The position numbers and the translations under genes are program-made. A stretch of DNA of 64,000 bases from Armatimonadota bacterium (GTDB lineage Bacteria; Armatimonadota; Zipacnadia; Zipacnadales; UBA11051): contig JABLXH010000002.1 in the NCBI GenBank assembly GCA_013178155.1, positions 116,523 through 180,522 on the forward strand. Direction: 5' to 3'. Positions within the stretch are counted from its first letter, which is position 1. Each line of letters opens with the position of its first letter. The notes below the pieces were generated by a model that was not told where the DNA came from, searched no databases, and saw only the letters and a list, made by a program, of their open reading frames with translations. Shown here in pieces: positions 1 through 64,000 of the stretch.

Positions 1-152
1 CTCTTGCACATTGGCATAGAGGGCGGGAGCGCAGCCAAGGTCGGCGCGTTCACTGCCCAGACGCTGGTGGGCCAGGTAAGCGCCCTGGCGCCCGATGGTG
101 GTCAAGTTGTCGGTGATGCCCAGACAAGGCTGGAAACAGACCTTCTTGGACA
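1..152 (-). CDS. DGC-domain-like protein, 5' part (start at 152; gene runs off the window start)
   Basis: Reverse translation gives MSKKVCFQPCLGITDNLTTIGRQGAYLAHQRL..., similar to the N-terminus of the adjacent DGC-domain ORF (GCSGIGRLISTVVRQAVYM). Tandem paralog. Confidence 0.4.
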
Positions 153-167
153 TGGCAGGGCTACCTC

Positions 168-635
168 CTACAGAGTGCTCACCATCTCGTCAGCGAGGAT
201 CCAGTCTATCTGCGCGATGGCCTCATCGGCGATGGCGCGGGCGCAGGCCATTCCCTTCTCGCCCAGTTCCTCGCGCTTCTCCCCGGCCAGCGAGAGCTTG
301 TGCTTGGCCACCACATCGGCGGCGTAGACCCTCCCCGCGATGCGCAAGCCCTTGCCCTCGGCGATAGCTGTGGCGCAACGCGGCCGGCAGCCATCAATGA
401 CCAGCAGGGGGTACCGCCGCGCCGTCTCCAGGGCCTCTGGTGCGTCGCCCGTCAGGGGGCCACTGCCCACTATGACCACTTGGCCGGGCCGGTCCCTCTC
501 GATCATGTAGACGGCCTGGCGTACGACAGTGGAGATGAGGCGGCCAATGCCACTGCACCCAAGTACGGCCACTCTGAAATCCTGGTCAGCCATATTGGTT
601 TCTCCCGGGAAGTGGGGACACAGGTCTATCGCCAT
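168..635 (-). CDS. DGC domain (putative zinc-binding) protein
   Basis: 155 aa with VIDGCRPRCAT (DGC motif) and a Gly-rich GCSGIGR segment. Pfam DGC-type architecture recognised by eye. Confidence 0.55.
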   Translation of the reverse strand: MAIDLCPHFPGETNMADQDFRVAVLGCSGIGRLISTVVRQAVYMIERDRPGQVVIVGSGPLTGDAPEALETARRYPLLVIDGCRPRCATAIAEGKGLRIAGRVYAADVVAKHKLSLAGEKREELGEKGMACARAIADEAIAQIDWILADEMVSTL

Positions 636-754
636 GTATTATCGCTGCTGCGCAAACAGTGTCAATGCGTATCATTCGGTATAATTCCGCAAGAATGCAG
701 GTCTACTCCGCCGTGCAGGGAAGTCCCTTCCCACGTCACGACAGGAGGCTTGCG

Positions 755-1984
755 ATGCCCAGAGCTGCGGAACTCGCCATCAACGGCGGCAAGCCCGCCA
801 AGACCACGCCGTACGGCAGCGGCCCCAAGCACATTCCAGCCGAGAAGGAGGCCGTGTGCAAGGTCCTGGACCGCGGACAATTGCCCTTCAGCCGCGGCCC
901 CGAAGTGATGGCCCTGCGCGAGAAGTGGGCCAAGATGTACGGCGCCACGCATTGCATCACGGCGTCCAGCGGCACTGCCGCCATTCACACCGCGATCGGG
1001 GCACTGGGCATCGGGCGAGGGGACGAGGTCATCACCTCGCCCATCACCGACATGGGCACGCTCATCGCCATCATGGCCCAGAACGCGGTGCCGGTGTTCG
1101 CCGATGTGGACCCGTGGTCACGCAACATGACCCCCGAGAGCATCGCGGCCAAGATCACGCCGCGCACGAAGTGCCTGCTGGTGGTGCACCTGGCCGGCAA
1201 CCCGGTGGACATGCCGGCGGTCATGAAGATCGCGCGGCAGCACAGGCTGAAGGTGGTGGAGGACCTGGCGCAGAGCTACCTGTGCAGCTACAAGGGGAAG
1301 CTGTGCGGCTCCTACGGGGATTTCGGCTGCTTCAGCCTCAACGACAGTAAGCACATCGGGGCCGGTGACGGTGGCATGGTCATCACCAACAACGGAAGGC
1401 TGGCCGACTTGGCGGAGCTCTTCGCCGATAAGTGCTACGACCGCAGCGGCCAGGGACGGCTGCCCTTCATGGTGGGGTACAACTACCGGCTCAACATCAT
1501 GGCGGCGGCGGTGGCCCTGGAACAGATCAAGCGGGTGAGGAAGCTCACCGACACCCGTAACGCCCGCGGTGAGAAGCTCAGCGCGCTCATTGCCGACGCG
1601 CCGGGGGTTATCCCCCACCGCGTCCTGCCCGGGGCGAAGTGTACCTACTGGTATTACCTGCTGGGCCTGGACTTCAGCGTCCTGAAGTGCCACGCGGTCG
1701 TCTTCGCCCAGGCCCTGACCGCCGAGGGCGTGCCCAACTGGCTGGACACTGGCACGGTCCTCAACTGGCCGCTCTTCGCCGAGCGGCGGAGCGACCCATG
1801 GGCCTGTTCCTTCTCCTGCCCGCTCTACGAGGGCGAGGTGGACTACTCGCTGGATAGCTACCCTGGCGTCAAGACCGCCATCACTTCTCAGGTGCGTCTC
1901 CAGCTCAACGAGTGGTGGACCGACAAGGACGTCAAGGACACGGCCAAAGCGATCCGCAAGGTGGCGGAGTACTATGCCGCGTAA
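755..1984 (+). CDS. DegT/DnrJ/EryC1/StrS family sugar aminotransferase (PLP-dependent)
   Basis: AGGAGG RBS 6 nt before ATG at 755. Motifs ASSGTAAIH, GDEVITSPIT and the SLNDSKHIGAGDGG lysine region are typical of the family. Confidence 0.85.
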   Translation: MPRAAELAINGGKPAKTTPYGSGPKHIPAEKEAVCKVLDRGQLPFSRGPEVMALREKWAKMYGATHCITASSGTAAIHTAIGALGIGRGDEVITSPITDMGTLIAIMAQNAVPVFADVDPWSRNMTPESIAAKITPRTKCLLVVHLAGNPVDMPAVMKIARQHRLKVVEDLAQSYLCSYKGKLCGSYGDFGCFSLNDSKHIGAGDGGMVITNNGRLADLAELFADKCYDRSGQGRLPFMVGYNYRLNIMAAAVALEQIKRVRKLTDTRNARGEKLSALIADAPGVIPHRVLPGAKCTYWYYLLGLDFSVLKCHAVVFAQALTAEGVPNWLDTGTVLNWPLFAERRSDPWACSFSCPLYEGEVDYSLDSYPGVKTAITSQVRLQLNEWWTDKDVKDTAKAIRKVAEYYAA

Positions 1985-1987
1985 AGC

Positions 1988-3079
1988 CTAGCAGCGCAGC
2001 AGCCTCCCCGCCGCCTTCAGGACCTGCTCCACTGTGATCCCCTCCATGCACGGCCGGCCCTCGCCGCGCCGGCAGCGGTCAGATGGGCGGCAGGGGCGAT
2101 GGGGACACTCGGACCAGAGGGTGATGGCCTTGTCGCTCTTGGGGCCGTTGCGCAGGGGGCTGGGGCCGAGGAGACAGATGAGCGAGGTGCCCAAGGCGAA
2201 GGTGTAATGCGTCAGACCGGTGTCGGCGCCAATGGCGAGGTTGCAGCGCTGCAGGAACGCCGCCGCGGACCCCAGGGAGGTCTTCCCGGCCAAGATGACG
2301 GGCTTTGACTGCATCTGCGCCGCCAGGGCCTCTGCCCGCGGCACCTCCGCCTTGCTGCCAAAGATGACGCACCGGGCGCCGTAGCGCTCGGCCAGGGCGT
2401 CTCCGACCCGTGCGAAGCGCTCCGTGGGCCACTCACGCGTCGGCTCCGCTGAGAACGCGAGGAGGGCGACGACGGCAGGGCCGTGGCGGTAGGAGCGCTC
2501 GCCAGAGCGCAACCGCCCGTCACCACGACATCGCGTTCCGGTGAGCGCTCCCACCGGCGACAGCTCGCCCAACCCCGCCGCCGCCCACAGCCGTTCCGCC
2601 GTCGCGTGGTCCTCTTCGGACAGGAACAGCTCCGGCACGTAGTCACCCGGGTCCAGGCCCAAGTCCGCGCCCTGCTCCAGGTAGTGTTGACTGATGTAGA
2701 TGTGGTCCATCCGCGTCGGCATCAGGCGGTTGTAGGCGAACCGCGCCCCCTCGCGGGCGTCGTCGCGACCGATGCGCAGCGGTGAGTGGGCGATCCAGGT
2801 CACCAGCCCCGCCTTCAGCAGGCACTGCAGGTCCAGCGTGATATCGTACTTACCGCGCAGGCGCTGCCACATCTCTCGCCATGAGGCCATCCGGCGGGTG
2901 TCCATGACGATGACTTCGTCCACGTGCGGGTTGTGCGCGATGCCCGCCAGCGCCTTGCGCTCCACCACCCAGGCCACATGCCAGTCAGGGTGCTGGAGCT
3001 TGAGCTGCCGCGCCACCGGCGTGCTCTGGATGACATCACCGATGGCCGACAGGCGCACAATCAGAATGCGTTTTGACAC
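1988..3079 (-). CDS. Glycosyltransferase family 9 (heptosyltransferase-like) with C-terminal Cys cluster
   Basis: KRILIVRLSAIGDVIQSTP N-terminal GT9 signature; GADTGLTHYTFALGTSLICLLGP C-terminal GT9 motif. C-terminal C-x4-C-x5-C-x7-C. Start set at GTG 3079 with GGAG RBS; the ORF track's upstream TTG at 3109 is the alternative. Confidence 0.75.
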   Translation of the reverse strand: MSKRILIVRLSAIGDVIQSTPVARQLKLQHPDWHVAWVVERKALAGIAHNPHVDEVIVMDTRRMASWREMWQRLRGKYDITLDLQCLLKAGLVTWIAHSPLRIGRDDAREGARFAYNRLMPTRMDHIYISQHYLEQGADLGLDPGDYVPELFLSEEDHATAERLWAAAGLGELSPVGALTGTRCRGDGRLRSGERSYRHGPAVVALLAFSAEPTREWPTERFARVGDALAERYGARCVIFGSKAEVPRAEALAAQMQSKPVILAGKTSLGSAAAFLQRCNLAIGADTGLTHYTFALGTSLICLLGPSPLRNGPKSDKAITLWSECPHRPCRPSDRCRRGEGRPCMEGITVEQVLKAAGRLLRC

Positions 3080-3113
3080 GCGGGAATCTCCGTTGTAGGA
3101 TGGCCGCAAGCGA

Positions 3114-3164
3114 CCTCACCCCCCACCCGCCTTCTTTCTCCTCGGAGGGGGCTAGGGGGTGAGG
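3114..3164. promoter_or_regulatory. 10-bp inverted repeat (CCTCACCCCC ... GGGGGTGAGG, 31-nt spacer) in the divergent GT9/GT9 intergenic region
   Basis: Directly read: 3114-3123 is the reverse complement of 3155-3164. Lies between divergently transcribed genes. Confidence 0.3.
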
Positions 3165-3181
3165 CAAAGGATGACCAGCCC

Positions 3182-4405
3182 ATGAACCTCCACGAACTGC
3201 GCACCGACTGCGTCCACTTCACCGGCTACCGCCCCTGCCACCGCGGCTGTGAGTGCCGCGGCTGCCCGGACTTCACCGCCGCGGGGCCGAACGTGCTCGT
3301 GCTCAAGCTATACCAGTTGGGCAACATCGTCAAGAGCACCCCGGTGTTGCATGCTCTCCGCAAGCTGCACCCTGACTGCCGCATCAGCTGGATGGCCTCG
3401 CCGGCCGGCTGTGAGCTGCTGGCGCACAATCCCTTCATTCACCAGCTACTGACCGACAACACCAACGACCTGCTCTACTGCCAGCAGATCAAATGGGACC
3501 TCATCCTGTCCCTGGAGGCCAACCGCCAGGCCGCGGCCATCGCCACGAGCCTCAAAGCCGACCGCAAGCTGGGCTTCGGCCTGGACGAGCACGGTAAGCT
3601 GTGGCCGCTTGGCCCCGAGTCTGAGGTGCTCTACAGCTTCAACCTCAGCAACGAGTTGCGGTTCCACGTCAACGACAAGACGGTCCATGAGTTGTACTTC
3701 GACCTGCTGGGTGTGCCCTATGAGGGCGAGGAGTATGTCATCTGTCCGTCGGAGGCTGACTACGCCTACGCTGACCACCTCCTGCGATCACTGGGGCTGG
3801 CACCATCCTCGGTAGGCAAGGCTTCCAGCGCCGCCGGTCCAGGCACCGCCGCCGGGGCAGGATGCCCCGGCTACCGGGAGGCCGGCCCGCCCCTCATCGG
3901 CTTCAACACCGGTGGCAACGCGGCGCGCTTTGAGACCAAGCAATGGACCATTGACGGCTTCGTACAGTTGGCGCGGCTGCTGCACCAGCGCCTCGGGGCG
4001 AAGGTGGTGCTGCTGGGCGGCCCGGCCGAAGTGGCCCGCAACGCCGAGATCCTCTCCCGCACCCGCGACTGTGCCGTGGACAGTGGCTGCGACCACGCCA
4101 TCCTGCAGTTCTGTGCCTTCTTGTCGCGGCTGGACTGCGTGGTCAGCGGCGACGCCTTCGGCCTGCAGGCGGCGGTGGCGATGGGCACGCCAACGGTGGG
4201 TATCTTCGGCCCGACGCCGCCGCAGGAAATCGCGATGTTCGGTCGCGGCCGCAAGGTGGTGGCTCCGGTGGACTGCAGCCCCTGCTACATCCGCAACGCC
4301 CGCGACTGCGAGCGCCACGCCGACTGCATGGAGCTCATCTCCGCCGAGGAGGTCTACGCGGCGGTGGAGGAGCTGCTGCGGGAACAGGGAAGGCTGCCGT
4401 TGTAG
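3182..4405 (+). CDS. Glycosyltransferase family 9 (heptosyltransferase-like) with N- and C-terminal Cys clusters
   Basis: LVLKLYQLGNIVKSTPVLHAL GT9 N-terminal motif; GDAFGLQAAVAMGTPTVGIFGPT C-terminal motif. N-terminal C-x8-C-x3-C-x-C-x2-C and C-terminal C-x2-C-x7-C-x5-C. Confidence 0.75.
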   Translation: MNLHELRTDCVHFTGYRPCHRGCECRGCPDFTAAGPNVLVLKLYQLGNIVKSTPVLHALRKLHPDCRISWMASPAGCELLAHNPFIHQLLTDNTNDLLYCQQIKWDLILSLEANRQAAAIATSLKADRKLGFGLDEHGKLWPLGPESEVLYSFNLSNELRFHVNDKTVHELYFDLLGVPYEGEEYVICPSEADYAYADHLLRSLGLAPSSVGKASSAAGPGTAAGAGCPGYREAGPPLIGFNTGGNAARFETKQWTIDGFVQLARLLHQRLGAKVVLLGGPAEVARNAEILSRTRDCAVDSGCDHAILQFCAFLSRLDCVVSGDAFGLQAAVAMGTPTVGIFGPTPPQEIAMFGRGRKVVAPVDCSPCYIRNARDCERHADCMELISAEEVYAAVEELLREQGRLPL

Positions 4406-4528
4406 GGCGGGGGGCCTGTACCCCGCGGTGCCAGCCGGAGCGGCCGGGCCTGCTTGTCCTGCCCAGAGGGCAGACGGCTTGACGGCAGTCGGGGTCTGAA
4501 GACCCCTCCCACGGAAAGGGTGTGCCTC

Positions 4529-5425
4529 ATGTTCATCGACATCCACGTTCACACGCGGTTGTTCCCGGGGCCCGACCGGCTGGGCGGAGGAAACTATGCG
4601 ACGCCGGAAGAGATCGTCGCCATGTTGCAGCCGCACGGGGTGAAGCGCTGCGTCATCCTGCCCGGGGTGAACCCCGAATGCGCCTATGTGCCGCAAAGTG
4701 TCGGCGAAGTCGTGCACATCTGTGAGCAGTACCCCGACTTCTTCATCCCCTTCATGAACGTGGACCCGCGCCAGGTGAGCAACTCGCCCGACGCCGACCT
4801 GGGGCACATCATGCGCTTCTGGAAGGCCCGTGGCTGCCGGGGGATAGGGGAGGTCTGCGCCAACCTGCGCTTTGACGACCCGCTGATGGCAAACCTGTTT
4901 CGCCATGCCGAAGCGGAGGGGCTGCCGCTGATCTTCCACCTCGCGCCGGGGGACTACGGATACTACGGCATCCGCGAGGACCTGGGTCTGCCAGGGCTGG
5001 AGTGGGCCCTGCGCCAGTTCCCGAACCTGACCATCATCGGCCACTCGCAGCCCTTCTGGGCCGAAATCAGCGGCGACCTGACCGAGGAGCTCCGGAATAC
5101 TTACCCCAAGGGCAAGGTGGCGCCCGGTGGGGCGGTGGTGCGGCTTTTCCGCGAGTGTCCGAACCTCTATGGCGACCTGTCTCCGGCGGCGGGCAGCGGC
5201 TTCAACGCCATCGCGCGCGACCCGGAGTTCGGCTATGGCTTCCTGGAAGAGTTCCAGGATCGCCTGCTGTTCGGCACGGACATCTGCGACCCAAGCAACA
5301 AGCTGACCCTGATAGACTGGCTCAATGACGCGGTGGAGCAGGGTAACATCAGTCGGGAGGCGTATGAGAAGGTCTGCTGGCGGAACGCTGCGAGGGTGTT
5401 AGGGATGGAGGGCGAGGCCGTCTGA
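4529..5425 (+). CDS. Amidohydrolase-2 family TIM-barrel metal-dependent hydrolase
   Basis: MFIDIHVHT start (HxH metal motif), ...GHSQPFW..., LFGTDICDP C-terminal Asp. Start moved to the internal ATG at 4529. Confidence 0.7.
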   Translation: MFIDIHVHTRLFPGPDRLGGGNYATPEEIVAMLQPHGVKRCVILPGVNPECAYVPQSVGEVVHICEQYPDFFIPFMNVDPRQVSNSPDADLGHIMRFWKARGCRGIGEVCANLRFDDPLMANLFRHAEAEGLPLIFHLAPGDYGYYGIREDLGLPGLEWALRQFPNLTIIGHSQPFWAEISGDLTEELRNTYPKGKVAPGGAVVRLFRECPNLYGDLSPAAGSGFNAIARDPEFGYGFLEEFQDRLLFGTDICDPSNKLTLIDWLNDAVEQGNISREAYEKVCWRNAARVLGMEGEAV

Positions 5426-5510
5426 GGCGTGGCCTGCCGGAGGGCCCCGCGTGATCCGGTCTGTCCGCACAGTACTGGCGGAGGCAGCACGGGCCTGCAG
5501 GGGGCTTTCG

Positions 5511-7193
5511 CTACCCCTCCGCGTTCATCTCGATGATCGCCTCGGCCATGCGGCGGCGGGCCTCAAGCAGTGCGGCGTCGCTGCGCGTGTAGGTCGAGTG
5601 ACTCGGCAGGAGCTGCTCGCGGATCTCGTCCAGTAGAGCCTGGGCCCTGATGGCAGCGGGGTGGTCGGGGCCCAGGCGGGCGATGCCCTGCTCCACCAGC
5701 CTGAAGTACTCGTAGTCCTCGGTGCCCTTGCGCACCATCTCCCAGCGGATCGAGTTGCAGATCTTCTCCTGCCCCGGATAGACCACGTGCGGGTCGCCGG
5801 GCGGCAGGGGCAAGCGGCCCAGGGGTAGCCGTTCGCTGCCACCGGTGGCGTTGCTCCAGGGGTCAACGGGGCCCTTCGAGCCGCCCCAGGCACTCCAGTG
5901 GGCATAGCCCCAGTGCAGGTAGCCGGTGGCGCCGTAGCGCCAGTTTAGCCAGGGGATGATGCGGGTCTTCAGCGACGAAAAGTCTAGAAAGCGGTTGGGG
6001 TACGGACCCTGGGGGGCCAGACAGGTGTAGGTCCACAGCTCCTCTCCCTCGGGGCGCGGGCCATCGTGCACTTCCTGGATCTGCGGCACGCGGATCTCGA
6101 TGCAGCCCACCAGCCCCTCCGCCATCACCGCATCTACCCGGCGCACGTCCGGCAGTACGCCGCGCACGAAGTCGGCCATGGCGCGGTAACTGGCCTCGTT
6201 GGCCGGTGTCGGTTCATCGGCCTGATGCAGGATGAAGCGGTCCCACCAGCCACGCTCCTGCAGATGGGCCTTCAGGCTGAGGAGAAAGTCGCGCAGCAAG
6301 GCTCGTCGCTGCGGATCGTCCACCGGCGCCGATGGCAAGCGTTCGCTACTGCCATCCTGGTGGTGAACGGTGAGGCCACCGAAGACGAACTCGCTCTCCC
6401 AGTCGCCCGCGCGTCCGCCCAGGTGTCCCCCCTCGATGCAGTCGGCAACCCCGTAGCGATCGAAGGTCTCGATCCACCGGTCGAGATTGGCATAGTCGAA
6501 GGTGTACTCGTCACCCTGACGGCATGTGCGCACCAGTGAGAAGAGCGGCGTAAGGATGGTGTTGTGCCGGTGCTCCCCCATGTTGCGGGCCACCTTCTCC
6601 ACCCATTGCCACCACTCTTCGGAGAAGCGCTCGACCCGGTACCACTCCTCCAGGCAGCCGGTGGAGAACCAGTTGGTGTTCCACATGGAGGTCTTCACCG
6701 GCAGGCTGAAGGGCCAGACCTCCAGGGCCAGCGGTACGGTGATCGTGTGCGTGTCCGCCTTGATGGTGACGTTGCCGGTGTACTCCCCCGGGGCCGCGTC
6801 GGCCGGCACGGCAACGGTTATCCAGACAGGCTGGGTCCGGTTGGGCTGCAGGCGTGTGGTGGGCCACTCGAGAAACGGGTCAGGAAAGAAGTCTGGCGCG
6901 CGCCGGATGATATGCTCTCCGTCGCCGTTGTCCCGGGTGTTCTCGAAGACAGGCACATAGCCCACAAAGTCCGCCGTCAAGCAGTCTGCCGGGATCGTCG
7001 CACCCTCGGGGCCATGCAGCGGCGACAGCTCCACCCGCACCTCATGGACGCCCTGCGAGGAACGGAGGCAGACCTGTACGTCCTCGCGCTCGTTGCGGGC
7101 AGCGGCCAGGCGAATCCGGTAAGTGGCCTCCGCACTGGGACCGTCGTCCTGGAAGACCTTCTTCAGGCTGTCCTCGACCCAATGGATGAGCAT
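5511..7193 (-). CDS. DUF4091 domain glycoside-hydrolase-like protein
   Basis: C-terminal GYLHWGYAHW ... PPGDPHVVYPG ... SIRWEMVRKGTEDYEYFRL matches the DUF4091 signature. Start trimmed to the internal Met (MLIHWVED). Confidence 0.6.
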   Translation of the reverse strand: MLIHWVEDSLKKVFQDDGPSAEATYRIRLAAARNEREDVQVCLRSSQGVHEVRVELSPLHGPEGATIPADCLTADFVGYVPVFENTRDNGDGEHIIRRAPDFFPDPFLEWPTTRLQPNRTQPVWITVAVPADAAPGEYTGNVTIKADTHTITVPLALEVWPFSLPVKTSMWNTNWFSTGCLEEWYRVERFSEEWWQWVEKVARNMGEHRHNTILTPLFSLVRTCRQGDEYTFDYANLDRWIETFDRYGVADCIEGGHLGGRAGDWESEFVFGGLTVHHQDGSSERLPSAPVDDPQRRALLRDFLLSLKAHLQERGWWDRFILHQADEPTPANEASYRAMADFVRGVLPDVRRVDAVMAEGLVGCIEIRVPQIQEVHDGPRPEGEELWTYTCLAPQGPYPNRFLDFSSLKTRIIPWLNWRYGATGYLHWGYAHWSAWGGSKGPVDPWSNATGGSERLPLGRLPLPPGDPHVVYPGQEKICNSIRWEMVRKGTEDYEYFRLVEQGIARLGPDHPAAIRAQALLDEIREQLLPSHSTYTRSDAALLEARRRMAEAIIEMNAEG

Positions 7194-7430
7194 CTGAATC
7201 CTCCGCTGACCGTGGTGGCGACGCCCCCATCTAACACCTCTCAGGCGCAACCGTCAAGCACCGGAGCAGGTCGTGTGGTGGGGCGCAAGGAACGCCGCGG
7301 CGACTCCTCCCAGGTCCTCATCGCTCTCGTCGGCACACCCCAGCTGGGACACGCTCCTCACCGCAGAGCACCAGACAGGACGCAATCCAATGGCGCACAC
7401 CCCCACGGCAGACCGGGGCTCGATGGCCCA

Positions 7431-7459
7431 TCGACAGATGCGGGGGCACAGGTTAGAAT
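7431..7459 (+). promoter_or_regulatory. Sigma70-like promoter TCGACA-N17-TAGAAT
   Basis: Hexamers at 7431-7436 and 7454-7459 with a 17-nt spacer, upstream of the 7556 gene in a 360-bp divergent intergenic region. Confidence 0.4.
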
Positions 7460-7555
7460 GGACCAGAGAGTTTCCCGGAAGACGTGTCGGAGGTAAGCTG
7501 CGGCGCGGACAGGAGGCCTCAAGCAGTGAGGAAGCCGGCGGCACAGAGACGGGCC

Positions 7556-8923
7556 ATGGGATCTGCTGCCTGCGTGCTGGGCTGCCTTCTCTGCGCGGTT
7601 GTTGGGGCTCAGCCCATGCCTGGCATGCCCAATATGACTGCCTCCGACGAGGAGCCGCCGCATCCAACCAGGGCAGACACTGTCCTCATGCTACCGCATG
7701 GGCGCCCGGCGTCCGGGACGGCGTGGATGCCCGATAGCACGCCGGTATACGGCATCTCCCGACAGAGCGGTCCATGGGAGTGGATGTACCACGGCACCGC
7801 CTTCGCGGCATACGACCGGATGAACGGTCCACGCGGCGACCGCGACCTCACTGGGCCCAACTGGGCCATGGCGATGGGGCGGCGCCGCATTGGCTCTGAC
7901 AGCGAGCTGCAACTGCGTGGGATGGTCTCGCTGGATCCTGTAACGGTTGGGGGAGGGGGATATCCGCTCCTGCTCCAGACCGGGGAGAGCTGGCGCGGTC
8001 AGCCGCTCATGGACCATCAGCATCCCCACAACTACGTCAGCGAACTGGCGGCTCAGTACCGGCGGGCAACTGGCCCATCCTCGGTGGCGTCGCTCTACCT
8101 TGGTGTCGTGGGCGAGCCGGCTTTGGGGCCACCTGCGTTCATGCACCGCACCCTCGCTCTCGACGATCCCCTGGCGCCGATCGGACACCACTGGCAGGAC
8201 TCCACCCATATCGCCTACGGTGTAGTTACATTGGGGTACGCCACAAGAACCTGGCAGATCGAGCTGTCCACGTTCAACGGTCGGGAACCGGGTGAGAACC
8301 GCTCTCGCATCGAAAGCCCCGAGTTTGACTCCGCCAGTGCCAGGCTTTCCCACAACCCTTCGCCGGAGTGGGCTCTGCAGGTCTCGCACGGGTATCTGCG
8401 CCGTCCCGAGGCACTCCATCCTGAAGCCGACATCCACCGCACCACGGCCTCCGCTATCTTCAACCGGCGCCTTGACGAGCGTCGCAACTGGCAGAGTGCA
8501 TTCGTCTGGGGACGCAACAGAGTTGCGGGGCATGACTACGACAGCTTCCTGCTGGAGGCGAGTCGCAAGCGAGACGGAGGCTGGAGCCCATACGTGCGCT
8601 TAGAGCAGGTAAGCAAGAGCAGTGAGGAGCTGGTCCTGCCGTCGGGCTTCACAGCTTCGAAGGGGCACCTTGTCCGGCAGTTCACCCTGGGGGCCGTTCG
8701 CGACCTGCCCATAGGGGGCGGGTACCAATGGGGCGTGGGAGGCCAGGTGATACTTAGCACTGTGCCAGACGCCCTGGAACCAGTCTACGGCCACAACCCC
8801 ACTGGCTGGCTCGTCTTCGTGCGTGTGCACCCTCGACAGATGGAGCATCGCCAGCAAGCCCCAACGGCACGGCCAGAAGAGCGCGAGGCCGACGGCCATG
8901 GGGCCCATGGCTCACATCCCTAA
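7556..8923 (+). CDS. Hypothetical exported protein (signal peptide; Met/His-rich N-terminal segment)
   Basis: MGSAACVLGCLLCAVVGAQP signal-like N-terminus, MPGMPNM and HQHPH motifs, W-rich mature region. No family recognised. The ORF track start at 7484 is the alternative. Confidence 0.5.
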   Translation: MGSAACVLGCLLCAVVGAQPMPGMPNMTASDEEPPHPTRADTVLMLPHGRPASGTAWMPDSTPVYGISRQSGPWEWMYHGTAFAAYDRMNGPRGDRDLTGPNWAMAMGRRRIGSDSELQLRGMVSLDPVTVGGGGYPLLLQTGESWRGQPLMDHQHPHNYVSELAAQYRRATGPSSVASLYLGVVGEPALGPPAFMHRTLALDDPLAPIGHHWQDSTHIAYGVVTLGYATRTWQIELSTFNGREPGENRSRIESPEFDSASARLSHNPSPEWALQVSHGYLRRPEALHPEADIHRTTASAIFNRRLDERRNWQSAFVWGRNRVAGHDYDSFLLEASRKRDGGWSPYVRLEQVSKSSEELVLPSGFTASKGHLVRQFTLGAVRDLPIGGGYQWGVGGQVILSTVPDALEPVYGHNPTGWLVFVRVHPRQMEHRQQAPTARPEEREADGHGAHGSHP

Positions 8924-9035
8924 GCGCGGAGAGCCAGAGCGTGTGCCGGTGCTCAAGGGCCATTGGAGGCGCCCCTCGGGACGACGCGACAACCTTGGGA
9001 TCGGTAGGCAGCGGTAGTGTGGGTGCGGCGGAGCC

Positions 9036-9773
9036 TCAGCGCAGGGGCCAGAATACCACCAGGCAGTCCATCGCCGTCGCCACCAGCCAGTGCAAGAGCC
9101 ACGGGCCGACGAAGGACTTGCCTCGCCAGGCCATCACACCCAGGATGACACCTGCGGCAATCGCCGAGAAGCTCTCCAGCTCCAGTTTGGGGAAGTGCGC
9201 CATGGCGAACGGGACCATCTGGATGAAGATGGCGATGGCCCCCAGACGCCGCCCCAGACCGAACAGCAGAAACCCGCGAAAGAAGAACTCCCACGCCAAG
9301 AAGTAGACTAGCCAACCGGCCATAGAAGGGAAGAGAAGCCAGGCGTTGTCTCGCGCCGGACCATAGCGCGGGTAGAAGGCGTGGAAGTCCGGCCGGCGCG
9401 AGGCGATTGCCAGCAGCGGCAGCATCACCAGGAGCAGGACCACGAGCCACCGCCCCCAGATACGCACGTCACCAGCGGCCAAGCCGAACTCGCTAACTCG
9501 TTCGCGGAACACCAGTCGCACCAGCAAGACCGGCCCCAGAAAGAGCGTCACAAAGTTCAGGGCGTGCCAGCCGAACAGAGCATACTGCGCCGGAATGAAG
9601 CCGAGATGCCCGTGGTAGTGCACCACTGCCAGGGCAAGGGCGGCGTAGACAAGTATGACCGCCTCGCGCCAGGGGGCATCCGGCACCCAAGACAGCGCAG
9701 AACAGGGTTGGTGACATGGCGCTGGCGCTGCGGCTGCATTGGCGGGAGGGGCAGGCGGCAACCCGTCGGTCAT
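9036..9773 (-). CDS. CPBP family intramembrane metalloprotease (CAAX protease / Abi)
   Basis: EFFFRGFLL (EExxxR motif) and FAMAHF (FxxxH motif) within a polytopic hydrophobic protein. Confidence 0.7.
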   Translation of the reverse strand: MTDGLPPAPPANAAAAPAPCHQPCSALSWVPDAPWREAVILVYAALALAVVHYHGHLGFIPAQYALFGWHALNFVTLFLGPVLLVRLVFRERVSEFGLAAGDVRIWGRWLVVLLLVMLPLLAIASRRPDFHAFYPRYGPARDNAWLLFPSMAGWLVYFLAWEFFFRGFLLFGLGRRLGAIAIFIQMVPFAMAHFPKLELESFSAIAAGVILGVMAWRGKSFVGPWLLHWLVATAMDCLVVFWPLR

Positions 9774-9855
9774 GGCGTCGTAACTCCGGACGAATCTGCG
9801 CTGCGACAGCGCTGTCCATTGTCCAACCTTGGCCGAGAGCTGTCAACCCGCGGAT

Positions 9856-9868
9856 GTCACCAGGTGAC
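9856..9868. promoter_or_regulatory. Palindrome GTCACC-A-GGTGAC upstream of the P1 promoter
   Basis: Perfect 6+6 inverted repeat, read directly, 19 nt upstream of the -35 hexamer. Confidence 0.25.
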
Positions 9869-9886
9869 TTGCGCAAACTTTGGGGA

Positions 9887-9916
9887 TTGACAAAGTATTA
9901 TTATGGGTAGTACTAT
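9887..9916 (+). promoter_or_regulatory. Near-consensus promoter TTGACA-N18-TACTAT for paralog P1 (AT-rich island)
   Basis: TTGACA 9887-9892, TACTAT 9911-9916, spacer contains TTATTAT. Same architecture as 10623-10652. Confidence 0.5.
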
Positions 9917-9956
9917 CATTAGTAGTTAAATCACTGCCGGAAGGGAGAGCGCCACG

Positions 9957-10586
9957 ATGAAAGCCCTGCACTGGTCCAGCGCCTTAGCCGTCACAATGGT
10001 AGCTTGCCTCACGCCGGTCGGGGCAGATGATGACCGCTCACGTCGGACCATCACCTCGCCCCCTACCGGCAACGTCTCCGGTCTGTCGCCACAGTCTTAC
10101 CTCTACGACCGTGGTCGCGGCCCTGCATACAGCGACCGACCCGGGCATGGCCCTGCGCCAGCCTACCATCCTCCCCACCATGTCTCGCCTCCCGCGAGAG
10201 GGCCGCACTGGAGCCAGCCAGTGTTGCCACCCGGTCTCCACTACTCGCCGACGCGTGGGATCACGCCAGACTTCCTCGGCTCGGTCATCGTGGCCTGCGA
10301 CGACACGTTCCTGGGGGTCGTTGACCGCAAGTACTGGGAGCCTGACTCGATCTGCAATCCCGACGGCCGCTACGGCGACCCACGGTCTCCGTACTCGATC
10401 TGGAATCCGGACGGACGGTGGGGGACCAAGTGGGGGTATGACAGCCCCTGGAACCCCAACGCCACGTGCCCGCCCAAGGTCTACTTCGGCAACTACTTCT
10501 GGGGCTACCTGTCCACCAATCGGTCGCTGCAGCCCCGGATCAACCCTTACTGGTTGGTGGAGCATCTGGAGAAGAAACTGCGCTGA
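9957..10586 (+). CDS. Secreted protein, paralog P1 (signal peptide + Pro/His-rich linker + conserved NPDGRYG-repeat C-terminal domain)
   Basis: GGAAGGGAG RBS 9 nt upstream; signal peptide MKALHWSSALAVTMVACLTPVGA; C-terminal FLGVVD...SICNPDGRYGDPRSPYSIWNPDGRWG...PYWL aligns with the P2 C-terminus. Confidence 0.7.
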   Translation: MKALHWSSALAVTMVACLTPVGADDDRSRRTITSPPTGNVSGLSPQSYLYDRGRGPAYSDRPGHGPAPAYHPPHHVSPPARGPHWSQPVLPPGLHYSPTRGITPDFLGSVIVACDDTFLGVVDRKYWEPDSICNPDGRYGDPRSPYSIWNPDGRWGTKWGYDSPWNPNATCPPKVYFGNYFWGYLSTNRSLQPRINPYWLVEHLEKKLR

Positions 10587-10622
10587 AAGAGGGCGACGAC
10601 TGACAGACGGTGTAGATATGCC

Positions 10623-10652
10623 TTGACAGCTTATTATCTCAAGTAGTACTAT
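10623..10652 (+). promoter_or_regulatory. Near-consensus promoter TTGACA-N18-TACTAT for paralog P2 (AT-rich island)
   Basis: TTGACA 10623-10628, TACTAT 10647-10652, spacer contains TTATTAT. Identical geometry to the P1 promoter. Confidence 0.5.
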
Positions 10653-10710
10653 TCAGAATAGTAAAACAGACGGGAAGACGTGACAGCCCCGCTGAGAAGG
10701 GGTGAGACCG

Positions 10711-12108
10711 ATGAAAACCTGGTGCCGCAGAGTGCTGGTATTGGCGGTGGCGGCCCTGGTACTGGCGCCTGTGCTCGGCGATGGCGGCAACCGCCGTCGC
10801 ACGGTGACCTCACCGCCTCAGAAAGCGAGCAGCGTATCCAAGTCCGAGGCAACGAAGGCGGCGCCCCGCAGCACGACCGAACGTCGCAGTGAGAACAGCC
10901 ATGCGCGGCCCCGGGCAGCTTCACCAGGCCTGTCCGTCCGGACCCATGCGCCGGCGGCGCCGTCCGTGAGCCCTGGGCCCGGTCGTTCCCTGGCTGGTTC
11001 CCGAGCCCCCGCTGGTGTGCAGCGAACAGCCATACCAGGTCAGCAATCCGACCGACGCGGGGTGAGCGTCTCCTCTCGCTCGCCCATGACCCGGCGCTCA
11101 CTATCCCCAACGCCAAGCACCCGTCCGGTCGCGCCGGCCACGTTGACCACGCCACACATTGCCCGGCGCGACGGCAGCCCTCCGACCAGCGACGCCCTGC
11201 GCAGACCCCCGACCACGTCCCGAGGGCCGATGACCCGGCCCAGTCCAAGACCATCGGCGACATCTCCGACCGAGCCGACCTCACGCCCGGCGCCGTCAGT
11301 GAGCCCTCACAACCCGAGTGCCTCTCACGAGGCGACGTTTGGCCGCCCGCCCGGCCCGCCACGGACCGACGTTCGGCCGGGTAGTGGACCAAGCGGAGAC
11401 AGGCACGACGCAGACCGCGGGACTCGCAACCGAAGAGACGGTGACGGTCCCGGTGAACGCCCCGCACACGACCGCGATCCTGGTCAGCCCCACCGCCCGT
11501 CCTTTGACCGCGATGAGCGGCGACCGGATTACCATTGGAGTGACCGGCACGATGGCCTCGGTCGCGATTGCCGCCACCGGCACCGGCCGCACCACCGCGT
11601 TCCTGTCTGCCGGCCCGTGCCGGTACCCGTCTACATCCCGTGGCCGCGGCCTGTCTGGTACCCGCCGCCTCTGCCGGATGTGGTCGTCGTGACCGAGCGC
11701 GTCGAGGTGCCGGTGCCTTACCCGGTGCCAGAGCCAGCGCCTCTGCCCCCGCCCTATGCGCCGCCGCCTCCGCCCGATGGCGACTGGCCTGTCCTTGGGG
11801 CCGAGATCTGGGCCGCTGACGGCACCTTCCTCGGCGTCATCAGCCTCGACACCACGGACCCCCACTCGATCAGTAACCCCGAGGGCCGCTTTGGCCACCC
11901 CGAGTCGCCGGAGAGCATCTGGAACTACGAGGGTCGCTTCGGCAGCCTGGACTACGACCTCAGCCCGTGGTGTGAGACAGCAACACGCCCGCCGCAGCTC
12001 ATCCTGGACGGACGCTTCCGGGGCTATCTGACGGCCAATGAGCACGTGTTCCCCCGGGTTGATCCGTACTGGCTCGGACAGTACCTTGGCCTGATCGCCG
12101 ACAGCTAG
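10711..12108 (+). CDS. Secreted protein, paralog P2 (signal peptide + about 300-aa disordered Ser/Pro/Arg/His/Asp-rich region + conserved NPEGRFG-repeat C-terminal domain)
   Basis: AAGGGGTGA RBS before ATG 10711; signal MKTWCRRVLVLAVAALVLAPVLG; post-signal RRTVTSPP shared with P1 (RRTITSPP); C-terminal FLGVIS...SISNPEGRFGHPESPESIWNYEGRFG...PYWL. Confidence 0.7.
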   Translation: MKTWCRRVLVLAVAALVLAPVLGDGGNRRRTVTSPPQKASSVSKSEATKAAPRSTTERRSENSHARPRAASPGLSVRTHAPAAPSVSPGPGRSLAGSRAPAGVQRTAIPGQQSDRRGVSVSSRSPMTRRSLSPTPSTRPVAPATLTTPHIARRDGSPPTSDALRRPPTTSRGPMTRPSPRPSATSPTEPTSRPAPSVSPHNPSASHEATFGRPPGPPRTDVRPGSGPSGDRHDADRGTRNRRDGDGPGERPAHDRDPGQPHRPSFDRDERRPDYHWSDRHDGLGRDCRHRHRPHHRVPVCRPVPVPVYIPWPRPVWYPPPLPDVVVVTERVEVPVPYPVPEPAPLPPPYAPPPPPDGDWPVLGAEIWAADGTFLGVISLDTTDPHSISNPEGRFGHPESPESIWNYEGRFGSLDYDLSPWCETATRPPQLILDGRFRGYLTANEHVFPRVDPYWLGQYLGLIADS

Positions 12109-12135
12109 GAGTCCTCACCGCTATCGGCACCACCC

Positions 12136-12170
12136 GTGAGCCGCCCTCGAGGCGGCTCACTTGCTGTGTG
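12136..12170 (+). terminator. Rho-independent-terminator-like hairpin after P2
   Basis: 10-bp perfect stem GTGAGCCGCC/GGCGGCTCAC with a 5-nt loop, followed by TTGCTGTGTG. Confidence 0.5.
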
Positions 12171-12257
12171 ACGGGGGTTGCGTGTTCAGGCTGAGACGAT
12201 AAACTAAGGGCTGAAGTTTGCCGCTGCCGCTCCAACGCCACAGAAGAGAAGGTCAAC

Positions 12258-13415
12258 GTGAGGAATACATTCCTGCCATTCTGTCCGCCCCAGATCGGGG
12301 AAGAGGAGATCGCTGAGGTCGTGGACGCACTGCGCTCGGGGTGGATCACTACGGGCCCGCGGACGCAGCAGTTCGAGACCGACTTCAAGGACTACGTGGG
12401 CGCTCCGGCGGCTCTCGCCGTGAGTTCAGGCACCGCGGCGCTGCACCTGGCCCTGGCAACGCTGCCTGTTGGCCCTGGCGATGAGGTCATCACGACGGCG
12501 CATACCTTCGTTGCCACGGTCAACGCCATCGAGCACACCGGCGCAACTCCCGTCCTGGTGGACGTGGAGCCTGACACCCTGAACATGGACCCGGACCTGG
12601 TCGCTGCGGCTGTGACGCCAAGGACCCGGGCCATCGTGCCGGTGCACTACGCCGGACATCCGGTGGACATGGACCCGCTGTACGCTCTCGCCCAACACCA
12701 CGGCCTGAGCATTGTGGAGGACGCCGCCCATGCGGTCAGTGCCACCTACCGCGACCGGCGCATCGGCGACTGCGACAACCCGGTAGCCTGGAGCTTCTAT
12801 GCCACCAAGAACATGACTACGGCCGAGGGAGGTATGGTAACCGGGCCGCTCGAGTTCATCGAGCGTGCGCGGATTGCCAGCCTGCACGGGATGAGCAAGG
12901 ACGCCTGGAAACGCTTTGGCAAGGGCGGAAGCTGGTACTGGGAAGTTGTCACGGCCGGCTTCAAGTACAACATGCCCGATGTCCTGGCGGCTATTGGCCT
13001 CTGCCAGTTGCGCAAGCTGCAAGGCTTTCAACAGCGCCGCGCCGCGATCGTGGCGGCCTACAACTCGGCTTTCGCGGGCCAGGAGGCACTGGAGTTGCCA
13101 GTGACCCGACCGGACGTCGGCAGCGCCTGGCACCTGTATGTTCTGCGTCTGAACCTCGAGTGCCTCACCATCGGGCGCGACCAGTTCGTGCAAGAGCTCA
13201 TCGCCCGCAACATCGGCGTGTCGGTCCACTGGCCCCCGGTCCACATTCAGCCCTACTATGCGGCCAAGTACGGCTACCAGCCCCTCGACTTCCCGGTCTG
13301 CTATCGCAACTATGAGCGTATGCTGAGCCTGCCACTCCACGCCGGCCTGACCGACCAGGACGTGGCTGACGTGATTGACGCCGTGCGAGACGTCATCAAC
13401 AAGTTCCGGCGCTGA
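12258..13415 (+). CDS. DegT/DnrJ/EryC1/StrS family aminotransferase
   Basis: LPFCPPQIGEEEI...SGW N-terminus, SSGTAALHLAL, GDEVITTAHTF, and the FYATKNMTTAEGG lysine motif. Confidence 0.85.
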   Translation: MRNTFLPFCPPQIGEEEIAEVVDALRSGWITTGPRTQQFETDFKDYVGAPAALAVSSGTAALHLALATLPVGPGDEVITTAHTFVATVNAIEHTGATPVLVDVEPDTLNMDPDLVAAAVTPRTRAIVPVHYAGHPVDMDPLYALAQHHGLSIVEDAAHAVSATYRDRRIGDCDNPVAWSFYATKNMTTAEGGMVTGPLEFIERARIASLHGMSKDAWKRFGKGGSWYWEVVTAGFKYNMPDVLAAIGLCQLRKLQGFQQRRAAIVAAYNSAFAGQEALELPVTRPDVGSAWHLYVLRLNLECLTIGRDQFVQELIARNIGVSVHWPPVHIQPYYAAKYGYQPLDFPVCYRNYERMLSLPLHAGLTDQDVADVIDAVRDVINKFRR

Positions 13416-13450
13416 GAGCTTTCGCTGGGTGCGCCGGGGGAGGGACCACC

Positions 13451-14425
13451 ATGGGGGTCAACCTGAACCTTGGGGGAGTCAGCGTAGGCGCCGGCCGGGG
13501 CATCAGTAGTGGCTGTGGCTCGGTCTTTGGCGTGTTCCTTGGTCTCTTCCTCGTCCCTGCGGCGTTTTACATGGTCTTCTACGGAGAGAAGCGCCTGGTC
13601 AATCACGGGGTGGTCTTTGAGCGGACAGCGCTCACCAGTCCCGAAACCGCTGCCACGCAGAAGGGCGGGCTGGCAAAGGTCAAGGGCAGACCTGCTGGCC
13701 AGTTCGTCGAGGCCCCGCGCTACCCCAAAGCCAAGGTTCTGTACTGGCGCACCAACGTCGAAGAGTACAAAGAGGAGCGCGACTCCGACGGTGAGATCGA
13801 ACGGGACTGGGAGAGCGTGGGCGGCGAGAAGCGGTGGGTACCCTTCACGCTGGGTCCCCTTAAGGTGGATCCGCAGAAGGCCAACCCCGTCGGCGAAGTC
13901 ACGGTCTACAAGGGCTACAAGCCGCGGGGCGCCAGTGAGTTTGACCCGGAACGCTGGGATAGGAGTCCTCAGGTCGGGGATCAGCGCATGACCGTTGAGG
14001 TGCTGCCGACGGACAAAGAATACCTGGTGCTTGGTGAGGTTACCAACGGCGCCATAGCGGGCGGCTCGAGCTTCGTGGTCAGCGCGCTGGACGAGGCCGG
14101 GACAATAGCTGCGCTGAAGCTCGAGTACAAGATCGCGTACTGGCTGATCAAGGGCGGAGCTGTGGTGGCGATGTGGCTTGGCCTCATGGCGATCTTCGGT
14201 CCCCTGATGGCTCTCGTCGGCTGGATTCCCCTCATTGGTGAGCGCCTCACCGGCCTGGTGGCCCTGGGCGCTCTGGCCTTCTCCGTGGTCACCGTGGCGC
14301 TCCTGACCCTGCTGTTCAAGCTCTTTTGGCTCATCGCCCTGGTGGGGGGACTGGCGATCGCTGTTCTCATCGTCCGCGGTATCACCACGCCAAGGCATCG
14401 GCCAGGGACGGCACCCGCGTCCTGA
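13451..14425 (+). CDS. TMEM43-like (DUF1625) membrane protein
   Basis: One N-terminal TM, about 190-aa soluble loop, three C-terminal TMs. Topology and length match the TMEM43 family; by-eye call. Confidence 0.45.
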   Translation: MGVNLNLGGVSVGAGRGISSGCGSVFGVFLGLFLVPAAFYMVFYGEKRLVNHGVVFERTALTSPETAATQKGGLAKVKGRPAGQFVEAPRYPKAKVLYWRTNVEEYKEERDSDGEIERDWESVGGEKRWVPFTLGPLKVDPQKANPVGEVTVYKGYKPRGASEFDPERWDRSPQVGDQRMTVEVLPTDKEYLVLGEVTNGAIAGGSSFVVSALDEAGTIAALKLEYKIAYWLIKGGAVVAMWLGLMAIFGPLMALVGWIPLIGERLTGLVALGALAFSVVTVALLTLLFKLFWLIALVGGLAIAVLIVRGITTPRHRPGTAPAS

Positions 14426-14647
14426 TTGGCCGGCTGCGGCTCGTCGTTCCCACGCGCCAGCGCAGGCTTGAGCGACCGCTGAGAACACCAGCGGTTCGCC
14501 AGCCTGGCACTTCCCATTCTTAAGGGCGTCTTGAGACGTCGGTCGGCTGTTCTTGATGGGGCGTACATAAGATAGCCTTGGGGGACGCACCAGTTCGCCA
14601 TGATGATCCATCGCACCAGCGTCTGGACGCCGTAAGGGGAACACACC

Positions 14648-16930
14648 ATGCCAGATAACTCATCATGGAGCCGTGAAGGGGCGCGCCTGCTGGTTCAAGA
14701 GCACCGCATCAGGCTCGTGGTAGTGGTGGTCCTGGCCACCTTTGTGGTGCTCGCCCGGCACTCACTTACCCATCCCTACGCTGCCCAGTTGTCAGTCCTG
14801 CTGATGCTCGGCGCGCTCCTCCTGGCGCGGTTCGGCGTACGCGAGGGACGAAGGAGCAGGTGGCGTCTGGGGTTCCACTTTGGGGCTGTCGCCCTGGCGG
14901 TCCTCGACCTGGCCGCCGTCACCTCTCTGCTGGTGGGAACGGGTGGGGCTGACAGCGGTTTCTTCTCCCTCTATCTGATCAGCCTAATCTTTGCCGCGAT
15001 CTTCTTCCACGGTCTCGAACTCGCCCTGCTAACCGCACTGGCTGCCGCGCTCTACGTTGGCGTGTCATGGAATACCCTCATCACGCCGGAGCAGATCTGG
15101 CACTCCATCGCTCGGCTTGTCGGACTGGGTGTAGTCTCCTGGTACGCCTATGCGCTCTCGGACGTGATCCGGCGCGAGCAGGAGGCCAGAGACCAGCTCC
15201 TGCGGCACCTCACCGAGGGGGTGCTCGTGTTCGACCGCGAGGAGCACCTGGTCCTGGTCAATGGGCCCATGTTGCGTCTCCTGCCTGGAAGGACCGAAGA
15301 GAGCCTGATTGGCACCGACCGGGCATCACTTGCGGCCGTCGGTGGATTCCTTGGGTGGCTGGTAGCCGACGTCGCCAGCGGGGCAGCAGCAAGCGACAGC
15401 TCCACGCGCGTCGGCTCCTTCCCCGAGGCAGGCCTGCCTCTTGTGGAGTGCGTGACTATCGCCTGCCGTGGTGACCGCAAGCAAGACGGTTGGGTGGTGG
15501 TGTGCAAGGATCTCCAGTCACAGACCGTTGAGACCCGTTCGCCCCGCAATCAGACCATCGAGAAGCTCTCGCCGCTGTCCAACCTCCGCGCCCTGACGCA
15601 GTCGCTGTATAGCATGGCGGGCTATATCGAGGAGCCCAAGCGGGCGCAGGCCATCGAGGCCATACAGCGCCACACCAAGGCCTTGCAGGGCGTCCTTGCC
15701 AATATGCTCCACGACTCCTATGAGGCTCCCGCCGAGGGCGGCAACCTGGATCTGACCTTTGTGGAAGTGCCCAGTCTCCTGCAGGGCATGCGCCGCCTGC
15801 TCCAGATTGCCCAGGGACCCCGTGAGGTGCCCGTAGACGTCATCATGTCCGAGCAGTTGCCGAACCTGAGTGTGGATCGAGCTGCTGTCAGTCAGTCGCT
15901 GCTGCACTTGTCCAAGGGGCTGGTGGCACTGGCCGGACATGACGATCGCCTGGTGATAGACGTACGGACCGTGGACGACTACGTTCGCTTTGCGCTCCAG
16001 CTCACCAGCGACAATGAACCGCTGGAGAGCGACATGGACGGGCAAGCCATGTCGGGCGCCGAGGCGGCCGAGGCCTTTGAAGGGACCGAGGCCTTCCGGA
16101 TCATCGAGGACCATGGCGGCCGCTGGGAGTGTGTCCCTCAGAATGGGCGCGTGCGCCGCGTAGTGGTTGAGCTGCCAATCGAGGGTCCGCCGAAGACGCA
16201 CCAGGTCGATCCCGCCGAGCAAGCGGCCACGCACCGTGAACTGTCGGAGATCGCTGCTACCAGTCTTCAACTGAACCCGGTACTGGCGGCGGAGGTCTCC
16301 AACCAACTGAAGAACTCGCTGAACGTCATCCGGGGCTACGCCGAGATGGCGCTGAAGAGCCAAAGCGAGGAACGTCGTGAGCGGGCCTTGGAGTTGGCTG
16401 TCAGTCTCAGCGACCAGGCCGCTGAGCTTGTTGATTCTCTGCAGCCGTCCGGTGGTCACTTCCCGCACGAGGAGGCTGCGGAGAGCACCCGTGAGAGACT
16501 TGCGGCGACCGCGCCGGAGAAAGCCGCGGTCGCAGCCGCAGGCACGATCCTGGTCGTGGACGACGACCCCTTCATGCGACAACTGCTGATCGATACACTG
16601 GAGGATGCCGGCTACACCACTGCCGGGGCCGATGACGGCATAAAGGCCCTGGACTACATCCGAAGCACCCCTCCCGCCATCCTGTTTGTGGACCTGTCCA
16701 TGCCAGGCCTGAGTGGGGTGGATGTGATGCGCGAGGTCCGGCAAAGAGTGCCCGACCTGCCGGTCGTCCTCATGACAGGCTACACCTACAACCTGGCCAT
16801 GCAGGCGCTCGGCGAGGAGAAGCCCTATGCCGTCATCGGCAAGCCCTTCTCCATCAACGAGGTGCTGGCCATCGTCAATGAGCTAGTCGGATCTCGCCAA
16901 CCCGCGGCCCGGAGCAAGACACCAGCCTGA
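14648..16930 (+). CDS. Membrane sensor with degenerate histidine-kinase core and intact C-terminal response-regulator receiver domain
   Basis: 4-5 N-terminal TMs. HisKA-like helices without His (SPLSNLRALTQSL; NQLKNSLNVIRGYAEMAL). Partial HATPase_c (FRIIEDHGGRWECVP). REC domain with ILVVDDDPFMR, FVDLSMPGLSG and GKP. Confidence 0.7.
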   Translation: MPDNSSWSREGARLLVQEHRIRLVVVVVLATFVVLARHSLTHPYAAQLSVLLMLGALLLARFGVREGRRSRWRLGFHFGAVALAVLDLAAVTSLLVGTGGADSGFFSLYLISLIFAAIFFHGLELALLTALAAALYVGVSWNTLITPEQIWHSIARLVGLGVVSWYAYALSDVIRREQEARDQLLRHLTEGVLVFDREEHLVLVNGPMLRLLPGRTEESLIGTDRASLAAVGGFLGWLVADVASGAAASDSSTRVGSFPEAGLPLVECVTIACRGDRKQDGWVVVCKDLQSQTVETRSPRNQTIEKLSPLSNLRALTQSLYSMAGYIEEPKRAQAIEAIQRHTKALQGVLANMLHDSYEAPAEGGNLDLTFVEVPSLLQGMRRLLQIAQGPREVPVDVIMSEQLPNLSVDRAAVSQSLLHLSKGLVALAGHDDRLVIDVRTVDDYVRFALQLTSDNEPLESDMDGQAMSGAEAAEAFEGTEAFRIIEDHGGRWECVPQNGRVRRVVVELPIEGPPKTHQVDPAEQAATHRELSEIAATSLQLNPVLAAEVSNQLKNSLNVIRGYAEMALKSQSEERRERALELAVSLSDQAAELVDSLQPSGGHFPHEEAAESTRERLAATAPEKAAVAAAGTILVVDDDPFMRQLLIDTLEDAGYTTAGADDGIKALDYIRSTPPAILFVDLSMPGLSGVDVMREVRQRVPDLPVVLMTGYTYNLAMQALGEEKPYAVIGKPFSINEVLAIVNELVGSRQPAARSKTPA

Positions 16931-16953
16931 CCGCGCGCCGCCCCTACGGGCAG

Positions 16954-17970
16954 GTGGCAGTGCTGTTCCGCAATGGCGCGGGACTGAACTTCATCGCCGT
17001 TGCCGGCCGAGGCCTGGACATCACTTCGGCCGAGTACTGCGGCCAGTCGCTGTGCTGGCGGTCACAGACCGGCGACACTGCGGCGGCGTACTTCGAGCCC
17101 GATGGCCTGGGCTGGCTGCGCGGCTTCTTTGGTGGCCTGGTTGCCACCTGCGGCATGACCTACGCTGGCGCTCCTCACGTTGACCCCGATACCGACGAGG
17201 GCGAGCCACACTGGGACCCGGAGCAGGGCAAGTGGCTCAGCACCGGCAGCATGGGTCTGCATGGGCGCGTCAACAACACACCCGCGAAGAATCTCTATGT
17301 GGATGGCGCGTGGGAGGGCGATGACTACGTCTTCTGGGCCCAGGGGAAGATGCGGGAGGGCAAGGTGTTTGGCCCCAACATTCTGCTCACCCGCAGGATC
17401 ACGGGGAAGCTCGGGGTCAACAAGATCTGGTTCCACGACGTGGTCACCAACGAGGGCCATAAGCCCCAGGAGCACATGTTCCTGTACCACGTCAATCTGG
17501 GCTTTCCGCTGATCCAGGCCAACTCTCGGTACCTGGTCAACAGTCGCGAGAGCCGCCCCCGCGATGCCGCCGCTGCGCCGCACTTCGATACCTGGGCTGA
17601 GTTCCCTGGGCCGACGCCCGACCAGGTCGAGTGGGTCTACTATCACGACCTGGCAACCGCCGCCGATGGCACCACCATGGTCGGCTTCGCCAACTCCGTT
17701 CAGGAAGGCGGGGCGATGGGGCTGTACCTGAAGTATGACAAGGGCGCTCTGCCGTACTTCATCGAATGGAAGATGCCCGCCGAGGGCACCTACGTCACCG
17801 GCCTGGAGCCCGCCAACTGCCTGGTCGAGGGCCGCGTGAAAGACCGCCAGGAGGGCCGGTTGGAAGTGCTCAAGCCCGGCCAGGAGAAGGTCTACGACCT
17901 GGAGATCGGCGTCCTGACAACGGCCGAGGAAGTCGCGGCCGTCGAGGATGAGATCAACGCGATGAAGTAG
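16954..17970 (+). CDS. DUF4432-like protein (possible galactose-mutarotase-like fold)
   Basis: 338 aa, no signal peptide, follows the sensor gene 23 bp downstream. Family call by eye; start may be further upstream (GTG 16951). Confidence 0.45.
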   Translation: MAVLFRNGAGLNFIAVAGRGLDITSAEYCGQSLCWRSQTGDTAAAYFEPDGLGWLRGFFGGLVATCGMTYAGAPHVDPDTDEGEPHWDPEQGKWLSTGSMGLHGRVNNTPAKNLYVDGAWEGDDYVFWAQGKMREGKVFGPNILLTRRITGKLGVNKIWFHDVVTNEGHKPQEHMFLYHVNLGFPLIQANSRYLVNSRESRPRDAAAAPHFDTWAEFPGPTPDQVEWVYYHDLATAADGTTMVGFANSVQEGGAMGLYLKYDKGALPYFIEWKMPAEGTYVTGLEPANCLVEGRVKDRQEGRLEVLKPGQEKVYDLEIGVLTTAEEVAAVEDEINAMK

Positions 17971-17992
17971 GGCAGACTGGGTACGCAGGCGG

Positions 17993-18020
17993 TAGGAGCG
18001 GTCTGGTGACCGCTCCTACC
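17993..18020 (+). terminator. 11-bp perfect hairpin (GTAGGAGCGGT-ctggtg-ACCGCTCCTAC) between the DUF4432 gene and the GH gene
   Basis: Directly read. No U-tract, so it may be an attenuator or processing structure rather than an intrinsic terminator. Confidence 0.25.
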
Positions 18021-18057
18021 GGGACAGCCCCAACCCCGAGCCGCTTGGAGCCCAACC

Positions 18058-21000
18058 ATGGACGACTTCGCCCAGCAGTTCCTGGACCCGCCCCGGCAGT
18101 ACCGCCCGGTGCCCTTCTGGTTCCTCAACCATCGCCTGGAAGAGGACCGTCTCCGCTGGCAGATCCGGGAGATGGCGACGAAGGGCGTCGGCGGTGTGGT
18201 GTTGCACGCGCGCCACGGACTGCAGACGCCGTACATGTCAGATGAGTGGATGCGGGCCATCGAGATCTGCGTCGAGGAGTTGGGGCGTCATGGGATGGAG
18301 GCCTGGCTGTACGACGAGGACAACTGGCCCTCGGGCACCTACGGCGGCAAGTTGACCCGGGAGAACCCGCAGTTCCGCATGCGCTACCTGCGGGTTCAGT
18401 CCCTGCGGGTCGCGGGTGGGGTTACGTTCCAGACGACGCTGCAGCCTGACGACAACACGTTGCTTTGCATTCAGGCCGTGCGCATTGCCGACGAGGGGAG
18501 CCTAGCGTTCCAGGGCGATGTGCGGGACATCACCGAGCGTTACCAGGACGGACGGCTGCGCTGGGAAGCCCCACCGGGAAGCTGGCTTGTGGCGCTGTTT
18601 TGGGAATGTCCGGTGGCCGCGAAGGTGACCTTCGCCAACGGCTATTACCTCGACACCATGAACGAGGAGGCCGTCGAGGCCTTTCGCCGACTGGCCTACG
18701 ATCCCTACGACCGGCTGTCCGCCGAGTTCGGCCAGACCATCAAGGGCGTCTTCACCGATGAGCCAGGTCTGATGATCCATGACGGGTTCTTCAAGACCCA
18801 GGCCATGCGCACGACGGTTCAGGACCTGCAGCGTGTCTTGCCGGGGGTGGTGCTGGCCTGGACCCGCGACTTCGAGACCAAGTTCCGGGCCATGCATGGC
18901 TATGACCTGCGCCCCCATCTGCTGGGGCTGGTCTATGATGTGGGACCCGACACGGGCAAGCTGCGGGCCGACTATTTCCGCGCCATCGGCACGTGGTATG
19001 TCGAGAGCTATCACGGCAAGCTCAGCCTCTGGTGCCATGAGCGAGGTCTGGAGTACATCGGGCACACGCTGGAGGAGCCGCTGTTCAAGCAGGTCCGCAC
19101 GCAGGGGAACCAGACATGGGTGCTGACCACCATGGACCGGCCCGGGCTTGACTACCTCGGGCACGGCGTGGGTACCAGGGACAACCCGTTCCGCATCCTG
19201 TCGGGCAAGTGCGCGGCTTCAGTGGCCCACACCCAGGGCAAACCACGGGTGATGTGCGAGGCCTTTGGCGGCAGCGGCCATGGTCATACCCTGCTGGACC
19301 GGCGCCTGGACGCCAACTTCATGGCCGCCCTCGGCGTGAACATGTTCATCCCCCATGCCTTCTACTACTCCTTCGAGGGCTTCCGCAAAACGGACTGGCC
19401 GCCAACCGAGTTCTACCATCAGCCATACTGGGAGTTCTACAAGGAGTTCGCCGACTACCTGGGCCGGCTTTCGCTGGTGCAGTCCCTGGGGCACCACGTG
19501 TCAGTGGCCGCGGTCCTCAGCCCCAACAAGACCATGTACGCTGACATGTTCCGGCAGGGGCAGGCCAACGAGACACCCGAGTGTCAGCAACTCATGGAAC
19601 AGGTGTCGGAAGCCCTGCTGTCGCTGCATTACGACTACGACTTCATTGACGACACACAACTGCCATTGGCAGAGGTGCGGGACGGAGAGCTGGCGTTCCC
19701 GGGCTCTGAAGAGACTTACATGGTGGTGGTGCTGCCAGGAGCGCGGGTCATGAGCCTGGCGGCCGCAACTCGACTGCGGGAGTTCCACGAAGCGGGAGGA
19801 AGCATCATCGCGCTGGGGGAGCTGCCATCCGAAGCTGATGAGCGGGGGCAGGACGAGGCCTTGCGCAGCATCATCGCCGGTATCTTCACCGAACGTGACG
19901 GACAGGCCAGCACCAACCCCGCCGGCGGGCATGCCCTGCACAGCCGGCCCAAGCGGGTCCAGGAGTGGCTGGAACGGCATCTGCCGGAAGTCGCCGCCGC
20001 GGACGTCACCATCCGTAATGCCGAGGGCCGCAACCTGGACAGCATCATCTGCTGCCATCGGTCCAGTGCCGTGGGCGAGAGCTATCTCCTGGTCAACCGC
20101 ACCAAGGAACCGCAGTCGTGTGTGTTTGCCTGCCCTGTGCAGGGGCGCGTCCAGGAGTGGTCCCTGGAGACCGGCGAGAGCGCGCCGGTCGTCACGCGCG
20201 TGAATGACGAAGATTGGTTGGAGGTGGAGCTGGAGTTTGAGGAAGCGGAGGCGCGGTTACTCATCATCACCCCGGGCGCCATGCCGGAGGAGATCGCCGA
20301 ACTGCCGACGCCGACCGTTCTGGACAACCTGCCATTGCAGCCGACGTGGGGCTTTGAGGCCGTAGGCGGCAACGTGGCGATCCTCGACCGGTGGGAGTTC
20401 ACCGCGCGGGACATCGAGGCCGGCAACGCGCTCCATGTGCCGGAGAAGGTCAACACGTACCGCACGGTCTTTCAGACCGCCGGGCGACTGGATGATGTCC
20501 GGCTCGTCTTGGATGACATCGAGCAGTGGATTCCGTCGCACGTGGGCTTTCTCAGCGGCATCAGAAGCCTCGAGGTGTTCGTCAACGGTCAGCAGGTGCC
20601 GCCGCTGGAGCCCTCGCGCTGGCAGGACCCTGACTACCTGTGGGTGCAGATCGGGCCGTATCTGGAGCCGGGGTCGAATCTCATCGAGATTGCCACCATA
20701 TCTCTGTTGAACCCGATGCACGGTCTGCGTGAGCCGGTCTACCTGGTTGGCGCTTTCGCGGTGGACGAGGCGGGCGTCCTCGCGCCGGAGCGGGGGAAGA
20801 TGCGGGGGTTGCACACTGACCACGGCTACGCCCACTTCGCCGGCATCGCGCGGTACCGGCAGACAGTGGACATCCCGGCGCGACTGCTGGGTGACACGCG
20901 GGTAGTGCTGGACCCCGGTGAGGTCCTGGGCTGTCTACGCGTGATTGTCAACGGGAAGGTGGTCGGCACCCGTATCTGGCCACCTTACGAGGTGGACATC

Positions 21001-21129
21001 ACCTCGGCTGCCCGCGCCGGCAGCAACGAGATCGTGCTGGAAGTGGCGGGGACTGTCGGCAACCTGTACAGCAAGGAAACGGTGCCCACTGGTATCTGCG
21101 GCCAGGCGGTCATCTGGGTGCTCGGCTAA
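18058..21129 (+). CDS. Large intracellular glycoside-hydrolase-like protein (GH106-like N-terminus; GH2-type sugar-binding-like C-terminal domain)
   Basis: N-terminal PRQYRPVPFWFLN...KGVGGVVLHARHGL signature seen in big rhamnosidase-like proteins. No signal peptide. 1023 aa. Confidence 0.55.
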   Translation: MDDFAQQFLDPPRQYRPVPFWFLNHRLEEDRLRWQIREMATKGVGGVVLHARHGLQTPYMSDEWMRAIEICVEELGRHGMEAWLYDEDNWPSGTYGGKLTRENPQFRMRYLRVQSLRVAGGVTFQTTLQPDDNTLLCIQAVRIADEGSLAFQGDVRDITERYQDGRLRWEAPPGSWLVALFWECPVAAKVTFANGYYLDTMNEEAVEAFRRLAYDPYDRLSAEFGQTIKGVFTDEPGLMIHDGFFKTQAMRTTVQDLQRVLPGVVLAWTRDFETKFRAMHGYDLRPHLLGLVYDVGPDTGKLRADYFRAIGTWYVESYHGKLSLWCHERGLEYIGHTLEEPLFKQVRTQGNQTWVLTTMDRPGLDYLGHGVGTRDNPFRILSGKCAASVAHTQGKPRVMCEAFGGSGHGHTLLDRRLDANFMAALGVNMFIPHAFYYSFEGFRKTDWPPTEFYHQPYWEFYKEFADYLGRLSLVQSLGHHVSVAAVLSPNKTMYADMFRQGQANETPECQQLMEQVSEALLSLHYDYDFIDDTQLPLAEVRDGELAFPGSEETYMVVVLPGARVMSLAAATRLREFHEAGGSIIALGELPSEADERGQDEALRSIIAGIFTERDGQASTNPAGGHALHSRPKRVQEWLERHLPEVAAADVTIRNAEGRNLDSIICCHRSSAVGESYLLVNRTKEPQSCVFACPVQGRVQEWSLETGESAPVVTRVNDEDWLEVELEFEEAEARLLIITPGAMPEEIAELPTPTVLDNLPLQPTWGFEAVGGNVAILDRWEFTARDIEAGNALHVPEKVNTYRTVFQTAGRLDDVRLVLDDIEQWIPSHVGFLSGIRSLEVFVNGQQVPPLEPSRWQDPDYLWVQIGPYLEPGSNLIEIATISLLNPMHGLREPVYLVGAFAVDEAGVLAPERGKMRGLHTDHGYAHFAGIARYRQTVDIPARLLGDTRVVLDPGEVLGCLRVIVNGKVVGTRIWPPYEVDITSAARAGSNEIVLEVAGTVGNLYSKETVPTGICGQAVIWVLG

Positions 21130-21167
21130 GGTTCCCCCACGGGAAGCCGCCGCCGTCCGCGTGTCGT

Positions 21168-22247
21168 CTAGCGGGTGGCGGTCAGAAGAGCCAGACCGAG
21201 AGCACCGAAGACCATGTCCGGGATCCACCCGGCCCAGAAGGGGTCCAGCGTGCCTGCGAGGCCGAAGGCCAGGGTCCAGGACCGCACGCCGTTGTAGAGG
21301 AAAACGATCCCCACCGCCACGATGACTCCCACGAAACTGCCGTAGCGGGCGCAACGAAAGGCGATGGGTGCGCCGCAGAGCACGAAAACGAGGCTCGCCA
21401 GGGGGAGCGAGTACTTGAAATGCAACTGCACCAGTTCACGGTGAGTGTCGCGCCCGGCGCCGCCGACCGTTGCCACGAGGTCGCCCAGTTCCGCCGCGCT
21501 CATCTCCACGGGGGTGCGCTGGCTGGCATAGTAGTCCTGGAGGGCCCGCCACAGCGTCACCTCCTGCTCGCCGAAAGTCACCGGCGGCCCGGTCTGCTGC
21601 CCGTCCACGTCCAGGCTGACGGAGGCCCCCTGTCGCAGGTACCACACCTCACCGCGCGCCTCAGCCCACTCCGCCGTGGTGATGCCCCGCACCCGGCCGG
21701 CCTCGTCCTGCTGCCAGATGGTGACGCGCTCCAACTGGTTTGACGCGGGATTCATGTGGCCGATGTAGAAGATCCGGCGGGAAGGTCCATCGCGGAAGAA
21801 CACATTGTGCTGCTCCTGCATGACCGGCTGCGTGAGACCGATCTGGGCGAATAGCTCGCGGGCTCGGCGCACAGCCGGGGGAGCCACGTACTCGCCCAGG
21901 ACGAAGGAGGCGACGGCTCCGAGTAGTCCCATGAGGACGAAGGCTCGGCACAGTCGCGGGAAGCCGAGCCCACCGGCGCGCAGGGCCGTGATCTCGCCAT
22001 GGTTCGTCAGCAGGGTCATAGCCATGGCAACGCCCACCAGAGCGCCCACGGGCATGGCCCAGGAGAGGGCATGGGGGATATAGCACGAGAGAAACTGGGC
22101 AAGCAGCCAGATCGGCACGCGGCTGCCCATCAGCACCGCACCCATCTGGCGCGCCACATCGCCCAGCATGATCACCGCGAAGGTCAGAAGCCCGATGGCC
22201 GAGGGGAGCAGAAGCTGAGAGAAGAGATAGCGGTCGCAACGGCGCAT
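21168..22247 (-). CDS. LptF/LptG family LPS export permease (YjgP/YjgQ)
   Basis: 359 aa, 3+3 TM layout with a central periplasmic beta-jellyroll region. RYLFSQLL N-terminus typical of the family. Confidence 0.75.
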   Translation of the reverse strand: MRRCDRYLFSQLLLPSAIGLLTFAVIMLGDVARQMGAVLMGSRVPIWLLAQFLSCYIPHALSWAMPVGALVGVAMAMTLLTNHGEITALRAGGLGFPRLCRAFVLMGLLGAVASFVLGEYVAPPAVRRARELFAQIGLTQPVMQEQHNVFFRDGPSRRIFYIGHMNPASNQLERVTIWQQDEAGRVRGITTAEWAEARGEVWYLRQGASVSLDVDGQQTGPPVTFGEQEVTLWRALQDYYASQRTPVEMSAAELGDLVATVGGAGRDTHRELVQLHFKYSLPLASLVFVLCGAPIAFRCARYGSFVGVIVAVGIVFLYNGVRSWTLAFGLAGTLDPFWAGWIPDMVFGALGLALLTATR

Positions 22248-22262
22248 GGGCGCTCCCTGGTT

Positions 22263-22640
22263 TCAGCGCTCCAGGACCACGAAGGCGATCGCGTGGTCGC
22301 GTTCATGGGAGAGACTGACGTGGATGGTTTCGACGCCCAGCCGCCGACTGACCTGCTCCGCCTGGCCGGTCACCACCAGTGCCGGACGGCCACTGGGGGA
22401 GGGCACAACCTCCACATCGCGAAGCGTCATGCCATCGGAGAACCCAGTTCCCAGCGCCTTCAAGAAGGCTTCCTTGGCGGCAAAGCGAGCGGCGTAGCGC
22501 TCATCGCAGCCGCGGCCGAAGCCGCAGTAGGCCTGCTCGGCACCGGTGAAGACCCGGTCGAGAAAGCGGTGGCCATAGCGTTGCCGCAGGCGGGCGAGGC
22601 GTTCGACGCTGCAGATGTCTACTCCGATGCCGACCACCAT
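22263..22640 (-). CDS. acpS: Holo-[acyl-carrier-protein] synthase
   Basis: MVVGIGVDICSVERL ... GVETIHVSLSHERDHAIAFVVLE. Start trimmed to the internal ATG at 22640. Confidence 0.8.
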   Translation of the reverse strand: MVVGIGVDICSVERLARLRQRYGHRFLDRVFTGAEQAYCGFGRGCDERYAARFAAKEAFLKALGTGFSDGMTLRDVEVVPSPSGRPALVVTGQAEQVSRRLGVETIHVSLSHERDHAIAFVVLER

Positions 22641-22647
22641 AGGTTGG

Positions 22648-23694
22648 TTACTCGTGCACAGTAAGGGGTGTCCCCACAGGGATGTTGTTGTACAACTCGA
22701 TGGCGTCATGGTTGTACATGCGCATACATCCCCCGGAAATGCGCCGGCCAATGGAGGACGGCTGGTTGGTGCCATGGATGCCAATCACCCGGCCGGTGGT
22801 TCGCCCCCGGGCGGTGGTGCCCAACCAGCGGGCGCCCAGGGGGTTACGGCTGCTGCCGCCGGGCATATACTCGCCCCAATAGGCGTTCCACGGAGGCCAG
22901 ACCGCCTTGTTGGCGATGTGGAACTGGCCCACTGGTGTGTTGTTCCCTTCGCCCGTGCAGATCGGGTAACGCTTGACCGGCTGGCCGAGGAAGTACACCT
23001 GCAGCCAGCGCCCCGAGCGGCTCGCTTCCAGGCTGTACATGCGCTCCCGGACGATCACGTACGCAGTCGTGCCAGACGCGACGAGACGATACAGGCCCTG
23101 GTGCTGTTGGTCCAGCAGCTCGACCTGAATGCCGAAAAGCGGCCCGAGGGCCTTGACAGGGAGCTTGAGTTGGCCATACTCAGACAGCGGCGCCGCCTGC
23201 AGAGGCACCTCCCGGTAGTTGCGCCGGGCGTCTGACCCGTCCAGGGCGAAGGTGATGAGGGCATCGGGCAACACCACGGCGGCTCGCTGCTGTCCCGCCG
23301 ACCAGTGCAGTTCTCCTCCCATAAGGCGCAGCAGCGGACCGAACGCAACATATGAGACATTGCCTCTGACCGAGGCCATCACAAAGGGCTGGTAACGCTC
23401 CAGGACGCGCCTCACGCGCCGACCCAGGTCGCCGCCATCGCCCACTTCGGCCAGGTTCGGCGGCGGCGTGGTGGTGGGGCCACGGTTGGCTGCGGTACCC
23501 CTGGCCACCGGGACGTAGGCCGTCGGCCGCAGGGGGGCAACAGCGGCTCGGGAGCCAGGTGTGGCGGCTGCGGCCAGCGACCGCAGGAGCATCAGGTCAG
23601 AGAACTGCAGAGTCAGGTAGCCAAGACCAGCGACAAAGACAACGAAGAGCAAGCGTGGCCACAGGGACGAGGTGGGCGGCGAGCTTGGCTTCAT
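22648..23694 (-). CDS. L,D-transpeptidase (YkuD domain) with N-terminal membrane anchor
   Basis: C-terminal IGIHGTNQPSSIGRRISGGCMRM catalytic His/Cys motif. The 616-aa ORF was trimmed to the Met (MKPSSPP...) at 23694. Confidence 0.8.
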   Translation of the reverse strand: MKPSSPPTSSLWPRLLFVVFVAGLGYLTLQFSDLMLLRSLAAAATPGSRAAVAPLRPTAYVPVARGTAANRGPTTTPPPNLAEVGDGGDLGRRVRRVLERYQPFVMASVRGNVSYVAFGPLLRLMGGELHWSAGQQRAAVVLPDALITFALDGSDARRNYREVPLQAAPLSEYGQLKLPVKALGPLFGIQVELLDQQHQGLYRLVASGTTAYVIVRERMYSLEASRSGRWLQVYFLGQPVKRYPICTGEGNNTPVGQFHIANKAVWPPWNAYWGEYMPGGSSRNPLGARWLGTTARGRTTGRVIGIHGTNQPSSIGRRISGGCMRMYNHDAIELYNNIPVGTPLTVHE

Positions 23695-23835
23695 CGTGGG
23701 CTGTCCACTATGCTGGAGAAGGTTAGGTCGCCTCGGGGGGCGAACGCCACTTGGCAGTGCAGTCCAAGCAAATGTACCAGAAGCCGCCGTTTTGCGCAAG
23801 TTGCCCCAGTCACAGTCGGAGGTAAGGAACACCCA

Positions 23836-24657
23836 ATGGAGTTGTCTCTGCCCGTCGTCTGTATCACTGCTGATAACCTGGCTGCGGGATGGGAACAGGC
23901 GGTGGTGGCGTGCTGGGAACAGGGAGCCCGCATCCCAACCCAGTACGACCGGGAGGGTGATGAGCCCAGCCGGGATGTGTCTCTCTTCCTGGCTGTGAAG
24001 GACCCCTTCGCAGAGCCGCGCATCCACCGCGCCATGCCCGGAGGCTTTGACGATCTTGAGGTCTACCGGCAGGAGGTGGTGGATGGCATCCACGACCACT
24101 GGATCGCGCCTGAGGAGGGCAAGTGGCAGTACACCTACCACGAACGCATCACGGCCTACTCGGTGCCGGGTCTGCCCGAGCCGGTAAACCAGCTCGACGC
24201 CGTGGTAGAGGCGCTGGTGCAAGCGCCGCACACCCGCCGTGCGCAGTGTGTGCTGTGGAAGCCGTGGGTAGATCCCGCCTCTGATGACCCGGCGTGTATG
24301 CAACGGCTGTGGTTCCGCATCTTCGGCGACCGTCTCCTGCTGGCGGCTCACATGCGCAGCAATGACGCTTTCAAGGCCGCCTTCATGAACATGTACGCCT
24401 TCACCGACTTGCAGCGCGTTGTGGCCGAGAGGGTCAGCGAGGGGTTGGGCAGAGAGATCAAGGTGGGGCAGTACAACCACGTGGTGGACAGTTTCCATAT
24501 CTACGGCTCTTACTTTGCGGACTTCGAGGGGTTTCTGAGGACGCTGGAGACCCGAACCTTCGAGCAGCGGACCTACTGCACCGCAGAAGTCCAGGTGTTC
24601 ATTGACGAGGCGCGAGCCAAGGTGGCCGCGGCTCTGCAGAACGAGAAACGGACCTGA
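23836..24657 (+). CDS. Thymidylate synthase (ThyA)-fold protein, divergent
   Basis: GGAGGT RBS. PACMQRLWF (ThyA PCHxxFQF catalytic Cys region), HMRSNDAF (ThyA RSxD), DSFHIYGSY (ThyA DxHxY). N-terminal half lacks the DRTGTGT and ELLWF motifs. Confidence 0.6.
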   Translation: MELSLPVVCITADNLAAGWEQAVVACWEQGARIPTQYDREGDEPSRDVSLFLAVKDPFAEPRIHRAMPGGFDDLEVYRQEVVDGIHDHWIAPEEGKWQYTYHERITAYSVPGLPEPVNQLDAVVEALVQAPHTRRAQCVLWKPWVDPASDDPACMQRLWFRIFGDRLLLAAHMRSNDAFKAAFMNMYAFTDLQRVVAERVSEGLGREIKVGQYNHVVDSFHIYGSYFADFEGFLRTLETRTFEQRTYCTAEVQVFIDEARAKVAAALQNEKRT

Positions 24658-24683
24658 GTTTCACCACTGACCGAGGCCAGTTC

Positions 24684-25277
24684 ATGAAGCTTCATTTTGC
24701 GGTGGTAGCTCCGCTGTTAGCTGGCGTGTTGGCCTGTGTCCCTGCCTTCGGGGACGGTACCGAAGAGCAGCCTTGGGACCGCATCTCCGACGCGCTCTTG
24801 CCGCTGTCTTTGGCTGCGACGGGGTACGAGCTGCTGCAGGACGACCCCTACGGGCGCGAAACGGGTCGCCGCATGGCGGACACGATGATCATCACCACGG
24901 GAACGGTGTTGCTGACGAAGGACGTCGTGCATTCCCGGCGCCCCCGCCCGAGCACAGAGGTGGACGGTTTCCCGAGCGGTCACACCGCCTATGCCTTTGC
25001 TCTGGCGGAGGCCGTCGGGGCCCGCGAGCCCAAGGCCAGGCCCTGGCTGTACGTCTACGCGGCGGCCGTGGGGTGGTCGCGGGTCGAGCTGAATCGGCAT
25101 GACTGGGACCAGGTCATTGGCGGGGCAGTGCTGGGCTACCTGATCGGACACCAGACTGGGCGCGGGCGATGGCGACTGCTTGGCCACCGCGACGAACAGG
25201 CCACTTTGGCTGACCGTGGCCGGCTGAGCCTGGGGGCATCCTCCGGCTTCGGCGCACGGTATGACTTCAGTTTCTGA
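24684..25277 (+). CDS. PAP2 superfamily phosphatase (signal peptide)
   Basis: KDVVHSRRPRP, PSGHT and SRVELNRHDWDQV are the three PAP2 motifs. Confidence 0.75.
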   Translation: MKLHFAVVAPLLAGVLACVPAFGDGTEEQPWDRISDALLPLSLAATGYELLQDDPYGRETGRRMADTMIITTGTVLLTKDVVHSRRPRPSTEVDGFPSGHTAYAFALAEAVGAREPKARPWLYVYAAAVGWSRVELNRHDWDQVIGGAVLGYLIGHQTGRGRWRLLGHRDEQATLADRGRLSLGASSGFGARYDFSF

Positions 25278-25326
25278 AGTTCGGTGCCAGATCGCGGATT
25301 TGTGGTGTGCTGCGTCACACAAACCG

Positions 25327-25355
25327 TTGACAGCTTGCCAGGGGGTTGGTATACT
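25327..25355 (+). promoter_or_regulatory. Promoter TTGACA-N17-TATACT at the head of the guaA 5' leader
   Basis: Hexamers at 25327-25332 and 25350-25355. Followed by the CCACC-gagtt-GGTGG hairpin at 25357-25371 and about 250 nt of leader. Confidence 0.45.
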
Positions 25356-25611
25356 TCCACCGAGTTGGTGGACCCCACGGCCCCCGGCGCAGAGAGTGGT
25401 CGGTTCGAGTCTAGACACCGGGGCGTCTTTCTCAGAATTCCCTGACGCGCATGCAGACATGACTGAGGCGTAAGCCTCGTCGGCGCGCCTTTACGTTGAC
25501 CGACCCCACAGTGAGTTCACACCGTCCCCAGGGTTCAGATTCCGTAGCCCGCTCCGGGTCATCGACCCGGCACTCGGTGGTTGCCCTCCGGGTGGGCGTG
25601 CTACCTCATGG

Positions 25612-27165
25612 TTGGAGCCAATGACTGCTGCCGCCAGTCCCGAGACCGTGCTCGTCCTGGATTTCGGCGCCCAATACGTGCAGCTCATCGCGCGGAAGGT
25701 GCGCGAACAGCAGGTCTACTCGGAAATCGTTCCCCATGACACGCCCGTGTCGGAGCTTATGGCCCGGCAACCGAAGGGCCTGATCTTGTCGGGCGGTCCT
25801 GCCAGCGTCTACGAGGCAGGGGCGCCGACCGTCGATCCGGCGCTGTTCGCCTCCGGGCTACCGATCCTGGGCATCTGCTATGGGCAGCAACTGATGGCCC
25901 ACCTGACCGGAGGAACGGTCAGCCCGGGGACGGAGCGGGAGTATGGACACGCGGAGCTGGAGGTCCTGGAGCCAGAGCCGCTTTTCTCGGGGCTGGGCAG
26001 CCCCCTCAAGGTCTGGATGAGTCACGGCGACCGCGTGACGGCTGTGCCCCCAGGTTTTCGGGTACTGGCCCGTAGCGGAAACGCCCCGGTTGCGGCGATG
26101 GGAGATGCCAGTCGCAGGCTCTACGGGGTGCAGTTCCACCCGGAGGTCCATCACACACCGGACGGCAACGCGATCCTGAGGCATTTCCTTTACGATGTCT
26201 GTGGCTGCACCGGCGACTGGCAGCCCGGATCATTCATTGAGCAGTCGGTTCGCGAGCTGCAGGAACGCGTGGGGGACAAGCGCGTGCTGTGTGCGCTGTC
26301 CGGCGGGGTCGATTCCTCGGTTGTTGCTGCGCTCCTGCGCAGGGCGATCGGGCCCCAGCTCACCTGCATGTTCATTGACCATGGCCTGCTGCGTAAGCAT
26401 GAGGCCGAGCGCATCTGCGAGGTATTCGGGCGCATGCTTGGGGAGCAGTTCGTGTTCGTGGACGCCTCCGAGCGCTTCCTCAGTCGCCTGGACGGAGTGT
26501 TGGACCCCGAGGCGAAGCGGCGCATCATTGGGGAGAATTTCATCCGGGTCTTTGAGGAGGAGAGCGCCAAGCTGGGGCAGTTTGACTTCATCGCCCATGG
26601 CACCCTCTATCCGGATGTCATTGAGAGCGGCGGAGGCGCCACGGCCACCATCAAGACGCATCACAATGTGGGCGGCTTACCGGCTGATATGAAGTATGAG
26701 AATCTGGAACCTCTGCGCCGCCTCTTCAAGGATGAGGTGAGACAGCTAGGGGTCCAGTTGGGGCTGCCCGCGGAGATCGTGCAACGGCAGCCTTTCCCGG
26801 GCCCTGGACTGGCCGTAAGGGTTTCCGGAGCAGTAACGCCTGAGCGCTTGCACATAGCGCGGGAAGCTGACGCGATCCTGCAGGAGGAGTTGGAGGCGGC
26901 CGGGCTGACAGGGGCCATCGCGCAGTGCTTCGCCGTGCTGCTGGACACCCGCAGTGTGGGCGTGATGGGCGACGGCCGCACCTACTCACAGCCAGTGGTC
27001 CTGCGGGCGGTGACCACCGAGGACTTCATGACGGCCGACTGGTTCCGAATGCCCCACGACGTGCTGGCGCGCATCGCGACCCGCATCGTCAATGAGGTGC
27101 CCGGTGTCAACCGGGTGCTTTACGACGTCACCACCAAACCGCCGGGAACCATCGAATGGGAATGA
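25612..27165 (+). CDS. guaA: GMP synthase (glutamine-hydrolysing)
   Basis: GATase-1 (GICYGQQLM ... HPEV), ATP-PPase SGGVDSSV motif and the C-terminal dimerisation domain ending ...IEWE. Confidence 0.95.
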
Positions 27166-27764
27166 CTGACGGGGTTGACTGGCTGGCTGACCTGGACCGC
27201 GTGCTGCTGCCCGAGTCCGTCCTGCGGCAACGGGTCCGGGAACTGGCGCAGGCCATCGCCGCGGACTATGCGGGCAAGGACCTGCTGGTGCTGGGTGTGC
27301 TGACCGGTTCTTTCGTCTTTGTGGCCGATCTGGTGCGAGCTCTGGATCTGCCCCTTGAGGTTGGTTTCATCAGTGCTTCCAGCTACGGCAAACAGTCTGC
27401 CAGCAACGGCCAGGTGACCGTGCTGGAGGGCCTCTGGCCGGAGCTCAGTGGACGCGACGTGCTCCTGGTTGAGGATATCGTGGACAGTGGGCACACGCTG
27501 GCGCACCTGCGGCAGGAGTTGGCGCGGCGAGGCCCGAGGTCAGTCGCCGTATGCTGTCTCCTGGACAAGACGGAGCGCCGCGAGGTGCCGGTGACGGTTG
27601 AGTACCTGGGCTTCTCCGTCCCCAATGAGTTTCTGGTTGGTTACGGGTTGGACTATGCCGGCCGTTTCCGCCATCTGCCCTATGTGGCAGCCCTGAAGGC
27701 CGAGGCCTATCAGGGCAAGGACGAGCAATCTTCTGAGGTGCTGGATGATGTTGGAGCTGAGTGA
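27156..27764 (+). CDS. hpt: Hypoxanthine-guanine phosphoribosyltransferase
   Basis: [18 protein letters not shown]-binding motif. Overlaps guaA by 10 nt. Has about 20 extra C-terminal residues overlapping the rho start. Confidence 0.85.
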
Positions 27765-29010
27765 GCTGCAATCCAAGACGGTGGATGAGCTGCGCGATAT
27801 CGCGGCATCGCTCAACATCGAGGGCGTACGCACGCTACGCAAGCAGGATCTGTGCATGAAGATCCTGTCGGGGCAGAGCGAGCAAAACGGCCACAAGTAT
27901 GGTTACGGTATCCTGGAGGTCATGCCGGACGGCCGTGGCTACCTGCGCGCCGATGGCTATTCGCCAGACCCCCAGAAGGATATCTACGTCGCTGACACCC
28001 AGATCAAACGCTTCGGGCTGCGAACCGGCGATCTGGTCAGTGGCCCCGTGCGCCCCCCCAAGGACACGGAGCGATACTGGTCGTTGCTGCGGGTGCAGAC
28101 CATCAACGGCGCGTCTCCTGAGGAGATGCGGAACCGGCCACAGTTTGAGGAACTGACACCTATCTACCCCGACGAGCGGCTGTATCTGGAGACCGAGGGG
28201 CCCAGCGGCATCACCGGGCGTTTCATGGACATTGTCACGCCGGTGGGGCGGGGCCAGCGCGGCCTCATCGTGGCTCCGCCGAAGGCCGGGAAGACAACGA
28301 TCATCAAGAACATCGCCAATGCTCTCACCAAGAACTACGATGACATTCTGCTGATGGTCTTGCTGATTGACGAGCGTCCGGAGGAAGTCACTGACATCGC
28401 GCGGTCGGTGGACGGCGAGGTCATCGCCTCGACCTTCGATGAGATGCCGGAAAACCATATGAAGGTGGCCGACCTGGTCCTCGCCCGTGCCAAACGACTG
28501 GTGGAACTTGGCGAGGATGTGGTCGTCCTGATGGACAGCATCACCCGTCTCGCGCGCGCCAGTAACCTGACGGTTGAACCCAGCGGCCGGACGCTGTCCG
28601 GAGGTCTGGACCCCACCGCGCTGTACCGTCCCAAGCGCTTCCTGGGGGCAGCCCGCAATATCGAAAACGGCGGCAGCCTCACGATCCTGGCCACCATCCT
28701 CGTAGAGACGGGAAGCCGCATGGACGACATGATCTTTGAGGAGTTCAAGGCGACTGGCAACCTCGACCTGGTCCTGACGCGTGAATGCGCGGAGCGAGGC
28801 GTGTTCCCCGCCATTGACATTCAGCGCTCCAGCACGCGGCACCAGGAGCTGTTGTTCAACGACGAGGAGATGCAGACGATCTGGCAACTGCGTCGCGCGC
28901 TGCATTCGCTGGACACGGTCGAAGCTGCCGAGATCCTGCTATCGGGGCTGCGCAAGACACGCAACAACCAGGAATTCCTGGCGATGGCTGTAGACACGTT
29001 CAGCCGCTGA
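27745..29010 (+). CDS. rho: Transcription termination factor Rho
   Basis: N-terminal RNA-binding domain. Walker A APPKAGKTT; Q- and R-loops; ends ...LAMAVDTFSR. Confidence 0.95.
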   Translation: MMLELSELQSKTVDELRDIAASLNIEGVRTLRKQDLCMKILSGQSEQNGHKYGYGILEVMPDGRGYLRADGYSPDPQKDIYVADTQIKRFGLRTGDLVSGPVRPPKDTERYWSLLRVQTINGASPEEMRNRPQFEELTPIYPDERLYLETEGPSGITGRFMDIVTPVGRGQRGLIVAPPKAGKTTIIKNIANALTKNYDDILLMVLLIDERPEEVTDIARSVDGEVIASTFDEMPENHMKVADLVLARAKRLVELGEDVVVLMDSITRLARASNLTVEPSGRTLSGGLDPTALYRPKRFLGAARNIENGGSLTILATILVETGSRMDDMIFEEFKATGNLDLVLTRECAERGVFPAIDIQRSSTRHQELLFNDEEMQTIWQLRRALHSLDTVEAAEILLSGLRKTRNNQEFLAMAVDTFSR

Positions 29011-29030
29011 CACAACCCGGAGGCACCGCC

Positions 29031-29834
29031 ATGACCGGTTACCGCCGTCTGCCTGCTCTGCTTCTCCCCAGCGCCCTGGCGCTGCTTGTCTGCCTGGTGG
29101 GCTCTTGCCAACAGCCCGGCCTAGAAGGCACCACCAGTGATGCCGAGGCTAAGGTAGACGTCCTGAGCCAGGACATTCAGATCCTTTACACCCTCAACCG
29201 TCTCGATCTCAAACCCGAGCAATACACCACCTTACTGGGGATCATTGACCGCATGGCGGCGGAGGTGGCGCCGGCGCAGGCCCAGCGCGAGGCCGCCCTC
29301 AAGGAACTGGCGCCGCTGCTGAGCCAGAAGCGAGCCGCGTTGCTTGAGGACAAGGAGCCGGGGGAAGAGCTGGAGGACCAGATCCGGGAAGTACAGGGGC
29401 GCGCCGACGACGCCTATGGGTTGGAGGTCGAGACCCGGAGCAAGTACGCCGCAGAGTTCCGCAAGGCGCTCAGTCCGGAGCAGACAGCCATCATCACCGG
29501 TGCTGACGAGGCAGCCACGCAGGCGGCCGAACTCCTGAACTGGATCCGGGAGCTACCTGAAGCGGAGTATGCCGAGGAAGCCGAGGCCAATGCCCAGGAA
29601 CTGGCTGACCCGGAGGTGGGTCTGAATGCCGAAGCCATCCTCCGCATCTTCTCGGAAGCCCGCAAGCTGAGTGCCGAGGAGTATGCACAGAAGCTGCCCG
29701 GGTTCACCACGGAACTGGCGAAGATCTATATGCCCATGCCTGACGCCGCTGACGAGTCGCTTGCCGACTGGTTCGGTGCGCCACGTTTGGCGGTGTTGCT
29801 ACGGGAGCGGGCGTCGAAGCTGGGCGGACAGTAG
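29031..29834 (+). CDS. Hypothetical secreted/lipoprotein, alpha-helical (Glu/Ala-rich)
   Basis: Signal peptide ending LLVCLVGSC (marginal lipobox). Coiled-coil-like, acidic. Confidence 0.5.
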   Translation: MTGYRRLPALLLPSALALLVCLVGSCQQPGLEGTTSDAEAKVDVLSQDIQILYTLNRLDLKPEQYTTLLGIIDRMAAEVAPAQAQREAALKELAPLLSQKRAALLEDKEPGEELEDQIREVQGRADDAYGLEVETRSKYAAEFRKALSPEQTAIITGADEAATQAAELLNWIRELPEAEYAEEAEANAQELADPEVGLNAEAILRIFSEARKLSAEEYAQKLPGFTTELAKIYMPMPDAADESLADWFGAPRLAVLLRERASKLGGQ

Positions 29835-29860
29835 GTGGCCCGGTAACCGCGGGTCAACCG

Positions 29861-31072
29861 GTGTGGCAGACGGGACAGAGGCCTCGCTTGCGGATCGCAA
29901 TCTTCACCAACACTTACTGGCCAACCGTCAACGGTGTTGCCATCTCAGTTGCCAACCTCAAGCGGGGGCTAGAGGCGGCCGGCCACGAGGTGTGGGTCTT
30001 TGCCCCCTCACCGCCGGGCTTTGATCGAGCTCAGGATGAGCCCGGGGTCGTGCGCTTCCCGGCGGTGGCCGCACCGGTAGAGGCTGACTACCCTTTGGCC
30101 GTCCCCTGCTCGCGGGCCGTGGTACGGACGCTGCGCCAACTGAACTTCGACCTGGTCCATACCGAACACCCCATGTGGGTCGGGTCCTGGGGCGCCTGGT
30201 ATGCGCGCTGTACCCGCAGACCCCTTGTCACCACCATCCACACCCAGTACGAGACTTACAGCCGGCTGATCCCTCTGCCCAATGCACTGGTGGACGCCTA
30301 TCTGCGCGCTCAGGTGCGGGCGTACTGCAATAGTTGTGACTGGGTAACCACGCCGGCCGCCAGTGCCCGTGACCGGCTGCTGGCCCGCGGTGTGAAGGCT
30401 CCCATTGAGGTAGTCTATAATCCCACTGACCTCTCGGAGTGCTTCCGAGCCGATGGCCGGGCTCTGCGGCGGGAGCTCGGTACCAGCGATGGCGAACTGC
30501 TGTTGGGCTACGTGGGGCGGCTGGCCCCGGAGAAGGGCCTGCCAGACTTGATCAAAGCGGCAGGCCTGGTCCTGCAGCGGCTCCCCCAGGCGCGGCTGAT
30601 CGTGATCGGCGATGGGCCGTCGCGGCCCAAGATCGAGGCGATGGCCAGGGCACTGCCCAACGGGGACCGCGTTCGTTTCCTGGGCCGCGTGCCGCATGAT
30701 CGCGTCCCCGAACACCAGGCCGCACTGGACCTGTTCATCACCGGCAGCCAGATGGAGGTCCAGCCGCTTTCCTTTGCCGAAGCTTTCGCCACGGGCACGC
30801 CGATTGTGGCCTACGACGTACCAGGTAACAACGACATGATCGAGGATGGTGTGACTGGGCGTCTGGTCCCCCCGCAAGAGGGGGCGAATGGACTTGCGGC
30901 CGCTGCCATCGAGCTACTGACGTCGCCTGACACTCTCGCCCGGCTCAGCGCCAACGCGCGGACCTGCTCCCAGCGCTTTGACCAGCCTCAAGTCGTGCAG
31001 CGCATGCTGGAAGTCTATCAGTGGGCGATCGAGCGAGCCAACGGCCGCCGCAGACGGTCTGGACCCGGTTAG
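29861..31072 (+). CDS. Glycosyltransferase family 4 (GT-B, glycos_transf_1)
   Basis: RIAIFTNTYWPTVNGVA N-terminus and the GT4 C-terminal ELLLGYVGRLAPEKG ... FITGSQMEVQPLSFAEAFATGTPIVA motif. Confidence 0.8.
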   Translation: MWQTGQRPRLRIAIFTNTYWPTVNGVAISVANLKRGLEAAGHEVWVFAPSPPGFDRAQDEPGVVRFPAVAAPVEADYPLAVPCSRAVVRTLRQLNFDLVHTEHPMWVGSWGAWYARCTRRPLVTTIHTQYETYSRLIPLPNALVDAYLRAQVRAYCNSCDWVTTPAASARDRLLARGVKAPIEVVYNPTDLSECFRADGRALRRELGTSDGELLLGYVGRLAPEKGLPDLIKAAGLVLQRLPQARLIVIGDGPSRPKIEAMARALPNGDRVRFLGRVPHDRVPEHQAALDLFITGSQMEVQPLSFAEAFATGTPIVAYDVPGNNDMIEDGVTGRLVPPQEGANGLAAAAIELLTSPDTLARLSANARTCSQRFDQPQVVQRMLEVYQWAIERANGRRRRSGPG

Positions 31073-31110
31073 TGCATGCCACCGCAGCCATGCGGCCAAC
31101 CTGACAGGAG

Positions 31111-32283
31111 GTGCTCTTGTTGAAGCCTGTAAAGACGGCGCTGGTCGGCATTTCGGGCATTGGAGGCTACCATCGCGAGTTGCTGCACTCTCTTGAGATG
31201 GTAGACCTTGTCGCGGCATGTGACCGCTGGCCGGAGCGAACACCTGTGGCCGAGGCGCTCGCGAAGCTGCGGGAATGGGAAGTTCCCTTCTATGAGGACA
31301 TCTGGGCGATGCTGGACGACGTGGACGTGGAGATGGTGCTCATCGCCACGCCCCACCCGTTCCATGCGCCCTACGCCCTGGGCTGTCTGGAGCGCAACCT
31401 GCATGTCCTATGTGAGAAGCCGGTGACGGTCCTGGCCGCCGACGGTCTGCAAGTGGCCCAGACGGCAGCTCAGCGTCGGCGCTTCGTGGCGGTGGACTTC
31501 CAGTTTGCCAGCTACAAGCATTCCCAGCAGTTGAAGGAACTCATCTGCAGCGGCGAGTTGGGTGAACTCCGGGAGGTCGTGGGGGTCATGGAGTGGTTCC
31601 GCGCCGACAGCTACTACGAACGCGCCGACTGGTCCGGCAAGCGATACTACGAGGACCTGCCGTGCTGGGACGGCGTCCTGATGAACCAGGCGGTCCACCT
31701 GGTGAACTCAGCCCTGCAATTGGGCACCACAGAGGCCGGCTTCGCGGTGCCAAAGCGTCTGCAAGCCGAAATGTACCGGGTGCACGACATCGAGTGCGAG
31801 GACCTGGCCTCCATCCGTGCCGACCTGGGCGAAGCCACGATGCACCTGTATGCCACCACCTGCTGTGATGCCGACTACCGTACCAGCCTGGAGATCGTCG
31901 GGACCAGGGGACGAGCGAGCTGGGACACGGAGCGGGCGGTCGTCCACCGTGAGGGGCATGACGAGGTGGTCCTCGACGCGCCCAGCGACCGGGACGCCAT
32001 TCACCGAAACCTGCTGGCCTGCATCCGTGGCCTGGAGAAGCGCCTGTATGCGCCAGCAGACGAGGCGGTGAAGGCGACAATGACCGTCAACGGCGCCTAC
32101 GTCTCCGCCGGAAGCATCCCGCGACGCACCTGGGACGACATCGCTGGCCTGCGCGAGCTAATGGATGCCGCGGCCGAGGAACGGAAGCTACTGGCCGAGA
32201 TGCCGGGTGTGGCGTGGGGGCAGGTGGGCGAGGTTGTGGAGCAGTCTGAGTTTGCGAGTTTCGCGGGGCTAGCCGACGACTGA
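31111..32283 (+). CDS. Gfo/Idh/MocA family NAD(P)-dependent oxidoreductase
   Basis: ALVGISGIGGYH Rossmann motif; EKP motif (LCEKPVTV). Confidence 0.8.
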   Translation: MLLLKPVKTALVGISGIGGYHRELLHSLEMVDLVAACDRWPERTPVAEALAKLREWEVPFYEDIWAMLDDVDVEMVLIATPHPFHAPYALGCLERNLHVLCEKPVTVLAADGLQVAQTAAQRRRFVAVDFQFASYKHSQQLKELICSGELGELREVVGVMEWFRADSYYERADWSGKRYYEDLPCWDGVLMNQAVHLVNSALQLGTTEAGFAVPKRLQAEMYRVHDIECEDLASIRADLGEATMHLYATTCCDADYRTSLEIVGTRGRASWDTERAVVHREGHDEVVLDAPSDRDAIHRNLLACIRGLEKRLYAPADEAVKATMTVNGAYVSAGSIPRRTWDDIAGLRELMDAAAEERKLLAEMPGVAWGQVGEVVEQSEFASFAGLADD

Positions 32284-32361
32284 TCGCGTTGCGCGTATCA
32301 GCACGAAGCACTGGGGCGACGGCGTGAGCCGTCGCCCCATCGATTCGGTCTGCTGGCCTGC

Positions 32362-33192
32362 TCAGGCAGTGCGCCAGGGGACCGGCAGCGACACAGCCGG
32401 CGTGACTTTGGCCGCCGGGGCGGTCTTGAGATGGGCCCCCGCCAGGTTCCAGATGGTGTTGACGACGACGATTGCGGCGGCCAGGATGGCAGCGTAGATC
32501 ATCATGGAGCCCAGCGAGTTGGTGTCCTGATCCTTGGAAAGCTTGAACAGTATGCCCATGATGAGACCTAGCGGGGGACAGAAGAAGGCACCGATGACGA
32601 GGCCGATCATGGTGAAGACTGCTACGCCGACGACATTGGGCACCTGGCCCCGGGCCACGGCAGTGATGGCCGCCGAAACCGCCCACAGACGAAGCCCCTC
32701 GCCGATGAGGCAGAGAAAGGCCGCCAGCGCCAGCCCAGCACAGACGATGAACATGATGCGCGGGTCGGAGAACAGTCCGAAGCCGAGTGCCTTGAACTGG
32801 GCGTAGGTTAGCGTCTTGATGGTGGCAAAGCCACCTGCGCTGCCCAGGAAACCCTTGGCCGCTGCGGCGAGGCCGCCGGTGAAGGCCGCCGCAAGAATGG
32901 CTGCCACCACGATCGCCGGCCGTTGCTTCCGCAGCTCCTGGGCCTGCTGCTTGTCAAAGACGCGCAGACGCTTCTCCTCGGCGCTCTCACCCGGTGCAAC
33001 CAGGCCCGCAGCCGCCGGATTGGCCGCCGCGGCCGCTCCAGTGGCTGGCTTGGCCACCGTGCGAGCATTCTGTTGGGCCTGCTTGACGATATCCACCCGC
33101 GCCTGTACGAGATCGAGACCGCAGTCAAGACACTGGGTATCAGTCTGGCTGACCTTGGCCCCGCACTTGGGGCAGTTGCTCATGACACGCAT
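32362..33192 (-). CDS. Zinc-ribbon membrane protein (hypothetical)
   Basis: CPKCG ... CLDCG zinc ribbon followed by about four TM helices. Start set at ATG 33192 with GTGAGG RBS. Confidence 0.5.
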   Translation of the reverse strand: MRVMSNCPKCGAKVSQTDTQCLDCGLDLVQARVDIVKQAQQNARTVAKPATGAAAAANPAAAGLVAPGESAEEKRLRVFDKQQAQELRKQRPAIVVAAILAAAFTGGLAAAAKGFLGSAGGFATIKTLTYAQFKALGFGLFSDPRIMFIVCAGLALAAFLCLIGEGLRLWAVSAAITAVARGQVPNVVGVAVFTMIGLVIGAFFCPPLGLIMGILFKLSKDQDTNSLGSMMIYAAILAAAIVVVNTIWNLAGAHLKTAPAAKVTPAVSLPVPWRTA

Positions 33193-33377
33193 CGACACAG
33201 CCTCACAGGAAGAATGTCTCCCACGGGAGGCGATTATAGCAGACAGCGAAGGCGTGACCAACAGGGATTGTGGTGCCTTGCCGGCCAAGCCAGAAAAGCC
33301 CGGCGCCGAGGGAGGTCCAGAAGCGCTCGCCGGTGAACTGAAACTCTCAACACGCGGTCAGGAGGCCTCTCGGGGCA

Positions 33378-35375
33378 GTGGCAGAAGCTGAAGCCAGCAT
33401 CGATACCACCCACGAACAGGTAGTGTTGGGAGGCGGAGAGCGTCTGTCAGCTGCTACCGTCATTGTGGCGGTGGGTTTCCTGGGCCTGTCTCTGTTTTGG
33501 ATGCTGCAGGCAGGGATCATCTCGCACGGGGTACAGTTGGGCGAGAGCGTGCCGGTGGTGCCGGCGGTTGGGGCGCTGTTAGTCTTGACAGTGCTGGGCC
33601 TTACGCTCCGGCGGCTGGGCTGGCGCTGGCGCGTGCCACCGGGCCAGGTCCTTTACATCTACTGCTTCCTGTGCGTGGCGGTGACCATGAACTCGGTGGG
33701 CGTGGCGCGGATGCTGTTTCCTGAAGCCACGGCGGTCTACTATTTCGCCACGCCCGAGAACGACTTCGAGACACTGCAGAAGTACATGCCCACCTGGTTG
33801 GCCCCGCAGGATCCCAAGGTCATCCAGGAGATGTACGAGGGCGCTGCCGACGAGAAGGTGCCGTGGAAGCCCTGGCTGCGGCCCCTCTTCTTTTGGACCC
33901 TGTTTCTGGGCGGTCTGTTCGTGTCCATGCAGGGGATGACGGCACTCTTCCGACGGCAATGGGCGGACAAGGAGCGCCTGACCTTCCCTATCGTGCAGCT
34001 CGTCCTGGACATCGCCGACCAGGAGGGGCGACGGGTAGTGGGGGGCTTCTTTGGCAACCCGCTCATGTGGGTTGGGTTTGGCATAGCGGCTCTGTACAAC
34101 GTTGGTAACATCCTGAACGCCTGGAATCCGGCCGTGCCGGCCATGGGTCGGGAGTACGCTATCGGGCGGTTCTTCACCGAACGGCCGCTTTCGGCGATCA
34201 ACCCGCTCAGCATCGCCTGGCGACCCGAGAACATTGGACTGGGCTACCTGGTGCCGACGGAGATCACGCTGTCGGTGTGGGTGTTCTACCTGGCCCTGCG
34301 CATCTCCAACGTTATCGCGACGGCGGGCGGATACGAGATTGCCGGTTTCCCGTTTGATCGGGAGCAATCGGCGGGATCGTACCTGGTGTTGGCGCTCTTT
34401 CTGATCTGGGTGGCGCGGGACCATCTCAAGGCCGCCTTCGCAACCGCCTTCACCGCGCATCGGCCGCTTGATGACCGCGGCGAGCCCATGTCGTATCGAA
34501 TGGCCTTCCTGGCGACCTTCGGAGGGCTGGCGCTCATGCTGGCGATTGCCCTCAAGGCCGGGATGTGGCTGGGCACCGCACTCATCTACTTTGGTCTCGT
34601 GCTGCTCTTTGCGCTGGTGTACGCCAGGGCGCGGGCGGAAGCGGGCGCAGCCATGGTGTGGCTGTTTCCGTTCTACCTGCACAAACAGATGATGATCCAC
34701 GTGGCCGGGTCGGAGCCCTTCTCGCGGGGCGGTAACTGGAGCAACCTGACCATGCTCTCCACCTTCATGTTCATCTCCCGGGGCTTCTTCCAGTCCCTGA
34801 TGGCCTACCAGATGGAGAGCACCAAGATCGCGCAGGAGGCGCGGCTGCGACAGCGAACAATGGTCGTGTGGCTGCTGAGCGCGCTGGTGCTGGGGTTGTT
34901 GGGAGCCTATGTGACCCACTTGCACGCCTACTACACCCACGGGGCGAACATCCTGGAGGGGGGCAGCACCGAGGGTGGCTATCGGGTGATGCTGGCTCGC
35001 CAGGAGTTTGAGGAGCTCTCCAGCTTCCTGAAGGCCCAGCGCCCACCAGACCTGGCGCGCACGTGGGCGGGCCTCTTTGGCGCGGTCTTCACCCTGGGGC
35101 TGATACTGGTGCGCACGTACTCGCTGCGCTTTCCGCTTCACCCGCTGGGTTTCGCCATGGTTACCTCTTACGGCGGACCGCTGTGGGGGCCGTTCCTGCT
35201 GGTGTGGATCGTCAAGACCGTGGTGTTGCGGATCGGCGGGATGCGCGCCTACCGACGTGGCATTCCGTTTTTCCTGGGGATCGTGATGGGCCACTTCTTC
35301 GTGGCTGGTCTCATCTGGGGCTGGTTGAGTATCATCAATGAGATGTACCGTCGCTACGTCGTGCATTTCGGCTAG
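33378..35375 (+). CDS. Large polytopic membrane protein, unknown family (paralog A; about 13-14 TM)
   Basis: Shares WADKERLTFPIVQL, PTEITLSVWVFYL and PLHPLGFAMVTSY motifs with the 54230-56218 protein. Start uncertain. Confidence 0.6.
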   Translation: MAEAEASIDTTHEQVVLGGGERLSAATVIVAVGFLGLSLFWMLQAGIISHGVQLGESVPVVPAVGALLVLTVLGLTLRRLGWRWRVPPGQVLYIYCFLCVAVTMNSVGVARMLFPEATAVYYFATPENDFETLQKYMPTWLAPQDPKVIQEMYEGAADEKVPWKPWLRPLFFWTLFLGGLFVSMQGMTALFRRQWADKERLTFPIVQLVLDIADQEGRRVVGGFFGNPLMWVGFGIAALYNVGNILNAWNPAVPAMGREYAIGRFFTERPLSAINPLSIAWRPENIGLGYLVPTEITLSVWVFYLALRISNVIATAGGYEIAGFPFDREQSAGSYLVLALFLIWVARDHLKAAFATAFTAHRPLDDRGEPMSYRMAFLATFGGLALMLAIALKAGMWLGTALIYFGLVLLFALVYARARAEAGAAMVWLFPFYLHKQMMIHVAGSEPFSRGGNWSNLTMLSTFMFISRGFFQSLMAYQMESTKIAQEARLRQRTMVVWLLSALVLGLLGAYVTHLHAYYTHGANILEGGSTEGGYRVMLARQEFEELSSFLKAQRPPDLARTWAGLFGAVFTLGLILVRTYSLRFPLHPLGFAMVTSYGGPLWGPFLLVWIVKTVVLRIGGMRAYRRGIPFFLGIVMGHFFVAGLIWGWLSIINEMYRRYVVHFG

Positions 35376-35450
35376 AGGCGGTGGCCGGGACGACAGGCGG
35401 ACCAGGTCGGACCGGTCTCTCGCGGCGGTGTCGTCCACAGGAGAGATACG

Positions 35451-38400
35451 ATGGCTGCACGCAACTGCTGGAAGTCAACCCTGGGGTGGAGCATGGCCTG
35501 TCTGGCGTTGGTCGGGGCCTTAGCCAGCCTGGCGCCGGCGGCGATGGATTATGAGGCCCTGGCCTCGCAGATTGATATGGGGCGCCTCGTGCGGGACCTG
35601 CGGGCCATGGAGGCCCTTGGATCGCGTGTAGTTGGATACCCGGGCAATGCACGCGCCGCTGCGATGATCCAGGAGGAGTTCGAGCGCCTCGGTCTGGAGA
35701 CGATGGTCCAGGAGTACGATCTGCCGTCGCCCGTGGATTACGGCAGCAAGCTGCGGTTGGGTGATCGCGAATACGATCTGTCGGCCCTCTGGCCCAACCA
35801 TGTCCGAACGTGCCAGGTCCCGGCCGCGGGTCTCACCGGCCCCGTCATTTACGTCGGCGCCGGTTCGCTGGCCGACTTTAACGGTAAGGACACGGCCGGG
35901 GCCATCGTACTGATGGACTTTAACACCCAACAGAACTGGCTGAACGTGCCCCTGCTGGACGCCGCAGCGGTGATCTTCGTTGAGCCCCTGAGCATGACCC
36001 GCGGCGAGGCGGAGATGAAGTTCGTCCGGGCGCCCATCAATGTCCCCCGGTTCTATCTCCGGGGCACCGATGCAGCGGAGGTGCTCGCCAAGGTGGCGGA
36101 GCAGCCCGTCACCGGCACCATCAGCGCCGACGAACCACTCCGCTGGCGCAGCACCGTCAACCGCAACATCATCGGTATTCTCCCTGGCAAGGGGGGAACG
36201 CTGAGGGAAGAGCCCATCGTCCTGCAGGCTTACTATGACTCGGTCTCGGTAGTGCCCAGGCTGGCGCCCGGAGCGGAGAACGCCACGGGTATCTGTGCGT
36301 TGTTGGAGCTGGCGCGGCTGCTCACTCGCCCGGAGTATCGGCCGCAGCGCACGGTCATCTTCCTGGCCACCAGTGGGCACTTCCAGGCGCTCGCCGGTAC
36401 GCGGGAGTTTCAGGCGCTTTGGGGACGGGAGCCCCGCAAGGAGCGCAATCGCCTGGACCAGCTCAGGAAGCTCGAAGAGGAGCTGGACGAGCTCAACAAG
36501 CTCAAGGAGAAGCTCACCAGGGACCTTGCCAAGCTCAGCGAGGCGCGGGCCCAGATCACCTCGGAGACGACGTTCTTTAAGAATGTCGTTAACGTTGGGC
36601 AACTGGAGTTGTCACCCGAGGTCGCGGAGCTTCGTCTGGCCCGCCTGGATCGGGACATCAAGCGCAAGCAAGACTATATCGCTATCTGGAAGAAGCTGGA
36701 CTCGCTGGGCAAGATCCAACTGTTCATCGGCCTGGACCTGAGCACCCGCAGCGGCGCTCTGGGCCCCTTCCAGTCGGGCTGGTACTACAACCAGTCCCAT
36801 CTGCTGCGGTTCTACTCGCCTCTGGGCAAGCAATTCGCCCAGTACGCTTCGGCGGCCGCCGAGGCCCTCGGGTACAACACGGCGGATGTGTTCGTAGATG
36901 GGATCAACCCGGTCAAGGGCCGCGAGTGGCACACCTTCTTCCCGGGCAAGGTGGCCTTTGACCACGAGATGATCATCAGGGGAGGGCGGCCGGGCATTGT
37001 TCTGGCTACCGTCAACGACGGGCGACCCCTGGTGGATACGCCGCTGGACACCGTAAGCAATCTCGACCTGGCCAATCTGGAGACCCAGGTGCGGATGCTG
37101 GCGTGTATGCTGACCAGCTTCCTGAGCGATGAGACGCTGGGAGACAAGGCGCTCAAGCGCATCCGGGCGCTGAAGAAGATGGACGACCTCAAGGACATCC
37201 TGGGCACCGTGCTGGAGTTCCGTCGCCGCGACAGCTTTGTGCCTAACACCCCGGTTCCCGGCTCGCTGGTGGTCATTCAGGGCAGCTATCGGATGATGAT
37301 GGGTGTGCACACCGAAGTGCTGGCCATGGCCAATGAGACCAGTGAGTTCCTGATGCGGGGCGAAGTCGGTGGGGGCAGTATCCTGGAGGCCTACAACTTT
37401 GACAATGGTACCGGGGACGTCATCTATGCCCCGGATATGGGTCCGGACGGCGACAAGAAGTACCCACGGACGGTCCAGGGGCGGGCCGGACTGAAGCGCC
37501 CCATCATCGTCTTCAACTGCGTCCCCACTGACATCTTCGACCTCGTGGATGAGCGGTATTTCCAGACCCTGCAGAAGGTCTTCATCTACGACGCCAAAGA
37601 CTACTCGGAGCCGATCTCCTTCGGCTACAGTCTGTCTTCCATGGGAGCGTCGGCCTCGGAGTTTCCATCGTTCGTCGAGCCAGTGGGGACGATCTTCTCG
37701 ATGCCCGAGGTGGATGTCCAGGTCACCATGTCCATGGGCCTGCTGGGTGTGCGCCTGGTGCTCATCAACTCAACCGATGACCGCCCCACGGGCGTGGGCT
37801 TCCCGGCGCGGACGACACGTCGGATCGCTCTCACCCCACTTCAGGTCGGGAAGGACATGTGGCAACTGGACGAGTTCCGCATGGCCAGACTGCGGGCACG
37901 GGGCATCCAGAACGCCCGGCTGGAGCGACTGCATACCGCTGCCGCAGAATCACTTAAGGTCGCGCAGGAGGAGTTGAAGGCCCGACGCTATGACCTGGGG
38001 GTCTCGGCGGCCCGCCACGCGTGGGGCTATGAGTCCCGGGCCTACCCGGATGTGCAGAAAACGGCGATTGACGTGGTGAAGGGTGTGCTGTTCTATCTGG
38101 CGATGCTGTTGCCCTTCGCCTACTTTGGCGAGCGCCTGCTGATCGCCTCGCGCACCATCGTCGGCACCATCCTGGGCACGCTGGGTGTCTTCCTGGTGGT
38201 GTTCTTCGGGTTGGCGATGGTGCACCCGGCCTTCACTCTCACCGCCAACCCCCCCATCATCCTGCTGGCATTCATCATCATGGCCTTGGCGGTGATGGTC
38301 ATCGCGATCGTCACCATGAAGTTCAACCAGGAGCTCAAGTCCATGAAGCAGGCGCGGGGTGGGGTGCACGAGGCGGATGTGGGACGGCTGTCCGCCGCTT

Positions 38401-40181
38401 CTGCGGCGTTCAGCCTGGGCATCGCCAACATGCGGCGGCGCAAGCTGCGCACCGCGCTGACGGCGACGACGCTGGTGCTTCTCACCTTCACGGTGCTGAG
38501 TTTCACCTCGGTCCGAGAGAGCCTGCGTACCAACGAGATACGCTTGCCCCACAAGCCTGGTTATCAGGGTGTCATGTTGCGCGACCGCGCCTGGCTGTCG
38601 CTGGAGGAGCCTACGGCCTACATTCTGAAGAACGAGTTGCACAAGGTCGGGACTGTCGCCACCCGGTCGTGGTACACCTCCGGCCAGATCGACAAGGAGG
38701 CGATGATAGACGTCACCAGCGCCGCTGACACCAGTAAGAAATACGTGGTGAGCTGCATCCTGGGGCTGACGCCGCAGGAAGAGGACGTGATGGACATCAA
38801 CCGGGCAGTGATGGCTGGGCGCTGGATCAAGCCGGGTGACAAGGATGTCTGCCTGCTGCCAGCCACGGTGGCCTCTGGCCTGGGTATCAGTGAGCAGCAG
38901 CTTGGGTCCGCGGAGGTCCTGGTCTTCGGTACGCGGTTCCGTGTCATCGGCATCGTCAGCGAGAATGCCATGCGCAAGATGCGGGACCTGGACGGCGAAC
39001 CAATGATGCCTGTGAACTACGCCCTGCTTCGGCCGGAGGTGCTCAAGGAGCTCCAGCGCCAGGCCGAGCAGCGGTCGCAGTTGGGACAGACCAATGCCCA
39101 GTCCTTGCTGCAGGAGTACAAGCATTTCGGCCCGGAGAAACTCATCATCCTGCCCTATGAGCAGACGCTGCAGTTGGGTGGTACATTGCGCTCGATCGCG
39201 GTCCGCTACGAGGACCCCGAGAAAGTGCTGCCCGACGTGCGACAGATGATGAACCGCTTTGCCCTCAGCCTCTATGCCGGATACAAGGACCAGACCCTGC
39301 TGTTCAGCTCCGTGGGGGTGACGTCCTTCTCTGGCCTGGAGGCGCTGGTCATCCCGATCCTCATCGCTGCCCTGATCGTGCTGAACACGATGCTGGGAGC
39401 GGTGCATGAGCGCGTGCGAGAGATCGGCATCTACAGTTCGCTTGGCCTGGCTCCGGTCCACGTCTCCATGCTCTTCCTGGCTGAGGCCTCGGTCTTTGCC
39501 AACCTCGGCGCCATCGTGGGCTACCTGCTGGGCCAGATCGTAACGAAGGTACTCTACGCCACCGGCAGCATGCATGGCATTGAGCTCAACTACAGCTCGA
39601 TGTCGGCGGTATCGGTGACGATCGTGGTTATTCTGGTGGTGTTGTTGTCCACGCTGTACCCATCCAAGAAGGCGGGGGAGATCGCCTCTCCGGGCATCGA
39701 GCGCAAGTGGTCGCTGCCGGAACCCGAGGGCGACCTGATGACGGTGGTGCTGCCCTTCACGGTGACCGGTCGCGATGCGTGGGGCGTGTCGGCGTTCCTG
39801 AAGGAGTTCTTCGACGAGTATGTGGGCTACGCGGGCGGGGAGTTCCTGGCCGAGGACGTCAAGCTGGAGCCGGTGGACTGCGAGCGCGGCAAGGGCATGC
39901 AGGTGTCGCTGCGCATGTGGCTGGCGCCCTACGACCTGGGCGTGAGCCAGGCGTTCCGCCTGACTTGTGAACCCACCGAGGACGGCGATATCTTCGCCAT
40001 CGTGATCCGTCTGGACCGCCTCGCCGGCGACATCACGTCCTGGAAGAAGACCAACACCCTCTTCCTGGCGGGCATTCGCAAGCAGTTCCTGATCTGGCGC
40101 ACGGTGCCGCAGGCTGAGAAGGTCGCCTACGCCGACCGAGCCGAGAAGATCCTGGCGGGTGAGGAGATCGAGGTGGCTTGA
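35451..40181 (+). CDS. Giant fusion protein: signal/anchor + PA-domain + M28-peptidase-like domain (degenerate metal/catalytic residues, coiled-coil insertion) + about 330-aa unknown domain + 3 TM + MacB/FtsX-type permease domain + about 160-aa C-terminal cytoplasmic domain
   Basis: AGGAGAG RBS. M28 N-terminal LRAMEALGSRVVGYPGN, PA-like DFNGKDTAGAIVLMDF, NRNIIGILPGKG...LQAYYDSV...GAENATG. Coiled coil RKLEEELDELNKLKEKL. FtsX TM1 ANMRRRKLRTALTATTLVLL and REIGIYSSLGLAPVHVSMLFLAEA. Confidence 0.75.
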   Translation: MAARNCWKSTLGWSMACLALVGALASLAPAAMDYEALASQIDMGRLVRDLRAMEALGSRVVGYPGNARAAAMIQEEFERLGLETMVQEYDLPSPVDYGSKLRLGDREYDLSALWPNHVRTCQVPAAGLTGPVIYVGAGSLADFNGKDTAGAIVLMDFNTQQNWLNVPLLDAAAVIFVEPLSMTRGEAEMKFVRAPINVPRFYLRGTDAAEVLAKVAEQPVTGTISADEPLRWRSTVNRNIIGILPGKGGTLREEPIVLQAYYDSVSVVPRLAPGAENATGICALLELARLLTRPEYRPQRTVIFLATSGHFQALAGTREFQALWGREPRKERNRLDQLRKLEEELDELNKLKEKLTRDLAKLSEARAQITSETTFFKNVVNVGQLELSPEVAELRLARLDRDIKRKQDYIAIWKKLDSLGKIQLFIGLDLSTRSGALGPFQSGWYYNQSHLLRFYSPLGKQFAQYASAAAEALGYNTADVFVDGINPVKGREWHTFFPGKVAFDHEMIIRGGRPGIVLATVNDGRPLVDTPLDTVSNLDLANLETQVRMLACMLTSFLSDETLGDKALKRIRALKKMDDLKDILGTVLEFRRRDSFVPNTPVPGSLVVIQGSYRMMMGVHTEVLAMANETSEFLMRGEVGGGSILEAYNFDNGTGDVIYAPDMGPDGDKKYPRTVQGRAGLKRPIIVFNCVPTDIFDLVDERYFQTLQKVFIYDAKDYSEPISFGYSLSSMGASASEFPSFVEPVGTIFSMPEVDVQVTMSMGLLGVRLVLINSTDDRPTGVGFPARTTRRIALTPLQVGKDMWQLDEFRMARLRARGIQNARLERLHTAAAESLKVAQEELKARRYDLGVSAARHAWGYESRAYPDVQKTAIDVVKGVLFYLAMLLPFAYFGERLLIASRTIVGTILGTLGVFLVVFFGLAMVHPAFTLTANPPIILLAFIIMALAVMVIAIVTMKFNQELKSMKQARGGVHEADVGRLSAASAAFSLGIANMRRRKLRTALTATTLVLLTFTVLSFTSVRESLRTNEIRLPHKPGYQGVMLRDRAWLSLEEPTAYILKNELHKVGTVATRSWYTSGQIDKEAMIDVTSAADTSKKYVVSCILGLTPQEEDVMDINRAVMAGRWIKPGDKDVCLLPATVASGLGISEQQLGSAEVLVFGTRFRVIGIVSENAMRKMRDLDGEPMMPVNYALLRPEVLKELQRQAEQRSQLGQTNAQSLLQEYKHFGPEKLIILPYEQTLQLGGTLRSIAVRYEDPEKVLPDVRQMMNRFALSLYAGYKDQTLLFSSVGVTSFSGLEALVIPILIAALIVLNTMLGAVHERVREIGIYSSLGLAPVHVSMLFLAEASVFANLGAIVGYLLGQIVTKVLYATGSMHGIELNYSSMSAVSVTIVVILVVLLSTLYPSKKAGEIASPGIERKWSLPEPEGDLMTVVLPFTVTGRDAWGVSAFLKEFFDEYVGYAGGEFLAEDVKLEPVDCERGKGMQVSLRMWLAPYDLGVSQAFRLTCEPTEDGDIFAIVIRLDRLAGDITSWKKTNTLFLAGIRKQFLIWRTVPQAEKVAYADRAEKILAGEEIEVA

Positions 40182-40209
40182 GGGCTCGGGCGCGGCACTG
40201 GAAGAAGCC

Positions 40210-40250
40210 AAACGGGGCGGTCACGGCGGTGGCCGCCCCGTTTCCGTTTC
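40210..40250. terminator. Bidirectional terminator-like hairpin between convergent genes
   Basis: 11-bp perfect stem AAACGGGGCGG / CCGCCCCGTTT followed by TTTCCGTTTC; A-rich on the other side. Confidence 0.45.
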
Positions 40251-40263
40251 AGGTGCGCAAGGA

Positions 40264-40833
40264 CTAGGCCGGCGGGGCTGCCAGGCGGCAGATCATGGCC
40301 GCCATGTAGCCGGCCCCAAAACCGTTGTCTATGTTGACCACAGCCAGTCCCGCGGCGCAGCTGTTGAGCATTGAGAGCAACGCCGCCACCCCGCCAAAGC
40401 TGGCGCCATATCCCACACTCGTCGGCACGCCAATGACCGGCTTGTCCACCAGCCCACCGACGACGCTGGCCAAAGCGCCCTCCATGCCCGCCACCACCAC
40501 AATGGCCCCCGCCGCTACCAGCTCGTCACGATGCCGCAGTAACCGATGCAGGCCGGAGACCCCCACGTCAAAGAGGCGTCGGGCAGGCACCGAAGCGGCC
40601 TCGATGACGGCGGCCGCTTCCTCGGCAACCGGAATGTCCGAAGTCCCGGCAGTGATGACCAAAGCCGGCGGGATGCCCGGACGGGGCGGATCGGGCTCGC
40701 CCAGGCGAATGATACGGGCCGTAGCGTCATAGGTGGCCTCCGGGCAGCGCTCACACACGGCGGCGTAGGCCTCTTCGTTGGCCCGCGAGTGGAGCCTCCC
40801 CGCAGGGCAGCAGCTCTTCCGGGCCGAACTCAC
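40264..40833 (-). CDS. PurE-like AIR-carboxylase family protein (LarB / NCAIR-mutase-related)
   Basis: [17 protein letters not shown]...[17 protein letters not shown]...[10 protein letters not shown] PurE-fold motifs. Shorter than typical LarB (true start may be upstream). Confidence 0.6.
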
Positions 40834-40861
40834 GACCGACTAGGGCAAGGAGGCCTGTTCC

Positions 40862-41620
40862 ATGCGACTGCAGGGCAGAGCGGCACTGATTACTGGGGCC
40901 TCGCGCGGGATCGGCAGGGCGATCGCCCGACGGTTCGCCGCCGAGGGCTGTAACGTCGCACTAAACTACGTGAGCGAGGCTGGTCGCGACAACGCCGCCG
41001 AGGCCGAGGCGCTGGCGGCAGAAGTGCGGGGTCTGGGCCGCAAGGCCCTCTGCCTGGAGGCCGATGTCACCGATTTCGCCGCGGTCCAGGCCATGGTGGC
41101 GGCGGCGGTGGAGGCACTCGGGGGGCTTCACATCCTGGTCAACAACGCGGGCATCACCCGAGACCGCACCCTGCGCAAGCTCTCCCCCGAGGACTGGCAG
41201 GCAGTGCTGGACGTAAACCTCACCGGCGCCTTCAACTGCGCCAAGGCGGTGCTGGAGCCGATGCTGGAGCAGGGCTATGGCCGGATCATCAGCCTCGCCT
41301 CCGTGGTGGGTCTGATGGGGAACTTCGGCCAGGCCAACTATGCGGCCAGCAAAGCGGGGCTGACTGGCTTCAGCAAGTCGCTGGCCCGCGAGGTCGCTCG
41401 TAAGGGCGTCACCGTCAACTGCATTGCGCCGGGGTTCATTGACACCGAGATGACCCGGGCCATCCCCCAGGATGTCATCCCGCAGATCCTGGCTCAGATC
41501 CCGATGGGGGCGATGGGAACGGTGGAGGATGTGGCTAACGCAGCGCTGTTCCTGGCTTCTGAGGAGGCAGGGTACATCACGGGACAGGTGCTATCGGTGA
41601 ACGGCGGGATGTACATGTAG
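40862..41620 (+). CDS. fabG: 3-oxoacyl-[ACP] reductase
   Basis: TGASRGIGRAIA Rossmann motif; NNAGI; YAASKAG catalytic YxxxK. Confidence 0.9.
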   Translation: MRLQGRAALITGASRGIGRAIARRFAAEGCNVALNYVSEAGRDNAAEAEALAAEVRGLGRKALCLEADVTDFAAVQAMVAAAVEALGGLHILVNNAGITRDRTLRKLSPEDWQAVLDVNLTGAFNCAKAVLEPMLEQGYGRIISLASVVGLMGNFGQANYAASKAGLTGFSKSLAREVARKGVTVNCIAPGFIDTEMTRAIPQDVIPQILAQIPMGAMGTVEDVANAALFLASEEAGYITGQVLSVNGGMYM

Positions 41621-41625
41621 GCATA

Positions 41626-41671
41626 TTGTAATACATTGTACTTGTTGTTATACTTCCTACATTTATGTAGG
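41626..41671 (+). promoter_or_regulatory. TA-operon promoter TTGTAA-N17-TATACT with adjacent perfect palindromic operator CCTACAT-tt-ATGTAGG
   Basis: -35 at 41626-41631, -10 at 41649-41654, inverted repeat at 41656-41671. AT-rich island in GC-rich DNA. Confidence 0.45.
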
Positions 41672-41686
41672 AAGGGAATGAGTAAG

Positions 41687-41938
41687 ATGGGAACGACGAT
41701 GACGATGGGACCAAAAGGCCAGATCGTCATACCTGCTGCGGTCAGGCGGGCTGTGGACTTGCAGCCTGGGCAACGGGTGGACATTGAGGTGCGCAACGGA
41801 GTCGTGGTGCTGACGCCGATCCCGAATGATCTGATCAAGTACCTGGCTGGCAAGTACAAGGGCACTCCGTCTCCCCTGAAGGACCTCATTGCGGAGCACG
41901 CGGAGGAGGTGCGCCGCGATGAAGAAGGTCGCCTTTGA
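41687..41938 (+). CDS. AbrB/MazE/SpoVT-type antitoxin (VapB-like)
   Basis: MGPKGQIVIPAAVRRAVDLQPGQRVDIEVRNGVVVLTPIP SpoVT/AbrB swapped-hairpin motif. Start chosen for a 9-nt spacing from GGAAGGGA. Confidence 0.65.
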   Translation: MGTTMTMGPKGQIVIPAAVRRAVDLQPGQRVDIEVRNGVVVLTPIPNDLIKYLAGKYKGTPSPLKDLIAEHAEEVRRDEEGRL

Positions 41939-42335
41939 CGCCTGCGCCATCCTGGCCTGGCTCTGGGGTGAGAGGGGGGCTGTCCTGGTTTCCGAGCTAC
42001 TCCGCGAGGTGGCCGAGGGCCGGGCCTGGGGCGCAGTCTGTAGCATTAATCTGGGCGAGGTGTACTACCGGACGTGTCGCGAGAAGGGCCCCACCAACGC
42101 GGATAGCGATCTGCAGATGCTTCGCAAGCTCCCCTGGCAGGTCGTGCCGGCCTCGGATGACCTCGTCTGGGCGGCAGCGCGACTCAAGGCGCAGTATCCC
42201 ATCTCCTACGCCGACGCCTTCGCCCTCGCCTGTGCCCAGCATCATGACGCCGTCCTGGTGACCAACGACCCCGAGCTGGTGAGTGTGGAGCATGGCACGC
42301 CGGTGCTGTGGGGCACCGACGAAGCCGCTGACTAG
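41919..42335 (+). CDS. vapC: PIN-domain toxin
   Basis: VAFDACAILAWL (first acidic residue), ...LGEVYY..., ADAFALACAQHHDAVLVTNDPEL (C-terminal Asp). GGAGGAGG RBS; overlaps the antitoxin by 20 nt. Confidence 0.8.
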   Translation: MKKVAFDACAILAWLWGERGAVLVSELLREVAEGRAWGAVCSINLGEVYYRTCREKGPTNADSDLQMLRKLPWQVVPASDDLVWAAARLKAQYPISYADAFALACAQHHDAVLVTNDPELVSVEHGTPVLWGTDEAAD

Positions 42336-42360
42336 CAGCTAGCTCGATCGGGAGGCCGCT

Positions 42361-43944
42361 TTGTCCAGCAAACTGGTGTCGGTGGAAGAGGCCGTGGCCC
42401 GCATCCCCAATGGCGCGACCGTCGGGGTGGGCGGGTTCGTCGGGGCGGGGCATCCGGAGGCGCTGACCGAGGGCATCGAACGGCGCTTCCTGGACGAGGG
42501 CCGCCCGCGCGACCTGACGGTCCTCTACGCCGCCGGACAGGGTGACGGTCAGGCGCGGGGCATCAACCACCTGGCGCACGAAGGGCTCGTGAAGCGGGTC
42601 ATCGGGGGCCACTGGGGGCTGTGTCCGGCCCTGGGACGGCTGGCGGTCGAGGGCAAGGTGGAGGCGTACAACTGGCCTCAGGGCGTCATCTGCCATCTGC
42701 TGCGCGACATCGCCGCCGGACGACCGGGAGCCATCACCCATATCGGCCTGAAGACCTACGTGGACCCGCGCCATGGCGGCGGGAAGCTCAATGAGCGGAC
42801 CACAGAGGACCTGGTGGAGATTGTGCACCTCGCGGGGCGTGAGTGGATGTTCTACCATGCCTTCCCCGTGCACGTGGCGCTGATCCGGGGGACCACGGCT
42901 GACGAGCGCGGCAACATTACCATGGAGCATGAGGCGCTCTTTGGCGACATGCTGGCGCTGGCACAGGCCGCACGCAATAGCGGGGGGATCGTGCTGGCCC
43001 AGGTCAAACGCATCGCCGCCGCGGGGAGTCTGCCTCCCCAGCAGGTGAGGGTGCCTGGCATCCTGGTGGATGCGGTGGTGGTGGCAGACGAAGAGCACCA
43101 CGGCCAGACCTTCGGCACCGCCTACAATCCGGCCTTCTCGGGCGCCATCCGGGTGCCGTTCGACAGTATCGAGTGGCTTCCCATGGACGAGAGAAAGGTG
43201 ATCGCACGGCGCGCGGCACTGGAACTGCGTCCAGGCGCGGTGATCAACCTGGGTATCGGCATGCCGGAGGGCATCGCCGCTGTAGCCAATGAGGAGGGCA
43301 TCGTCGGCAGCCTGACACAGACCGTGGAGGCCGGGCCGATCGGTGGCGTCCCCGCCAGCGGTCTGGACTTCGGCGCCGCCGCGAACCCCGAGGCCATCGT
43401 GGACCAGCCGGCGCAGTTTGACTTCTACGATGGCGGTGGCCTGGACCTGGCCTTCCTGGGCATGGCTCAGGCTGACGCGGCGGGCAATGTGAACGTCAGC
43501 AAGTTTGGCCCCAGGATCGCCGGCTGCGGTGGTTTCATCAACATCACTCAGACAGCGGCGAAGGTGGTCTTCTGTGGCACCTTCACCGCAGGCGGGCTGG
43601 AGGTAGCGGTGACCGACGGCCGCCTCCAGATCACCCAGGAGGGCAAGTACCACAAGTTCGTGCAGGCGGTCGAACACGTGACCTTCTCGGGTGAGTATGC
43701 CCGGGAGAAGGGCCAAAGCGTGCTCTATGTGACCGAGCGCGCGGTGTTTGAGCTGCGGGACGGGAGACTCTTGCTGACCGAGGTCGCTCCGGGGGTGGAC
43801 GTGGACGCCCAGGTGCTGGCCCAGATGGACTTCCGACCAGACGTTGCGCCCGATCTGCGTGACATGGACGCCCGCGTCTTCCGCGACATGCCGATGGGGC
43901 TGGGAGACGGGGATAGCAGGATAGGTGGGCCGTACCTCACATAG
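42361..43944 (+). CDS. Acyl-CoA:acetate/3-ketoacid CoA-transferase (fused alpha/beta subunits)
   Basis: TTG start per ORF track. [17 protein letters not shown]-terminal motif and an SENG-like [10 protein letters not shown] region. 527 aa, typical of the propionate CoA-transferase family. Confidence 0.75.
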
Positions 43945-44017
43945 GTCGGGCATCCGTGCGCGACAACACCACGACAGGCAAGATGCCTGTCCCACGCGCC
44001 AGAAAGGGGCCTTCGCC

Positions 44018-46525
44018 GTGAGGACCGTCTCGGCGGTCGCGCTGTGCCTGCTGCCATCGCTCGGCCTGGCGTATCACCCGGGGACCAACATCACGCGCGG
44101 CATCTACCTGAACCCGGCTCCCTTGATGAGCACCGGGCACTGGACGGCCTTCGGTGAGGGCTTCAGCTTCACCGAGGAGTCAGCGCACAGCGGACGAGCG
44201 AGCATCGAGTGCGTGCATCCAGGGCCGGGCGTCGAGGGGGTCGGAGCCGCGCAGGACGTGAAGGTCGGCCAGATCGCCCCTGCACCGCTGAGGATTTCAG
44301 GTTGGAGCAAGGCCGAAGGCGTCGTCGGTGCTGACAGGGCCTGGAATTACTCGGTCTACGCCGACGTGCGCTGCGCTGACGGCAGCAGTATCTACATGCA
44401 GATTGCCACTTTCAGCGGCGGTACCCACGACTGGGAATACGCCGAGACCGTCGTCGAGCCCAAGGCGCCGGTCACGACGGTCGCGCTCTACGTCTTCCTC
44501 CGTCAGGCCACGGGGAGGGTCTGGTTCGATGACATCTTCCTGGGGCCGGTGGACGGGCCAAACCTGGTGCGGAACCCCGGCTTTGAGCCCGAGGACCGGG
44601 TGGACGTGGCAGCCCGCGACGCCATGCTGCACACGCTGCAGGACCTGGGGGTCAACGCCCTGCACATCTACCTGTCCGGCAGTCCGGGTTACTGGCAGGG
44701 CAGCAACGGCCAGGGCAACGCCACCGTGTGGGACTTCCTGAAGCTCATGAGGGAGCGAGGGACCGGCGTGTGGGTTACGACCGGCGGGCCCGAGACGCCG
44801 GGCTTCGCCGACGCCGATGACCCCAACTTTCCGCAGTACGCCTGTGTCAATGGTCCGTGGGGAGAGGCCTGGGTCAAGACGCTGGGGCTGGCGGCGGCCT
44901 ATGACTTCGCGGGCATCTCGCTGGTGCCCGATGAGTACAACTGGCTCTACCACAGCCTGAGGGACGCCTACAGCAAGCACTCTGACCCCAGAGTGGCGGA
45001 GTTCTACCAGAAGCTGCCGGCGATGTGCGACTGTCCGGTCTGTCGGGAGCTCTACCGGACGAAGTTCGGCGCTGAGATGCCCACCCTGCCCCTCGACACC
45101 GTTTTTCCCCAGCAGAGCCAGGCGTACCGGGACTACCTCCGGCTGCGCTACGACAGCACCACGGAGTGGCTGCGACGGGGGGCACAGGCGGTGCATGGGG
45201 CCAATCCCCGCATCCGGGCGGACAGCCTCCTCTGTGTGTCGCCCATCTGTCACGATGACTGGTGGGGACCGGGCATCGCCTGGGACCGCCTGGGCGAGAC
45301 GGGCATTGACTTTCCGACAACCGACCCCTACATCCAGCTTCACAACTACCTCGGCGACAGCACCCACTGGTATGTGACCGAGACGGCCGCCCATCTGACA
45401 GCGGCGACACCGAAGCGACAGTGCGGGATTGTGCTGGAGGCCAGCCGGCTCTATCCGGAGTACCGCGAGATAGACCCGGTGGAGGCCTACGGGAGCGCGC
45501 TCAGCGCCGTATGCCACGGGGCGAAGGAGCTGGCCTGGTGGTACTACACCAACCTGACCGGAGAGAGTGGTGTTACCGGCCGCCCCGAGGTGTACTACGC
45601 CTGCCTCAAAGGGCTCTACGGCCTGCTCGCGCAGGCGGACACCTGGCTTGGGGGCCTGCACCCATACCAGCCGGTGGCATTGCTGTACTCGCGGGCCAGC
45701 GACGATTGGTGGCGGTTCTACTCGCAGCCGGAACCCACGGCCTTCCTGCAGCCACCGGTCAGAGATGCGCGCCATGCCAACGTGGCGCAGAAGGAAGTGC
45801 TTTACTACCTCTTCCGCCGCGGAGTGCCGACTGCCCTGCACTACCTGGAGAGTGTGACCGCAGAGCAGTTACGCGGCTACCAGGCCATCGTGGTGCCCTT
45901 CCCATTGGCGATCAGCGACCAGCAGGCGGCCCTGCTGCAGCAGTTGGCGAGGAGTGGCAAGCGGACCGTTGTCGTCTCGCAGAACGGCCCACTGGATGAC
46001 TTTGGCGCCTTGCGCGAGCGGCCGGCGCTGTCCGGCATGGTCCAGGGCGCAGAGGGGCCGAACGGGCGGCGGTTCGGCCGGGGCCGCGTGTGGTTTCTGC
46101 GGGATGACTTCGGCTATCGGCTGGTTGCCCACGGCGACAACCAGAAGCGCACGCGAGCGGAGCGTATCCAGCCCGACCCCATCGCGGCAGAGCCAGCCGC
46201 CGCTTTCGACCGCATCCTGCGTGCCGCCTGCGGGCATGAGCCCTGGGTGCTGGAGCAGTTGCCCTCCGCCGACCTGGAAGCGACGGCGCTGACCAATGCC
46301 CAGGGCGATCTGGTGGTGCTGACGACGAACTGGACCGATACCCCACAGCGCTGCCGGATCCGGCTGCCGCGGGTGGGCGGCTCCACGCTGTACGGCTTCC
46401 GCCTGGGACCGCGGGGACACTGGGCGCGCGACAGCGTGGGTCTGGAACTCAGGGCCGAGGAATACGTGGGGGACGTGGACCTGGGGCCGCAGGAGGCCTG
46501 TCTGTGGCGCATGCCAGTGCGCTGA
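44018..46525 (+). CDS. Secreted glycoside-hydrolase-like protein (CBM-like N-terminus, TIM-barrel, GH42-type trimerisation-like C-terminal region)
   Basis: GTG 44018 with AGAAAGGGG RBS gives signal peptide VRTVSAVALCLLPSLGLA. C-terminal GYQAIVVPFPLAISDQQAALLQQLARSGKRTVVVS resembles the GH42 trimerisation module. Confidence 0.5.
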   Translation: MRTVSAVALCLLPSLGLAYHPGTNITRGIYLNPAPLMSTGHWTAFGEGFSFTEESAHSGRASIECVHPGPGVEGVGAAQDVKVGQIAPAPLRISGWSKAEGVVGADRAWNYSVYADVRCADGSSIYMQIATFSGGTHDWEYAETVVEPKAPVTTVALYVFLRQATGRVWFDDIFLGPVDGPNLVRNPGFEPEDRVDVAARDAMLHTLQDLGVNALHIYLSGSPGYWQGSNGQGNATVWDFLKLMRERGTGVWVTTGGPETPGFADADDPNFPQYACVNGPWGEAWVKTLGLAAAYDFAGISLVPDEYNWLYHSLRDAYSKHSDPRVAEFYQKLPAMCDCPVCRELYRTKFGAEMPTLPLDTVFPQQSQAYRDYLRLRYDSTTEWLRRGAQAVHGANPRIRADSLLCVSPICHDDWWGPGIAWDRLGETGIDFPTTDPYIQLHNYLGDSTHWYVTETAAHLTAATPKRQCGIVLEASRLYPEYREIDPVEAYGSALSAVCHGAKELAWWYYTNLTGESGVTGRPEVYYACLKGLYGLLAQADTWLGGLHPYQPVALLYSRASDDWWRFYSQPEPTAFLQPPVRDARHANVAQKEVLYYLFRRGVPTALHYLESVTAEQLRGYQAIVVPFPLAISDQQAALLQQLARSGKRTVVVSQNGPLDDFGALRERPALSGMVQGAEGPNGRRFGRGRVWFLRDDFGYRLVAHGDNQKRTRAERIQPDPIAAEPAAAFDRILRAACGHEPWVLEQLPSADLEATALTNAQGDLVVLTTNWTDTPQRCRIRLPRVGGSTLYGFRLGPRGHWARDSVGLELRAEEYVGDVDLGPQEACLWRMPVR

Positions 46526-46550
46526 GCCTGACTACCCTGGAGGCAAGGAC

Positions 46551-47828
46551 ATGACTGTGACGCCTGACCTGCGCGACGCCAACGCCGTGGCGAGGGCCGT
46601 CGGCCTACCGGAGGCACCCGAGATATGGCGGCGGACGTGGCCGCAGTCGGCCGATTCCTTCGGCGCGGGCGAGGTGTTCTTTCTGACAGAAGACTGGGTG
46701 CCGAGAGCCTGCGAGGCCCTCCGCGTCAGCCAGGAAGTCACCACTGCTCTCCAGGACTGCGCGGCGGCGGTGCGGGAGAGCCCCGCAATGCAGCGCCTGG
46801 CATGGCACCTGCACTGGTTGCTGTGCCTGTCGGGCCTGTCGCCCGAGGTGAGTGCCTGGCCGCGTCTCTCCGATGACCACCCGGCAGGGCCCATGCTCTA
46901 TGGGCTCGTCGTGCTTTCCGGCTGGCCGCACCTGCGGGAAATCCACGCCGCACGCGGGTTGGACCTGGAGATCACTCTGGACACCATGTCCGACCTCGAC
47001 ACCTGGACCCGCGACTGGCACGCCTGGGAGGGTGGCTACCGCTTCACCGCGCTCGGCTGGATGCAGCACCACCTTCGCGGCCAACTGCTGCAACTCGGTC
47101 GGCTGCAGTACCTGCCGGGCTCCTACCACCACGCCTTTCGCTGGTACCGACATACCTCTACCGGCCGGGTCATCGCTCTGGCTGAGGATGGCCTGCTCTT
47201 CCGCGAGGATGGGCAGTTCGCCAGTGCTGACGGCAGCTCGGTCCGTCGAGGTCTCTGGCGGTCGAGCTTTACGGAGACGGTCAGCCGCGTAACGGGCCAG
47301 CCGGTCACGCCCGAGGGGAAAGTGTTGCCGGAGGCAGTGACCCTGGACACGGCAGAATGGTGTGAGGTGCTGCGGCGTGGTGACCCGGTGATGACGGTGC
47401 ACATACCGTCGCGGGGCCGGATGGACCCGGCCTCGTGTGGTGAGTCCTTCGCCCGCGCGGTGGCCGTGTACCGGGAGCACTACCCGGATGTTCCCTATCG
47501 CGCCTTTACCTGCCAGTCGTGGCTGTTGGACCCTCAGTTCGAGCAACTGGACCCCGCGCCACCCAACATCTGCGCGTTCATGCAGGAGTGGTACCTACAC
47601 CCGGTTGAGCGCGCGGCGGAGGAGCAGACCTGGGAGCGGGTCTTTGACCTGTTCGGCCACAGCCAGCCCGACTGGGAAAACGCTCCCCAGGACACGAGCC
47701 TTCGGCGGGCGCTTGTCGCTTTCGCGCGGCAGGGCGGCCACATGCGCGGTGGCGGTGGAGTCATCTTTCCAAAGGACGTGGGCGACTGGGGCCGTCAGGG
47801 GTACCGAGCCCGCGGCGGCGTCGCGTAG
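46551..47828 (+). CDS. GNAT-like acyltransferase family protein (NAT_N/GNAT_C-type, DUF5596-like)
   Basis: C-terminal VHIPSRGRMDPASCGESF...AFTCQSWLLDPQ resembles the GNAT_C signature (HIP...C.SWLLDP). By-eye call. Confidence 0.4.
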   Translation: MTVTPDLRDANAVARAVGLPEAPEIWRRTWPQSADSFGAGEVFFLTEDWVPRACEALRVSQEVTTALQDCAAAVRESPAMQRLAWHLHWLLCLSGLSPEVSAWPRLSDDHPAGPMLYGLVVLSGWPHLREIHAARGLDLEITLDTMSDLDTWTRDWHAWEGGYRFTALGWMQHHLRGQLLQLGRLQYLPGSYHHAFRWYRHTSTGRVIALAEDGLLFREDGQFASADGSSVRRGLWRSSFTETVSRVTGQPVTPEGKVLPEAVTLDTAEWCEVLRRGDPVMTVHIPSRGRMDPASCGESFARAVAVYREHYPDVPYRAFTCQSWLLDPQFEQLDPAPPNICAFMQEWYLHPVERAAEEQTWERVFDLFGHSQPDWENAPQDTSLRRALVAFARQGGHMRGGGGVIFPKDVGDWGRQGYRARGGVA

Positions 47829-47858
47829 CTCTCCTGTGGTCGCCAAAGGAAGCACCAA

Positions 47859-50582
47859 GTGAGACTGGTGGCTCTTCTTTACCTGGCAGCCCTCGGCTGT
47901 GCTGACGCTCGAGGAGCGGTTACCCTCTTTGTGTCGCCCCAGGGGCGCGACGACTGGCCGGGCACGCATGACCGCCCCTTCGCCAGCGTGCAGCGAGCAC
48001 GGGACGCTCTGCGCGAACTCCGCGCCGCCGGTCGTATCGGTGGACCCGTGACGGTCTACCTGCGGGACGGCATGCATGTGCTGTCTGAGACGCTGGTGCT
48101 TGGCCCCGAGGACTCGGGCACGCCCAGAGCCCCGGTGATCTACCGCGCCTACCCGGGCGAGACCCCCACCCTAACGGGGGGACAGGCCGTCGGCGGTTTC
48201 GTGCCCTATCAGGGGCAAATCCTGAGGACAGACGTGAGCGCTCAGATCCCCCCAGGCCAGCGTCCGGAGCTGCTGGTCTTTGCGGGGCAGCGTCAGGAGA
48301 TGGCACGCACGCCCAACCGTGATCCTGACGACCCCAATGGTGGGCGCTGGGCTTTTGCGGCCGGGGAGCGGATGGAAATGTATGCCGATCGGCCCGACGA
48401 GGAGGGCTATCTGGCCCAGCACCCGGAACTGGACTTCTGGCAGCGCAACATCCCCCGCTACCGGCGCCTGCTGCCCATGCGGCCGGAGGATGTCCTGCCC
48501 TGGGAGCACCCCGAGGACGGGGAAGTCTCCATCTTCCCCCGCTTCAACTGGTCGCACTATCTCCTGCCCATTGAGTCCTTCGATGCCGCTTCGCGCACGA
48601 TGCACCTGGGGGAGGGGTCCTTTTACGAGATCCGGCCGGGGGACCGCTACTTCGTCCGCGGACACCTCGAAGACCTCGACAGTCCCGGTGAGTGGTACCT
48701 GGACCCGCGGACCTCAGAGCTATACTTCTGCCCGCCAGAACCCCTGGCTGGCCGACCGGTGTACATACCCGTCATAACCCACGCGGTGACGTTGACCCAC
48801 TGCAGCGATGTCACGCTTCAGGGGTTCACCATCGAGTGTTGTGCCGGCTCAGGCGTGGTGCTGCAGGACTGTCACCGGGTCACCGTCGCGGCCAACACAA
48901 TCCGGAACGTGGGCGGCGTTGACGGTGTCGGGGTGGGCGTCGAGGGCGGCAGTCGTAACCGGATAGTGGGTAACGACATCTATGACACCGGTTCCAGTGG
49001 CATCCGACTGGGCGGCGGCGACGCGTACCGGCTGGAGTTGGGCCGCAACGAGGCTGACAACAACCACATCCACCACGTGGGGCGCGTGGGCCGCCAGGCC
49101 AATGGTGTGCAGTTGTACTGGGGGGCGGGCAATGGTGTCTCGCACAACCTGATCCACGACATCCCCCACTCGGGTATCCTGATGTGGGGGCCGGCACACA
49201 CCATCGAGTACAACCGGCTGGTTCGCACCTGCCTGGAGAGCGAGGACTGCGGCGCCATCGGCGGAGGCGCCATAGACTGGCTTTCCTGGCAGGGCGCCGT
49301 GATACGCTACAACTGGATCCAGGACACGGTAGGTTTCGGCTATGACCAGCAGGCGCAATGTTGGCGGTCACCTTACTTCGCCCACGCGCTCTACCCGGAC
49401 TGGGCAGCCAGCGGCGTGCGGATTGTGGGCAACATCCTCGTCCGCGCCCCCGTCAGTCTACTGTACCTCCATAGCGGCCGAGACAACCTCATCGACAACA
49501 ACGTGCTCATCGAGGGGGGCCAGCAGCAACTGACGTGGACCGGTTGGACCACCGGGACCGGCTTCTGGAGCAGCATGGTGGACGGCTGGATCCGCAACTA
49601 TGAGACCGCAGCGAAAAGCCCGGCCTGGCAGCGGGTCAGGACTCTGCGGGATCCGCGCGCGGTGCCGTTGGCCGACGGACGCGTCATGCACGGCAATGTG
49701 TTTCGGCACAACATCGTCTTCTTCCGCTCACCGCAAGCGGCGCTGGTGCAGGTCAATGACGTGTCTCTGGATCATAATGAAGCGGACTGGAACCTCTACT
49801 ACCACTCCGGCCGCCCCCTGACCACGGGTGTGCTGCGAGCTCGGGTGGAGTGCGGACCCAACCTGCTGGTGAACCCGGGCCTGGAGCAGGGACCGGTCGG
49901 TGAGCTGCCCGCCCAGTGGGCGTGGGGGCTGAAGGCGACAGAGCGGACGCGGCTGGAGGTAGTGGAAGGCGAAGCACATACCGGCACCCGTTCGCTGCTC
50001 ATTGAGCCGGCGTCGGTGGCCTCAGGCACGGTCCCTCCCACGGGCTACATCGCTCCCGGCGCGCCCCAGACCTTCCGGCCGGGACAGGCGTACCGCCTTG
50101 CAGCCTGGATGAGAGCCCAGGGCGGCCCGATTGGTGTCGCCCTGCAGGCCTACTCCTGGGAGCGGGATACACATAACTGGTCTGTATCGCAAACCGTGTC
50201 GCCGACGACAGAATGGCGACCCTATGAGTTGGTCTTCCGACTGCCCGAGCGGACGTCGCCCGACTACAGGGCCACAATGGCTACCTTCCTGCCGCGGATT
50301 GCCTTCACCGCCGGTCCAGGGAAAGTCTGGGTGGATGACCTGTCGCTGCGGGAGGTGGAGGCCCTCTCCGAGTGGGAGTCTTGGCAGGCAGCGGGGATGG
50401 ACCGGCACTCACTGATCGCCGATCCGCTCTTCGTAGACGCCGCGCACGATGACTATCGCCTGCGCCCGGAGTCGCCCGCGCTGCAGATGGGCTTTCGGCC
50501 CATACCAACCGAGAAGATCGGCTGCTACCGCAGCCCCCTGCGGGCCAGTTGGCCGGTCACGATCGACCCATCTGGCAGGTGA
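47859..50582 (+). CDS. Secreted right-handed parallel beta-helix protein with C-terminal CBM4/9-like domains
   Basis: Signal peptide MRLVALLYLAALGCADA. Beta-helix repeats (NTIRNVGGVDGVGVGVEGGSRNRIVGNDIYDTGSSGIRL...). C-terminal NLLVNPGLEQG...EGEAHTGTRSLLIEP CBM-like. Confidence 0.65.
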   Translation: MRLVALLYLAALGCADARGAVTLFVSPQGRDDWPGTHDRPFASVQRARDALRELRAAGRIGGPVTVYLRDGMHVLSETLVLGPEDSGTPRAPVIYRAYPGETPTLTGGQAVGGFVPYQGQILRTDVSAQIPPGQRPELLVFAGQRQEMARTPNRDPDDPNGGRWAFAAGERMEMYADRPDEEGYLAQHPELDFWQRNIPRYRRLLPMRPEDVLPWEHPEDGEVSIFPRFNWSHYLLPIESFDAASRTMHLGEGSFYEIRPGDRYFVRGHLEDLDSPGEWYLDPRTSELYFCPPEPLAGRPVYIPVITHAVTLTHCSDVTLQGFTIECCAGSGVVLQDCHRVTVAANTIRNVGGVDGVGVGVEGGSRNRIVGNDIYDTGSSGIRLGGGDAYRLELGRNEADNNHIHHVGRVGRQANGVQLYWGAGNGVSHNLIHDIPHSGILMWGPAHTIEYNRLVRTCLESEDCGAIGGGAIDWLSWQGAVIRYNWIQDTVGFGYDQQAQCWRSPYFAHALYPDWAASGVRIVGNILVRAPVSLLYLHSGRDNLIDNNVLIEGGQQQLTWTGWTTGTGFWSSMVDGWIRNYETAAKSPAWQRVRTLRDPRAVPLADGRVMHGNVFRHNIVFFRSPQAALVQVNDVSLDHNEADWNLYYHSGRPLTTGVLRARVECGPNLLVNPGLEQGPVGELPAQWAWGLKATERTRLEVVEGEAHTGTRSLLIEPASVASGTVPPTGYIAPGAPQTFRPGQAYRLAAWMRAQGGPIGVALQAYSWERDTHNWSVSQTVSPTTEWRPYELVFRLPERTSPDYRATMATFLPRIAFTAGPGKVWVDDLSLREVEALSEWESWQAAGMDRHSLIADPLFVDAAHDDYRLRPESPALQMGFRPIPTEKIGCYRSPLRASWPVTIDPSGR

Positions 50583-50586
50583 ACTC

Positions 50587-53500
50587 ATGAGAGCGCTTGG
50601 CGCTGTGCTGTGGACCCTGGCCTTGGCTGGAGCGTGGGGCGCGGCGCCCGCGGCTGAGGTCCTGACCTACAAGCTCCTCGGCACCCCCGATCCGGCGGCT
50701 ACCGGCGGCGAGGCCAAGAGGCTGGACGCCGAGGGAATCTACTGCTGGTGGGACGGCCCGGCCCTGAAGCCCGGGTATTTCGAGGTGGTTGCCCGGGCGC
50801 GGACGGTGGGCGCGGCGGGTGTTCTGCAGTTCGTGCTGTGCCAATCCGGCAAGGACGCCCCACCGCTGTACCCGGTATCTCGCACGCAGCGTGGCGAGGT
50901 CACCACCCCGGAGTATGCCGAGATCTACTGCGGCACGTTCTACTGGGACGGGTCCTACACGCCGCGCGTGTCCGACTGGAGTAGCGGTGGTCTGATGGTG
51001 GACTGGGTGAAGCTGGTGCCCGTCCCGCTGGCGGCCATCCGTGACCCCGACCCCGGCCAGATAAAGCGCGTCCTGGCCCCACGGTTCCCCACGCCGCCCG
51101 CGATTGATGGTGAACTGAGCGAATGGGCGCAGGTGCCGGCCCTGGCGCTTGGCCCCGGCGTGGCCCGGGGGAGCCGATACGGCGGTTCGAGTGACCTGAC
51201 CGCGCTCTGCCGCTGGGCCTGGGATGACCGGGCGCTGTACTTCGCAGCTCAGGTGCAGGACGATCATGCCACCTTCCTGCCTGACCCCAGGGAACTGGGT
51301 GATCTCTGGCAATACGACTGCGTCCAGATGGCCTTCGACGCGGCCCATGACGCCCGCACGCCCGGTTACGACGACGATGACTACGAATACGGGTTCGGCC
51401 AGACCGCCAGCGGACCACGGGCCTACCGCTGGGTGACCGGCAACAACCTGGTGCTCGGCGACGTGCCCACAGTAACGGTGGGCGTCGAGCGGGACGAGGG
51501 GCGGGCCATCACCACCTACGAGGTGCGCATCCCCTGGACCGAGCTGCTGCCCTTCTCGCCGACCACGAGATCCTGCGGCATGACCGTCGTGGTGGATGAC
51601 AACGACGGCGAGGCGGCCCAGGAGAGCTGGCTGGAGTGGACGCCGGGCATCACCGGACCCAAAGACCCAAGCGCCTTTGGTCTGCTGACCCTCATAGATG
51701 AGCCGCCCGCGGCCACCGAGGTCATCGCCTGGCTAGCGGGTGAGAGCGACCAGTCCGATCGCGAACAGTCGCGCTTTGTGCTGAACGTCAACAGTCCCCG
51801 GCCGCTGGGCCCGGTGACCGTGGAGTGGGTTCTTCGCGCCGACGACCGGGAGCTAACCCGTGCACAGCGAGCGGCTGAACTCAACGCTGCGGCCGACCAG
51901 GTGCCGCTGGAACTGGACCTGAGCGCTATCGGGCAGGGCCGCTTCACGCTGCGAGCAGCACTGCTGCGTGGAGCGGAGACCGTCGCGACCGCGGAGTTGC
52001 CGTTCGCCCGCTATGCCATCGCGGATCTGCAGCAGCGGCTGGAGCGCCTGCGAGCGCGGCAGGAGCAGCTTTGGCAGCGCTGCGAGGCATGGAGAGCGCA
52101 GGGCGGCCACGGCTGGTATCCCCGCGCCACTCTGGGCGTGGTCTTCGAGTTCGTCCGGAACACCGCCGATGACCTGGACAAGCGCCTGTGCGAGCGTGCC
52201 GAAGCTGTGATGGCCGATCTGGAGCGCATGCTGGACGAGGCGGAGTCCGAACTGAACGCCCTGCAAGCCGGCCAGGCCACCGACTGGCCCATGTCGCCGA
52301 TGGTTCGCGAACGCCTCACCGTCCGCGAGGGCGGCTTCTGGGAAGGCGACCAGCCGGTCTTTCTCATCGGTTTCTGCGGCTGGTGGCAGGTGTGGACCGA
52401 ATGCCGACGTCTGGCCGACTACGGGATGAACCACGCCGAGGAAAGCATCGTGGCCCCCTTCGCGCTGTTGCCGGCCCCGGACGGGGACCCACCGCAGGCG
52501 ATGCTGGAGGCTAACGAGTGGGCGTGGGAGCGCGGTGACGAAAAGGGCTTCCGCTACAGCCGCATGGTCGCCTGCAACCAGTTGCCCGCCAGCTTCCGCG
52601 AGAAGTACCCGGAGGCCGGGGGTGGGGGCTGGGGCGGCGTCTCGACCCTACAACCGGCGGTCAGGGACTTCGAGCGGCGCTACCTGAGCATCATCACGGG
52701 TGCCGCGGCGAAGTACGTTTCACCGGGAGTGTACGTGCTGTACGGCGAGAATACCCACACTCTCTCTCGGCATCCACTGGAAGTGGCTGCCTTCCAAACG
52801 TGGCTGCAGGAGCGGTATGGCAGCATTGCCGCCCTCAATGCGGCCTGGGGCACGGCCTACCCGGACTTCACGGCGGTGGGCAATGGCGAGGACGCCTCCG
52901 GGCCTGTCGCCTGGTACGACCGGGGGATCTTCAACCAGAAGCTCTTCACTGACTGGTCGGCCTGGCTGGTACGGACCGCCAAGGAGAACGACCCGCAGGC
53001 TCTCTGCACCGGCTACCCGTCCTTGCTGAGCTGGGATGACTCCTCGGACTTCTCGGCCGGCATTGACATGGAAGCGTTGTGCCGGGTCTTCGATGTAAAC
53101 GGCTTTGATACAGCGGCGTTGGACTACGGCGGGAAGCAATGGGCCATGAACTCCATCACGGGTTTCGCCATGCCCCAGGAGCTGCTGCGCGCCTTCAACC
53201 CCGACCATCCCAACTACGACCCCGAGCTGCACATGGTGAATCTCAAGCAGCTCTATCCGCCCGAGTACATCCGGGCGGCGATGTGGCAGGGCTTCCTGCA
53301 CGGGCTGTCGGCATCCAGTCTGTGGGTCTACCAGCGCAGCGAGGGCATTGACTCCATGCTGACCTTCCAGCCACGGGTGATGGAAGAGTACCTGCGCACC
53401 GGGCTGGACCTGAGGCGCCTGGTGGCGCCGGTGCGTGCCTTCCAGCGCGCGCGGGAGGAAGTGGCGATCCTCTACTCCCTGACCTCCATCGCCTACAACG

Positions 53501-54138
53501 CCCAACACCTGCCGGAGCTGCGGTCGGCCTATGAGGGCACCTTCTTCCTTGACGCGGACGTGGGCTTTGTCACGGAGCGCACTACTCTGGAGAACGGCCT
53601 TGCGGGCAGGAAACTGCTGATTGTGCCCGCGGCCTCGCACGTGCCACCGCCGGTCGTAGCGGCTGTCCGCCAGTGGGTGGAGGCCGGGGGCACCCTGTGG
53701 CTGGTCGGTGATTGCCTGACGCATGACACGGCCAACCAGCCGCTGGCGGCCCTCACTGACCTGGAGCCGGCCCGGCTCGAGGGCGAGACCATCCAACGTG
53801 CAGACCTGGGCCAGGGGCTGGTGGTGCAGACCGTGGACCGGCGTGATACGGGCGTGTACCGGCGCCTGGGCGAGGCGATGTTTGGCAAGGCAGGAGTGAC
53901 CCGTGCCCTGCGAGTGGTTGGTGCGGCCGGCGAGCCGGTGGATGGGGTGGAGTTCCGAACGGCGACGCACGACGGCAGCGTCCTGGCGTATGCGCTCAAC
54001 ATGAACAAGGCGCCGGTGACGCTGATGGTCAGCGGCGCCGAAGGTGGCATCCGGGACTTGCGCACGGGGACAAGGCGGACGTGGCCGCTGACCCTGGCGC
54101 CACTGGAGCTTGTCTTTGGGGTGCTGGACAAGCGGTGA
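50587..54138 (+). CDS. Secreted CBM9-like + GH42-like beta-galactosidase-family protein (1183 aa)
   Basis: Start moved to ATG 50587 (signal MRALGAVLWTLALAGAWGAAPAA). CBM9-like block (YDCVQMAFDAAHD...YEVRIPW). GH42-like core and trimerisation motif LLIVPAASHVPPPVVAAVRQWVEAGGTLWLVGD. Confidence 0.6.
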   Translation: MRALGAVLWTLALAGAWGAAPAAEVLTYKLLGTPDPAATGGEAKRLDAEGIYCWWDGPALKPGYFEVVARARTVGAAGVLQFVLCQSGKDAPPLYPVSRTQRGEVTTPEYAEIYCGTFYWDGSYTPRVSDWSSGGLMVDWVKLVPVPLAAIRDPDPGQIKRVLAPRFPTPPAIDGELSEWAQVPALALGPGVARGSRYGGSSDLTALCRWAWDDRALYFAAQVQDDHATFLPDPRELGDLWQYDCVQMAFDAAHDARTPGYDDDDYEYGFGQTASGPRAYRWVTGNNLVLGDVPTVTVGVERDEGRAITTYEVRIPWTELLPFSPTTRSCGMTVVVDDNDGEAAQESWLEWTPGITGPKDPSAFGLLTLIDEPPAATEVIAWLAGESDQSDREQSRFVLNVNSPRPLGPVTVEWVLRADDRELTRAQRAAELNAAADQVPLELDLSAIGQGRFTLRAALLRGAETVATAELPFARYAIADLQQRLERLRARQEQLWQRCEAWRAQGGHGWYPRATLGVVFEFVRNTADDLDKRLCERAEAVMADLERMLDEAESELNALQAGQATDWPMSPMVRERLTVREGGFWEGDQPVFLIGFCGWWQVWTECRRLADYGMNHAEESIVAPFALLPAPDGDPPQAMLEANEWAWERGDEKGFRYSRMVACNQLPASFREKYPEAGGGGWGGVSTLQPAVRDFERRYLSIITGAAAKYVSPGVYVLYGENTHTLSRHPLEVAAFQTWLQERYGSIAALNAAWGTAYPDFTAVGNGEDASGPVAWYDRGIFNQKLFTDWSAWLVRTAKENDPQALCTGYPSLLSWDDSSDFSAGIDMEALCRVFDVNGFDTAALDYGGKQWAMNSITGFAMPQELLRAFNPDHPNYDPELHMVNLKQLYPPEYIRAAMWQGFLHGLSASSLWVYQRSEGIDSMLTFQPRVMEEYLRTGLDLRRLVAPVRAFQRAREEVAILYSLTSIAYNAQHLPELRSAYEGTFFLDADVGFVTERTTLENGLAGRKLLIVPAASHVPPPVVAAVRQWVEAGGTLWLVGDCLTHDTANQPLAALTDLEPARLEGETIQRADLGQGLVVQTVDRRDTGVYRRLGEAMFGKAGVTRALRVVGAAGEPVDGVEFRTATHDGSVLAYALNMNKAPVTLMVSGAEGGIRDLRTGTRRTWPLTLAPLELVFGVLDKR

Positions 54139-54229
54139 AGTCCGCTGTAAGCTAAGTGCCTACGATGATCCAGGAGCGACCCTTGGTGGTCGCTCCGTCG
54201 TTGCCTACCCGAGTTTCCGGAGTGCTGCA

Positions 54230-56218
54230 GTGGACGAGCAACCTGCCGGGCAAAGCTCCCGACCTGACCCCCTGGCGCTGTCGGCCAGGTCGGCCAGCAG
54301 TGCCCGGGGCATCACGTGGCGCATTGTTATCATCGCCTTCCTGATCGCCCCCCTTAACACCTACTTCATGGCCTACCTGCTGGGGCCCCGCGGCATCGAG
54401 GACCCCACCGTTGTAGCGCTCTTTTGGAACGTCGTGTTCCTGCTTACCGTTTTCCGGCTCGTCAATGGGCTGCTACAGCGCTACGCGCCGCGTATCGCTT
54501 TCTCCCCGGCGGAGATTCTGGCTTTCTTCATCCTCACCGCCGTGTCCACCGCGCCCTCCGGCCTGGACACCATGAAGACCACCTTCGCCACGATGCAGGG
54601 CGTGGCGCGGTTCGCAAGCGAGGTGAACCACTGGGAGCAGCTCTTCGGGCGCGAGCTGCCGCTGTCCATGACGGTCAACGACGAGCGGGTGCTGGAGCGG
54701 CTGTGGGAGGGGGATTCCAGCATCTTCGACCCGCGCAACTACCGCGCCTGGATCGGGCCGGTGTTCATGTGGTGGCTGCTGTATCTCTTCCTCTGGACCG
54801 CCCCGGCGGGGTTTGCCGTGTTGCTGCGCAAGCGCTGGGTGGAGCAGGAGCGCATGAGCTTTCCCATCGTGCAACTGCCCTACGAGCTCGCCCAGCCGCG
54901 CACCCCGGCCTTCAGGACGACAGCTTTCTATGTGGCGGCCGGGGTCGTGGCCGCCATCAACCTCATCAACGGCCTGCACGAGTTCTACCCCGGCGTGCCG
55001 CTGATCACCCTGAAGATCTGGCAGAGTCAGACGCTCAACATCGGACGCTTCTTCGTGGGCCGTCCCTGGAACGCCATCGGCACCTTCGAGATGTGTCTCT
55101 ACCCCTTCGTCATCGGCCTGGGGCTGTTGCTGCCCACCGAGTTGAGCCTGTCGCTATGGTTCTTCTACCTGTTTTGGAAGGCCGAGGCCATCCTGGCGGC
55201 ATGGTTGGGCGTTACCCTGCCGGAGTTCCCGTACATGAAGGAGCAGTCCTTCGGCGGTTATCTGGCCATTCTGGGGTTCTCATTGTGGGCGGCGCGGCGG
55301 TACTTCGCCGGGGTCTGGACCCGCGTTGTCACGGGCGTCCGGGGTGAAGATGACAGCAACGAGGCGCTCTCGTATCGCCAGGCCTCGCTGCTGTTTGTGC
55401 TATGCGCGACGGGCGCTGTGCTCATCGGCACCTCCATCAAGATGTCGCCCTGGGTTGCGATCGCCTTCTTTGTGCAGTACTACGCCATGACTGCCATTGT
55501 GGGGCGTATCCGGGCGGAGATGGGCCTGCCTACCCACGAACTGGAGCGGCTGGGCCCCACGGTGATGCAGGGCAACCTGCTGGGCCCCCGCATTCTGGGG
55601 GTGCAGAACCTGACGTCGCTTTCGCTCTTCTTTGGCTTCACCCGCGGACTGCGGAACATCCCCTTCCCGCACCAGCTCGAGGGCCTGTACCTGGCCGAGC
55701 GCGAGGGGGCCAGCATGAAGCGCATGCTGGGGGCTACGATGGCCATGGTCCCCTTCGCTGTCGCTCTGGCCTTCTTCTTCACGCTCATGCTGGGCTACCA
55801 GCATGGCATCGGCTACTACAAGTCCGGCTGGTACCCCTGGTCGGCGCAGGAGGCCTGGAACCAGCTCGCGAACTGGCTTAATGCCAATCAGGGGTTCCAG
55901 TGGGGGCGGATCCTGGCCAGCATCATCGGCTTCTTCGTCTACTTTGGCCTGATGCTGGTGCGGACCCGCTGGGTCTCGTGGCCACTGCATCCCGCGGGCT
56001 TCGCGCTGTCTACAACCTACTACATGGCCCACATGTGGTTCCCGATGTTCCTGGCGTGGCTGACCAAGTCCGTCACCATGCGTTACGCCGGGGCACGGTC
56101 GCAGCGGGTCTTGAGGTCGGTGGCCTTTGGGCTGATCCTGTCTGACATCATGACCGGGACCCTGTGGATCCTTTACGGGCTGTTCACCAACACGCGAACC
56201 TATTCGTTCTGGCCCTAG
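54230..56218 (+). CDS. Large polytopic membrane protein, unknown family (paralog B of 33378-35375)
   Basis: WVEQERMSFPIVQL, PTELSLSLWFFYL and PLHPAGFALSTTY motifs match paralog A. Start set at GTG 54230 (GGAG 7 nt upstream); the ORF track start at 54110 would overlap the upstream gene. Confidence 0.55.
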   Translation: MDEQPAGQSSRPDPLALSARSASSARGITWRIVIIAFLIAPLNTYFMAYLLGPRGIEDPTVVALFWNVVFLLTVFRLVNGLLQRYAPRIAFSPAEILAFFILTAVSTAPSGLDTMKTTFATMQGVARFASEVNHWEQLFGRELPLSMTVNDERVLERLWEGDSSIFDPRNYRAWIGPVFMWWLLYLFLWTAPAGFAVLLRKRWVEQERMSFPIVQLPYELAQPRTPAFRTTAFYVAAGVVAAINLINGLHEFYPGVPLITLKIWQSQTLNIGRFFVGRPWNAIGTFEMCLYPFVIGLGLLLPTELSLSLWFFYLFWKAEAILAAWLGVTLPEFPYMKEQSFGGYLAILGFSLWAARRYFAGVWTRVVTGVRGEDDSNEALSYRQASLLFVLCATGAVLIGTSIKMSPWVAIAFFVQYYAMTAIVGRIRAEMGLPTHELERLGPTVMQGNLLGPRILGVQNLTSLSLFFGFTRGLRNIPFPHQLEGLYLAEREGASMKRMLGATMAMVPFAVALAFFFTLMLGYQHGIGYYKSGWYPWSAQEAWNQLANWLNANQGFQWGRILASIIGFFVYFGLMLVRTRWVSWPLHPAGFALSTTYYMAHMWFPMFLAWLTKSVTMRYAGARSQRVLRSVAFGLILSDIMTGTLWILYGLFTNTRTYSFWP

Positions 56219-56293
56219 GGCCAAAGCCACCGACGGGTACCCGGGCGTTGCCCATGCGGCAGCCACGGGGATACCGAGAAGGGATGGCCGAGG

Positions 56294-57121
56294 ATGAACA
56301 TCTGGGACTGCCATGTGCACATGCGGGGCGGCGAGACGGCGGACGAGATCCTGAGAGGCATGGACGCGGCTGGCATCACGCGCATCTGCCTGTTCGCCCG
56401 CTATCCTGGACGCGACATCGAGGGCCACGGTCCGCCACCAGCCGAAGCGTACCGACCGGCCATCGAGGAAGTCGCTGCCATCCAGGAGGTGGACCCGGAC
56501 CGCATCTACGGGCTCTTCTGGCCGGATCCCCGCAGCGAGGGCATCCTGGACCTGGTTGAGTACGCACTGCTGGATAAGGGGCTCCGGGGGCTCAAGATGA
56601 TCCCGAACCACTGGTCACCGTGTGACGAACTGCTCTTTCCGTTGTATGAGAAGATGCAGGCGATCGGCAAGCCCATCCAGTTTCACTCGGGCATTCTCTA
56701 CGGCTTCGGCGACAGCTCACGCTTCTGCCAGCCGGTGCTGTATGAAGCTCTGGTCAACTTTCCCGGGGTACGGTTCTCGCTGGCACATATCAGTTGGCCG
56801 TGGGTGGATGAATGCATCGCGGTCTTCGGGCGGTTCCGGGCCGCCGTCCGTTACCAGACCGCGGACTGCCAGATGTGGATAGACACCTGTCGGGGCACGC
56901 CGGATGCCTGGCGGCTGGAGGCGCTGCGGAAGGCCGTGCCGTTCTGCGGCACGAAGCGGCTGATGTATGGCACAGACTGCACGGCCGGCAGCATTGCGGG
57001 CAATGCTCCGTGGCACATCAGGAAGGATACGGACATCCTGGTCAACGAGATGGGCCTCTCGGAGGAGCAGGTCGAGGAGTTCTTCTGGGGAGCAGCCGAG
57101 GCGCTCTACAGCGGCGGATAG
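56294..57121 (+). CDS. Amidohydrolase-2 family TIM-barrel hydrolase
   Basis: MNIWDCHVHM (HxH), ...FHSG..., LAHISWPW, MYGTDC. Paralogous in type to 4529-5425. Confidence 0.7.
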   Translation: MNIWDCHVHMRGGETADEILRGMDAAGITRICLFARYPGRDIEGHGPPPAEAYRPAIEEVAAIQEVDPDRIYGLFWPDPRSEGILDLVEYALLDKGLRGLKMIPNHWSPCDELLFPLYEKMQAIGKPIQFHSGILYGFGDSSRFCQPVLYEALVNFPGVRFSLAHISWPWVDECIAVFGRFRAAVRYQTADCQMWIDTCRGTPDAWRLEALRKAVPFCGTKRLMYGTDCTAGSIAGNAPWHIRKDTDILVNEMGLSEEQVEEFFWGAAEALYSGG

Positions 57122-57143
57122 GGGGCATGTCGTCCCCGAGCAA

Positions 57144-57183
57144 CAGGGCCGGCCTCTCTCGCGGGGCCGGCCCTGTGTTGTCT
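57144..57183. terminator. Bidirectional terminator-like hairpin between convergent genes
   Basis: 11-bp perfect stem CAGGGCCGGCC / GGCCGGCCCTG followed by TGTTGTCTG. Confidence 0.45.
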
Positions 57184-57196
57184 GCCGCCATGGGCG

Positions 57197-59386
57197 CTAC
57201 TTGGTGAGCTTCACGGTCTGCTCCGACACCACTGCGCCCGAGGCATCGAGTAGCTGCGCCAGGACCGTGTACTCGTTGGCTTTGCCGAGGAAGACCTCAG
57301 GGCTCACCTCCGGGCTCTGCCAGCGTCCCTCGCTGTCGGCCTTGAGATTGCCCTGCCAGAGCTGTCCTGTCACCGTCGTAATGAGCCGGGTGCGAAAACT
57401 GATAGTCAGGCGCACGGTGCTGCCCGGGGGCGCGGTCCCTTCGACGACGATGGGGTCCGTCACCGCACTGCCGTCGGCCGGACTGGCAATCTGCAGCTCA
57501 TTGGGCAGTGTGGCGTCAATGGTCAGGCGGTTGGTTGCAGCCATGGTGGCGGCTTTGCCCCCCGGTGGGCGGTAGCGCACTGTAACCTCGGCGTCTGTAA
57601 CCTGATCGCCGGCTTGCACGGTGTAGGTGCCGCGGTAGTTGAGGGTGTTGCCGTCCCGCGTCATGGGCAGTCCGCGCTTCCAGTCGCCGATGCTAAACGT
57701 CGCCACCCCGCCTGGCTCCGCCACACGGGCGCTCACCGTGACTGTCTGGCCCAGTAAGAGCACCCCGCGCGCGTTGTGCCACACGGCCGCGATGGCAGCC
57801 GCCGCAGGAGCCGAGACACGGAAGGCCCACTCGTTGGTGGCCTCATTGCCCGCCAGGTCTTGCAGGCGGACCTGCACCCGATGCTTCCCGGGCGCGAGGT
57901 CCTGGGCATTGTAGATCGCCCTCCCATCACCGACCGCTGTGTCTGCGGTTACGTCCTCCCCGTCCACATGCAGCGTCACACTGGCGGCGTCAACGCCGGA
58001 GCCCTCCCCATCGCTGTAGCCGATCTCGATGCTGGGGCTGCTGTTCTCAACCACGCTGTCCGGCGCGGGGATACTGTCGGCGAAGACCGGGGCCGTGTTG
58101 TCAATGGTCAGGGTCTGGACCGCCATGACCGGTCGGGCCCGTTTGCCGCCCTTGGTGAGATTCCCGACCAGTCGGAGGCCCTTGGCCTCCACGCCTGCGG
58201 GCACAGTGAAGTCCGCCCGGTACACCCCCGGCTCCGCTTCCGGCAGAGCCACCGACGGAGCCACACGGTTGGAGATGCTGGCACTGGCCTCCCCGCCCGG
58301 AGTGCCCTGCAACTGGATGGACAGCACATCACCCGACTTGAAGGCTGTTCCCGGGTTGCTCAAGCCGATGGTCAGGATCTCAACCTTCTCGCTGGCAGGG
58401 GGTGGTGTCGGCGCAGCCGCCAGCTCGATCTGCCATATGGTGCGTGTCATGGGCTGGAAGCGAGCGGTGACTTCGCTGCCGGCCGTGACCTGTTGCAGAC
58501 TGGCCGCACTGCCATCCGCCATGCTCACGCGCACATTGCTGCTCAGGGATAGGGCGCTGCCATCCTCAAAGAGCAAGGTGTTGGCGGCGACGGCGGCTAT
58601 CTTGCCCGTCTTCTCGCCGTACGAAGCAGCTAGCTGCTGAACCTTGCCCTCCGCATCCACCTGAGCCTGGACCAGGTCTCCGACCTGTAGGTCGGCGGCC
58701 TGCGCGGGCGCCGCTCCTCCGTCAGCGGGGCCGCGGGTGAGGGGCGTGCCGGGTGGGAGCTGGAGCAGGCGCAGGTTGTCGCTGCCACTGAGCTGCAGGA
58801 CGACACTGGGCACCGCGCCCTGGAAGAGCTGCACCACCGTGCCCTCCAGCGATGTGAGCTCCGGAACCGGCGGCTCTACCACTGCCGGAGGACCCACAAC
58901 GGTTGGGGGCCCCTCGGTGGGCGGTAGAGCGGTCGCGCCACCAGACGTTCCGTCCAGCGGGATGTCGATGAAGGCGGTCTGCAAGGCAGGGTCCCATTTC
59001 ACCGTGCCGCCGAAGGCCTCGGCCGGGAAGCGTAGCGGGACGTAGGTGCTGCCCCCGATCAGCATCGGCGCCACCGGCAGCGGCACTGACGCCCCGTTGA
59101 CCTTGGCGGTGCGTACACCGATCGTGAGCTCGATGGTGGTATTGCCGCGAATGGCGAGAATCATCTGCTGGGCGGCAAACCATTTCACTTCGGCATTGAG
59201 CGCCTCAAAGACGTCGCGCATGGGCAGCAGGATGCTCCCGCTAACATTGACGGGCGACCGACTGGTGATCAGTGGCGCGCCGTTGATGACGACGGAGGCC
59301 GCAAACACGCTACTGGTCATGCCGAGCAGGGCGAGCACGAGGCCGACCGACCGCGAAAGCCTCTGCCCTAACGGTTGGCTTCGCAT
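57197..59386 (-). CDS. Secreted copper-amine-oxidase N-terminal-domain (stalk-like) protein with Ig-like repeats
   Basis: Signal peptide. Two VNGxxxxLPxxxxxGxTxVPLR...WD repeats at the N-terminus. Long Thr/Val-rich beta-sandwich-like repeats. Confidence 0.6.
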   Translation of the reverse strand: MRSQPLGQRLSRSVGLVLALLGMTSSVFAASVVINGAPLITSRSPVNVSGSILLPMRDVFEALNAEVKWFAAQQMILAIRGNTTIELTIGVRTAKVNGASVPLPVAPMLIGGSTYVPLRFPAEAFGGTVKWDPALQTAFIDIPLDGTSGGATALPPTEGPPTVVGPPAVVEPPVPELTSLEGTVVQLFQGAVPSVVLQLSGSDNLRLLQLPPGTPLTRGPADGGAAPAQAADLQVGDLVQAQVDAEGKVQQLAASYGEKTGKIAAVAANTLLFEDGSALSLSSNVRVSMADGSAASLQQVTAGSEVTARFQPMTRTIWQIELAAAPTPPPASEKVEILTIGLSNPGTAFKSGDVLSIQLQGTPGGEASASISNRVAPSVALPEAEPGVYRADFTVPAGVEAKGLRLVGNLTKGGKRARPVMAVQTLTIDNTAPVFADSIPAPDSVVENSSPSIEIGYSDGEGSGVDAASVTLHVDGEDVTADTAVGDGRAIYNAQDLAPGKHRVQVRLQDLAGNEATNEWAFRVSAPAAAAIAAVWHNARGVLLLGQTVTVSARVAEPGGVATFSIGDWKRGLPMTRDGNTLNYRGTYTVQAGDQVTDAEVTVRYRPPGGKAATMAATNRLTIDATLPNELQIASPADGSAVTDPIVVEGTAPPGSTVRLTISFRTRLITTVTGQLWQGNLKADSEGRWQSPEVSPEVFLGKANEYTVLAQLLDASGAVVSEQTVKLTK

Positions 59387-59580
59387 GCGAAATCACCCTT
59401 TCGATTCTATGGGAGGTGGCTCTTGGTGTGGTTCGTCCCTTCGAGGGGCATTCCCTTTCGCACCATCTGCCAAACCCCCGTTTGGGGGTGATGGCGCTCT
59501 TTCCTGGCCGTTCTTCCCCTGAGTGAGCGATTGTGCTATGATTCCCCGGGCGGCCAATCGCGAGCGAGGAACTGGTCCCT

Positions 59581-59958
59581 TTGAGCTACACGGCAGGCGT
59601 AATACTGGCCTGCGGAGCCATGGCCGTCGTCATTGGTATGGCTCACCAGATCTGGCTTTACACCCGCGGCCACAGCCTGATCACACGCCGCCAGTTCGTC
59701 CTGCGGATCGTCAATGGGCTTCTGCTGCTAACCACGGTCGCAATGATCTTTGCGGGTTCGGCCTATCGCCCGCAGGACCTGAGGCTGGCCCTGCTGCTAT
59801 GGGCTGTGTTGACCGTGTTGCCAGTGGCTGTGATCATTCTGGCGCTGGTTGACCTCCGCGAGATCCAGCGCGTTCGGCACCAGCGCCAAGCTGAACTCTA
59901 CCAACACTTGGCCCAGTTGCAGAGCGAGTTACGCGACAAGGGGGCAGACAAGCGCTGA
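59581..59958 (+). CDS. Small hypothetical membrane protein (three predicted TMs) immediately upstream of ribD
   Basis: TTG start per ORF track; start uncertain; hydrophobic. Confidence 0.3.
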   Translation: MSYTAGVILACGAMAVVIGMAHQIWLYTRGHSLITRRQFVLRIVNGLLLLTTVAMIFAGSAYRPQDLRLALLLWAVLTVLPVAVIILALVDLREIQRVRHQRQAELYQHLAQLQSELRDKGADKR

Positions 59959-59978
59959 GCGAGGGCCCCGAACTCTGG

Positions 59979-61055
59979 ATGCGGCGAGCCCTAGAGCTGG
60001 CGGAGCGCGGCCTTGGACGCACCTCTCCGAACCCGGCGGTGGGGGCTGTGGTGGTGCGCGAGGGCGAGGTGGTTGCCGAGGCCTGGCACCAGCGGGCTGG
60101 GGAGCTGCATGCCGAGCGTCTGGCGCTCCTGCAGGCGGGCGAACGCGCACGTGGCGCTGAGCTTTACTGCACCCTGGAACCATGCTGCCACTACGGACGC
60201 ACGCCGCCGTGCACTGACATCATCATCCAGAGTGGTGTCAGTGCGGTCTGGTACGCGGCCGACGACCCGGACCCGCGCTGTGCCGGCAAGGGCGCCGAGA
60301 CGCTCCGGGCCGCTGGTGTCACCGTCCATCGGGGCTTGCTGGCCCCTGAGGCTGAACGGCTCAACGAGGCATATCTGCAGCACAAACGGACCGGGCTACC
60401 GTTCGTCACCGTGAAGCTGGCGTGCAGTCTGGACGGGAAGGTGGCGACCCGCACCGGCCAGTCGCGCTGGATTACGGGGCCTGAGGCTCGCACCCTCGTC
60501 CATGAGTTGCGGGATCGGTCTGACGCTGTTATGGTGGGAGTCGGGACGGTACTGGCCGACGACCCCCAACTGAATGTGCGCCTCGACCGCGAAGGGACGA
60601 GCGACCCCTTGCGGGTCGTGGTGGACTCGCGCGCCCGGACGCCGGCGGAGGCCAGAGTCCTGGCTCCCGGCGCTCCCTGCGTCGTGGCGGTCACCACTGG
60701 CGCCGCCCCAGACCGGGTGCAGAAGCTGGTGGCGGCAGGGGCTGAAGTGCTGTCGCTGCCCTCTGACCACGGCCAAGTGGACCTGCGAGCGCTGCTGACA
60801 GAGTTGGGCGCCAGAGGCGTGATGAGTCTGCTGTGCGAAGGCGGCCCCACCCTGGCGGCGTCGCTGCTTACCGCCGGACTGGTCAATAAGTGCCTGTTCT
60901 TCTATGCCCCGAAGCTGCTGGGGAGTGAGGGGCTGTCAGCGGTCGGGGAGCTGGGCCTTGACGAGGTGGCCCAGGCGCCGACCCTGCGGCTCGAGGAAGT
61001 AAGAAGACTCGGAGATGACCTGCTGGTGACGGCGTACCCGTGTTCACCGGACTGA
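59979..61055 (+). CDS. ribD: Bifunctional riboflavin biosynthesis deaminase/reductase
   Basis: MRRALELAERGLGRTSPNPAVG start; deaminase HAE...PCxxC zinc motif (CTLEPCCHYGRTPPC); C-terminal reductase domain. Confidence 0.9.
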   Translation: MRRALELAERGLGRTSPNPAVGAVVVREGEVVAEAWHQRAGELHAERLALLQAGERARGAELYCTLEPCCHYGRTPPCTDIIIQSGVSAVWYAADDPDPRCAGKGAETLRAAGVTVHRGLLAPEAERLNEAYLQHKRTGLPFVTVKLACSLDGKVATRTGQSRWITGPEARTLVHELRDRSDAVMVGVGTVLADDPQLNVRLDREGTSDPLRVVVDSRARTPAEARVLAPGAPCVVAVTTGAAPDRVQKLVAAGAEVLSLPSDHGQVDLRALLTELGARGVMSLLCEGGPTLAASLLTAGLVNKCLFFYAPKLLGSEGLSAVGELGLDEVAQAPTLRLEEVRRLGDDLLVTAYPCSPD

Positions 61056-61675
61056 TTCGCGAAATCGGCACCATCTTAAGCGTGCGGCCGACCGCCACGG
61101 GGCGCGACCTGGTCGTTCGGTGTCCGCTGCTGGCCGCCGAGGCGCTGACGGGCGACAGCATTGCCGCCAACGGTGTCTGCCTGACCGTAACCGCGCTGAC
61201 CGGCGACGGCTACGCTTGCCACGCGGGCGCTGAGACCCTTGGCCGTAGCACTGCTGGCTCCTGGGAGCCCGGGCGGCGTCTGAACCTGGAGCCGGCGCTG
61301 CGAGTCGGGGACCGTCTGGGCGGGCATTTTGTGCAGGGCCATGTGGACTGCGTAGGCCGATGTGTGGGACGACAGGCCCGCGGGGAGACCGTCCTTTTTG
61401 AGTTCAGCCTGCCTCCTGAGCAGTCCGTTTTCCTGGTGGAAAAGGGCAGCGTGGCCGTGGACGGCATCAGTCTGACCGTCACAGGTGTCCGCGATGACGT
61501 GTTCGGGGTAGCCATCATCCCCCACACCCTCGCCCAGACCACGCTGCAGGACATGCAACCCGGCCAAGACGTGAACATCGAGGTCGATATCCTGGCCAAG
61601 TATGTGCACCGTGCGCTGGGGTTGCGCGCAGGCGGCATCACCTCCGAGTTTCTCGCGGAGCACGGCTACATGTAG
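61040..61675 (+). CDS. ribE: Riboflavin synthase alpha subunit
   Basis: MFTGLIREIGTI start. Duplicated lumazine-binding repeats (GDSIAANGVCLTV / GSVAVDGISLTV). Confidence 0.9.
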   Translation: MFTGLIREIGTILSVRPTATGRDLVVRCPLLAAEALTGDSIAANGVCLTVTALTGDGYACHAGAETLGRSTAGSWEPGRRLNLEPALRVGDRLGGHFVQGHVDCVGRCVGRQARGETVLFEFSLPPEQSVFLVEKGSVAVDGISLTVTGVRDDVFGVAIIPHTLAQTTLQDMQPGQDVNIEVDILAKYVHRALGLRAGGITSEFLAEHGYM

Positions 61676-61693
61676 GAGCGTCGGCGGGGACTG

Positions 61694-62941
61694 ATGCCCC
61701 GCCTCGAGACGACCATGGACGCAGACGATGCGGTACAAGCAGCGCTGGAGACCCTACGACGCGGCAGCTTCGTGATCGTGGTGGACGAACACGAGCCAGG
61801 GGCGTCCGGCGATCTGGTGCTGGCCGCCAGCGAGGCTACTGCTGAGCGGCTCAACTTCATGATGCGGGAGGCCCGTGGCCTGATGGTCGTGGCGCTGACC
61901 CCGGAGCGCCTGGACGAACTCGACCTGCCGCCAATGGTCTCCGACCTGTGGCAGGTGGACAGCGACCGGGCGGCTTTTGCCGTCTCCGTGGACGCCCGTA
62001 TCGGCGGCGACGATAGTGCCGTGGGCAAGGCGACAACCATCGCCGCGCTGCTGAACCCGGAGACGACCCCCCGCGACCTGCTGCGACCGGGTCACATCCT
62101 GCCGGTGCGGGCAGCCCCGGGCGGCTGCCTCGTGCGCGCTGGGCACACCGAGGCGGCGCTGGACCTGGCCCACCTGGCCGGCCTCTACCCGGCGGCGGTT
62201 CTGTGCCGTATACTGGCTCCCGATGGCCAGCCCGCGGACCTGCAGCAGCTTCGAGAGTTTGCGGCCCGCCATGACCTTCCCATCGTCTCAATCGCCGAGC
62301 TCATCGCTCGCCGGCGCACCACCGAGAAGCTGGTCATCCGCCAGGCCGAGGCGCTGCTACCGACGGTGTTTGGGGAGTTTCGAGTCATCATCTACTCCAG
62401 TGTGCTGGACGGCGCTGACTACATCGCTATCTGCAAGGGCGACCTGAGTGCCTGTGCGGCACCGCTGGTGCGCGTGCACTCTGGCTGTGTGACCGGCGAC
62501 CTGCTGGGGTCATTGAAGTGTGACTGCGGCTGGCAGCTCTCGGCCGCGCTGCAGATGATCGAGGCCGAAGGCTGTGGCGTGCTGGTCTACATTCCCGGAC
62601 ACGAAGGCCGGGGCATCGGCCTGGCCAACAAGATCCGGGCCTATCACCTCCAGGACTGTGGGCTGGACACGGTCGAGGCGAACGTGGCACTGGGTTTCCC
62701 GCCCGATCTGCGAGACTATGGCCTCGGGGCACAGGTACTGGCCGATCTGGGGATCACGCGCATGCGGCTGATGACGAACAACCCCGCCAAGTACGCAGCA
62801 CTGATTGGGCACGGCCTGGAAGTTGTGGAACGCGTCTCGCTGGAGTGCCCGGGCAATCAGTACAACCTGCGGTACCTGGTCACCAAACGGGACAAGCTGG
62901 GGCATTTGCTGCAGCAGTGCGATACCGATGAGGGAGATTAG
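61694..62941 (+). CDS. ribBA: Bifunctional 3,4-dihydroxy-2-butanone-4-phosphate synthase / GTP cyclohydrolase II
   Basis: DHBP synthase N-terminal half ([12 protein letters not shown]...EGDLV); GCH-II zinc motif CDCGWQL and [15 protein letters not shown]. Confidence 0.95.
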
Positions 62942-62943
62942 AG

Positions 62944-63417
62944 ATGGCCAACTATGAGGGCACCTACGAGGCGGCTGGATTGAGGTTTGCAGTGGTGGTC
63001 AGCCGCTTCAATGATTTCATCACTCGGCGACTGCTGGACGGGGCTCAGGACGCCATCAACCGGCACGGTGGCGATGCGACACAGTGCGACTATGCCTGGG
63101 TGCCGGGCGCCTTTGAGTTGCCCCTGGTCGCCAAGCGGCTGGCGGAGAGCGGACGCTACGATGCCGTTATCTGCCTGGGGGCGGTCATCCGCGGCGGGAC
63201 GGCGCACTTCGACTACGTTGCCGGCGAGGCGGCCAAGGGCATCGGGCTGGCCAACTTGCAGACTGGGGTGCCCATCGTCTTTGGCGTGCTGACGACCGAC
63301 ACCCTGGAACAGGCCATCGAGCGGGCGGGTGTGAAGCTCTCGAACCGCGGCGCCGAGGCCGCCATGACGGCCATCGAGATGGCAAACCTGCTGAAGCAGT
63401 TGCCGAAGGGAGACTAA
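62944..63417 (+). CDS. ribH: 6,7-dimethyl-8-ribityllumazine synthase
   Basis: [21 protein letters not shown] ... WVPGAFELP ... [15 protein letters not shown]. Confidence 0.95.
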
Positions 63418-63418
63418 C

Positions 63419-64000
63419 ATGCAGCAGCGGGCGGGTGTGAGTGGCTGCGCCCTACTGGCGCTGGCCCTGGCCTTTGGGGTGGTGGGCGGCGTTGGTGGGG
63501 CGTACGTGATCTGCCAGCGCGTGCTCGCGCGGACGCAGCCAGCGGACCAGACCCTGTCGACCGCCCCGAGCACTGACACCACCAAGCTGGTCGTAACGAG
63601 CGATGAGAACGCCATCGTGAAGGCCGTGAAGAAGGCGGGGCCTTCAGTGGTGAAGATCGTTGCCGCCCAGGAGCCGGTCAGCCCGTGGGAGTACTTCTAT
63701 GGTGGGGGCCCGCGCGTGGGCATCGGTTCCGGCTTCATCGTCACCTACAAGGGGCGACAGGTCGTCCTCACCAATCACCACGTCATCGCGGGGGCCCAGC
63801 GCCTGGTGGTCAAGCTCACCGATGGCCGCCAGATCGAGGGAAGGTACGGCGGGTCGGAGGAGAGCTCGGACATTGGAGTCGTGGAACTGGTGGACCCGCC
63901 GGCGGGGCTCAAGAGCGCTACCCTGGGCGACAGCGAGGCCCTGCAGATCGGTGAGTGGGTCATCGCTATCGGCAACCCCTTTGACTATGAGAACACCGTC
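63419..64000 (+). CDS. HtrA/DegP-family trypsin-like serine protease, N-terminal part (runs off the window end)
   Basis: Translated by hand: signal/TM, then GSGFIV...TNHHVIAGA (His), DIGVVEL (Asp), GNPF. Not in the ORF track because no stop is reached. Confidence 0.85.
   Translation, partial: MQQRAGVSGCALLALALAFGVVGGVGGAYVICQRVLARTQPADQTLSTAPSTDTTKLVVTSDENAIVKAVKKAGPSVVKIVAAQEPVSPWEYFYGGGPRVGIGSGFIVTYKGRQVVLTNHHVIAGAQRLVVKLTDGRQIEGRYGGSEESSDIGVVELVDPPAGLKSATLGDSEALQIGEWVIAIGNPFDYENTV

What the first reader, a model, noticed from the sequence alone, without database searches (positions are those of the whole stretch)
9887..10652. Two identical-architecture near-consensus sigma70 promoters (TTGACA-N18-TACTAT, spacer TTATTAT...AGTAG) in AT-rich islands drive the paralog pair
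At 9887-9916 and 10623-10652 the -35 hexamer is a perfect TTGACA, followed by an 18-nt spacer beginning with the shared heptamer TTATTAT and ending ...AGTAG, then TACTAT (which includes the palindrome AGTACT). Local AT content is far above the about 67% GC background. Duplicated strong promoters with conserved spacer sequence suggest high, possibly co-regulated expression. The conserved spacer, AGTACT palindrome and downstream AGTA(G/A)T...AAA could be a regulator site. A GTCACC-a-GGTGAC palindrome at 9856-9868 lies just upstream of the first promoter.
Basis: seen in the sequence. Interest (0 to 1): 0.5.

Follow-up and report, generated by a model that had tools for sequence, protein, structure and literature searches.

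The report
Twin promoters carrying a conserved operator
Two real-looking, near-consensus promoters in front of a pair of secreted-protein paralogs each carry two overlapping copies of a 17-bp palindrome (TAYTAT-N5-RTAGTA). The same palindrome sits in front of related genes in other Armatimonadota, so it is most likely the binding site of a still-unidentified repressor: a useful but ordinary kind of regulatory element.

Summary
TTGACA-N18-TACTAT occurs exactly twice in the 64-kb window, at 9887-9916 and 10623-10652. Both copies lie in two of only five AT-rich islands, 41 and 59 nt upstream of two paralogous genes for secreted proteins (ORF1 9957-10586, ORF2 10711-12108).

The shared "spacer" sequence is not left over from a recent duplication. 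The paralogs are 49% identical in protein and 60% in DNA over the shared domain, and the promoter flanks are about 30% identical.

What is actually conserved is a 17-bp inverted repeat, TAYTAT-N5-RTAGTA, present as two overlapping copies per promoter. O1 lies in the spacer; O2 runs from the -10 hexamer to about +5.

All 14 testable upstream regions of close homologs (Armatimonadota-like, high-GC metagenome contigs) carry it. Five of these have no TTGACA, and the repeat instead abuts an ECF-sigma-like GGAAT-N16/17-CGTC motif. Half-sites are conserved, cores are not, and the distance to the ATG varies (46-129 nt). No Rfam match or stable RNA fold was found.

Best reading: sigma70-type promoters gated by a dimeric repressor. 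The regulator was not found. The GTCACC-a-GGTGAC palindrome is not conserved and is unremarkable. This is a new member of a known kind, of moderate-to-low interest.

The parts
9887..9892 (+). P1 -35 hexamer, TTGACA
   Evidence: Conserved in the orthologous loci L001, L006 and L031.
9896..9912 (.). P1 distal dyad O1, TATTAT-TATGG-GTAGTA, inside the -35/-10 spacer
   Evidence: Exact match to TAYTA-N7-TAGTA. Scores 23.0 bits with a PWM built only from non-window sites. Member of repeat family D1.
9911..9916 (+). P1 -10 hexamer, TACTAT; also the left half-site of O2
9911..9927 (.). P1 proximal dyad O2, TACTAT-CATTA-GTAGTT. The right half has one mismatch; a perfect TAGTA lies 3 nt closer, at 9920-9924. 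Covers about -12 to +5 of the predicted transcript start.
   Evidence: One mismatch. 21.7 bits. Aligned with 13 homologous promoters.
9939..9949 (+). ORF1 ribosome-binding site, GGAAGGGAGAG
   Evidence: Read from the sequence. Invariant in L001 and L006.
9957..10586 (+). ORF1, 209 aa: signal peptide, Pro-rich linker and a C-terminal ~100-aa domain of unknown function
   Evidence: No Pfam or NCBIfam match.
10623..10628 (+). P2 -35 hexamer, TTGACA, 36 nt after the ORF1 stop codon
   Evidence: Conserved in L001 and L007.
10632..10648 (.). P2 distal dyad O1, TATTAT-CTCAA-GTAGTA
   Evidence: Exact match. 20.2 bits. Family D1.
10647..10652 (+). P2 -10 hexamer, TACTAT; also the left half-site of O2
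10647..10663 (.). P2 proximal dyad O2, TACTAT-TCAGA-ATAGTA; both 6-nt half-sites are perfectly symmetric
   Evidence: Matches on both strands with 0 mismatches. Top PWM score in the window, 25.1 bits.
10711..12108 (+). ORF2, 465 aa from the ATG (a GTG at 10702 is possible): signal peptide, long Pro/Arg/Ser-rich region and the same C-terminal domain
   Evidence: The frame is intact in the relative L001.
9818..9846 (-). Divergent sigma70-like promoter (TTGACA-N17-GACAAT) for the CAAX/CPBP protease gene 9036-9773. This is context, not part of the operator module.
   Evidence: The blocks GCTGTCAACC and CATTGTCC are conserved in L006 and GCTGTCAACC is also present in L031.
9856..9868 (.).
   Evidence: Not conserved in L006. 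There are 24 such 6-N1-6 palindromes in the window.

Best explanation
Each paralog has its own sigma70-type promoter (TTGACA-N18-TACTAT). Laid over each promoter are two copies of a 17-bp dyad-symmetric operator, TAYTAT-N5-RTAGTA, which overlap by 2 nt. O1 fills the -35/-10 spacer and O2 runs from the -10 hexamer to about +5.

The most likely mechanism is that a dimeric helix-turn-helix type regulator, encoded elsewhere in the genome, binds these dyads and blocks RNA polymerase. The two genes for secreted proteins would then be held off together and released together on some signal.

Shown here: the motif, its dyad symmetry, its fixed internal geometry, its exclusive association with this gene family across diverged Armatimonadota-like genomes, and its independence from the promoter class.

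Inferred: that the hexamers are the working promoter, where transcription starts, that a protein binds the dyads, and that binding represses.
For: 1. The motif is far above chance. TAYTA-N7-TAGTA with <= 1 mismatch gives 13 strand-matches in the window against 0.23 expected. All are at the two promoters except one weak site inside a coding region.
2. A PWM built only from sites outside the window ranks the four window dyads first (20-25 bits). The next hit scores 12.8 bits.
3. The repeat finder independently recovers four copies at 9896, 9911, 10632 and 10647, spaced 15/721/15 nt.
4. All 14 upstream regions of close homologs with enough sequence carry the dyad (W_1, W_2, L002, L003, L004, L006, L007_2, L010, L011, L012_1, L012_2, L027, L029, L031). 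In 138 kb of high-GC sequence held, every hit >= 16 bits lies in such a promoter.
5. The conservation pattern is that of an operator. Half-sites carry 1.35-1.63 bits per position over the five core positions (0.84 at the sixth) and the N5 core about 0.1 bits. Orthologous alignments keep the half-sites but not the cores or flanks.
6. The geometry is tied to the promoter, not to the gene. Dyad spacing is constant, while the -35/-10 spacer varies from 16 to 18 nt and the O2-to-ATG distance from 46 to 129 nt.
7. Five homologs (L003, L010, L011, L027, L029) lack TTGACA. Instead they have GGAAT-N16/17-CGTC directly against a single dyad, so TACTAT is conserved where it is not needed as a sigma70 -10.
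8. In L004 the two dyads are separated by 3 extra nt (TAGTA-T-TACTA). This shows the dyad, not the TAGTACTA palindrome, is the unit.
9. The organism uses canonical sigma70 promoters: 8 sites with >= 10/12 matches against 0.57 in shuffles.
10. It is not a recent duplication.
Against: - No regulator was identified. No DNA-binding gene lies next to the family in the window or in any fetched locus.
- No second kind of target gene was seen, and no whole genome could be scanned.
- Transcription starts are unmapped.
- The dyads are AT-rich and overlap the -10. Part of their conservation could therefore reflect promoter function itself.
- The 15-bp offset of O1 and O2 would put two dimers on roughly opposite faces with a shared TA. 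This is workable but untested.
- P1's O2 right half is imperfect in the N5 register.
Confidence: 0.6

Rival explanations
1. Plain strong promoters with no dedicated regulator. The extra conserved TAYTAT / TAGTA blocks would be promoter-intrinsic: spacer or extended -10 contacts, easy melting, or a favoured initial transcribed sequence kept for high expression of abundant secreted proteins.
For: Near-consensus hexamers and AT-rich islands. The organism uses canonical promoters. No regulator gene was found.
Against: The other sigma70-like promoters in the window lack the dyad. The conserved blocks form a strict dyad with a non-conserved core. The same dyad is kept in five homologs that lack TTGACA.
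Confidence: 0.15
2. The site binds a regulator that is not a simple repressor. Examples are a response regulator reading the direct TAGTA repeats, a dual activator/repressor, or a MerR-like activator acting through the spacer dyad O1.
For: TAGTA recurs as direct repeats. O1 lies in the spacer of an 18-bp, slightly over-long promoter. A hybrid histidine kinase/receiver gene is conserved nearby (14648-16930; also in L002).
Against: Direct-repeat spacing varies (12, 15, 18 nt) while inverted-repeat spacing is constant. -35/-10 spacers are 16-18 nt, not the 19-20 nt typical of MerR promoters (own knowledge), and no MerR gene is adjacent. O2 covers the -10 to +5 region, a position typical of repression. 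The neighbouring kinase has no DNA-binding domain.
Confidence: 0.12
3. An RNA-level element: the repeats act in the 5' leader as a hairpin, riboswitch or sRNA target.
For: The half-sites can pair. The 35-nt P1 segment folds with z = -1.95.
Against: No Rfam match, even at E <= 1. Leader folds are no better than shuffles, and the stems are 5-7 A-U pairs at -3 to -6 kcal/mol. O1 lies upstream of any plausible start. The sequence itself is conserved, with no compensatory changes. The distance to the ATG varies from 46 to 129 nt.
Confidence: 0.03
4. Chance, or a trivial carry-over from a recent tandem duplication.
For: The two promoters sit in front of tandem paralogs.
Against: The paralog domain is 60% identical in DNA and the promoter flanks about 30%, while motif positions are 100% identical. 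The same motif occurs in many independent metagenomic lineages. Shuffle statistics also argue against chance.
Confidence: 0.01

Closest known systems
Classical tandem palindromic operators overlapping a promoter, such as phage lambda OR/OL (17-bp operators) and Tn10 tetO1/tetO2 (own knowledge)
   Same: Palindromes of about 17 bp with conserved half-sites one helical turn apart (11 bp centre to centre). Two copies per promoter cover the spacer, the -10 and the start site, which implies occlusion of RNA polymerase by a dimeric repressor.
   Different: The sequence is unrelated. The two copies overlap by 2 nt (15-bp offset) instead of lying side by side. No repressor gene is adjacent, and binding is untested.
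LexA SOS box of E. coli, TACTG-(TA)5-CAGTA (own knowledge)
   Same: The outer TACT...AGTA symmetry, and a position overlapping the -10/+1 of target promoters.
   Different: Different spacing and inner bases (TACTAT-N5-ATAGTA, 17 bp, against CTGT-N8-ACAG, 20 bp). The targets here are secreted proteins of unknown function. No SOS gene was seen carrying the motif in the sequence held.
QacR-type operators bound by two dimers on overlapping sites (own knowledge)
   Same: Overlapping half-sites that could hold two dimers on opposite faces of the DNA across the promoter.
   Different: No TetR-family gene lies nearby, and the stoichiometry is unknown.
MerR-family promoters with the dyad inside an over-long spacer (own knowledge)
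   Same: O1 is a dyad inside the -35/-10 spacer of a promoter whose spacer is 1 nt longer than optimal.
   Different: Spacers are 16-18 nt across homologs, not 19-20 nt. A second dyad lies downstream of the -10. There is no divergent merR-like gene.
ECF sigma promoters of the GGAAT-N18-GTT / GGAAC-N16-17-CGTT type, such as SigR, SigH and SigE regulons (own knowledge)
   Same: Five homologous genes carry GGAAT-N16/17-CGTC at the right spacing, directly upstream of the dyad.
   Different: The two window promoters do not have this motif. They are sigma70-type.

Membership tests
Sigma70 (housekeeping) -35/-10 promoter | -35 hexamer close to TTGACA | tested here: met
   6/6 at 9887-9892 and 10623-10628.
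Sigma70 (housekeeping) -35/-10 promoter | -10 hexamer TAnnnT with at least 4/6 matches to TATAAT, 16-18 nt downstream of the -35 | tested here: met
   TACTAT (4/6) with an 18-nt spacer in both. Homologs have 16-18 nt.
Sigma70 (housekeeping) -35/-10 promoter | Intergenic position upstream of a gene with a ribosome-binding site, conserved in orthologous loci | tested here: met
   41 and 59 nt upstream of the ATGs. Conserved in L001, L006, L007 and L031.
Sigma70 (housekeeping) -35/-10 promoter | Transcription start about 7 nt downstream of the -10, shown experimentally | not testable with these tools
   No transcriptome data are available. Predicted starts are near 9923 and 10659.
Palindromic repressor operator overlapping a core promoter | Dyad symmetry with conserved half-sites, a non-conserved core and fixed half-site spacing across instances | tested here: met
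   Half-sites carry 1.35-1.63 bits per position over the five core positions and the core about 0.1 bits. 21 instances share the same spacing.
Palindromic repressor operator overlapping a core promoter | Overlap with the -10 / start-site region | tested here: met
   O2 starts at the first base of the -10 hexamer and O1 ends 2 nt into it. This depends on the predicted promoter being the real one.
Palindromic repressor operator overlapping a core promoter | A cognate DNA-binding protein is identified | tested here: not met
   No transcription-factor domain was found in the window ORFs scanned or in neighbours at other loci. The only DNA-binding protein is a MazE-type antitoxin at 41636-41938, which has a different operator.
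Palindromic repressor operator overlapping a core promoter | Protein binding and repression demonstrated | not testable with these tools
   Needs EMSA or footprinting and genetics.
MerR-type promoter | -35/-10 spacer of 19-20 bp | tested here: not met
   18 nt in the window and 16-18 nt in homologs.
MerR-type promoter | Adjacent, usually divergent, merR-family gene | tested here: not met
   The divergent gene is a CAAX/CPBP protease.
ECF sigma promoter | GGAAY/AAC -35 and CGT -10 motifs 16-17 nt apart | tested here: not met
   Absent at the two window promoters. Present in the homolog loci L003, L010, L011, L027 and L029.
Known cis-regulatory RNA (Rfam) | Match to a covariance model, or a stable conserved fold | tested here: not met
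   No relevant match at E <= 1 in 9700-10800. None at the gathering threshold in seven related loci. Folds are not better than shuffles.
LexA SOS box | A known LexA consensus, and DNA-repair genes as targets | tested here: inconclusive
   The motif differs from the E. coli and Gram-positive consensus (own knowledge). No repair genes with the motif occur in the 138 kb held. The LexA motif of Armatimonadota is unknown to me, and no genome scan was possible.

The most novel reading that the evidence does not exclude
The 17-bp dyad is the operator of an undescribed, Armatimonadota-restricted regulator. It has stayed attached to this gene family through tandem gene duplication and through a change of promoter class, from sigma70-type in one subfamily to ECF-sigma-type in another. 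It would define a small dedicated regulon for a widespread extracytoplasmic domain: 3308 cluster representatives, a confident AlphaFold model, and no Pfam family or PDB fold neighbour.
Probability: 0.35. Interest if true: 0.5.

Novelty: new member of a known kind. Interest (0 to 1): 0.33.

Why it matters
Armatimonadota are barely cultivated and, to my knowledge, almost nothing is known about their transcriptional regulation. A clean, phylogenetically footprinted promoter-plus-operator module gives three things:

- direct evidence that canonical TTGACA/TAnnnT promoters operate in this phylum;
- a ready-made bait (the 32-bp O1-O2 duplex) for finding the regulator;
- an entry point into the biology of a large, uncharacterised family of secreted proteins that sits among envelope/LPS genes.

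The retention of the same operator on two different promoter classes is a tidy example of modular regulatory evolution. The mechanism itself, a repressor operator overlapping a promoter, is textbook.

Tried and rejected
- **Recent-duplication artefact:** rejected.
- **RNA element:** Rfam at E <= 1 and at the gathering threshold, plus folding of the leaders and dyads, gave nothing.
- **Upstream GTCACC-a-GGTGAC palindrome as a regulator site:** not conserved and statistically ordinary.
- **Regulator gene by neighbourhood:** Pfam scans of 35 window ORFs and 10 ORFs at other loci found no transcription factor apart from a toxin-antitoxin MazE.
- **Further regulon members:** none in the window or in 74 kb of related high-GC loci.
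- **Literature:** searches for the motif and for the relative's accession gave nothing usable.
- **Extra homolog contigs:** L028, L030, L032, L033 and L035 were cut too close to the gene start to show a promoter. L034 is the same contig as L011.

Full report
**Observation.** The window (65.3% GC) contains TTGACA-N18-TACTAT exactly twice, at 9887-9916 and 10623-10652 on the + strand.
- Allowing 2 mismatches gives 5 matches against 0.63 expected, and none of 100 shuffles reaches 5.
- Both copies sit in AT-rich islands, 9862-9948 and 10603-10686. These are two of only five stretches in 64 kb with GC <= 40% over 40 nt.
- Aligned on the -35 hexamer, the two 30-mers share 22 positions. The shared spacer parts are TATTAT at spacer positions 4-9 and GTAG at the end.

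**The genes.** ORF1 (9957-10586, 209 aa) and ORF2 (10711-12108, 465 aa) both begin with a signal-peptide-like segment, followed by Pro/Arg-rich low-complexity sequence.
- They share a C-terminal ~100-aa domain at 49% identity, E = 3e-27.
- The domain has no Pfam or NCBIfam model and no PDB sequence relative.
- It is widespread: 3308 cluster representatives at E <= 1e-3.
- The surrounding genes are envelope/LPS-type: two GT9 heptosyltransferases, two DegT aminotransferases, GH123, a CAAX/CPBP protease, a TMEM43-like protein, a hybrid histidine kinase, LptF/G and PAP2.
- The window comes from an Armatimonadota MAG. Its lumazine synthase is an exact match to NPV45488.1, and one homolog locus is labelled 'uncultured Armatimonadia bacterium'.

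**Not a trivial duplication.** Over the shared domain the paralogs are only 60% identical in DNA. The 30 nt upstream of the -35 are 10/30 identical and the 45 nt downstream of the -10 are 14/45 identical. The hexamers and the shared spacer blocks are fully identical.

**What is actually conserved.** I collected homologous loci through the protein and read their upstream regions.
- Every close homolog with enough upstream sequence carries a 17-bp inverted repeat, TAYTAT-N5-RTAGTA. That is 14 promoters, including two further tandem paralog arrangements in L012 and L007.
- In nine promoters (class A: W_1, W_2, L002, L004, L006, L007_2, L012_1, L012_2, L031) the layout is TTGACW, then 1-3 nt, then dyad O1, then dyad O2.
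The left half of O2 is the '-10' TACTAT.
- In L004 the two dyads are pulled 3 nt apart (TAGTA-T-TACTA). The dyad, not the central palindrome, is therefore the unit.
- The -35/-10 spacer varies from 16 to 18 nt and the O2-to-ATG distance from 46 to 129 nt. The internal dyad spacing never varies.

**A second promoter class in homologs.** In five promoters (class B: L003, L010, L011, L027, L029) there is no TTGACA.
- A single dyad is preceded directly by GGAAT-N16/17-CGTC.
- That motif has the sequence and spacing of an ECF-sigma promoter (own knowledge of SigR/SigH/SigE-type consensus).
- Here TACTAT is conserved although it is not needed as a sigma70 -10.

**Statistics.**
- TAYTA-N7-TAGTA with <= 1 mismatch gives 13 strand-matches in the window against 0.23 expected. 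All are at the two promoters except one weak site inside the DegT coding region, at 13254.
- A PWM built only from non-window sites ranks 10647, 9896, 9911 and 10632 first, at 25.1, 23.0, 21.7 and 20.2 bits. The next unrelated hit scores 12.8 bits.
- Information content is 1.35-1.63 bits per position over the five core half-site positions (0.84 at the sixth) and about 0.1 bits in the core.
- In 138 kb of high-GC sequence held, every hit >= 16 bits lies in a promoter of this gene family.
- The repeat finder, without any prior, reports the four window copies as one family with spacing 15/721/15.
- Orthologous alignments (window against L006; window P2 against L007) keep the -35, the half-sites and the ribosome-binding site, while cores and flanks diverge.
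- More distant homologs from other, mostly lower-GC, lineages (L013-L026) lack the motif. The module is therefore specific to this clade.

**Are the promoters real?** The organism clearly uses canonical sigma70 promoters. The window holds eight sites with >= 10/12 matches against 0.57 in shuffles, and most lie just upstream of ORF starts. One of them is the divergent promoter of the CAAX gene at 9846-9818, which is itself largely conserved in L006 and L031. P1 and P2 fit that pattern. No intrinsic terminator separates ORF1 from P2, so ORF2 may also receive read-through from P1. Transcription starts remain predictions (about 9923 and about 10659).

**Mechanism.** This is inferred, not shown. 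A palindrome with 6-bp half-sites 11 bp apart centre to centre is the standard footprint of a dimeric helix-turn-helix protein.
- Two such sites would cover about -27 to +5 of a sigma70 promoter. In class B, one site would cover about -6 to +11 of an ECF-type promoter.
- Both positions would occlude RNA polymerase, so repression is the most likely function. The paralogs would then be co-regulated.
- The 15-bp offset between O1 and O2 suggests either two dimers on opposite faces or alternative occupancy.
- No regulator gene was found in the window or beside any homolog. The only DNA-binding protein in the window is a MazE-type antitoxin with its own, different, palindromic operator at 41598-41700.

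**Rivals.**
- Promoter-intrinsic conservation is possible but does not explain the strict dyad, its absence from the other window promoters, or its retention in class B.
- A response regulator reading direct TAGTA repeats is disfavoured, because direct-repeat spacing varies (12, 15, 18 nt). A MerR-type activator is disfavoured by the 16-18-nt spacers and by O2.
- An RNA element is disfavoured by the lack of Rfam matches, by weak folds, by the position of O1 upstream of the predicted start, and by the variable distance to the ATG.

**The upstream palindrome.** GTCACC-a-GGTGAC (9856-9868) is present but not conserved in L006. It is one of 24 such 6-N1-6 palindromes in the window.

**Verdict.** It is a new member of a well-known kind of element. 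Its interest is moderate to low, and lies mainly in giving a handle on regulation in a poorly known phylum and on an uncharacterised protein family.

Noticed in passing
window 41598-42335: A third AT-rich island (41598-41700) carries the palindromes TACATGTA and CCTACATTTATGTAGG and a TTGTAA-N17-TATACT promoter-like site. It lies upstream of a MazE/AbrB-type antitoxin ORF (within 41636-41938, PF04014) and an overlapping PIN-domain toxin (41889-42335, PF01850). This looks like a VapBC-like toxin-antitoxin pair with its own operator.
   Followed up: partly
[not shown]
   Followed up: partly
window 10345-10369 and 10393-10417: A 25-nt direct repeat, 88% identical and 48 nt apart, lies inside ORF1. 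It corresponds to the repeated peptide DSICNPDGRYG / YSIWNPDGRWG, so the domain contains an internal duplication.
   Followed up: no
L003 2510-2565, L010 165-212, L011 275-322, L027 420-463, L029 1515-1557: Homologs of one subfamily carry GGAAT-N16/17-CGTC (ECF-sigma-like) directly against a single TACTAT-N5-RTAGTA dyad, instead of TTGACA. This suggests a change of promoter class with the operator retained.
   Followed up: partly
L001 4746-6152; GenBank NPV45451.1: Public gene calls handle these genes poorly. On FWPV01000029 the ORF2 equivalent is split into three small genes although the 468-aa frame is intact. ORF1 appears as a 120-aa protein in the MAG annotation, against the 209-aa ORF.
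   Followed up: partly
window 9818-9846 (- strand): A divergent sigma70-like promoter (TTGACA-N17-GACAAT) serves the CAAX/CPBP protease gene 9036-9773. Its GCTGTCAACC block is conserved in L006 and L031, and the protease and family gene are arranged divergently in L001 and L006 (and probably L031, whose upstream ORF was not scanned), but not in L002.
   Followed up: partly
L017 2860-2946, L022 2860-2946, L025 762-848: Short cyanobacteria-like (low-GC) homologs share a strongly conserved ~85-nt leader (…GCTATTACTGAGGTAAAAAGTTACTT…ATCAGGATAAAA…). It has no Rfam match. It may only reflect close relatedness.
   Followed up: no
window 12258-16930; L002 5020-8843: The gene order family gene(s) - DegT aminotransferase - TMEM43-like membrane protein - hybrid histidine kinase/receiver (6TM_PilS, HisKA, Response_reg) is conserved between the window and the distant locus L002. 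This hints at a functional link with the envelope.
   Followed up: no

What the first reader, a model, noticed from the sequence alone, without database searches (positions are those of the whole stretch)
9957..12108. Tandem paralogous secreted proteins with a novel C-terminal domain carrying tandem NP[DE]GR[YFW]G motifs and a conserved post-signal RRT[IV]TSPP motif
P1 (209 aa) and P2 (466 aa) align over about 100 C-terminal residues, which I cannot match to a named domain: FLGV(V/I)..(D/T)..(P/S)(D/H)SI(C/S)NP(D/E)GR(Y/F)G(D/H)P(R/E)SP(Y/E)SIWN(P/Y)(D/E)GR(W/F)G...SPW...AT.PP....GYL(S/T).N....PR(I/V)(N/D)PYWL. Both have signal peptides and the same RRT(I/V)TSPP heptapeptide right after the predicted cleavage region, a possible processing or sorting tag. 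P2 additionally carries an about 300-aa low-complexity region rich in Ser/Pro/Thr/Arg, then His/Asp/Arg (DRHDADRGTRNRRDGDGPGERPAHDRD...HRHRPHHR), then Pro/Val/Tyr (PVPVPVYIPWPRPVWYPPPLP), features of extracellular matrix, metal-binding or intrinsically disordered adhesive proteins. The genes sit beside a CPBP intramembrane protease gene (9036-9773), a family often paired with secreted peptide or protein substrates.
Basis: seen in the sequence. Interest (0 to 1): 0.65.

Follow-up and report, generated by a model that had tools for sequence, protein, structure and literature searches.

The report
Uncatalogued exported-protein domain, two old paralogs
Two neighbouring genes of an Armatimonadota bacterium encode exported proteins, each a floppy spacer followed by a compact 105-residue end domain that matches no curated protein family or solved structure, although thousands of unnamed relatives exist in environmental bacteria; its function is unknown.

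Summary
P1 (9957-10586, 209 aa) and P2 (10711-12108, 465 aa) share a C-terminal domain (49% identity over 100 aa, E=3e-27). Both begin with a signal-peptide-like N-terminus followed by RRT[IV]TSPP.

AlphaFold2 models the domain confidently (pLDDT 92.6). It has two beta-hairpins and a helix around about 50 residues with no DSSP-assigned structure. P1 residues 21-102 are predicted disordered.

P1 and P2 are old paralogs, not a recent duplicate. Each has its own TTGACA-N18-TACTAT promoter-like site overlapped by an inverted repeat, TACTA-N4/7-TAGTA. The repeat precedes all 13 clade genes examined.

The CPBP link is weak, since adjacency holds only in close relatives. RRT[IV]TSPP is a subclade motif with no evidence of function. 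My best reading is a regulated, exported, non-enzymatic binding or anchoring module on a disordered tether.

The parts
9036..9773 (-). CPBP/Rce1-like intramembrane protease gene, transcribed divergently from P1. It is a neighbour; a functional link is not established.
   Evidence: PF02517 at E=4.9e-10, 40 bits. The best NCBIfam hit is NF040590 (MrtA) at 88.5 bits, far below its cut-off of 200. The adjacency is kept only in L001 and L009.
9887..9924 (+). P1 promoter-like site: TTGACA (9887-9892), 18-nt spacer, TACTAT (9911-9916). It is overlapped by the inverted repeat TACTA-TCAT-TAGTA (9911-9924) and the palindrome TAGTACTA (9908-9915).
   Evidence: The inverted-repeat pattern has 2 matches in 64 kb against 0.01 expected.
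9957..10586 (+). P1 coding sequence, 209 aa plus stop.
   Evidence: pN/pS 0.11.
9957..10025 (+). P1 signal-peptide-like N-terminus (aa 1-23, ...TPVGA|DDD).
   Evidence: Read from the sequence. AF2 models a helix at aa 5-17. No SignalP was run.
10041..10064 (+). RRTITSPP motif of P1 (aa 29-36).
   Evidence: It lies in a region with pLDDT below 50.
10026..10262 (+). P1 Pro/Ser/Arg/Gly/His-rich spacer, predicted disordered (about aa 24-102).
   Evidence: pLDDT is below 50 for aa 21-65, 68-90 and 92-102. Composition.
10269..10571 (+). P1 C-terminal domain (about aa 105-205). It includes NPDGRYG (from nt 10356) and NPDGRWG (from nt 10404).
   Evidence: (pLDDT 92.6, pTM 0.85).
10623..10663 (+). P2 promoter-like site: TTGACA (10623-10628), 18-nt spacer, TACTAT (10647-10652). 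It is overlapped by the inverted repeat TACTA-TTCAGAA-TAGTA (10647-10663).
10711..12108 (+). P2 coding sequence, 465 aa from ATG 10711. The ORF opens at GTG 10702.
10711..10779 (+). P2 signal-peptide-like N-terminus (aa 1-23, ...APVLG|DGG).
   Evidence: Read from the sequence.
10795..10818 (+). RRTVTSPP motif of P2.
10780..11781 (+). P2 low-complexity spacer in three compositional blocks: P/S/R/T-rich, then R/D/G/H-rich, then P/V-rich.
   Evidence: Constraint is weak (pN 0.035, pS 0.064).
11782..12105 (+). P2 C-terminal domain (about aa 358-465). It includes NPEGRFG (from nt 11875) and NYEGRFG (from nt 11923).
   Evidence: (pN 0.004, pS 0.050).

Best explanation
P1 and P2 are two old paralogs of a large, uncatalogued family of mostly exported bacterial proteins.

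Proposed sequence of events:
1. Each gene is transcribed from its own sigma-70-like promoter. The -10/+1 region is overlapped by a conserved inverted repeat (TACTA-N4/7-TAGTA), most simply an operator for an unidentified regulator. The two genes, and their homologs in related Armatimonadota, would then be co-regulated.
2. The products are exported through Sec and the signal peptide is removed.
3. Each mature protein is a long, fast-evolving, disordered, Pro-rich and net-basic spacer carrying a compact domain of about 105 residues at the extreme C-terminus.
4. That domain has an N-terminal beta-hairpin, three stacked or packed 16-residue Ser/Asn/Gly/aromatic units, then a second beta-hairpin and a short helix. 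It has no conserved constellation of catalytic-type residues (no invariant His, Cys, Glu or Lys; D19 is the only near-invariant charged residue). I infer that it is a non-enzymatic binding or self-association module, anchoring the protein to an envelope or extracellular component, possibly a glycan, with the spacer acting as a tether or matrix-forming segment.

Shown here: paralogy, coding status, size and distribution of the family, absence from curated libraries, the confident fold prediction, the predicted disorder of the spacer, and the conserved upstream element. Inferred: export, operator function, and the binding or anchoring role with its ligand.
For: - Paralogy: E=3e-27.
- Purifying selection is strongest on the domain.
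- No hit in Pfam, NCBIfam, PHROGs or PADLOC, either for P1 and P2 or for 10 distant members.
- No PDB sequence hit, tested with two profiles.
- Family size: 3,289 representatives at E<=1e-3, 1,708 at <=1e-10 and 26 at <=1e-30. All names given by sources are 'hypothetical protein', and no precomputed Pfam domains exist for these proteins.
- AF2 domain model: pLDDT 92.6, pTM 0.85. Strands at 14-16, 22-25, 78-81 and 84-89, helix at 101-108. Residues 26-77 have no DSSP-assigned structure, yet pLDDT is 96-98. The domain is recovered again at pLDDT 92 or above from an independent 34-sequence alignment of full-length clade proteins.
- Column conservation shows the threefold 16-residue unit. Near-invariant residues are G, S, N, P, one Asp (D19, 92%) and hydrophobic or aromatic residues. 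No His, Cys, Glu or Lys is conserved.
- Of 290 sampled members, 234 have a hydrophobic signal-like N-terminus. The domain ends within 8 residues of the C-terminus in 127 of the 176 whose match reaches the C-terminal end of the domain profile.
- All 27 aligned Armatimonadota-type relatives have the layout signal peptide, variable spacer, domain.
- Upstream element: 2 matches in the 64-kb window, both directly upstream of P1 and P2, against 0.01 expected. It also lies upstream of the family gene in L001 (two genes), L002, L003, L008, L009 (two genes), L010, L011, L012 and L013, and is absent from four loci of other phyla.
Against: - No experiment or ligand supports the binding role. Function rests on architecture and on the absence of catalytic-type conservation.
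- Export was judged by eye and by a crude hydrophobicity rule, not by SignalP.
- 46 of the 290 sampled members lack a signal-like N-terminus. These include tandem-domain, apparently cytoplasmic forms, so the domain is not intrinsically extracellular.
'Stacked units' is inferred from sequence periodicity together with confident, DSSP-unassigned structure.
- The AlphaFold-database fold libraries were unavailable, so an existing unnamed structural cluster cannot be excluded.
- The inverted repeat overlaps the -10 hexamer, so part of its conservation may simply be promoter conservation.
Confidence: 0.5

Rival explanations
1. P1 and P2 are substrates of the neighbouring CPBP intramembrane protease. 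After export, the protease cleaves or otherwise processes them at the conserved post-signal R-R-T-[IV]-T-S-P-P motif, which acts as a processing or sorting tag.
For: - The CPBP gene is divergent from P1, 183 bp away. The arrangement is kept in L001 and L009.
- The motif is identical in position in P1 and P2 and recurs loosely in P0002, P0012 and P0009.
- The best NCBIfam hit of the CPBP protein is a sorting-type enzyme, MrtA, at 88.5 bits.
Against: - The three loci with the adjacency are close relatives and do not count as independent.
- No CPBP gene was called next to the family gene in L002, L003, L008, L010 or L012, or in three loci from other phyla.
- P0009 has the motif but no CPBP gene within 6 kb.
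- The MrtA score is far below its cut-off of 200.
- P1 and P2 lack the C-terminal Cys/transmembrane/Arg signal that myxosortase-type enzymes recognise.
- Most clade members lack the motif.
Confidence: 0.12
2. The functional part is the low-complexity region. P2 in particular would be a metal-binding, mineral-binding or adhesive matrix protein by virtue of its His/Asp/Arg and Pro/Val/Tyr blocks, with the C-terminal domain merely a folding or export aid.
For: - P2 aa 226-295 is 23% R, 19% D and 11% H, and aa 296-358 is 40% P and 22% V.
- Relatives also carry charged RD-rich or Gly/Ser/Gln-rich spacers.
Against: - The spacer is the least constrained region.
- It varies from about 20 to more than 300 residues, with unrelated composition among homologs.
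- Many family members are just a signal peptide plus the domain.
- The conserved, selected element is the domain.
Confidence: 0.1
3. The family acts in inter-bacterial or phage conflict, for example as small secreted effectors or immunity-like binders. P1 and P2 would be the Armatimonadota versions.
For: - The Psychroserpens member lies beside SNase, DUF4407, type I restriction-modification and GmrSD genes.
- Another member lies near HEPN_AbiV and transposase genes.
- Some members are fused to the beta-flower domain PF21784, itself uncharacterised (PMC10584680).
Against: - No PADLOC or PHROG hit, and no phage or plasmid copies by tblastn.
- Armatimonadota loci show stable housekeeping-type synteny (DegT aminotransferase, TMEM43-like protein, PilS-like kinase), not island-like context.
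- The contexts of distant members are heterogeneous.
Confidence: 0.08

Closest known systems
Pfam/NCBIfam domains of unknown function in secreted bacterial proteins (the generic 'DUF' class)
   Same: A compact, conserved domain of about 105 residues, widespread in bacteria, mostly behind signal peptides or lipoprotein signals, with no known function.
   Different: No existing model detects it. P1, P2 and 10 distant members gave no family-level hit in Pfam-A (2025) or NCBIfam release 20 at E<=1. It would be a new entry rather than a member of an existing one.
Small repeat-built (solenoid-like or ladder) binding domains with Asn/Ser/Gly/aromatic periodicity
   Same: Three consecutive 16-residue units with invariant Ser, Asn and Gly positions and regularly spaced aromatic residues. 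The region is modelled confidently but has no DSSP helix or strand. This resemblance is recalled from general knowledge and is a lead, not a test.
CPBP (Rce1/Abi, PF02517) proteases with dedicated substrates, e.g. myxosortase MrtX/MrtA with MYXO-CTERM proteins
   Same: A CPBP gene sits next to genes for exported proteins that carry a short conserved motif. The CPBP protein's best NCBIfam hit is MrtA.
   Different: - The score is below the family cut-off (88.5 against 200).
- The motif is N-terminal and not followed by a transmembrane helix.
- There is no C-terminal sorting signal.
- The adjacency is not conserved beyond close relatives.
Cell-surface proteins built as signal peptide, disordered Pro-rich spacer and terminal anchoring or binding domain (e.g. 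LysM-, SLH- or SH3b-anchored proteins)
   Same: The overall layout and the contrast between a fast-evolving spacer and a conserved terminal globular module.
   Different: The terminal module is unrelated in sequence and predicted fold to those anchors. Its ligand is unknown and anchoring is inferred, not shown.

Membership tests
Any curated protein family (Pfam-A, NCBIfam, PHROGs, PADLOC) | A profile-HMM match of the C-terminal domain at or near the family threshold | tested here: not met
   P1 and P2 gave 0 families at E<=1 in Pfam and NCBIfam. Ten distant members gave none covering the domain. PHROGs and PADLOC gave none.
Any protein of solved structure | Sequence-profile or fold similarity to a PDB chain | tested here: not met
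The unnamed family defined here (profile A2) | A full-length match to the roughly 110-position profile, including D-G-T-F-L-G, three S-I/P-x-N units, P-P, G-Y-L-T-x-N and P-R-I-D-P | tested here: met
   P1 and P2 are both in the seed and align end to end with members from other phyla. 3,289 representatives match at E<=1e-3.
Sec-exported proteins | An N-terminal signal peptide with a basic n-region, a hydrophobic h-region and a small-x-small cleavage site | tested here: inconclusive
   The layout is visible in both proteins: MK-ALHWSSALAVTMVACLTPV-GA|D and MKTWCRR-VLVLAVAALVLAPV-LG|D. A hydrophobicity rule flags 234 of 290 family members. No dedicated predictor was available.
CPBP / Rce1-like intramembrane proteases (PF02517), for the neighbour gene | A Pfam match above the gathering score, plus the E-x-x-x-R and F-x-x-x-H motifs | tested here: met
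   40 bits against a cut-off of 22.4. WEFFFR and FAMAH are readable in the translation.
Myxosortase-type CPBP sorting systems (MrtA/MrtX with substrates) | An enzyme scoring above the NCBIfam cut-off, and substrates with a C-terminal Cys-containing signal, a transmembrane helix and a basic tail | tested here: not met
   NF040590 scored 88.5 bits against a cut-off of 200. P1 and P2 end in the soluble domain (...HLEKKLR...YLGLIADS) with no C-terminal hydrophobic helix.
   Present in the window, L001 and L009 only. Absent in L002, L003, L008, L010, L012 and L004-L006. The sample is small and several contigs are short.
Tat-exported proteins | A twin-arginine motif in the n-region, before the hydrophobic core | tested here: not met
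   The RR of RRT[IV]TSPP lies after the hydrophobic segment and the predicted cleavage site, and no hydrophobic stretch follows it.

The most novel reading that the evidence does not exclude
The C-terminal module is a genuinely new protein fold: a beta-hairpin-capped stack of three 16-residue Ser/Asn/Gly/aromatic units. It would define a new superfamily of several thousand exported bacterial proteins with a new ligand-binding function at the cell envelope. In Armatimonadota its members would form a small regulon controlled through a previously undescribed TACTA-N4/7-TAGTA operator.
Probability: 0.3. Interest if true: 0.65.

Novelty: categorically new. Interest (0 to 1): 0.5.

Why it matters
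If the fold prediction and the lack of relatives hold, this is a large, phylogenetically broad family of exported proteins that current annotation misses entirely. I found 3,289 cluster representatives at 50% identity, in Armatimonadota, Bacteroidota, Verrucomicrobiota and many metagenome bins. Every member seen is labelled "hypothetical protein".

Defining the family would improve annotation. It would also correct gene calls: P2 is split into three bogus genes in a public assembly, and P0020 is truncated.

The domain is small, soluble and confidently modelled, so it is a tractable target for structure determination and ligand screening.

The conserved upstream palindrome offers an experimental handle on regulation in Armatimonadota, a phylum with almost no characterised transcription factors or operators.

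The claim is limited. It concerns an uncharacterised domain family, not a demonstrated new biological mechanism. AlphaFold-database-derived resources may already hold it as an unnamed cluster.

Tried and rejected
- **Curated libraries.** Pfam, NCBIfam, PHROGs and PADLOC scans of P1, P2 and distant members found nothing for the domain.
- **PDB by sequence.** Two profiles found nothing significant.
- **Phages and plasmids.** tblastn of family member P0052 found no match in either collection.
- **Rfam.** The P1 and P2 upstream regions gave only a sub-threshold chance hit. The upstream element is therefore not a known RNA family.
- **Metagenome scan for other genes behind the operator.** Most hits were in AT-rich contigs, none lay next to a family gene, and the GC-rich hits looked like chance or simple repeats. 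It was uninformative about a regulon.
- **Genome-contig scan.** The peptide patterns recovered only one locus, an Armatimonadia MAG, so taxonomic breadth rests on source names.
- **Literature.** Nothing was found on Armatimonadetes with CPBP, or on the assembly accession. The beta-flower paper shows that this fusion partner is itself uncharacterised.
- **Considered and rejected.**
  - Tat signal: the RR lies after the hydrophobic core.
  - Lipoprotein: the P1 Cys in MVAC is not kept in P0002.
  - Myxosortase substrate: there is no C-terminal signal.
  - Spurious ORF in GC-rich DNA: frame-specific purifying selection argues against it.
  - Recent tandem duplication: the tree argues against it.
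Full report
**1. Observation**

The window holds P1 at 9957..10586 (+), 209 aa, and an ORF at 10702..12108 (+) for P2. The P1 and P2 upstream regions align and share the start context CGATGAAA. The likely P2 start is therefore ATG 10711, giving 465 aa.

BLASTP of P1 against P2 gives 49% identity and 65% positives over 100 C-terminal residues, E=3e-27. A six-frame regex scan finds RRTITSPP and RRTVTSPP, and the four NP[DE]GR[YFW]G-type motifs, only in these two ORFs in the 64-kb window.

The compositional blocks of P2 are as described: P/S/R/T-rich, then R/D/G/H-rich, then P/V-rich. The neighbour at 9036..9773 (-) is a CPBP/Rce1-like protein, PF02517 at E=4.9e-10.

**2. Are these real genes?**

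A locus 96% identical in P1 exists in NCBI assembly GCA_900174595.1 (L001), with the same gene order. The P1 cluster includes a protein labelled Armatimonadetes/Armatimonadota bacterium. A further homolog lies on an Armatimonadia MAG contig.

Between the window and L001, pN/pS is 0.11 for P1 and 0.43 for P2 in the annotated frame. It is above 1.4 in the other two frames. Within P2 the domain is strongly constrained (pN 0.004, pS 0.050) and the spacer weakly (pN 0.035, pS 0.064).

The P2 ORF is intact in L001 at 468 aa. The public gene call there replaces it with three short genes, one of them antisense. Both ORFs are therefore coding over their whole length.

**3. What is the domain?**

- **No curated match.** Pfam-A and NCBIfam give no hit at E<=1 for P1 or P2.
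- **Word-indexed search.** It found only six relatives.
- **Exhaustive HMMER search.** A profile of the eight domains found 3,289 cluster representatives at E<=1e-3, 1,708 at <=1e-10 and 26 at <=1e-30.
- **Distant members.** Ten of them again hit nothing in Pfam or NCBIfam over the domain, nor in PHROGs or PADLOC.
- **Second search.** A 96-sequence profile returned 269 proteins. None has a precomputed Pfam domain, and every name given by a source is 'hypothetical protein'. The named sources include Psychroserpens sp. Hel_I_66, a Spartobacteria MAG and Armatimonadota MAGs.

Column statistics of the 96-sequence alignment give this consensus:

L-x-G-A-x-I-V-A-x-D-G-T-F-L-G-x-I-S-x-N-x-Y-D-x-D-[S-I-x-N-x-Y-G-x-Y-G-S-x-Y-S-x-x]-[S-I-F-N-x-Y-G-x-Y-G-S-x-Y-S-x-x]-[S-P-W-N-x-Y-A-x-x-P-P]-K-I-F-x-G-x-F-x-G-Y-L-T-x-N-x-x-L-x-P-R-I-D-P-x-x-L-x-x-W-L

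The invariant or near-invariant positions are Gly, Ser, Asn, Pro, one Asp (D19, 92%) and hydrophobic or aromatic residues. No His, Cys, Glu or Lys is conserved, so the usual catalytic residue sets are absent.

**4. Structure**

AlphaFold2 on the 96-sequence alignment gives mean pLDDT 92.6 and pTM 0.85. It models two short strands (14-16, 22-25), about 50 residues (26-77) with no DSSP-assigned helix or strand but pLDDT 96-98, then a beta-hairpin (78-81, 84-89) and a helix (101-108).

An independent run on full-length P1, with 34 clade sequences, reproduces the domain at pLDDT 92 or above. It leaves residues 21-102 below 50, which covers the spacer and the RRTITSPP motif.

Two caveats apply. The AFDB libraries were not available, and I could not inspect coordinates. 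'New fold' is therefore supported against solved structures only, and the stacked-unit description is an inference from the periodicity.

**5. Family architecture**

Among 290 sampled members, 234 have a signal-like hydrophobic N-terminus. In 127 of the 176 whose match reaches the C-terminal end of the domain profile, it ends within 8 residues of the protein's C-terminus. Forms seen:

- Signal or lipoprotein signal plus the domain, about 110-150 aa.
- Signal, long variable spacer, then the domain. This is the Armatimonadota type and includes P1 and P2.
- Repeats of the first two-thirds of the domain.
- Tandem-domain proteins with no signal.
- Rare fusions to a trypsin-like/TSP3 region or to the beta-flower domain PF21784. 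That domain is itself a recently named, uncharacterised fold (PMC10584680).

No copies were found in phage or plasmid collections.

**6. P1 versus P2**

In a neighbour-joining tree of clade domains, P2 pairs with P0010 (63% identity). P0010 also has a Pro/Val-rich pre-domain segment. P1 groups with P0001, P0008 and P0002, then with P0003 and P0012. P1 and P2 are 43-49% identical. They are old paralogs.

P2, P0010 and P0003 each sit directly upstream of a DegT-family aminotransferase gene. More distant relatives have one copy per locus, as far as the contigs show.

**7.

Both genes are preceded by TTGACA-N18-TACTAT. The region holds 4 promoter-like sites against 0.3 expected. The 30-nt pattern TTGACA-N3-TATTAT-N5-GTAGTACTAT occurs only at these two places in the window, with none in 100 shuffles.

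The -10 hexamer is the left arm of an inverted repeat, TACTA-N4/7-TAGTA. That pattern has 2 matches in 64 kb, both here, against 0.01 expected. The same holds for TAGTACTA.

The repeat lies upstream of every clade gene examined: L001 (two genes), L002, L003 (two adjacent copies), L008, L009 (two genes), L010, L011, L012 and L013. It is usually the only match in loci of up to 12.7 kb, and it is absent from the four loci of other phyla. Where a start codon could be placed, the repeat ends 32-125 nt upstream of it. That variation ties the element to the promoter rather than to the ribosome-binding site. No Rfam family matches.

The simplest reading is an operator overlapping -10/+1. Part of the conservation may simply be the promoter itself.

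**8. The CPBP idea and the RRT[IV]TSPP motif**

The divergent CPBP neighbour recurs in L001 and L009, which are close relatives. It is absent from:

- L002, where the upstream gene is a LysE-family transporter.
- L003.
- L008.
- L010.
- L012.
- Three loci from other phyla.

The motif is loosely conserved in a subclade: P0002 has RKSRTITSPP, P0012 has GRRGITSPP, P0009 has RRRTATTPP, and L010 has QRRGHPGAAPP. It is absent from most other clade members. P0009 has the motif and no CPBP gene within 6 kb.

The CPBP protein's best NCBIfam hit is the archaeomyxosortase MrtA, but at 88.5 bits against a cut-off of 200. P1 and P2 also lack any C-terminal sorting signal. The link is therefore possible but unsupported. 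The sample is small and several contigs are short, so it is not excluded either.

**9. Mechanism, with its status**

- *Shown:* paralogy, coding status and selection pattern, family size and breadth, absence from curated libraries and from solved structures, a confident and compact domain model, a spacer predicted to be disordered, and the conserved upstream palindrome.
- *Inferred:* Sec export. The domain acting as a non-enzymatic binding or self-association module, based on its terminal position, on conservation that looks structural rather than catalytic (Gly, Ser, Asn, Pro, one Asp and aromatic residues), and on its aromatic/polar repeat surface. The spacer as a tether. The palindrome as an operator.
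- *Ligand:* a glycan or envelope ligand is a guess. It is prompted by neighbouring sugar-related genes (GH123, DegT, glycosyltransferase 9), which may be coincidental.

**10. Verdict**

The finding is better described as the local representatives of a big, unnamed, mostly exported protein family with a predicted fold that has no solved relative.

It is of moderate interest. It is worth a family definition and a structure, but no surprising mechanism has been demonstrated. The CPBP and sorting-tag ideas and the metal or adhesion ideas remain speculation.

Noticed in passing
window 9887-9924 and 10623-10663; also L001 7955 and 8691, L002 4710, L003 2607 and 2625, L008 2549, L009 3646 and 4382, L010 1231, L011 656, L012 5909, L013 920: A conserved inverted repeat, TACTA-N4/7-TAGTA, overlaps a TTGACA-N18-TACTAT promoter-like site upstream of every Armatimonadota-clade gene of this family. 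It is unique in the 64-kb window (0.01 expected). It is a candidate operator for an unknown regulator.
   Followed up: partly
L001 8746-10152 (GCA_900174595.1, FWPV01000029.1): The public gene call splits the intact 468-aa P2 ortholog into three short genes, one of them antisense. Similarly, P0020 in L010 is a truncated call. The real ORF starts at L010 1373 with a signal peptide.
   Followed up: yes
window 7484-8923 (+): A 479-aa ORF between the GH123 gene and the CPBP gene. It has a hydrophobic N-terminal segment and His-rich patches (HQHPH, HHWQDSTH). It has no hit in Pfam, NCBIfam or PDB by sequence. It is conserved in L001, called there as 465 aa.
   Followed up: partly
window 12258-16930; L001 10302-14974; L002 5813-10478: A gene string of DegT-family aminotransferase, TMEM43-like membrane protein, and a PilS-like 6TM histidine kinase with a receiver domain lies directly downstream of the family gene. 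It is conserved in a relative with only about 61% domain identity.
   Followed up: no
L009 3690-4652: The P1-like gene contains an assembly gap (a run of N) exactly where the RRT[IV]TSPP motif would be. The following P2-like gene, behind its own operator at 4382, appears to hit a stop after about 20 codons near the contig end. This may be an assembly error or a pseudogene.
   Followed up: no
L004 (Psychroserpens sp. Hel_I_66, JUGU01000001.1) 1-10420: A 139-aa signal-bearing family member overlaps by 8 nt the end of another small unknown gene. It sits between SNase and DUF4407 genes and a type I restriction-modification plus GmrSD block, an island-like context unlike that in Armatimonadota.
   Followed up: no
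proteins P0121, P0131, P0149, P0064; P0016-P0028; P0115: Other architectures of the domain: N-terminal beta-flower (PF21784) fusions, signal-less tandem-domain proteins of about 250 aa with an N-terminal helix, and a trypsin-like plus thrombospondin-type-3-repeat protein ending in the domain.
   Followed up: partly
C-termini of clade proteins (alignment A4): Many clade members end in an aromatic or basic residue right after the domain (...PRW...NIW...DLW...PRR...KLR). A conserved extreme C-terminus of this kind could matter for recognition or targeting.
   Followed up: no

What the first reader, a model, noticed from the sequence alone, without database searches (positions are those of the whole stretch)
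23836..24657. Divergent thymidylate-synthase-fold protein lacking the canonical N-terminal ThyA motifs
The C-terminal half has the ThyA catalytic constellation: PACMQRLWF (catalytic Cys), HMRSNDAF (Arg-Ser...Asp) and DSFHIYGSY (His/Tyr). The first about 110 residues show none of the ThyA DRTGTGT and ELLWF folate/dUMP-binding motifs. Such ThyA-like proteins include dCMP/dUMP hydroxymethylases and nucleotide-modifying enzymes of nucleoside-antibiotic or hypermodified-base pathways. Alternatively this is the bona fide but deeply divergent ThyA of an under-sampled lineage. It is divergently transcribed from an LDT-AcpS-LptFG operon and followed by a PAP2 phosphatase, which gives no pathway context.
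Basis: partly seen in the sequence, partly recalled or inferred. Interest (0 to 1): 0.5.

Follow-up and report, generated by a model that had tools for sequence, protein, structure and literature searches.

The report
Archaeal-like thymidylate synthase, housekeeping gene
This gene most likely encodes the cell's ordinary thymidylate synthase (the enzyme that makes the DNA building block dTMP), in a divergent "archaeal-like" version that is common in Armatimonadota and several uncultured bacterial phyla, is already labelled thymidylate synthase in databases, and has never been tested biochemically.

Summary
The ORF at 23836-24657 (+), 273 aa, is real. It has a coding GC3 signature and a GGAGG ribosome-binding site. 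Thousands of homologues exist, and 120 of them are 65-97% identical.

The dUMP-binding and catalytic residues are kept: Cys154, Arg174, Ser175, Asp177, Asn185, His221, Tyr223, Tyr101 and Arg134/135. Asn185 predicts uracil, not cytosine.

Residues that line the folate site in canonical ThyA differ: W80→His, L143→Asp, L172→Lys, F176→Met, and the C-terminus is helical.

Three lines of context point to housekeeping dTMP synthesis:
- Thymidylate kinase lies immediately downstream in four Patescibacteria species.
- The order thyA–PAP2–guaA–hpt–rho is conserved in Armatimonadota.
- Relatives carry inteins at the catalytic Cys.

A dUMP-hydroxymethylase or unusual-cofactor reading is not excluded, because the L143-position Asp also occurs in phage SP-10 dUMP hydroxymethylase. 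I could not test whether the same genomes also carry thyX or a canonical thyA.

Verdict: an ordinary gene and a new member of a known kind. Interest is low to moderate.

The parts
23836..24657 (+). thyA-like CDS, 273 aa plus stop. Thymidylate-synthase fold, archaeal-like clade.
23818..23829 (+). Purine-rich Shine-Dalgarno-like sequence GGAGGTAAGGAA, upstream of the ATG at 23836.
   Evidence: Sequence read. Supports the 23836 start over the ATG at 23710.
23695..23835 (.). 141-bp divergent intergenic region between the probable L,D-transpeptidase start (about 23694, minus strand) and thyA.
   Evidence: No Rfam match. No sigma-70 consensus site found here.
24088..24102 (+). IHDHW (residues 85-89), the equivalent of E. 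coli I79-W80-D81-E82-W83. The W80 position is His86.
   Evidence: HMMER and hhalign alignments. His86 is invariant in the 120 close homologues.
24130..24147 (+). YTYHER (residues 99-104). Tyr101 is the equivalent of E. coli Tyr94. Arg104 is near-universal in the family.
   Evidence: Tyr101 is conserved in 346 of 346 sequences.
24232..24246 (+). TRRAQ (residues 133-137). Arg134/Arg135 are the equivalents of E. coli Arg126/Arg127, the phosphate-binding pair donated across the dimer.
24283..24315 (+). DDPACMQRLWF (residues 150-160). Catalytic Cys154 (codon 24295-24297) is the equivalent of Cys146. Asp151 occupies the L143 position.
   Evidence: Inteins in relatives are inserted exactly before this Cys.
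24355..24390 (+). RSNDAFKAAFMN (residues 174-185). Arg174, Ser175 and Asp177 are the equivalents of Arg166, Ser167 and Asp169. Asn185 is the equivalent of Asn177 (uracil specificity). Lys180 and Met184 replace L172 and F176.
   Evidence: Meaning of the diagnostic residues from PMC13326640.
24487..24513 (+). DSFHIYGSY (residues 218-226). His221 and Tyr223 are the equivalents of His207 and Tyr209 (deoxyribose 3'-OH contacts in ThyA).
24505..24654 (+). C-terminal helical extension (residues 224-273). It replaces the beta-strand and C-terminal tail of canonical ThyA and lies beyond the end of the TIGR03283 model.
   Evidence: DSSP of the AF2 model shows helices 224-239, 242-245 and 249-272. The TIGR03283 match ends at residue 225.
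24684..25277 (+). PAP2-family phosphatase gene, 26 nt downstream of thyA and probably co-transcribed. This is context; a functional link is not shown.
   Evidence: PF01569. Found downstream of thyA in 22 related loci, within 300 nt in 15 of them. No terminator-like site between the two genes.
25612..27764 (+). guaA (25612-27165) and hpt (27156-27764), purine-nucleotide genes in conserved synteny with thyA.
   Evidence: Pfam. guaA in 18 and hpt in 30 of 81 related loci. A sigma-70-like promoter lies at 25327-25355.

Best explanation
The gene encodes the organism's housekeeping thymidylate synthase. The organism is a 65% G+C Armatimonadota bacterium. The enzyme belongs to a large archaeal-like branch of the ThyA superfamily.

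Proposed mechanism, inferred from conserved residues and not shown experimentally:
1. A homodimer binds dUMP through Arg174, Ser175, Arg134'/Arg135' and a fourth basic residue that I could not identify. Candidates are Arg46, Arg62/65 and Arg104.
2. Asn185 reads the uracil face. His221 and Tyr223 hold the deoxyribose.
3. Cys154 attacks C6 of dUMP.
4. A methylene unit from a reduced pterin is transferred to C5. The pterin is presumably 5,10-methylene-tetrahydrofolate, held in part by Asp177.
5. Tyr101 assists removal of the C5 proton.
6. Hydride transfer then gives dTMP, which thymidylate kinase takes on.

The pocket for the second substrate is built differently from canonical ThyA: His86 for W80, Asp151 for L143, Lys180 for L172, Met184 for F176, and a helical C-terminus. 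How the cofactor is bound and shielded from water is therefore unknown.
For: Fold and family:
- PF00303 above its gathering score.
- Best NCBIfam model is methanogen-type thymidylate synthase TIGR03283, covering residues 9-225.

Active site:
- hhalign against E. coli ThyA (sequence verified identical to PDB 1aob) maps Cys154, Arg174, Ser175, Asp177, Asn185, His221, Tyr223, Tyr101 and Arg134/135 onto the catalytic and dUMP-binding residues.
- These positions are nearly universal in 346 family members.
- Asn at the N177 position indicates dUMP. Asp at the D169 position argues against the flavin hydroxylases. Both rules come from PMC13326640.

Context:
- tmk (PF02223) overlaps or abuts the 3' end of the homologue in four Patescibacteria species.
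- thyA–PAP2–guaA–hpt–rho synteny recurs in Armatimonadota.
- The pattern scan found the family in 321 GTDB species. The best 80 hits are almost all Armatimonadota plus Patescibacteria. Named relatives also occur in Omnitrophica, Ratteibacteria, Planctomycetota and a Methanomethylicia archaeon.

Constraint:
- 84 invariant columns among 40 sequences that are 65-82% identical to the window protein.
- 80% identity to a copy in a 47% G+C Berkelbacteria contig.
- Inteins with LAGLIDADG endonucleases sit exactly at the catalytic Cys and near Tyr101 in relatives. From general knowledge, this pattern is typical of essential replication and nucleotide-metabolism enzymes.

Folate cycle:
- Patescibacteria commonly retain glyA, folD and folA, the folate cycle that serves thymidylate synthesis (PMC11974145).
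Against: - No member of this clade has been assayed or solved. The best PDB sequence matches are E about 1e-11 to 1e-13 over part of the protein.
- It fails both curated thymidylate-synthase equivalog cut-offs: TIGR03283 109.7 against 174.55, and TIGR03284 26.3 against 108.35. None of the ten representatives scanned reaches the TIGR03283 cut-off either.
- The L143 position, held to exclude water in methyl-forming enzymes (PMC13326640), is Asp here and polar in most of the family. SP-10 dUMP hydroxymethylase has the same Asp-x-Pro-Cys plus Asn177 pattern.
- The protein scores equally to the dUMP-hydroxymethylase PHROG (72.7 bits) and the canonical ThyA PHROG (71.3 bits).
- Equivalents of Arg21 and Glu58 could not be assigned.
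- Even for methanogen ThyA the cofactor is undetermined (PMC9012536).
- Whether these genomes lack thyX and canonical thyA was not testable.
Confidence: 0.72

Rival explanations
1. It is a dUMP C5-hydroxymethylase. Cys154 and the methylene donor form the exocyclic methylene intermediate as in ThyA. Water, positioned by the Asp151/His86 pair, then attacks instead of hydride. The product is 5-hydroxymethyl-dUMP for a modified base or another metabolite.
For: - Asp (or His/Glu) at the L143 position together with Asn at the N177 position is the pattern expected for dUMP hydroxymethylases under the rule quoted in PMC13326640. It is present in the annotated phage SP-10 dUMP hydroxymethylase.
- The W80 position is His.
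- There is no canonical C-terminal lid.
- The PHROG for SP-10-type hydroxymethylases scores as well as the ThyA PHROG.
- MilA is the best PDB sequence match.
Against: - The gene is a single-copy, vertically conserved chromosomal gene across free-living Armatimonadota and several other phyla. It is not in phage or hypermodification clusters.
- Its neighbours are tmk, guaA and hpt. No glycosyltransferase or other modification genes were seen among the neighbours examined.
- The L143 position is not conserved as an acid: D, H, E, S, Y, A and N all occur. A Methanomethylicia archaeal member has Ala there.
- From general knowledge, no cellular organism is known to make hydroxymethyl-dUMP as a DNA precursor.
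Confidence: 0.1
2. It does make dTMP, but with a non-canonical second substrate or redox partner. This could be a different pterin C1 carrier, or a reductant other than the folate itself. Under this reading it is functionally a third variety of thymidylate synthase chemistry on the ThyA fold.
For: - The folate-lining residues of canonical ThyA are systematically replaced by invariant polar or charged residues: His86, Asp151, Lys180, Met184 and Arg161.
- The C-terminus is different.
- The nearest model is the methanogen type, whose cofactor is unresolved and may be tetrahydromethanopterin in some lineages (PMC9012536; PMC9931769).
Against: - Asp177 (the D169 position, a folate contact) is universal in the family. 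The Asn that marks the flavin enzymes is absent.
- From general knowledge, Armatimonadota and Patescibacteria are not known to use methanopterin.
- Patescibacteria commonly retain folA, glyA and folD, which fits an ordinary folate cycle.
- No candidate partner gene is consistently adjacent.
Confidence: 0.13
3. It is a cytosine-nucleotide enzyme (dCMP/CMP hydroxymethylase of the MilA or T4 gp42 type, or a flavin dCMP 5-hydroxylase) or a natural-product tailoring enzyme.
For: MilA and phage HY126 AfhB (9iqc/9iqu) are the top sequence or structure matches in the PDB.
Against: - The N177 position is Asn, not Asp, in the window protein, in all 120 close homologues and in 220 of 226 distant ones.
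- The D169 position is Asp, not Asn. Both diagnostic rules come from PMC13326640.
- The PDB matches are only 19-25% identical and no better than canonical ThyA in Foldseek E-value.
- There is no biosynthetic cluster around the gene.
Confidence: 0.02

Closest known systems
Methanogen/archaeal-type thymidylate synthase (NCBIfam TIGR03283, thy_syn_methano). From memory, M. jannaschii MJ0757 is the founding member.
   Same: - It is the best-scoring curated model: 109.7 bits, residues 9-225 against model positions 2-196 of 201. The N-terminal half, which canonical ThyA models cannot see, is therefore homologous.
- It shares the compact core lacking the canonical ThyA insertions.
- A Methanomethylicia archaeal protein is 38% identical over residues 5-241.
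   Different: - The score is well below the equivalog cut-off of 174.55.
- None of ten clade representatives scanned passes it; the maximum is 141.8 bits.
- The window protein has about 20 extra internal residues and a 48-residue helical C-terminal extension.
- The carriers are bacteria that presumably use folate.
Canonical ThyA (E. coli ThyA; Pfam PF00303; NCBIfam TIGR03284)
   Same: - Residues 76-228 align with E. coli 70-214 (hhalign probability 91.8%).
- Cys146, Arg166, Ser167, Asp169, Asn177, His207, Tyr209, Tyr94, Arg126/127 and Trp83 are conserved.
   Different: - Only 21% identity over the aligned core. The first 75 residues cannot be aligned.
- W80→His, L143→Asp, H147→Met, Q165→Met, L172→Lys and F176→Met.
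- There is no C-terminal lid.
- TIGR03284 scores 26.3 bits against a cut-off of 108.35.
MilA, CMP 5-hydroxymethylase of mildiomycin biosynthesis (PDB 5jnh/5b6d)
   Same: - It is the best PDB sequence hit (E 3.7e-11 for the single sequence, 3e-13 for the profile).
- It shares Asp at the L143 position (D-V-A-C) and a basic residue at the L172 position (alignment).
   Different: MilA has Asp at the N177 position (cytosine specific), visible in the alignment and stated in PMC13326640. The window protein has Asn. MilA sits in an antibiotic cluster, whereas this gene is a conserved chromosomal gene.
Phage flavin-dependent dCMP 5-hydroxylases (HY126 AfhB, PDB 9iqc/9iqu; RB69 gp48, DLP3 gp80)
   Different: Only 19% identity. 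These enzymes carry D169N and N177D (PMC13326640). The window protein has Asp177 and Asn185 at those positions.
SPO1/SP-10-type phage dUMP hydroxymethylase (phrog_5131)
   Same: - Asn at the N177 position, Asp at the D169 position and Asp at the L143 position.
- 34% identity over residues 101-230.
- phrog_5131 is nominally the best PHROG, at 72.7 bits.
   Different: - The PHROG score is tied with canonical ThyA phrog_160 (71.3 bits).
- The SP-10 protein is 382 aa with a long, different C-terminal domain.
- The N-terminal halves do not resemble each other.
- One is a phage hypermodification gene; the other is a conserved cellular gene.

Membership tests
ThyA superfamily (Pfam PF00303 Thymidylat_synt) | Profile match above the Pfam gathering score | tested here: met
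   41.4 bits against a cut-off of 24.3, residues 85-231.
ThyA superfamily (Pfam PF00303 Thymidylat_synt) | Thymidylate-synthase alpha/beta fold | tested here: met
   [not shown]
ThyA superfamily (Pfam PF00303 Thymidylat_synt) | Catalytic nucleophile Cys (E. coli C146) | tested here: met
   Cys154 aligns with C146. Conserved in 345 of 346 family sequences.
Canonical thymidylate synthase ThyA (EC 2.1.1.45; NCBIfam TIGR03284) | Equivalog model score above the curated cut-off | tested here: not met
   26.3 bits against 108.35. The PRK01827 sub-models score 19-40 bits against cut-offs of 325-405.
Canonical thymidylate synthase ThyA (EC 2.1.1.45; NCBIfam TIGR03284) | dUMP-binding residues R166, S167, R126', R127', N177, H207, Y209 and general base Y94 | tested here: met
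   Arg174, Ser175, Arg134, Arg135, Asn185, His221, Tyr223 and Tyr101 by hhalign. All are near-universal in the family.
Canonical thymidylate synthase ThyA (EC 2.1.1.45; NCBIfam TIGR03284) | N-terminal motifs carrying R21 (DRTGTGT) and E58 (ELLWF) | tested here: inconclusive
   The motifs are absent as strings, and residues 1-75 do not align with E. coli ThyA. Candidate equivalents (Arg46, Arg62/65 or Arg104; Glu75 or Glu80) are conserved but are only guessed. The tools do not return model coordinates.
Canonical thymidylate synthase ThyA (EC 2.1.1.45; NCBIfam TIGR03284) | Folate-pocket residues W80, L143, L172, F176 and the C-terminal lid that shield the intermediate and permit hydride transfer | tested here: not met
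   His86, Asp151, Lys180 and Met184 occupy these positions. The C-terminus is three helices instead of the canonical tail. Trp83 and Asp169 are kept (Trp89, Asp177).
Canonical thymidylate synthase ThyA (EC 2.1.1.45; NCBIfam TIGR03284) | Catalysis of dUMP + CH2-H4folate to dTMP + H2folate; the only thymidylate synthase in its genome | not testable with these tools
   Needs an assay or complementation, and whole-genome searches for thyX, thyA and folA. None of these genes lies in the 64-kb window or in the flanks of 87 related loci, which says little about whole genomes.
Methanogen-type thymidylate synthase (NCBIfam TIGR03283) | Equivalog model score above the curated cut-off | tested here: not met
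   109.7 bits against 174.55, although it is the best model and covers positions 2-196 of 201. Ten clade representatives score 104-142 bits.
dCMP/CMP hydroxymethylases (T4 gp42, MilA) | Asp at the E. coli N177 position (cytosine specificity) | tested here: not met
   Asn185. Asn in 340 of 346 family sequences. Rule from PMC13326640.
Flavin-dependent 5-hydroxy-dCMP synthases (RB69 gp48, HY126 AfhB) | Asn at the D169 position (D169N) plus N177D | tested here: not met
   Asp177 and Asn185. Rule from PMC13326640.
dUMP hydroxymethylases (SPO1 gp29 / SP-10 type, phrog_5131) | Asn at the N177 position together with a polar or acidic residue at the L143 position | tested here: met
   Asn185 and Asp151, the same as SP-10 (D-R-P-C, Asn). 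However, this position varies in the family (D/H/E/S/Y/A/N), so the rule may not transfer to this clade.
dUMP hydroxymethylases (SPO1 gp29 / SP-10 type, phrog_5131) | Specific profile membership, and a phage or hypermodification gene context | tested here: not met
   phrog_5131 scores 72.7 bits for the window protein against 430 bits for SP-10, and ties with phrog_160 at 71.3 bits. The context is chromosomal housekeeping genes.

The most novel reading that the evidence does not exclude
This archaeal-like ThyA clade does not run the textbook folate-ThyA reaction. It spans Armatimonadota, Patescibacteria, Omnitrophota, some Planctomycetota, some archaea and some large phages. Its remodelled second-substrate pocket (invariant His86, Lys180, Met184 and Arg161, polar residue 151, helical C-terminus) either binds a different C1 donor or reductant to make dTMP, or releases 5-hydroxymethyl-dUMP. 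Under this reading a whole set of bacterial phyla would make, or modify, their thymidylate by chemistry not yet described for cells.
Probability: 0.12. Interest if true: 0.7.

Novelty: new member of a known kind. Interest (0 to 1): 0.25.

Why it matters
As the housekeeping thymidylate synthase, this gene is routine. It only confirms an annotation that pipelines already give.

Its modest value is as a pointer. A very large, strongly conserved, archaeal-like ThyA clade supplies dTMP in several mostly uncultured bacterial phyla. It falls below both curated thymidylate-synthase equivalog cut-offs and has no solved structure and no assayed member. It also differs from canonical ThyA in exactly the residues that hold the folate and exclude water.

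One biochemical characterisation would do three things:
- Anchor the annotation of thousands of genes.
- Test whether the "L143 hydrophobic = methyl, polar = hydroxymethyl" rule used for phage enzymes holds outside the canonical clade.
- Bear on the unresolved cofactor question for archaeal ThyA.

Tried and rejected
- **Cytosine-specific and flavin enzymes.** MilA, T4 gp42 and AfhB types were rejected on the N177 and D169 positions.
- **Genome-level co-occurrence with thyX, canonical thyA or folA.** Only the window and the ±6-10 kb flanks of 87 loci could be searched, by tblastn with E. coli ThyA, E. coli FolA and T. maritima ThyX plus a ThyX motif. Nothing was found.
- **Named methanogen ThyA sequences.** I tried to obtain them to check the L143 and W80 positions. 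Searches seeded with P0178 and P0258 returned only bacterial candidate-phyla members and one Methanomethylicia cluster. The TIGR03283 consensus is not shown by the tools.
- **Profile discrimination between ThyA and dUMP hydroxymethylase.** The PHROG scores tie.
- **Gene context in viral contigs and other Patescibacteria loci.** Neighbours were mostly without Pfam hits or unrelated: RecA, HNH endonuclease, subtilase, ankyrin, YmdB. tblastn found no folA, tmk, dut or thyX.
- **RNA and other signals.** An Rfam gathering scan of the window, a permissive scan of 23500-25700 and ARAGORN found no riboswitch or RNA gene.
- **Literature.** No paper on this clade was found. Xu et al. 1999 on MJ0757 is not held, so that reference rests on memory.
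- **Longer ORF from ATG 23710.** Rejected.
Full report
**Observation.** The + strand ORF 23836-24657 translates to a 273-aa protein with the three reported motifs: PACMQRLWF, HMRSNDAF and DSFHIYGSY. The mechanical ORF list shows a longer frame from ATG 23710 (315 aa) and a 616-aa antisense ORF. Homologues are 270-290 aa and start at the same Met. A GGAGGTAAGGAA element lies at 23818-23829. The codon-position G+C is typical of coding sequence only from 23836 onward: GC1/2/3 is 0.66/0.41/0.80, against 0.57/0.60/0.57 for 23710-23835. The antisense ORF is an artefact of high G+C. The divergent L,D-transpeptidase gene probably starts near 23694, which leaves a 141-bp intergenic region. GMP synthase, a phosphoribosyltransferase of the Hpt type and Rho follow on the plus strand.

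No solved structure is closer than about 25% identity.

**How big and where.** The protein database holds 4957 hits with E ≤ 1e-3. The best 120 are 65-97% identical, 254-318 aa long (most 270-290), and, where named, are called thymidylate synthase. In the 50%-identity representative library there are 189 clusters at E ≤ 1e-30 and 564 at E ≤ 1e-10. A pattern scan of one genome per GTDB species found relatives in 321 species. The best 80 are almost all Armatimonadota (Armatimonadia, Zipacnadia, WS1, Fimbriimonadaceae, Thermosaccharophagus) plus Patescibacteria (Berkelbacteria, Saccharibacteria). More distant members are named from Omnitrophica, Ratteibacteria, Pacebacteria, Planctomycetota and a Methanomethylicia archaeon. 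Sixteen IMG/VR viral contigs, several of 100-340 kb, carry copies 37-68% identical (44% or more in all but one). No cultured phage has anything above 36%. None of ten representatives scanned reaches the TIGR03283 cut-off (104-142 bits). The window protein therefore belongs to a broad archaeal-like branch that is related to, but not inside, the curated methanogen family.

**Active-site anatomy.** hhalign of the family alignment against it aligns window residues 76-228 with E. coli 70-214 (probability 91.8%). The residue mapping is:

| Window protein | E. coli ThyA |
|---|---|
| Ile85-His86-Asp87-His88-Trp89 | I79-W80-D81-E82-W83 |
| Tyr101 | Y94 |
| Arg134/Arg135 | R126/R127 |
| Asp151-Pro-Ala-Cys154 | L143-A-P-C146 |
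| Arg174, Ser175, Asp177 | R166, S167, D169 |
| Lys180 | L172 |
| Met184 | F176 |
| Asn185 | N177 |
| His221, Tyr223 | H207, Y209 |

In a MAFFT alignment of 346 family members, several positions are essentially universal: Tyr101, Cys154, Arg174, Ser175, Asp177, Asn185, His221, Tyr223, Arg134/135, and also His64, Glu80 and Arg104. The L143 position is polar and variable (Asp 69% of the distant set, then His, Glu, Ser, Tyr, Ala and Asn), and the W80 position is His or Lys. Residues 1-75 do not align with canonical ThyA, so equivalents of Arg21 and Glu58 are only guesses. The region is nevertheless among the most conserved parts of the family (TQYD, SRD, PRIHR, LEVYRQEVV). The C-terminal 50 residues form helices rather than the canonical strand-and-tail lid.

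**Reading the specificity residues.** A 2026 study of phage ThyA homologues summarises the diagnostic positions (PMC13326640):
- N177: Asn means dUMP, Asp means dCMP/CMP.
- L143: hydrophobic means the methyl product; Asp or Glu is seen in hydroxymethylases.
- D169: Asn marks the flavin-dependent 5-hydroxy-dCMP synthases.

The window protein is Asn/Asp/Asp at the N177/D169/L143 positions. This rules out the cytosine enzymes (MilA, T4 gp42) and the flavin hydroxylases, even though they are the top PDB matches. It does not rule out a dUMP hydroxymethylase. The annotated phage SP-10 dUMP hydroxymethylase, fetched here, has the same D-x-P-C and Asn pattern. PHROG profiles do not separate the two possibilities either. 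The window protein scores 72.7 bits to phrog_5131, the SP-10 family, where SP-10 itself scores 430 bits. It scores 71.3 bits to phrog_160, where E. coli ThyA scores 427 bits.

**Context decides in favour of dTMP synthesis.**
- In four Patescibacteria species the homologue (61-77% identical) is followed at once by thymidylate kinase, overlapping or a few bases apart.
- Among 81 related loci, a PAP2 gene follows in 22 (within 300 nt in 15), guaA in 18, hpt in 30 and rho in 30. The window's arrangement is therefore an Armatimonadota-wide block of nucleotide genes. A sigma-70-like promoter at 25327-25355 suggests guaA is transcribed separately, while thyA and PAP2, 26 nt apart, may be co-transcribed.
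- Several relatives of 600-790 aa carry inteins (Intein_splicing/Hint plus LAGLIDADG domains). They are inserted exactly before the catalytic Cys (…HN|CLQR…) or near residues 98-108.
- Conservation is extreme. Eighty-four columns are invariant among 40 sequences. A copy in a 47% G+C Berkelbacteria contig is 80% identical, against 65% G+C for this window. This indicates strong constraint and probably inter-phylum transfer. A thyA transfer into Patescibacteria has been reported (PMC12455944).
- Patescibacteria commonly retain folA, glyA and folD (PMC11974145), the cycle a folate-dependent ThyA needs.

**Limits.** No clade member has been assayed. Even for methanogen ThyA the C1 carrier is unresolved (PMC9012536; PMC9931769). 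From memory, MJ0757 was identified as a thymidylate synthase in 1999 by secondary-structure alignment, but the paper could not be read here. The decisive test is whether carrier genomes lack thyX and canonical thyA and possess folA, and I could not run it. Only the window and the locus flanks were searchable, and they contain none of these genes. No riboswitch, tRNA or other RNA element lies near the gene.

**Verdict.** The gene is the archaeal-like housekeeping thymidylate synthase of an Armatimonadota bacterium (confidence about 0.7). It is already labelled as such in public annotation, so it is a new member of a known kind. A residual possibility of about 0.1-0.25 in total is that the clade's remodelled cofactor pocket reflects a different C1 donor or reductant, or a hydroxymethyl product. 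That would be interesting and is cheap to test by complementation and a product assay.

Noticed in passing
Related proteins P0121, P0127, P0134, P0158, P0177, P0200, P0241, P0246, P0252 and P0266 (not in the window): Family members of 600-790 aa carry inteins (Hint/Intein_splicing plus LAGLIDADG homing endonuclease). One insertion site is exactly before the catalytic Cys (…HN|CLQR…). A second is near the Tyr101 motif (query residues about 98-108).
   Followed up: partly
L008 (Berkelbacteria MAG contig JBAXWD010000007.1, 2232-3050) compared with window 23836-24657: The protein is 80% identical between a 47% G+C Patescibacteria contig and this 65% G+C Armatimonadota window. Patescibacterial copies in general are 60-80% identical. 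This suggests inter-phylum transfer of this thyA type, or unusually strong constraint.
   Followed up: partly
window 24684-25277 (+): A small PAP2-family phosphatase with an N-terminal hydrophobic, signal-like segment sits 26 nt after thyA. It recurs directly downstream of thyA in 15-22 related Armatimonadota loci. Its substrate, and any link to nucleotide metabolism, is unknown.
   Followed up: partly
window 33378-35375 (+) and 54110-56218 (+): Two paralogous proteins with the DUF6785+DUF6784 architecture (E about 1e-122 to 1e-125). Each lies next to a very large protein: 35451-40181 (1576 aa, M28 peptidase plus FtsX-like permease domains) and 50449-54138 (1229 aa, CBM9 domain).
   Followed up: no
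window 22648-24498 (-): This 616-aa ORF is misleading. Only about 22648-23694 is the YkuD L,D-transpeptidase gene (with a Cu_amine_oxidN1-like domain). The rest runs antisense through thyA and is a high-G+C artefact.
   Followed up: yes
window 25327-25355 (+): A near-consensus sigma-70-type promoter (TTGACA, 17-nt spacer, TATACT, with an extended -10 TG) lies in the 335-bp gap before guaA. It is the only such site in 23400-25800.
   Followed up: no
IMG/VR loci L088-L103: Large viral contigs (up to 341 kb) carry this archaeal-like thyA type (37-68% identical, 44% or more in all but one). Every one retains Asn at the N177 position and Asp at the D169 position. Three more distant viral hits (L104, L105, L107) have Asp at the N177 position, so they are probably dCMP-type enzymes of another clade.
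   Followed up: partly
window 5511-7250 (-), 18058-21129 (+), 47859-50582 (+): Several polysaccharide-degradation genes lie in the window: a GH123 hydrolase, a GH106 alpha-L-rhamnosidase-like protein and a right-handed beta-helix protein. They fit a saccharolytic Armatimonadota lifestyle.
   Followed up: no
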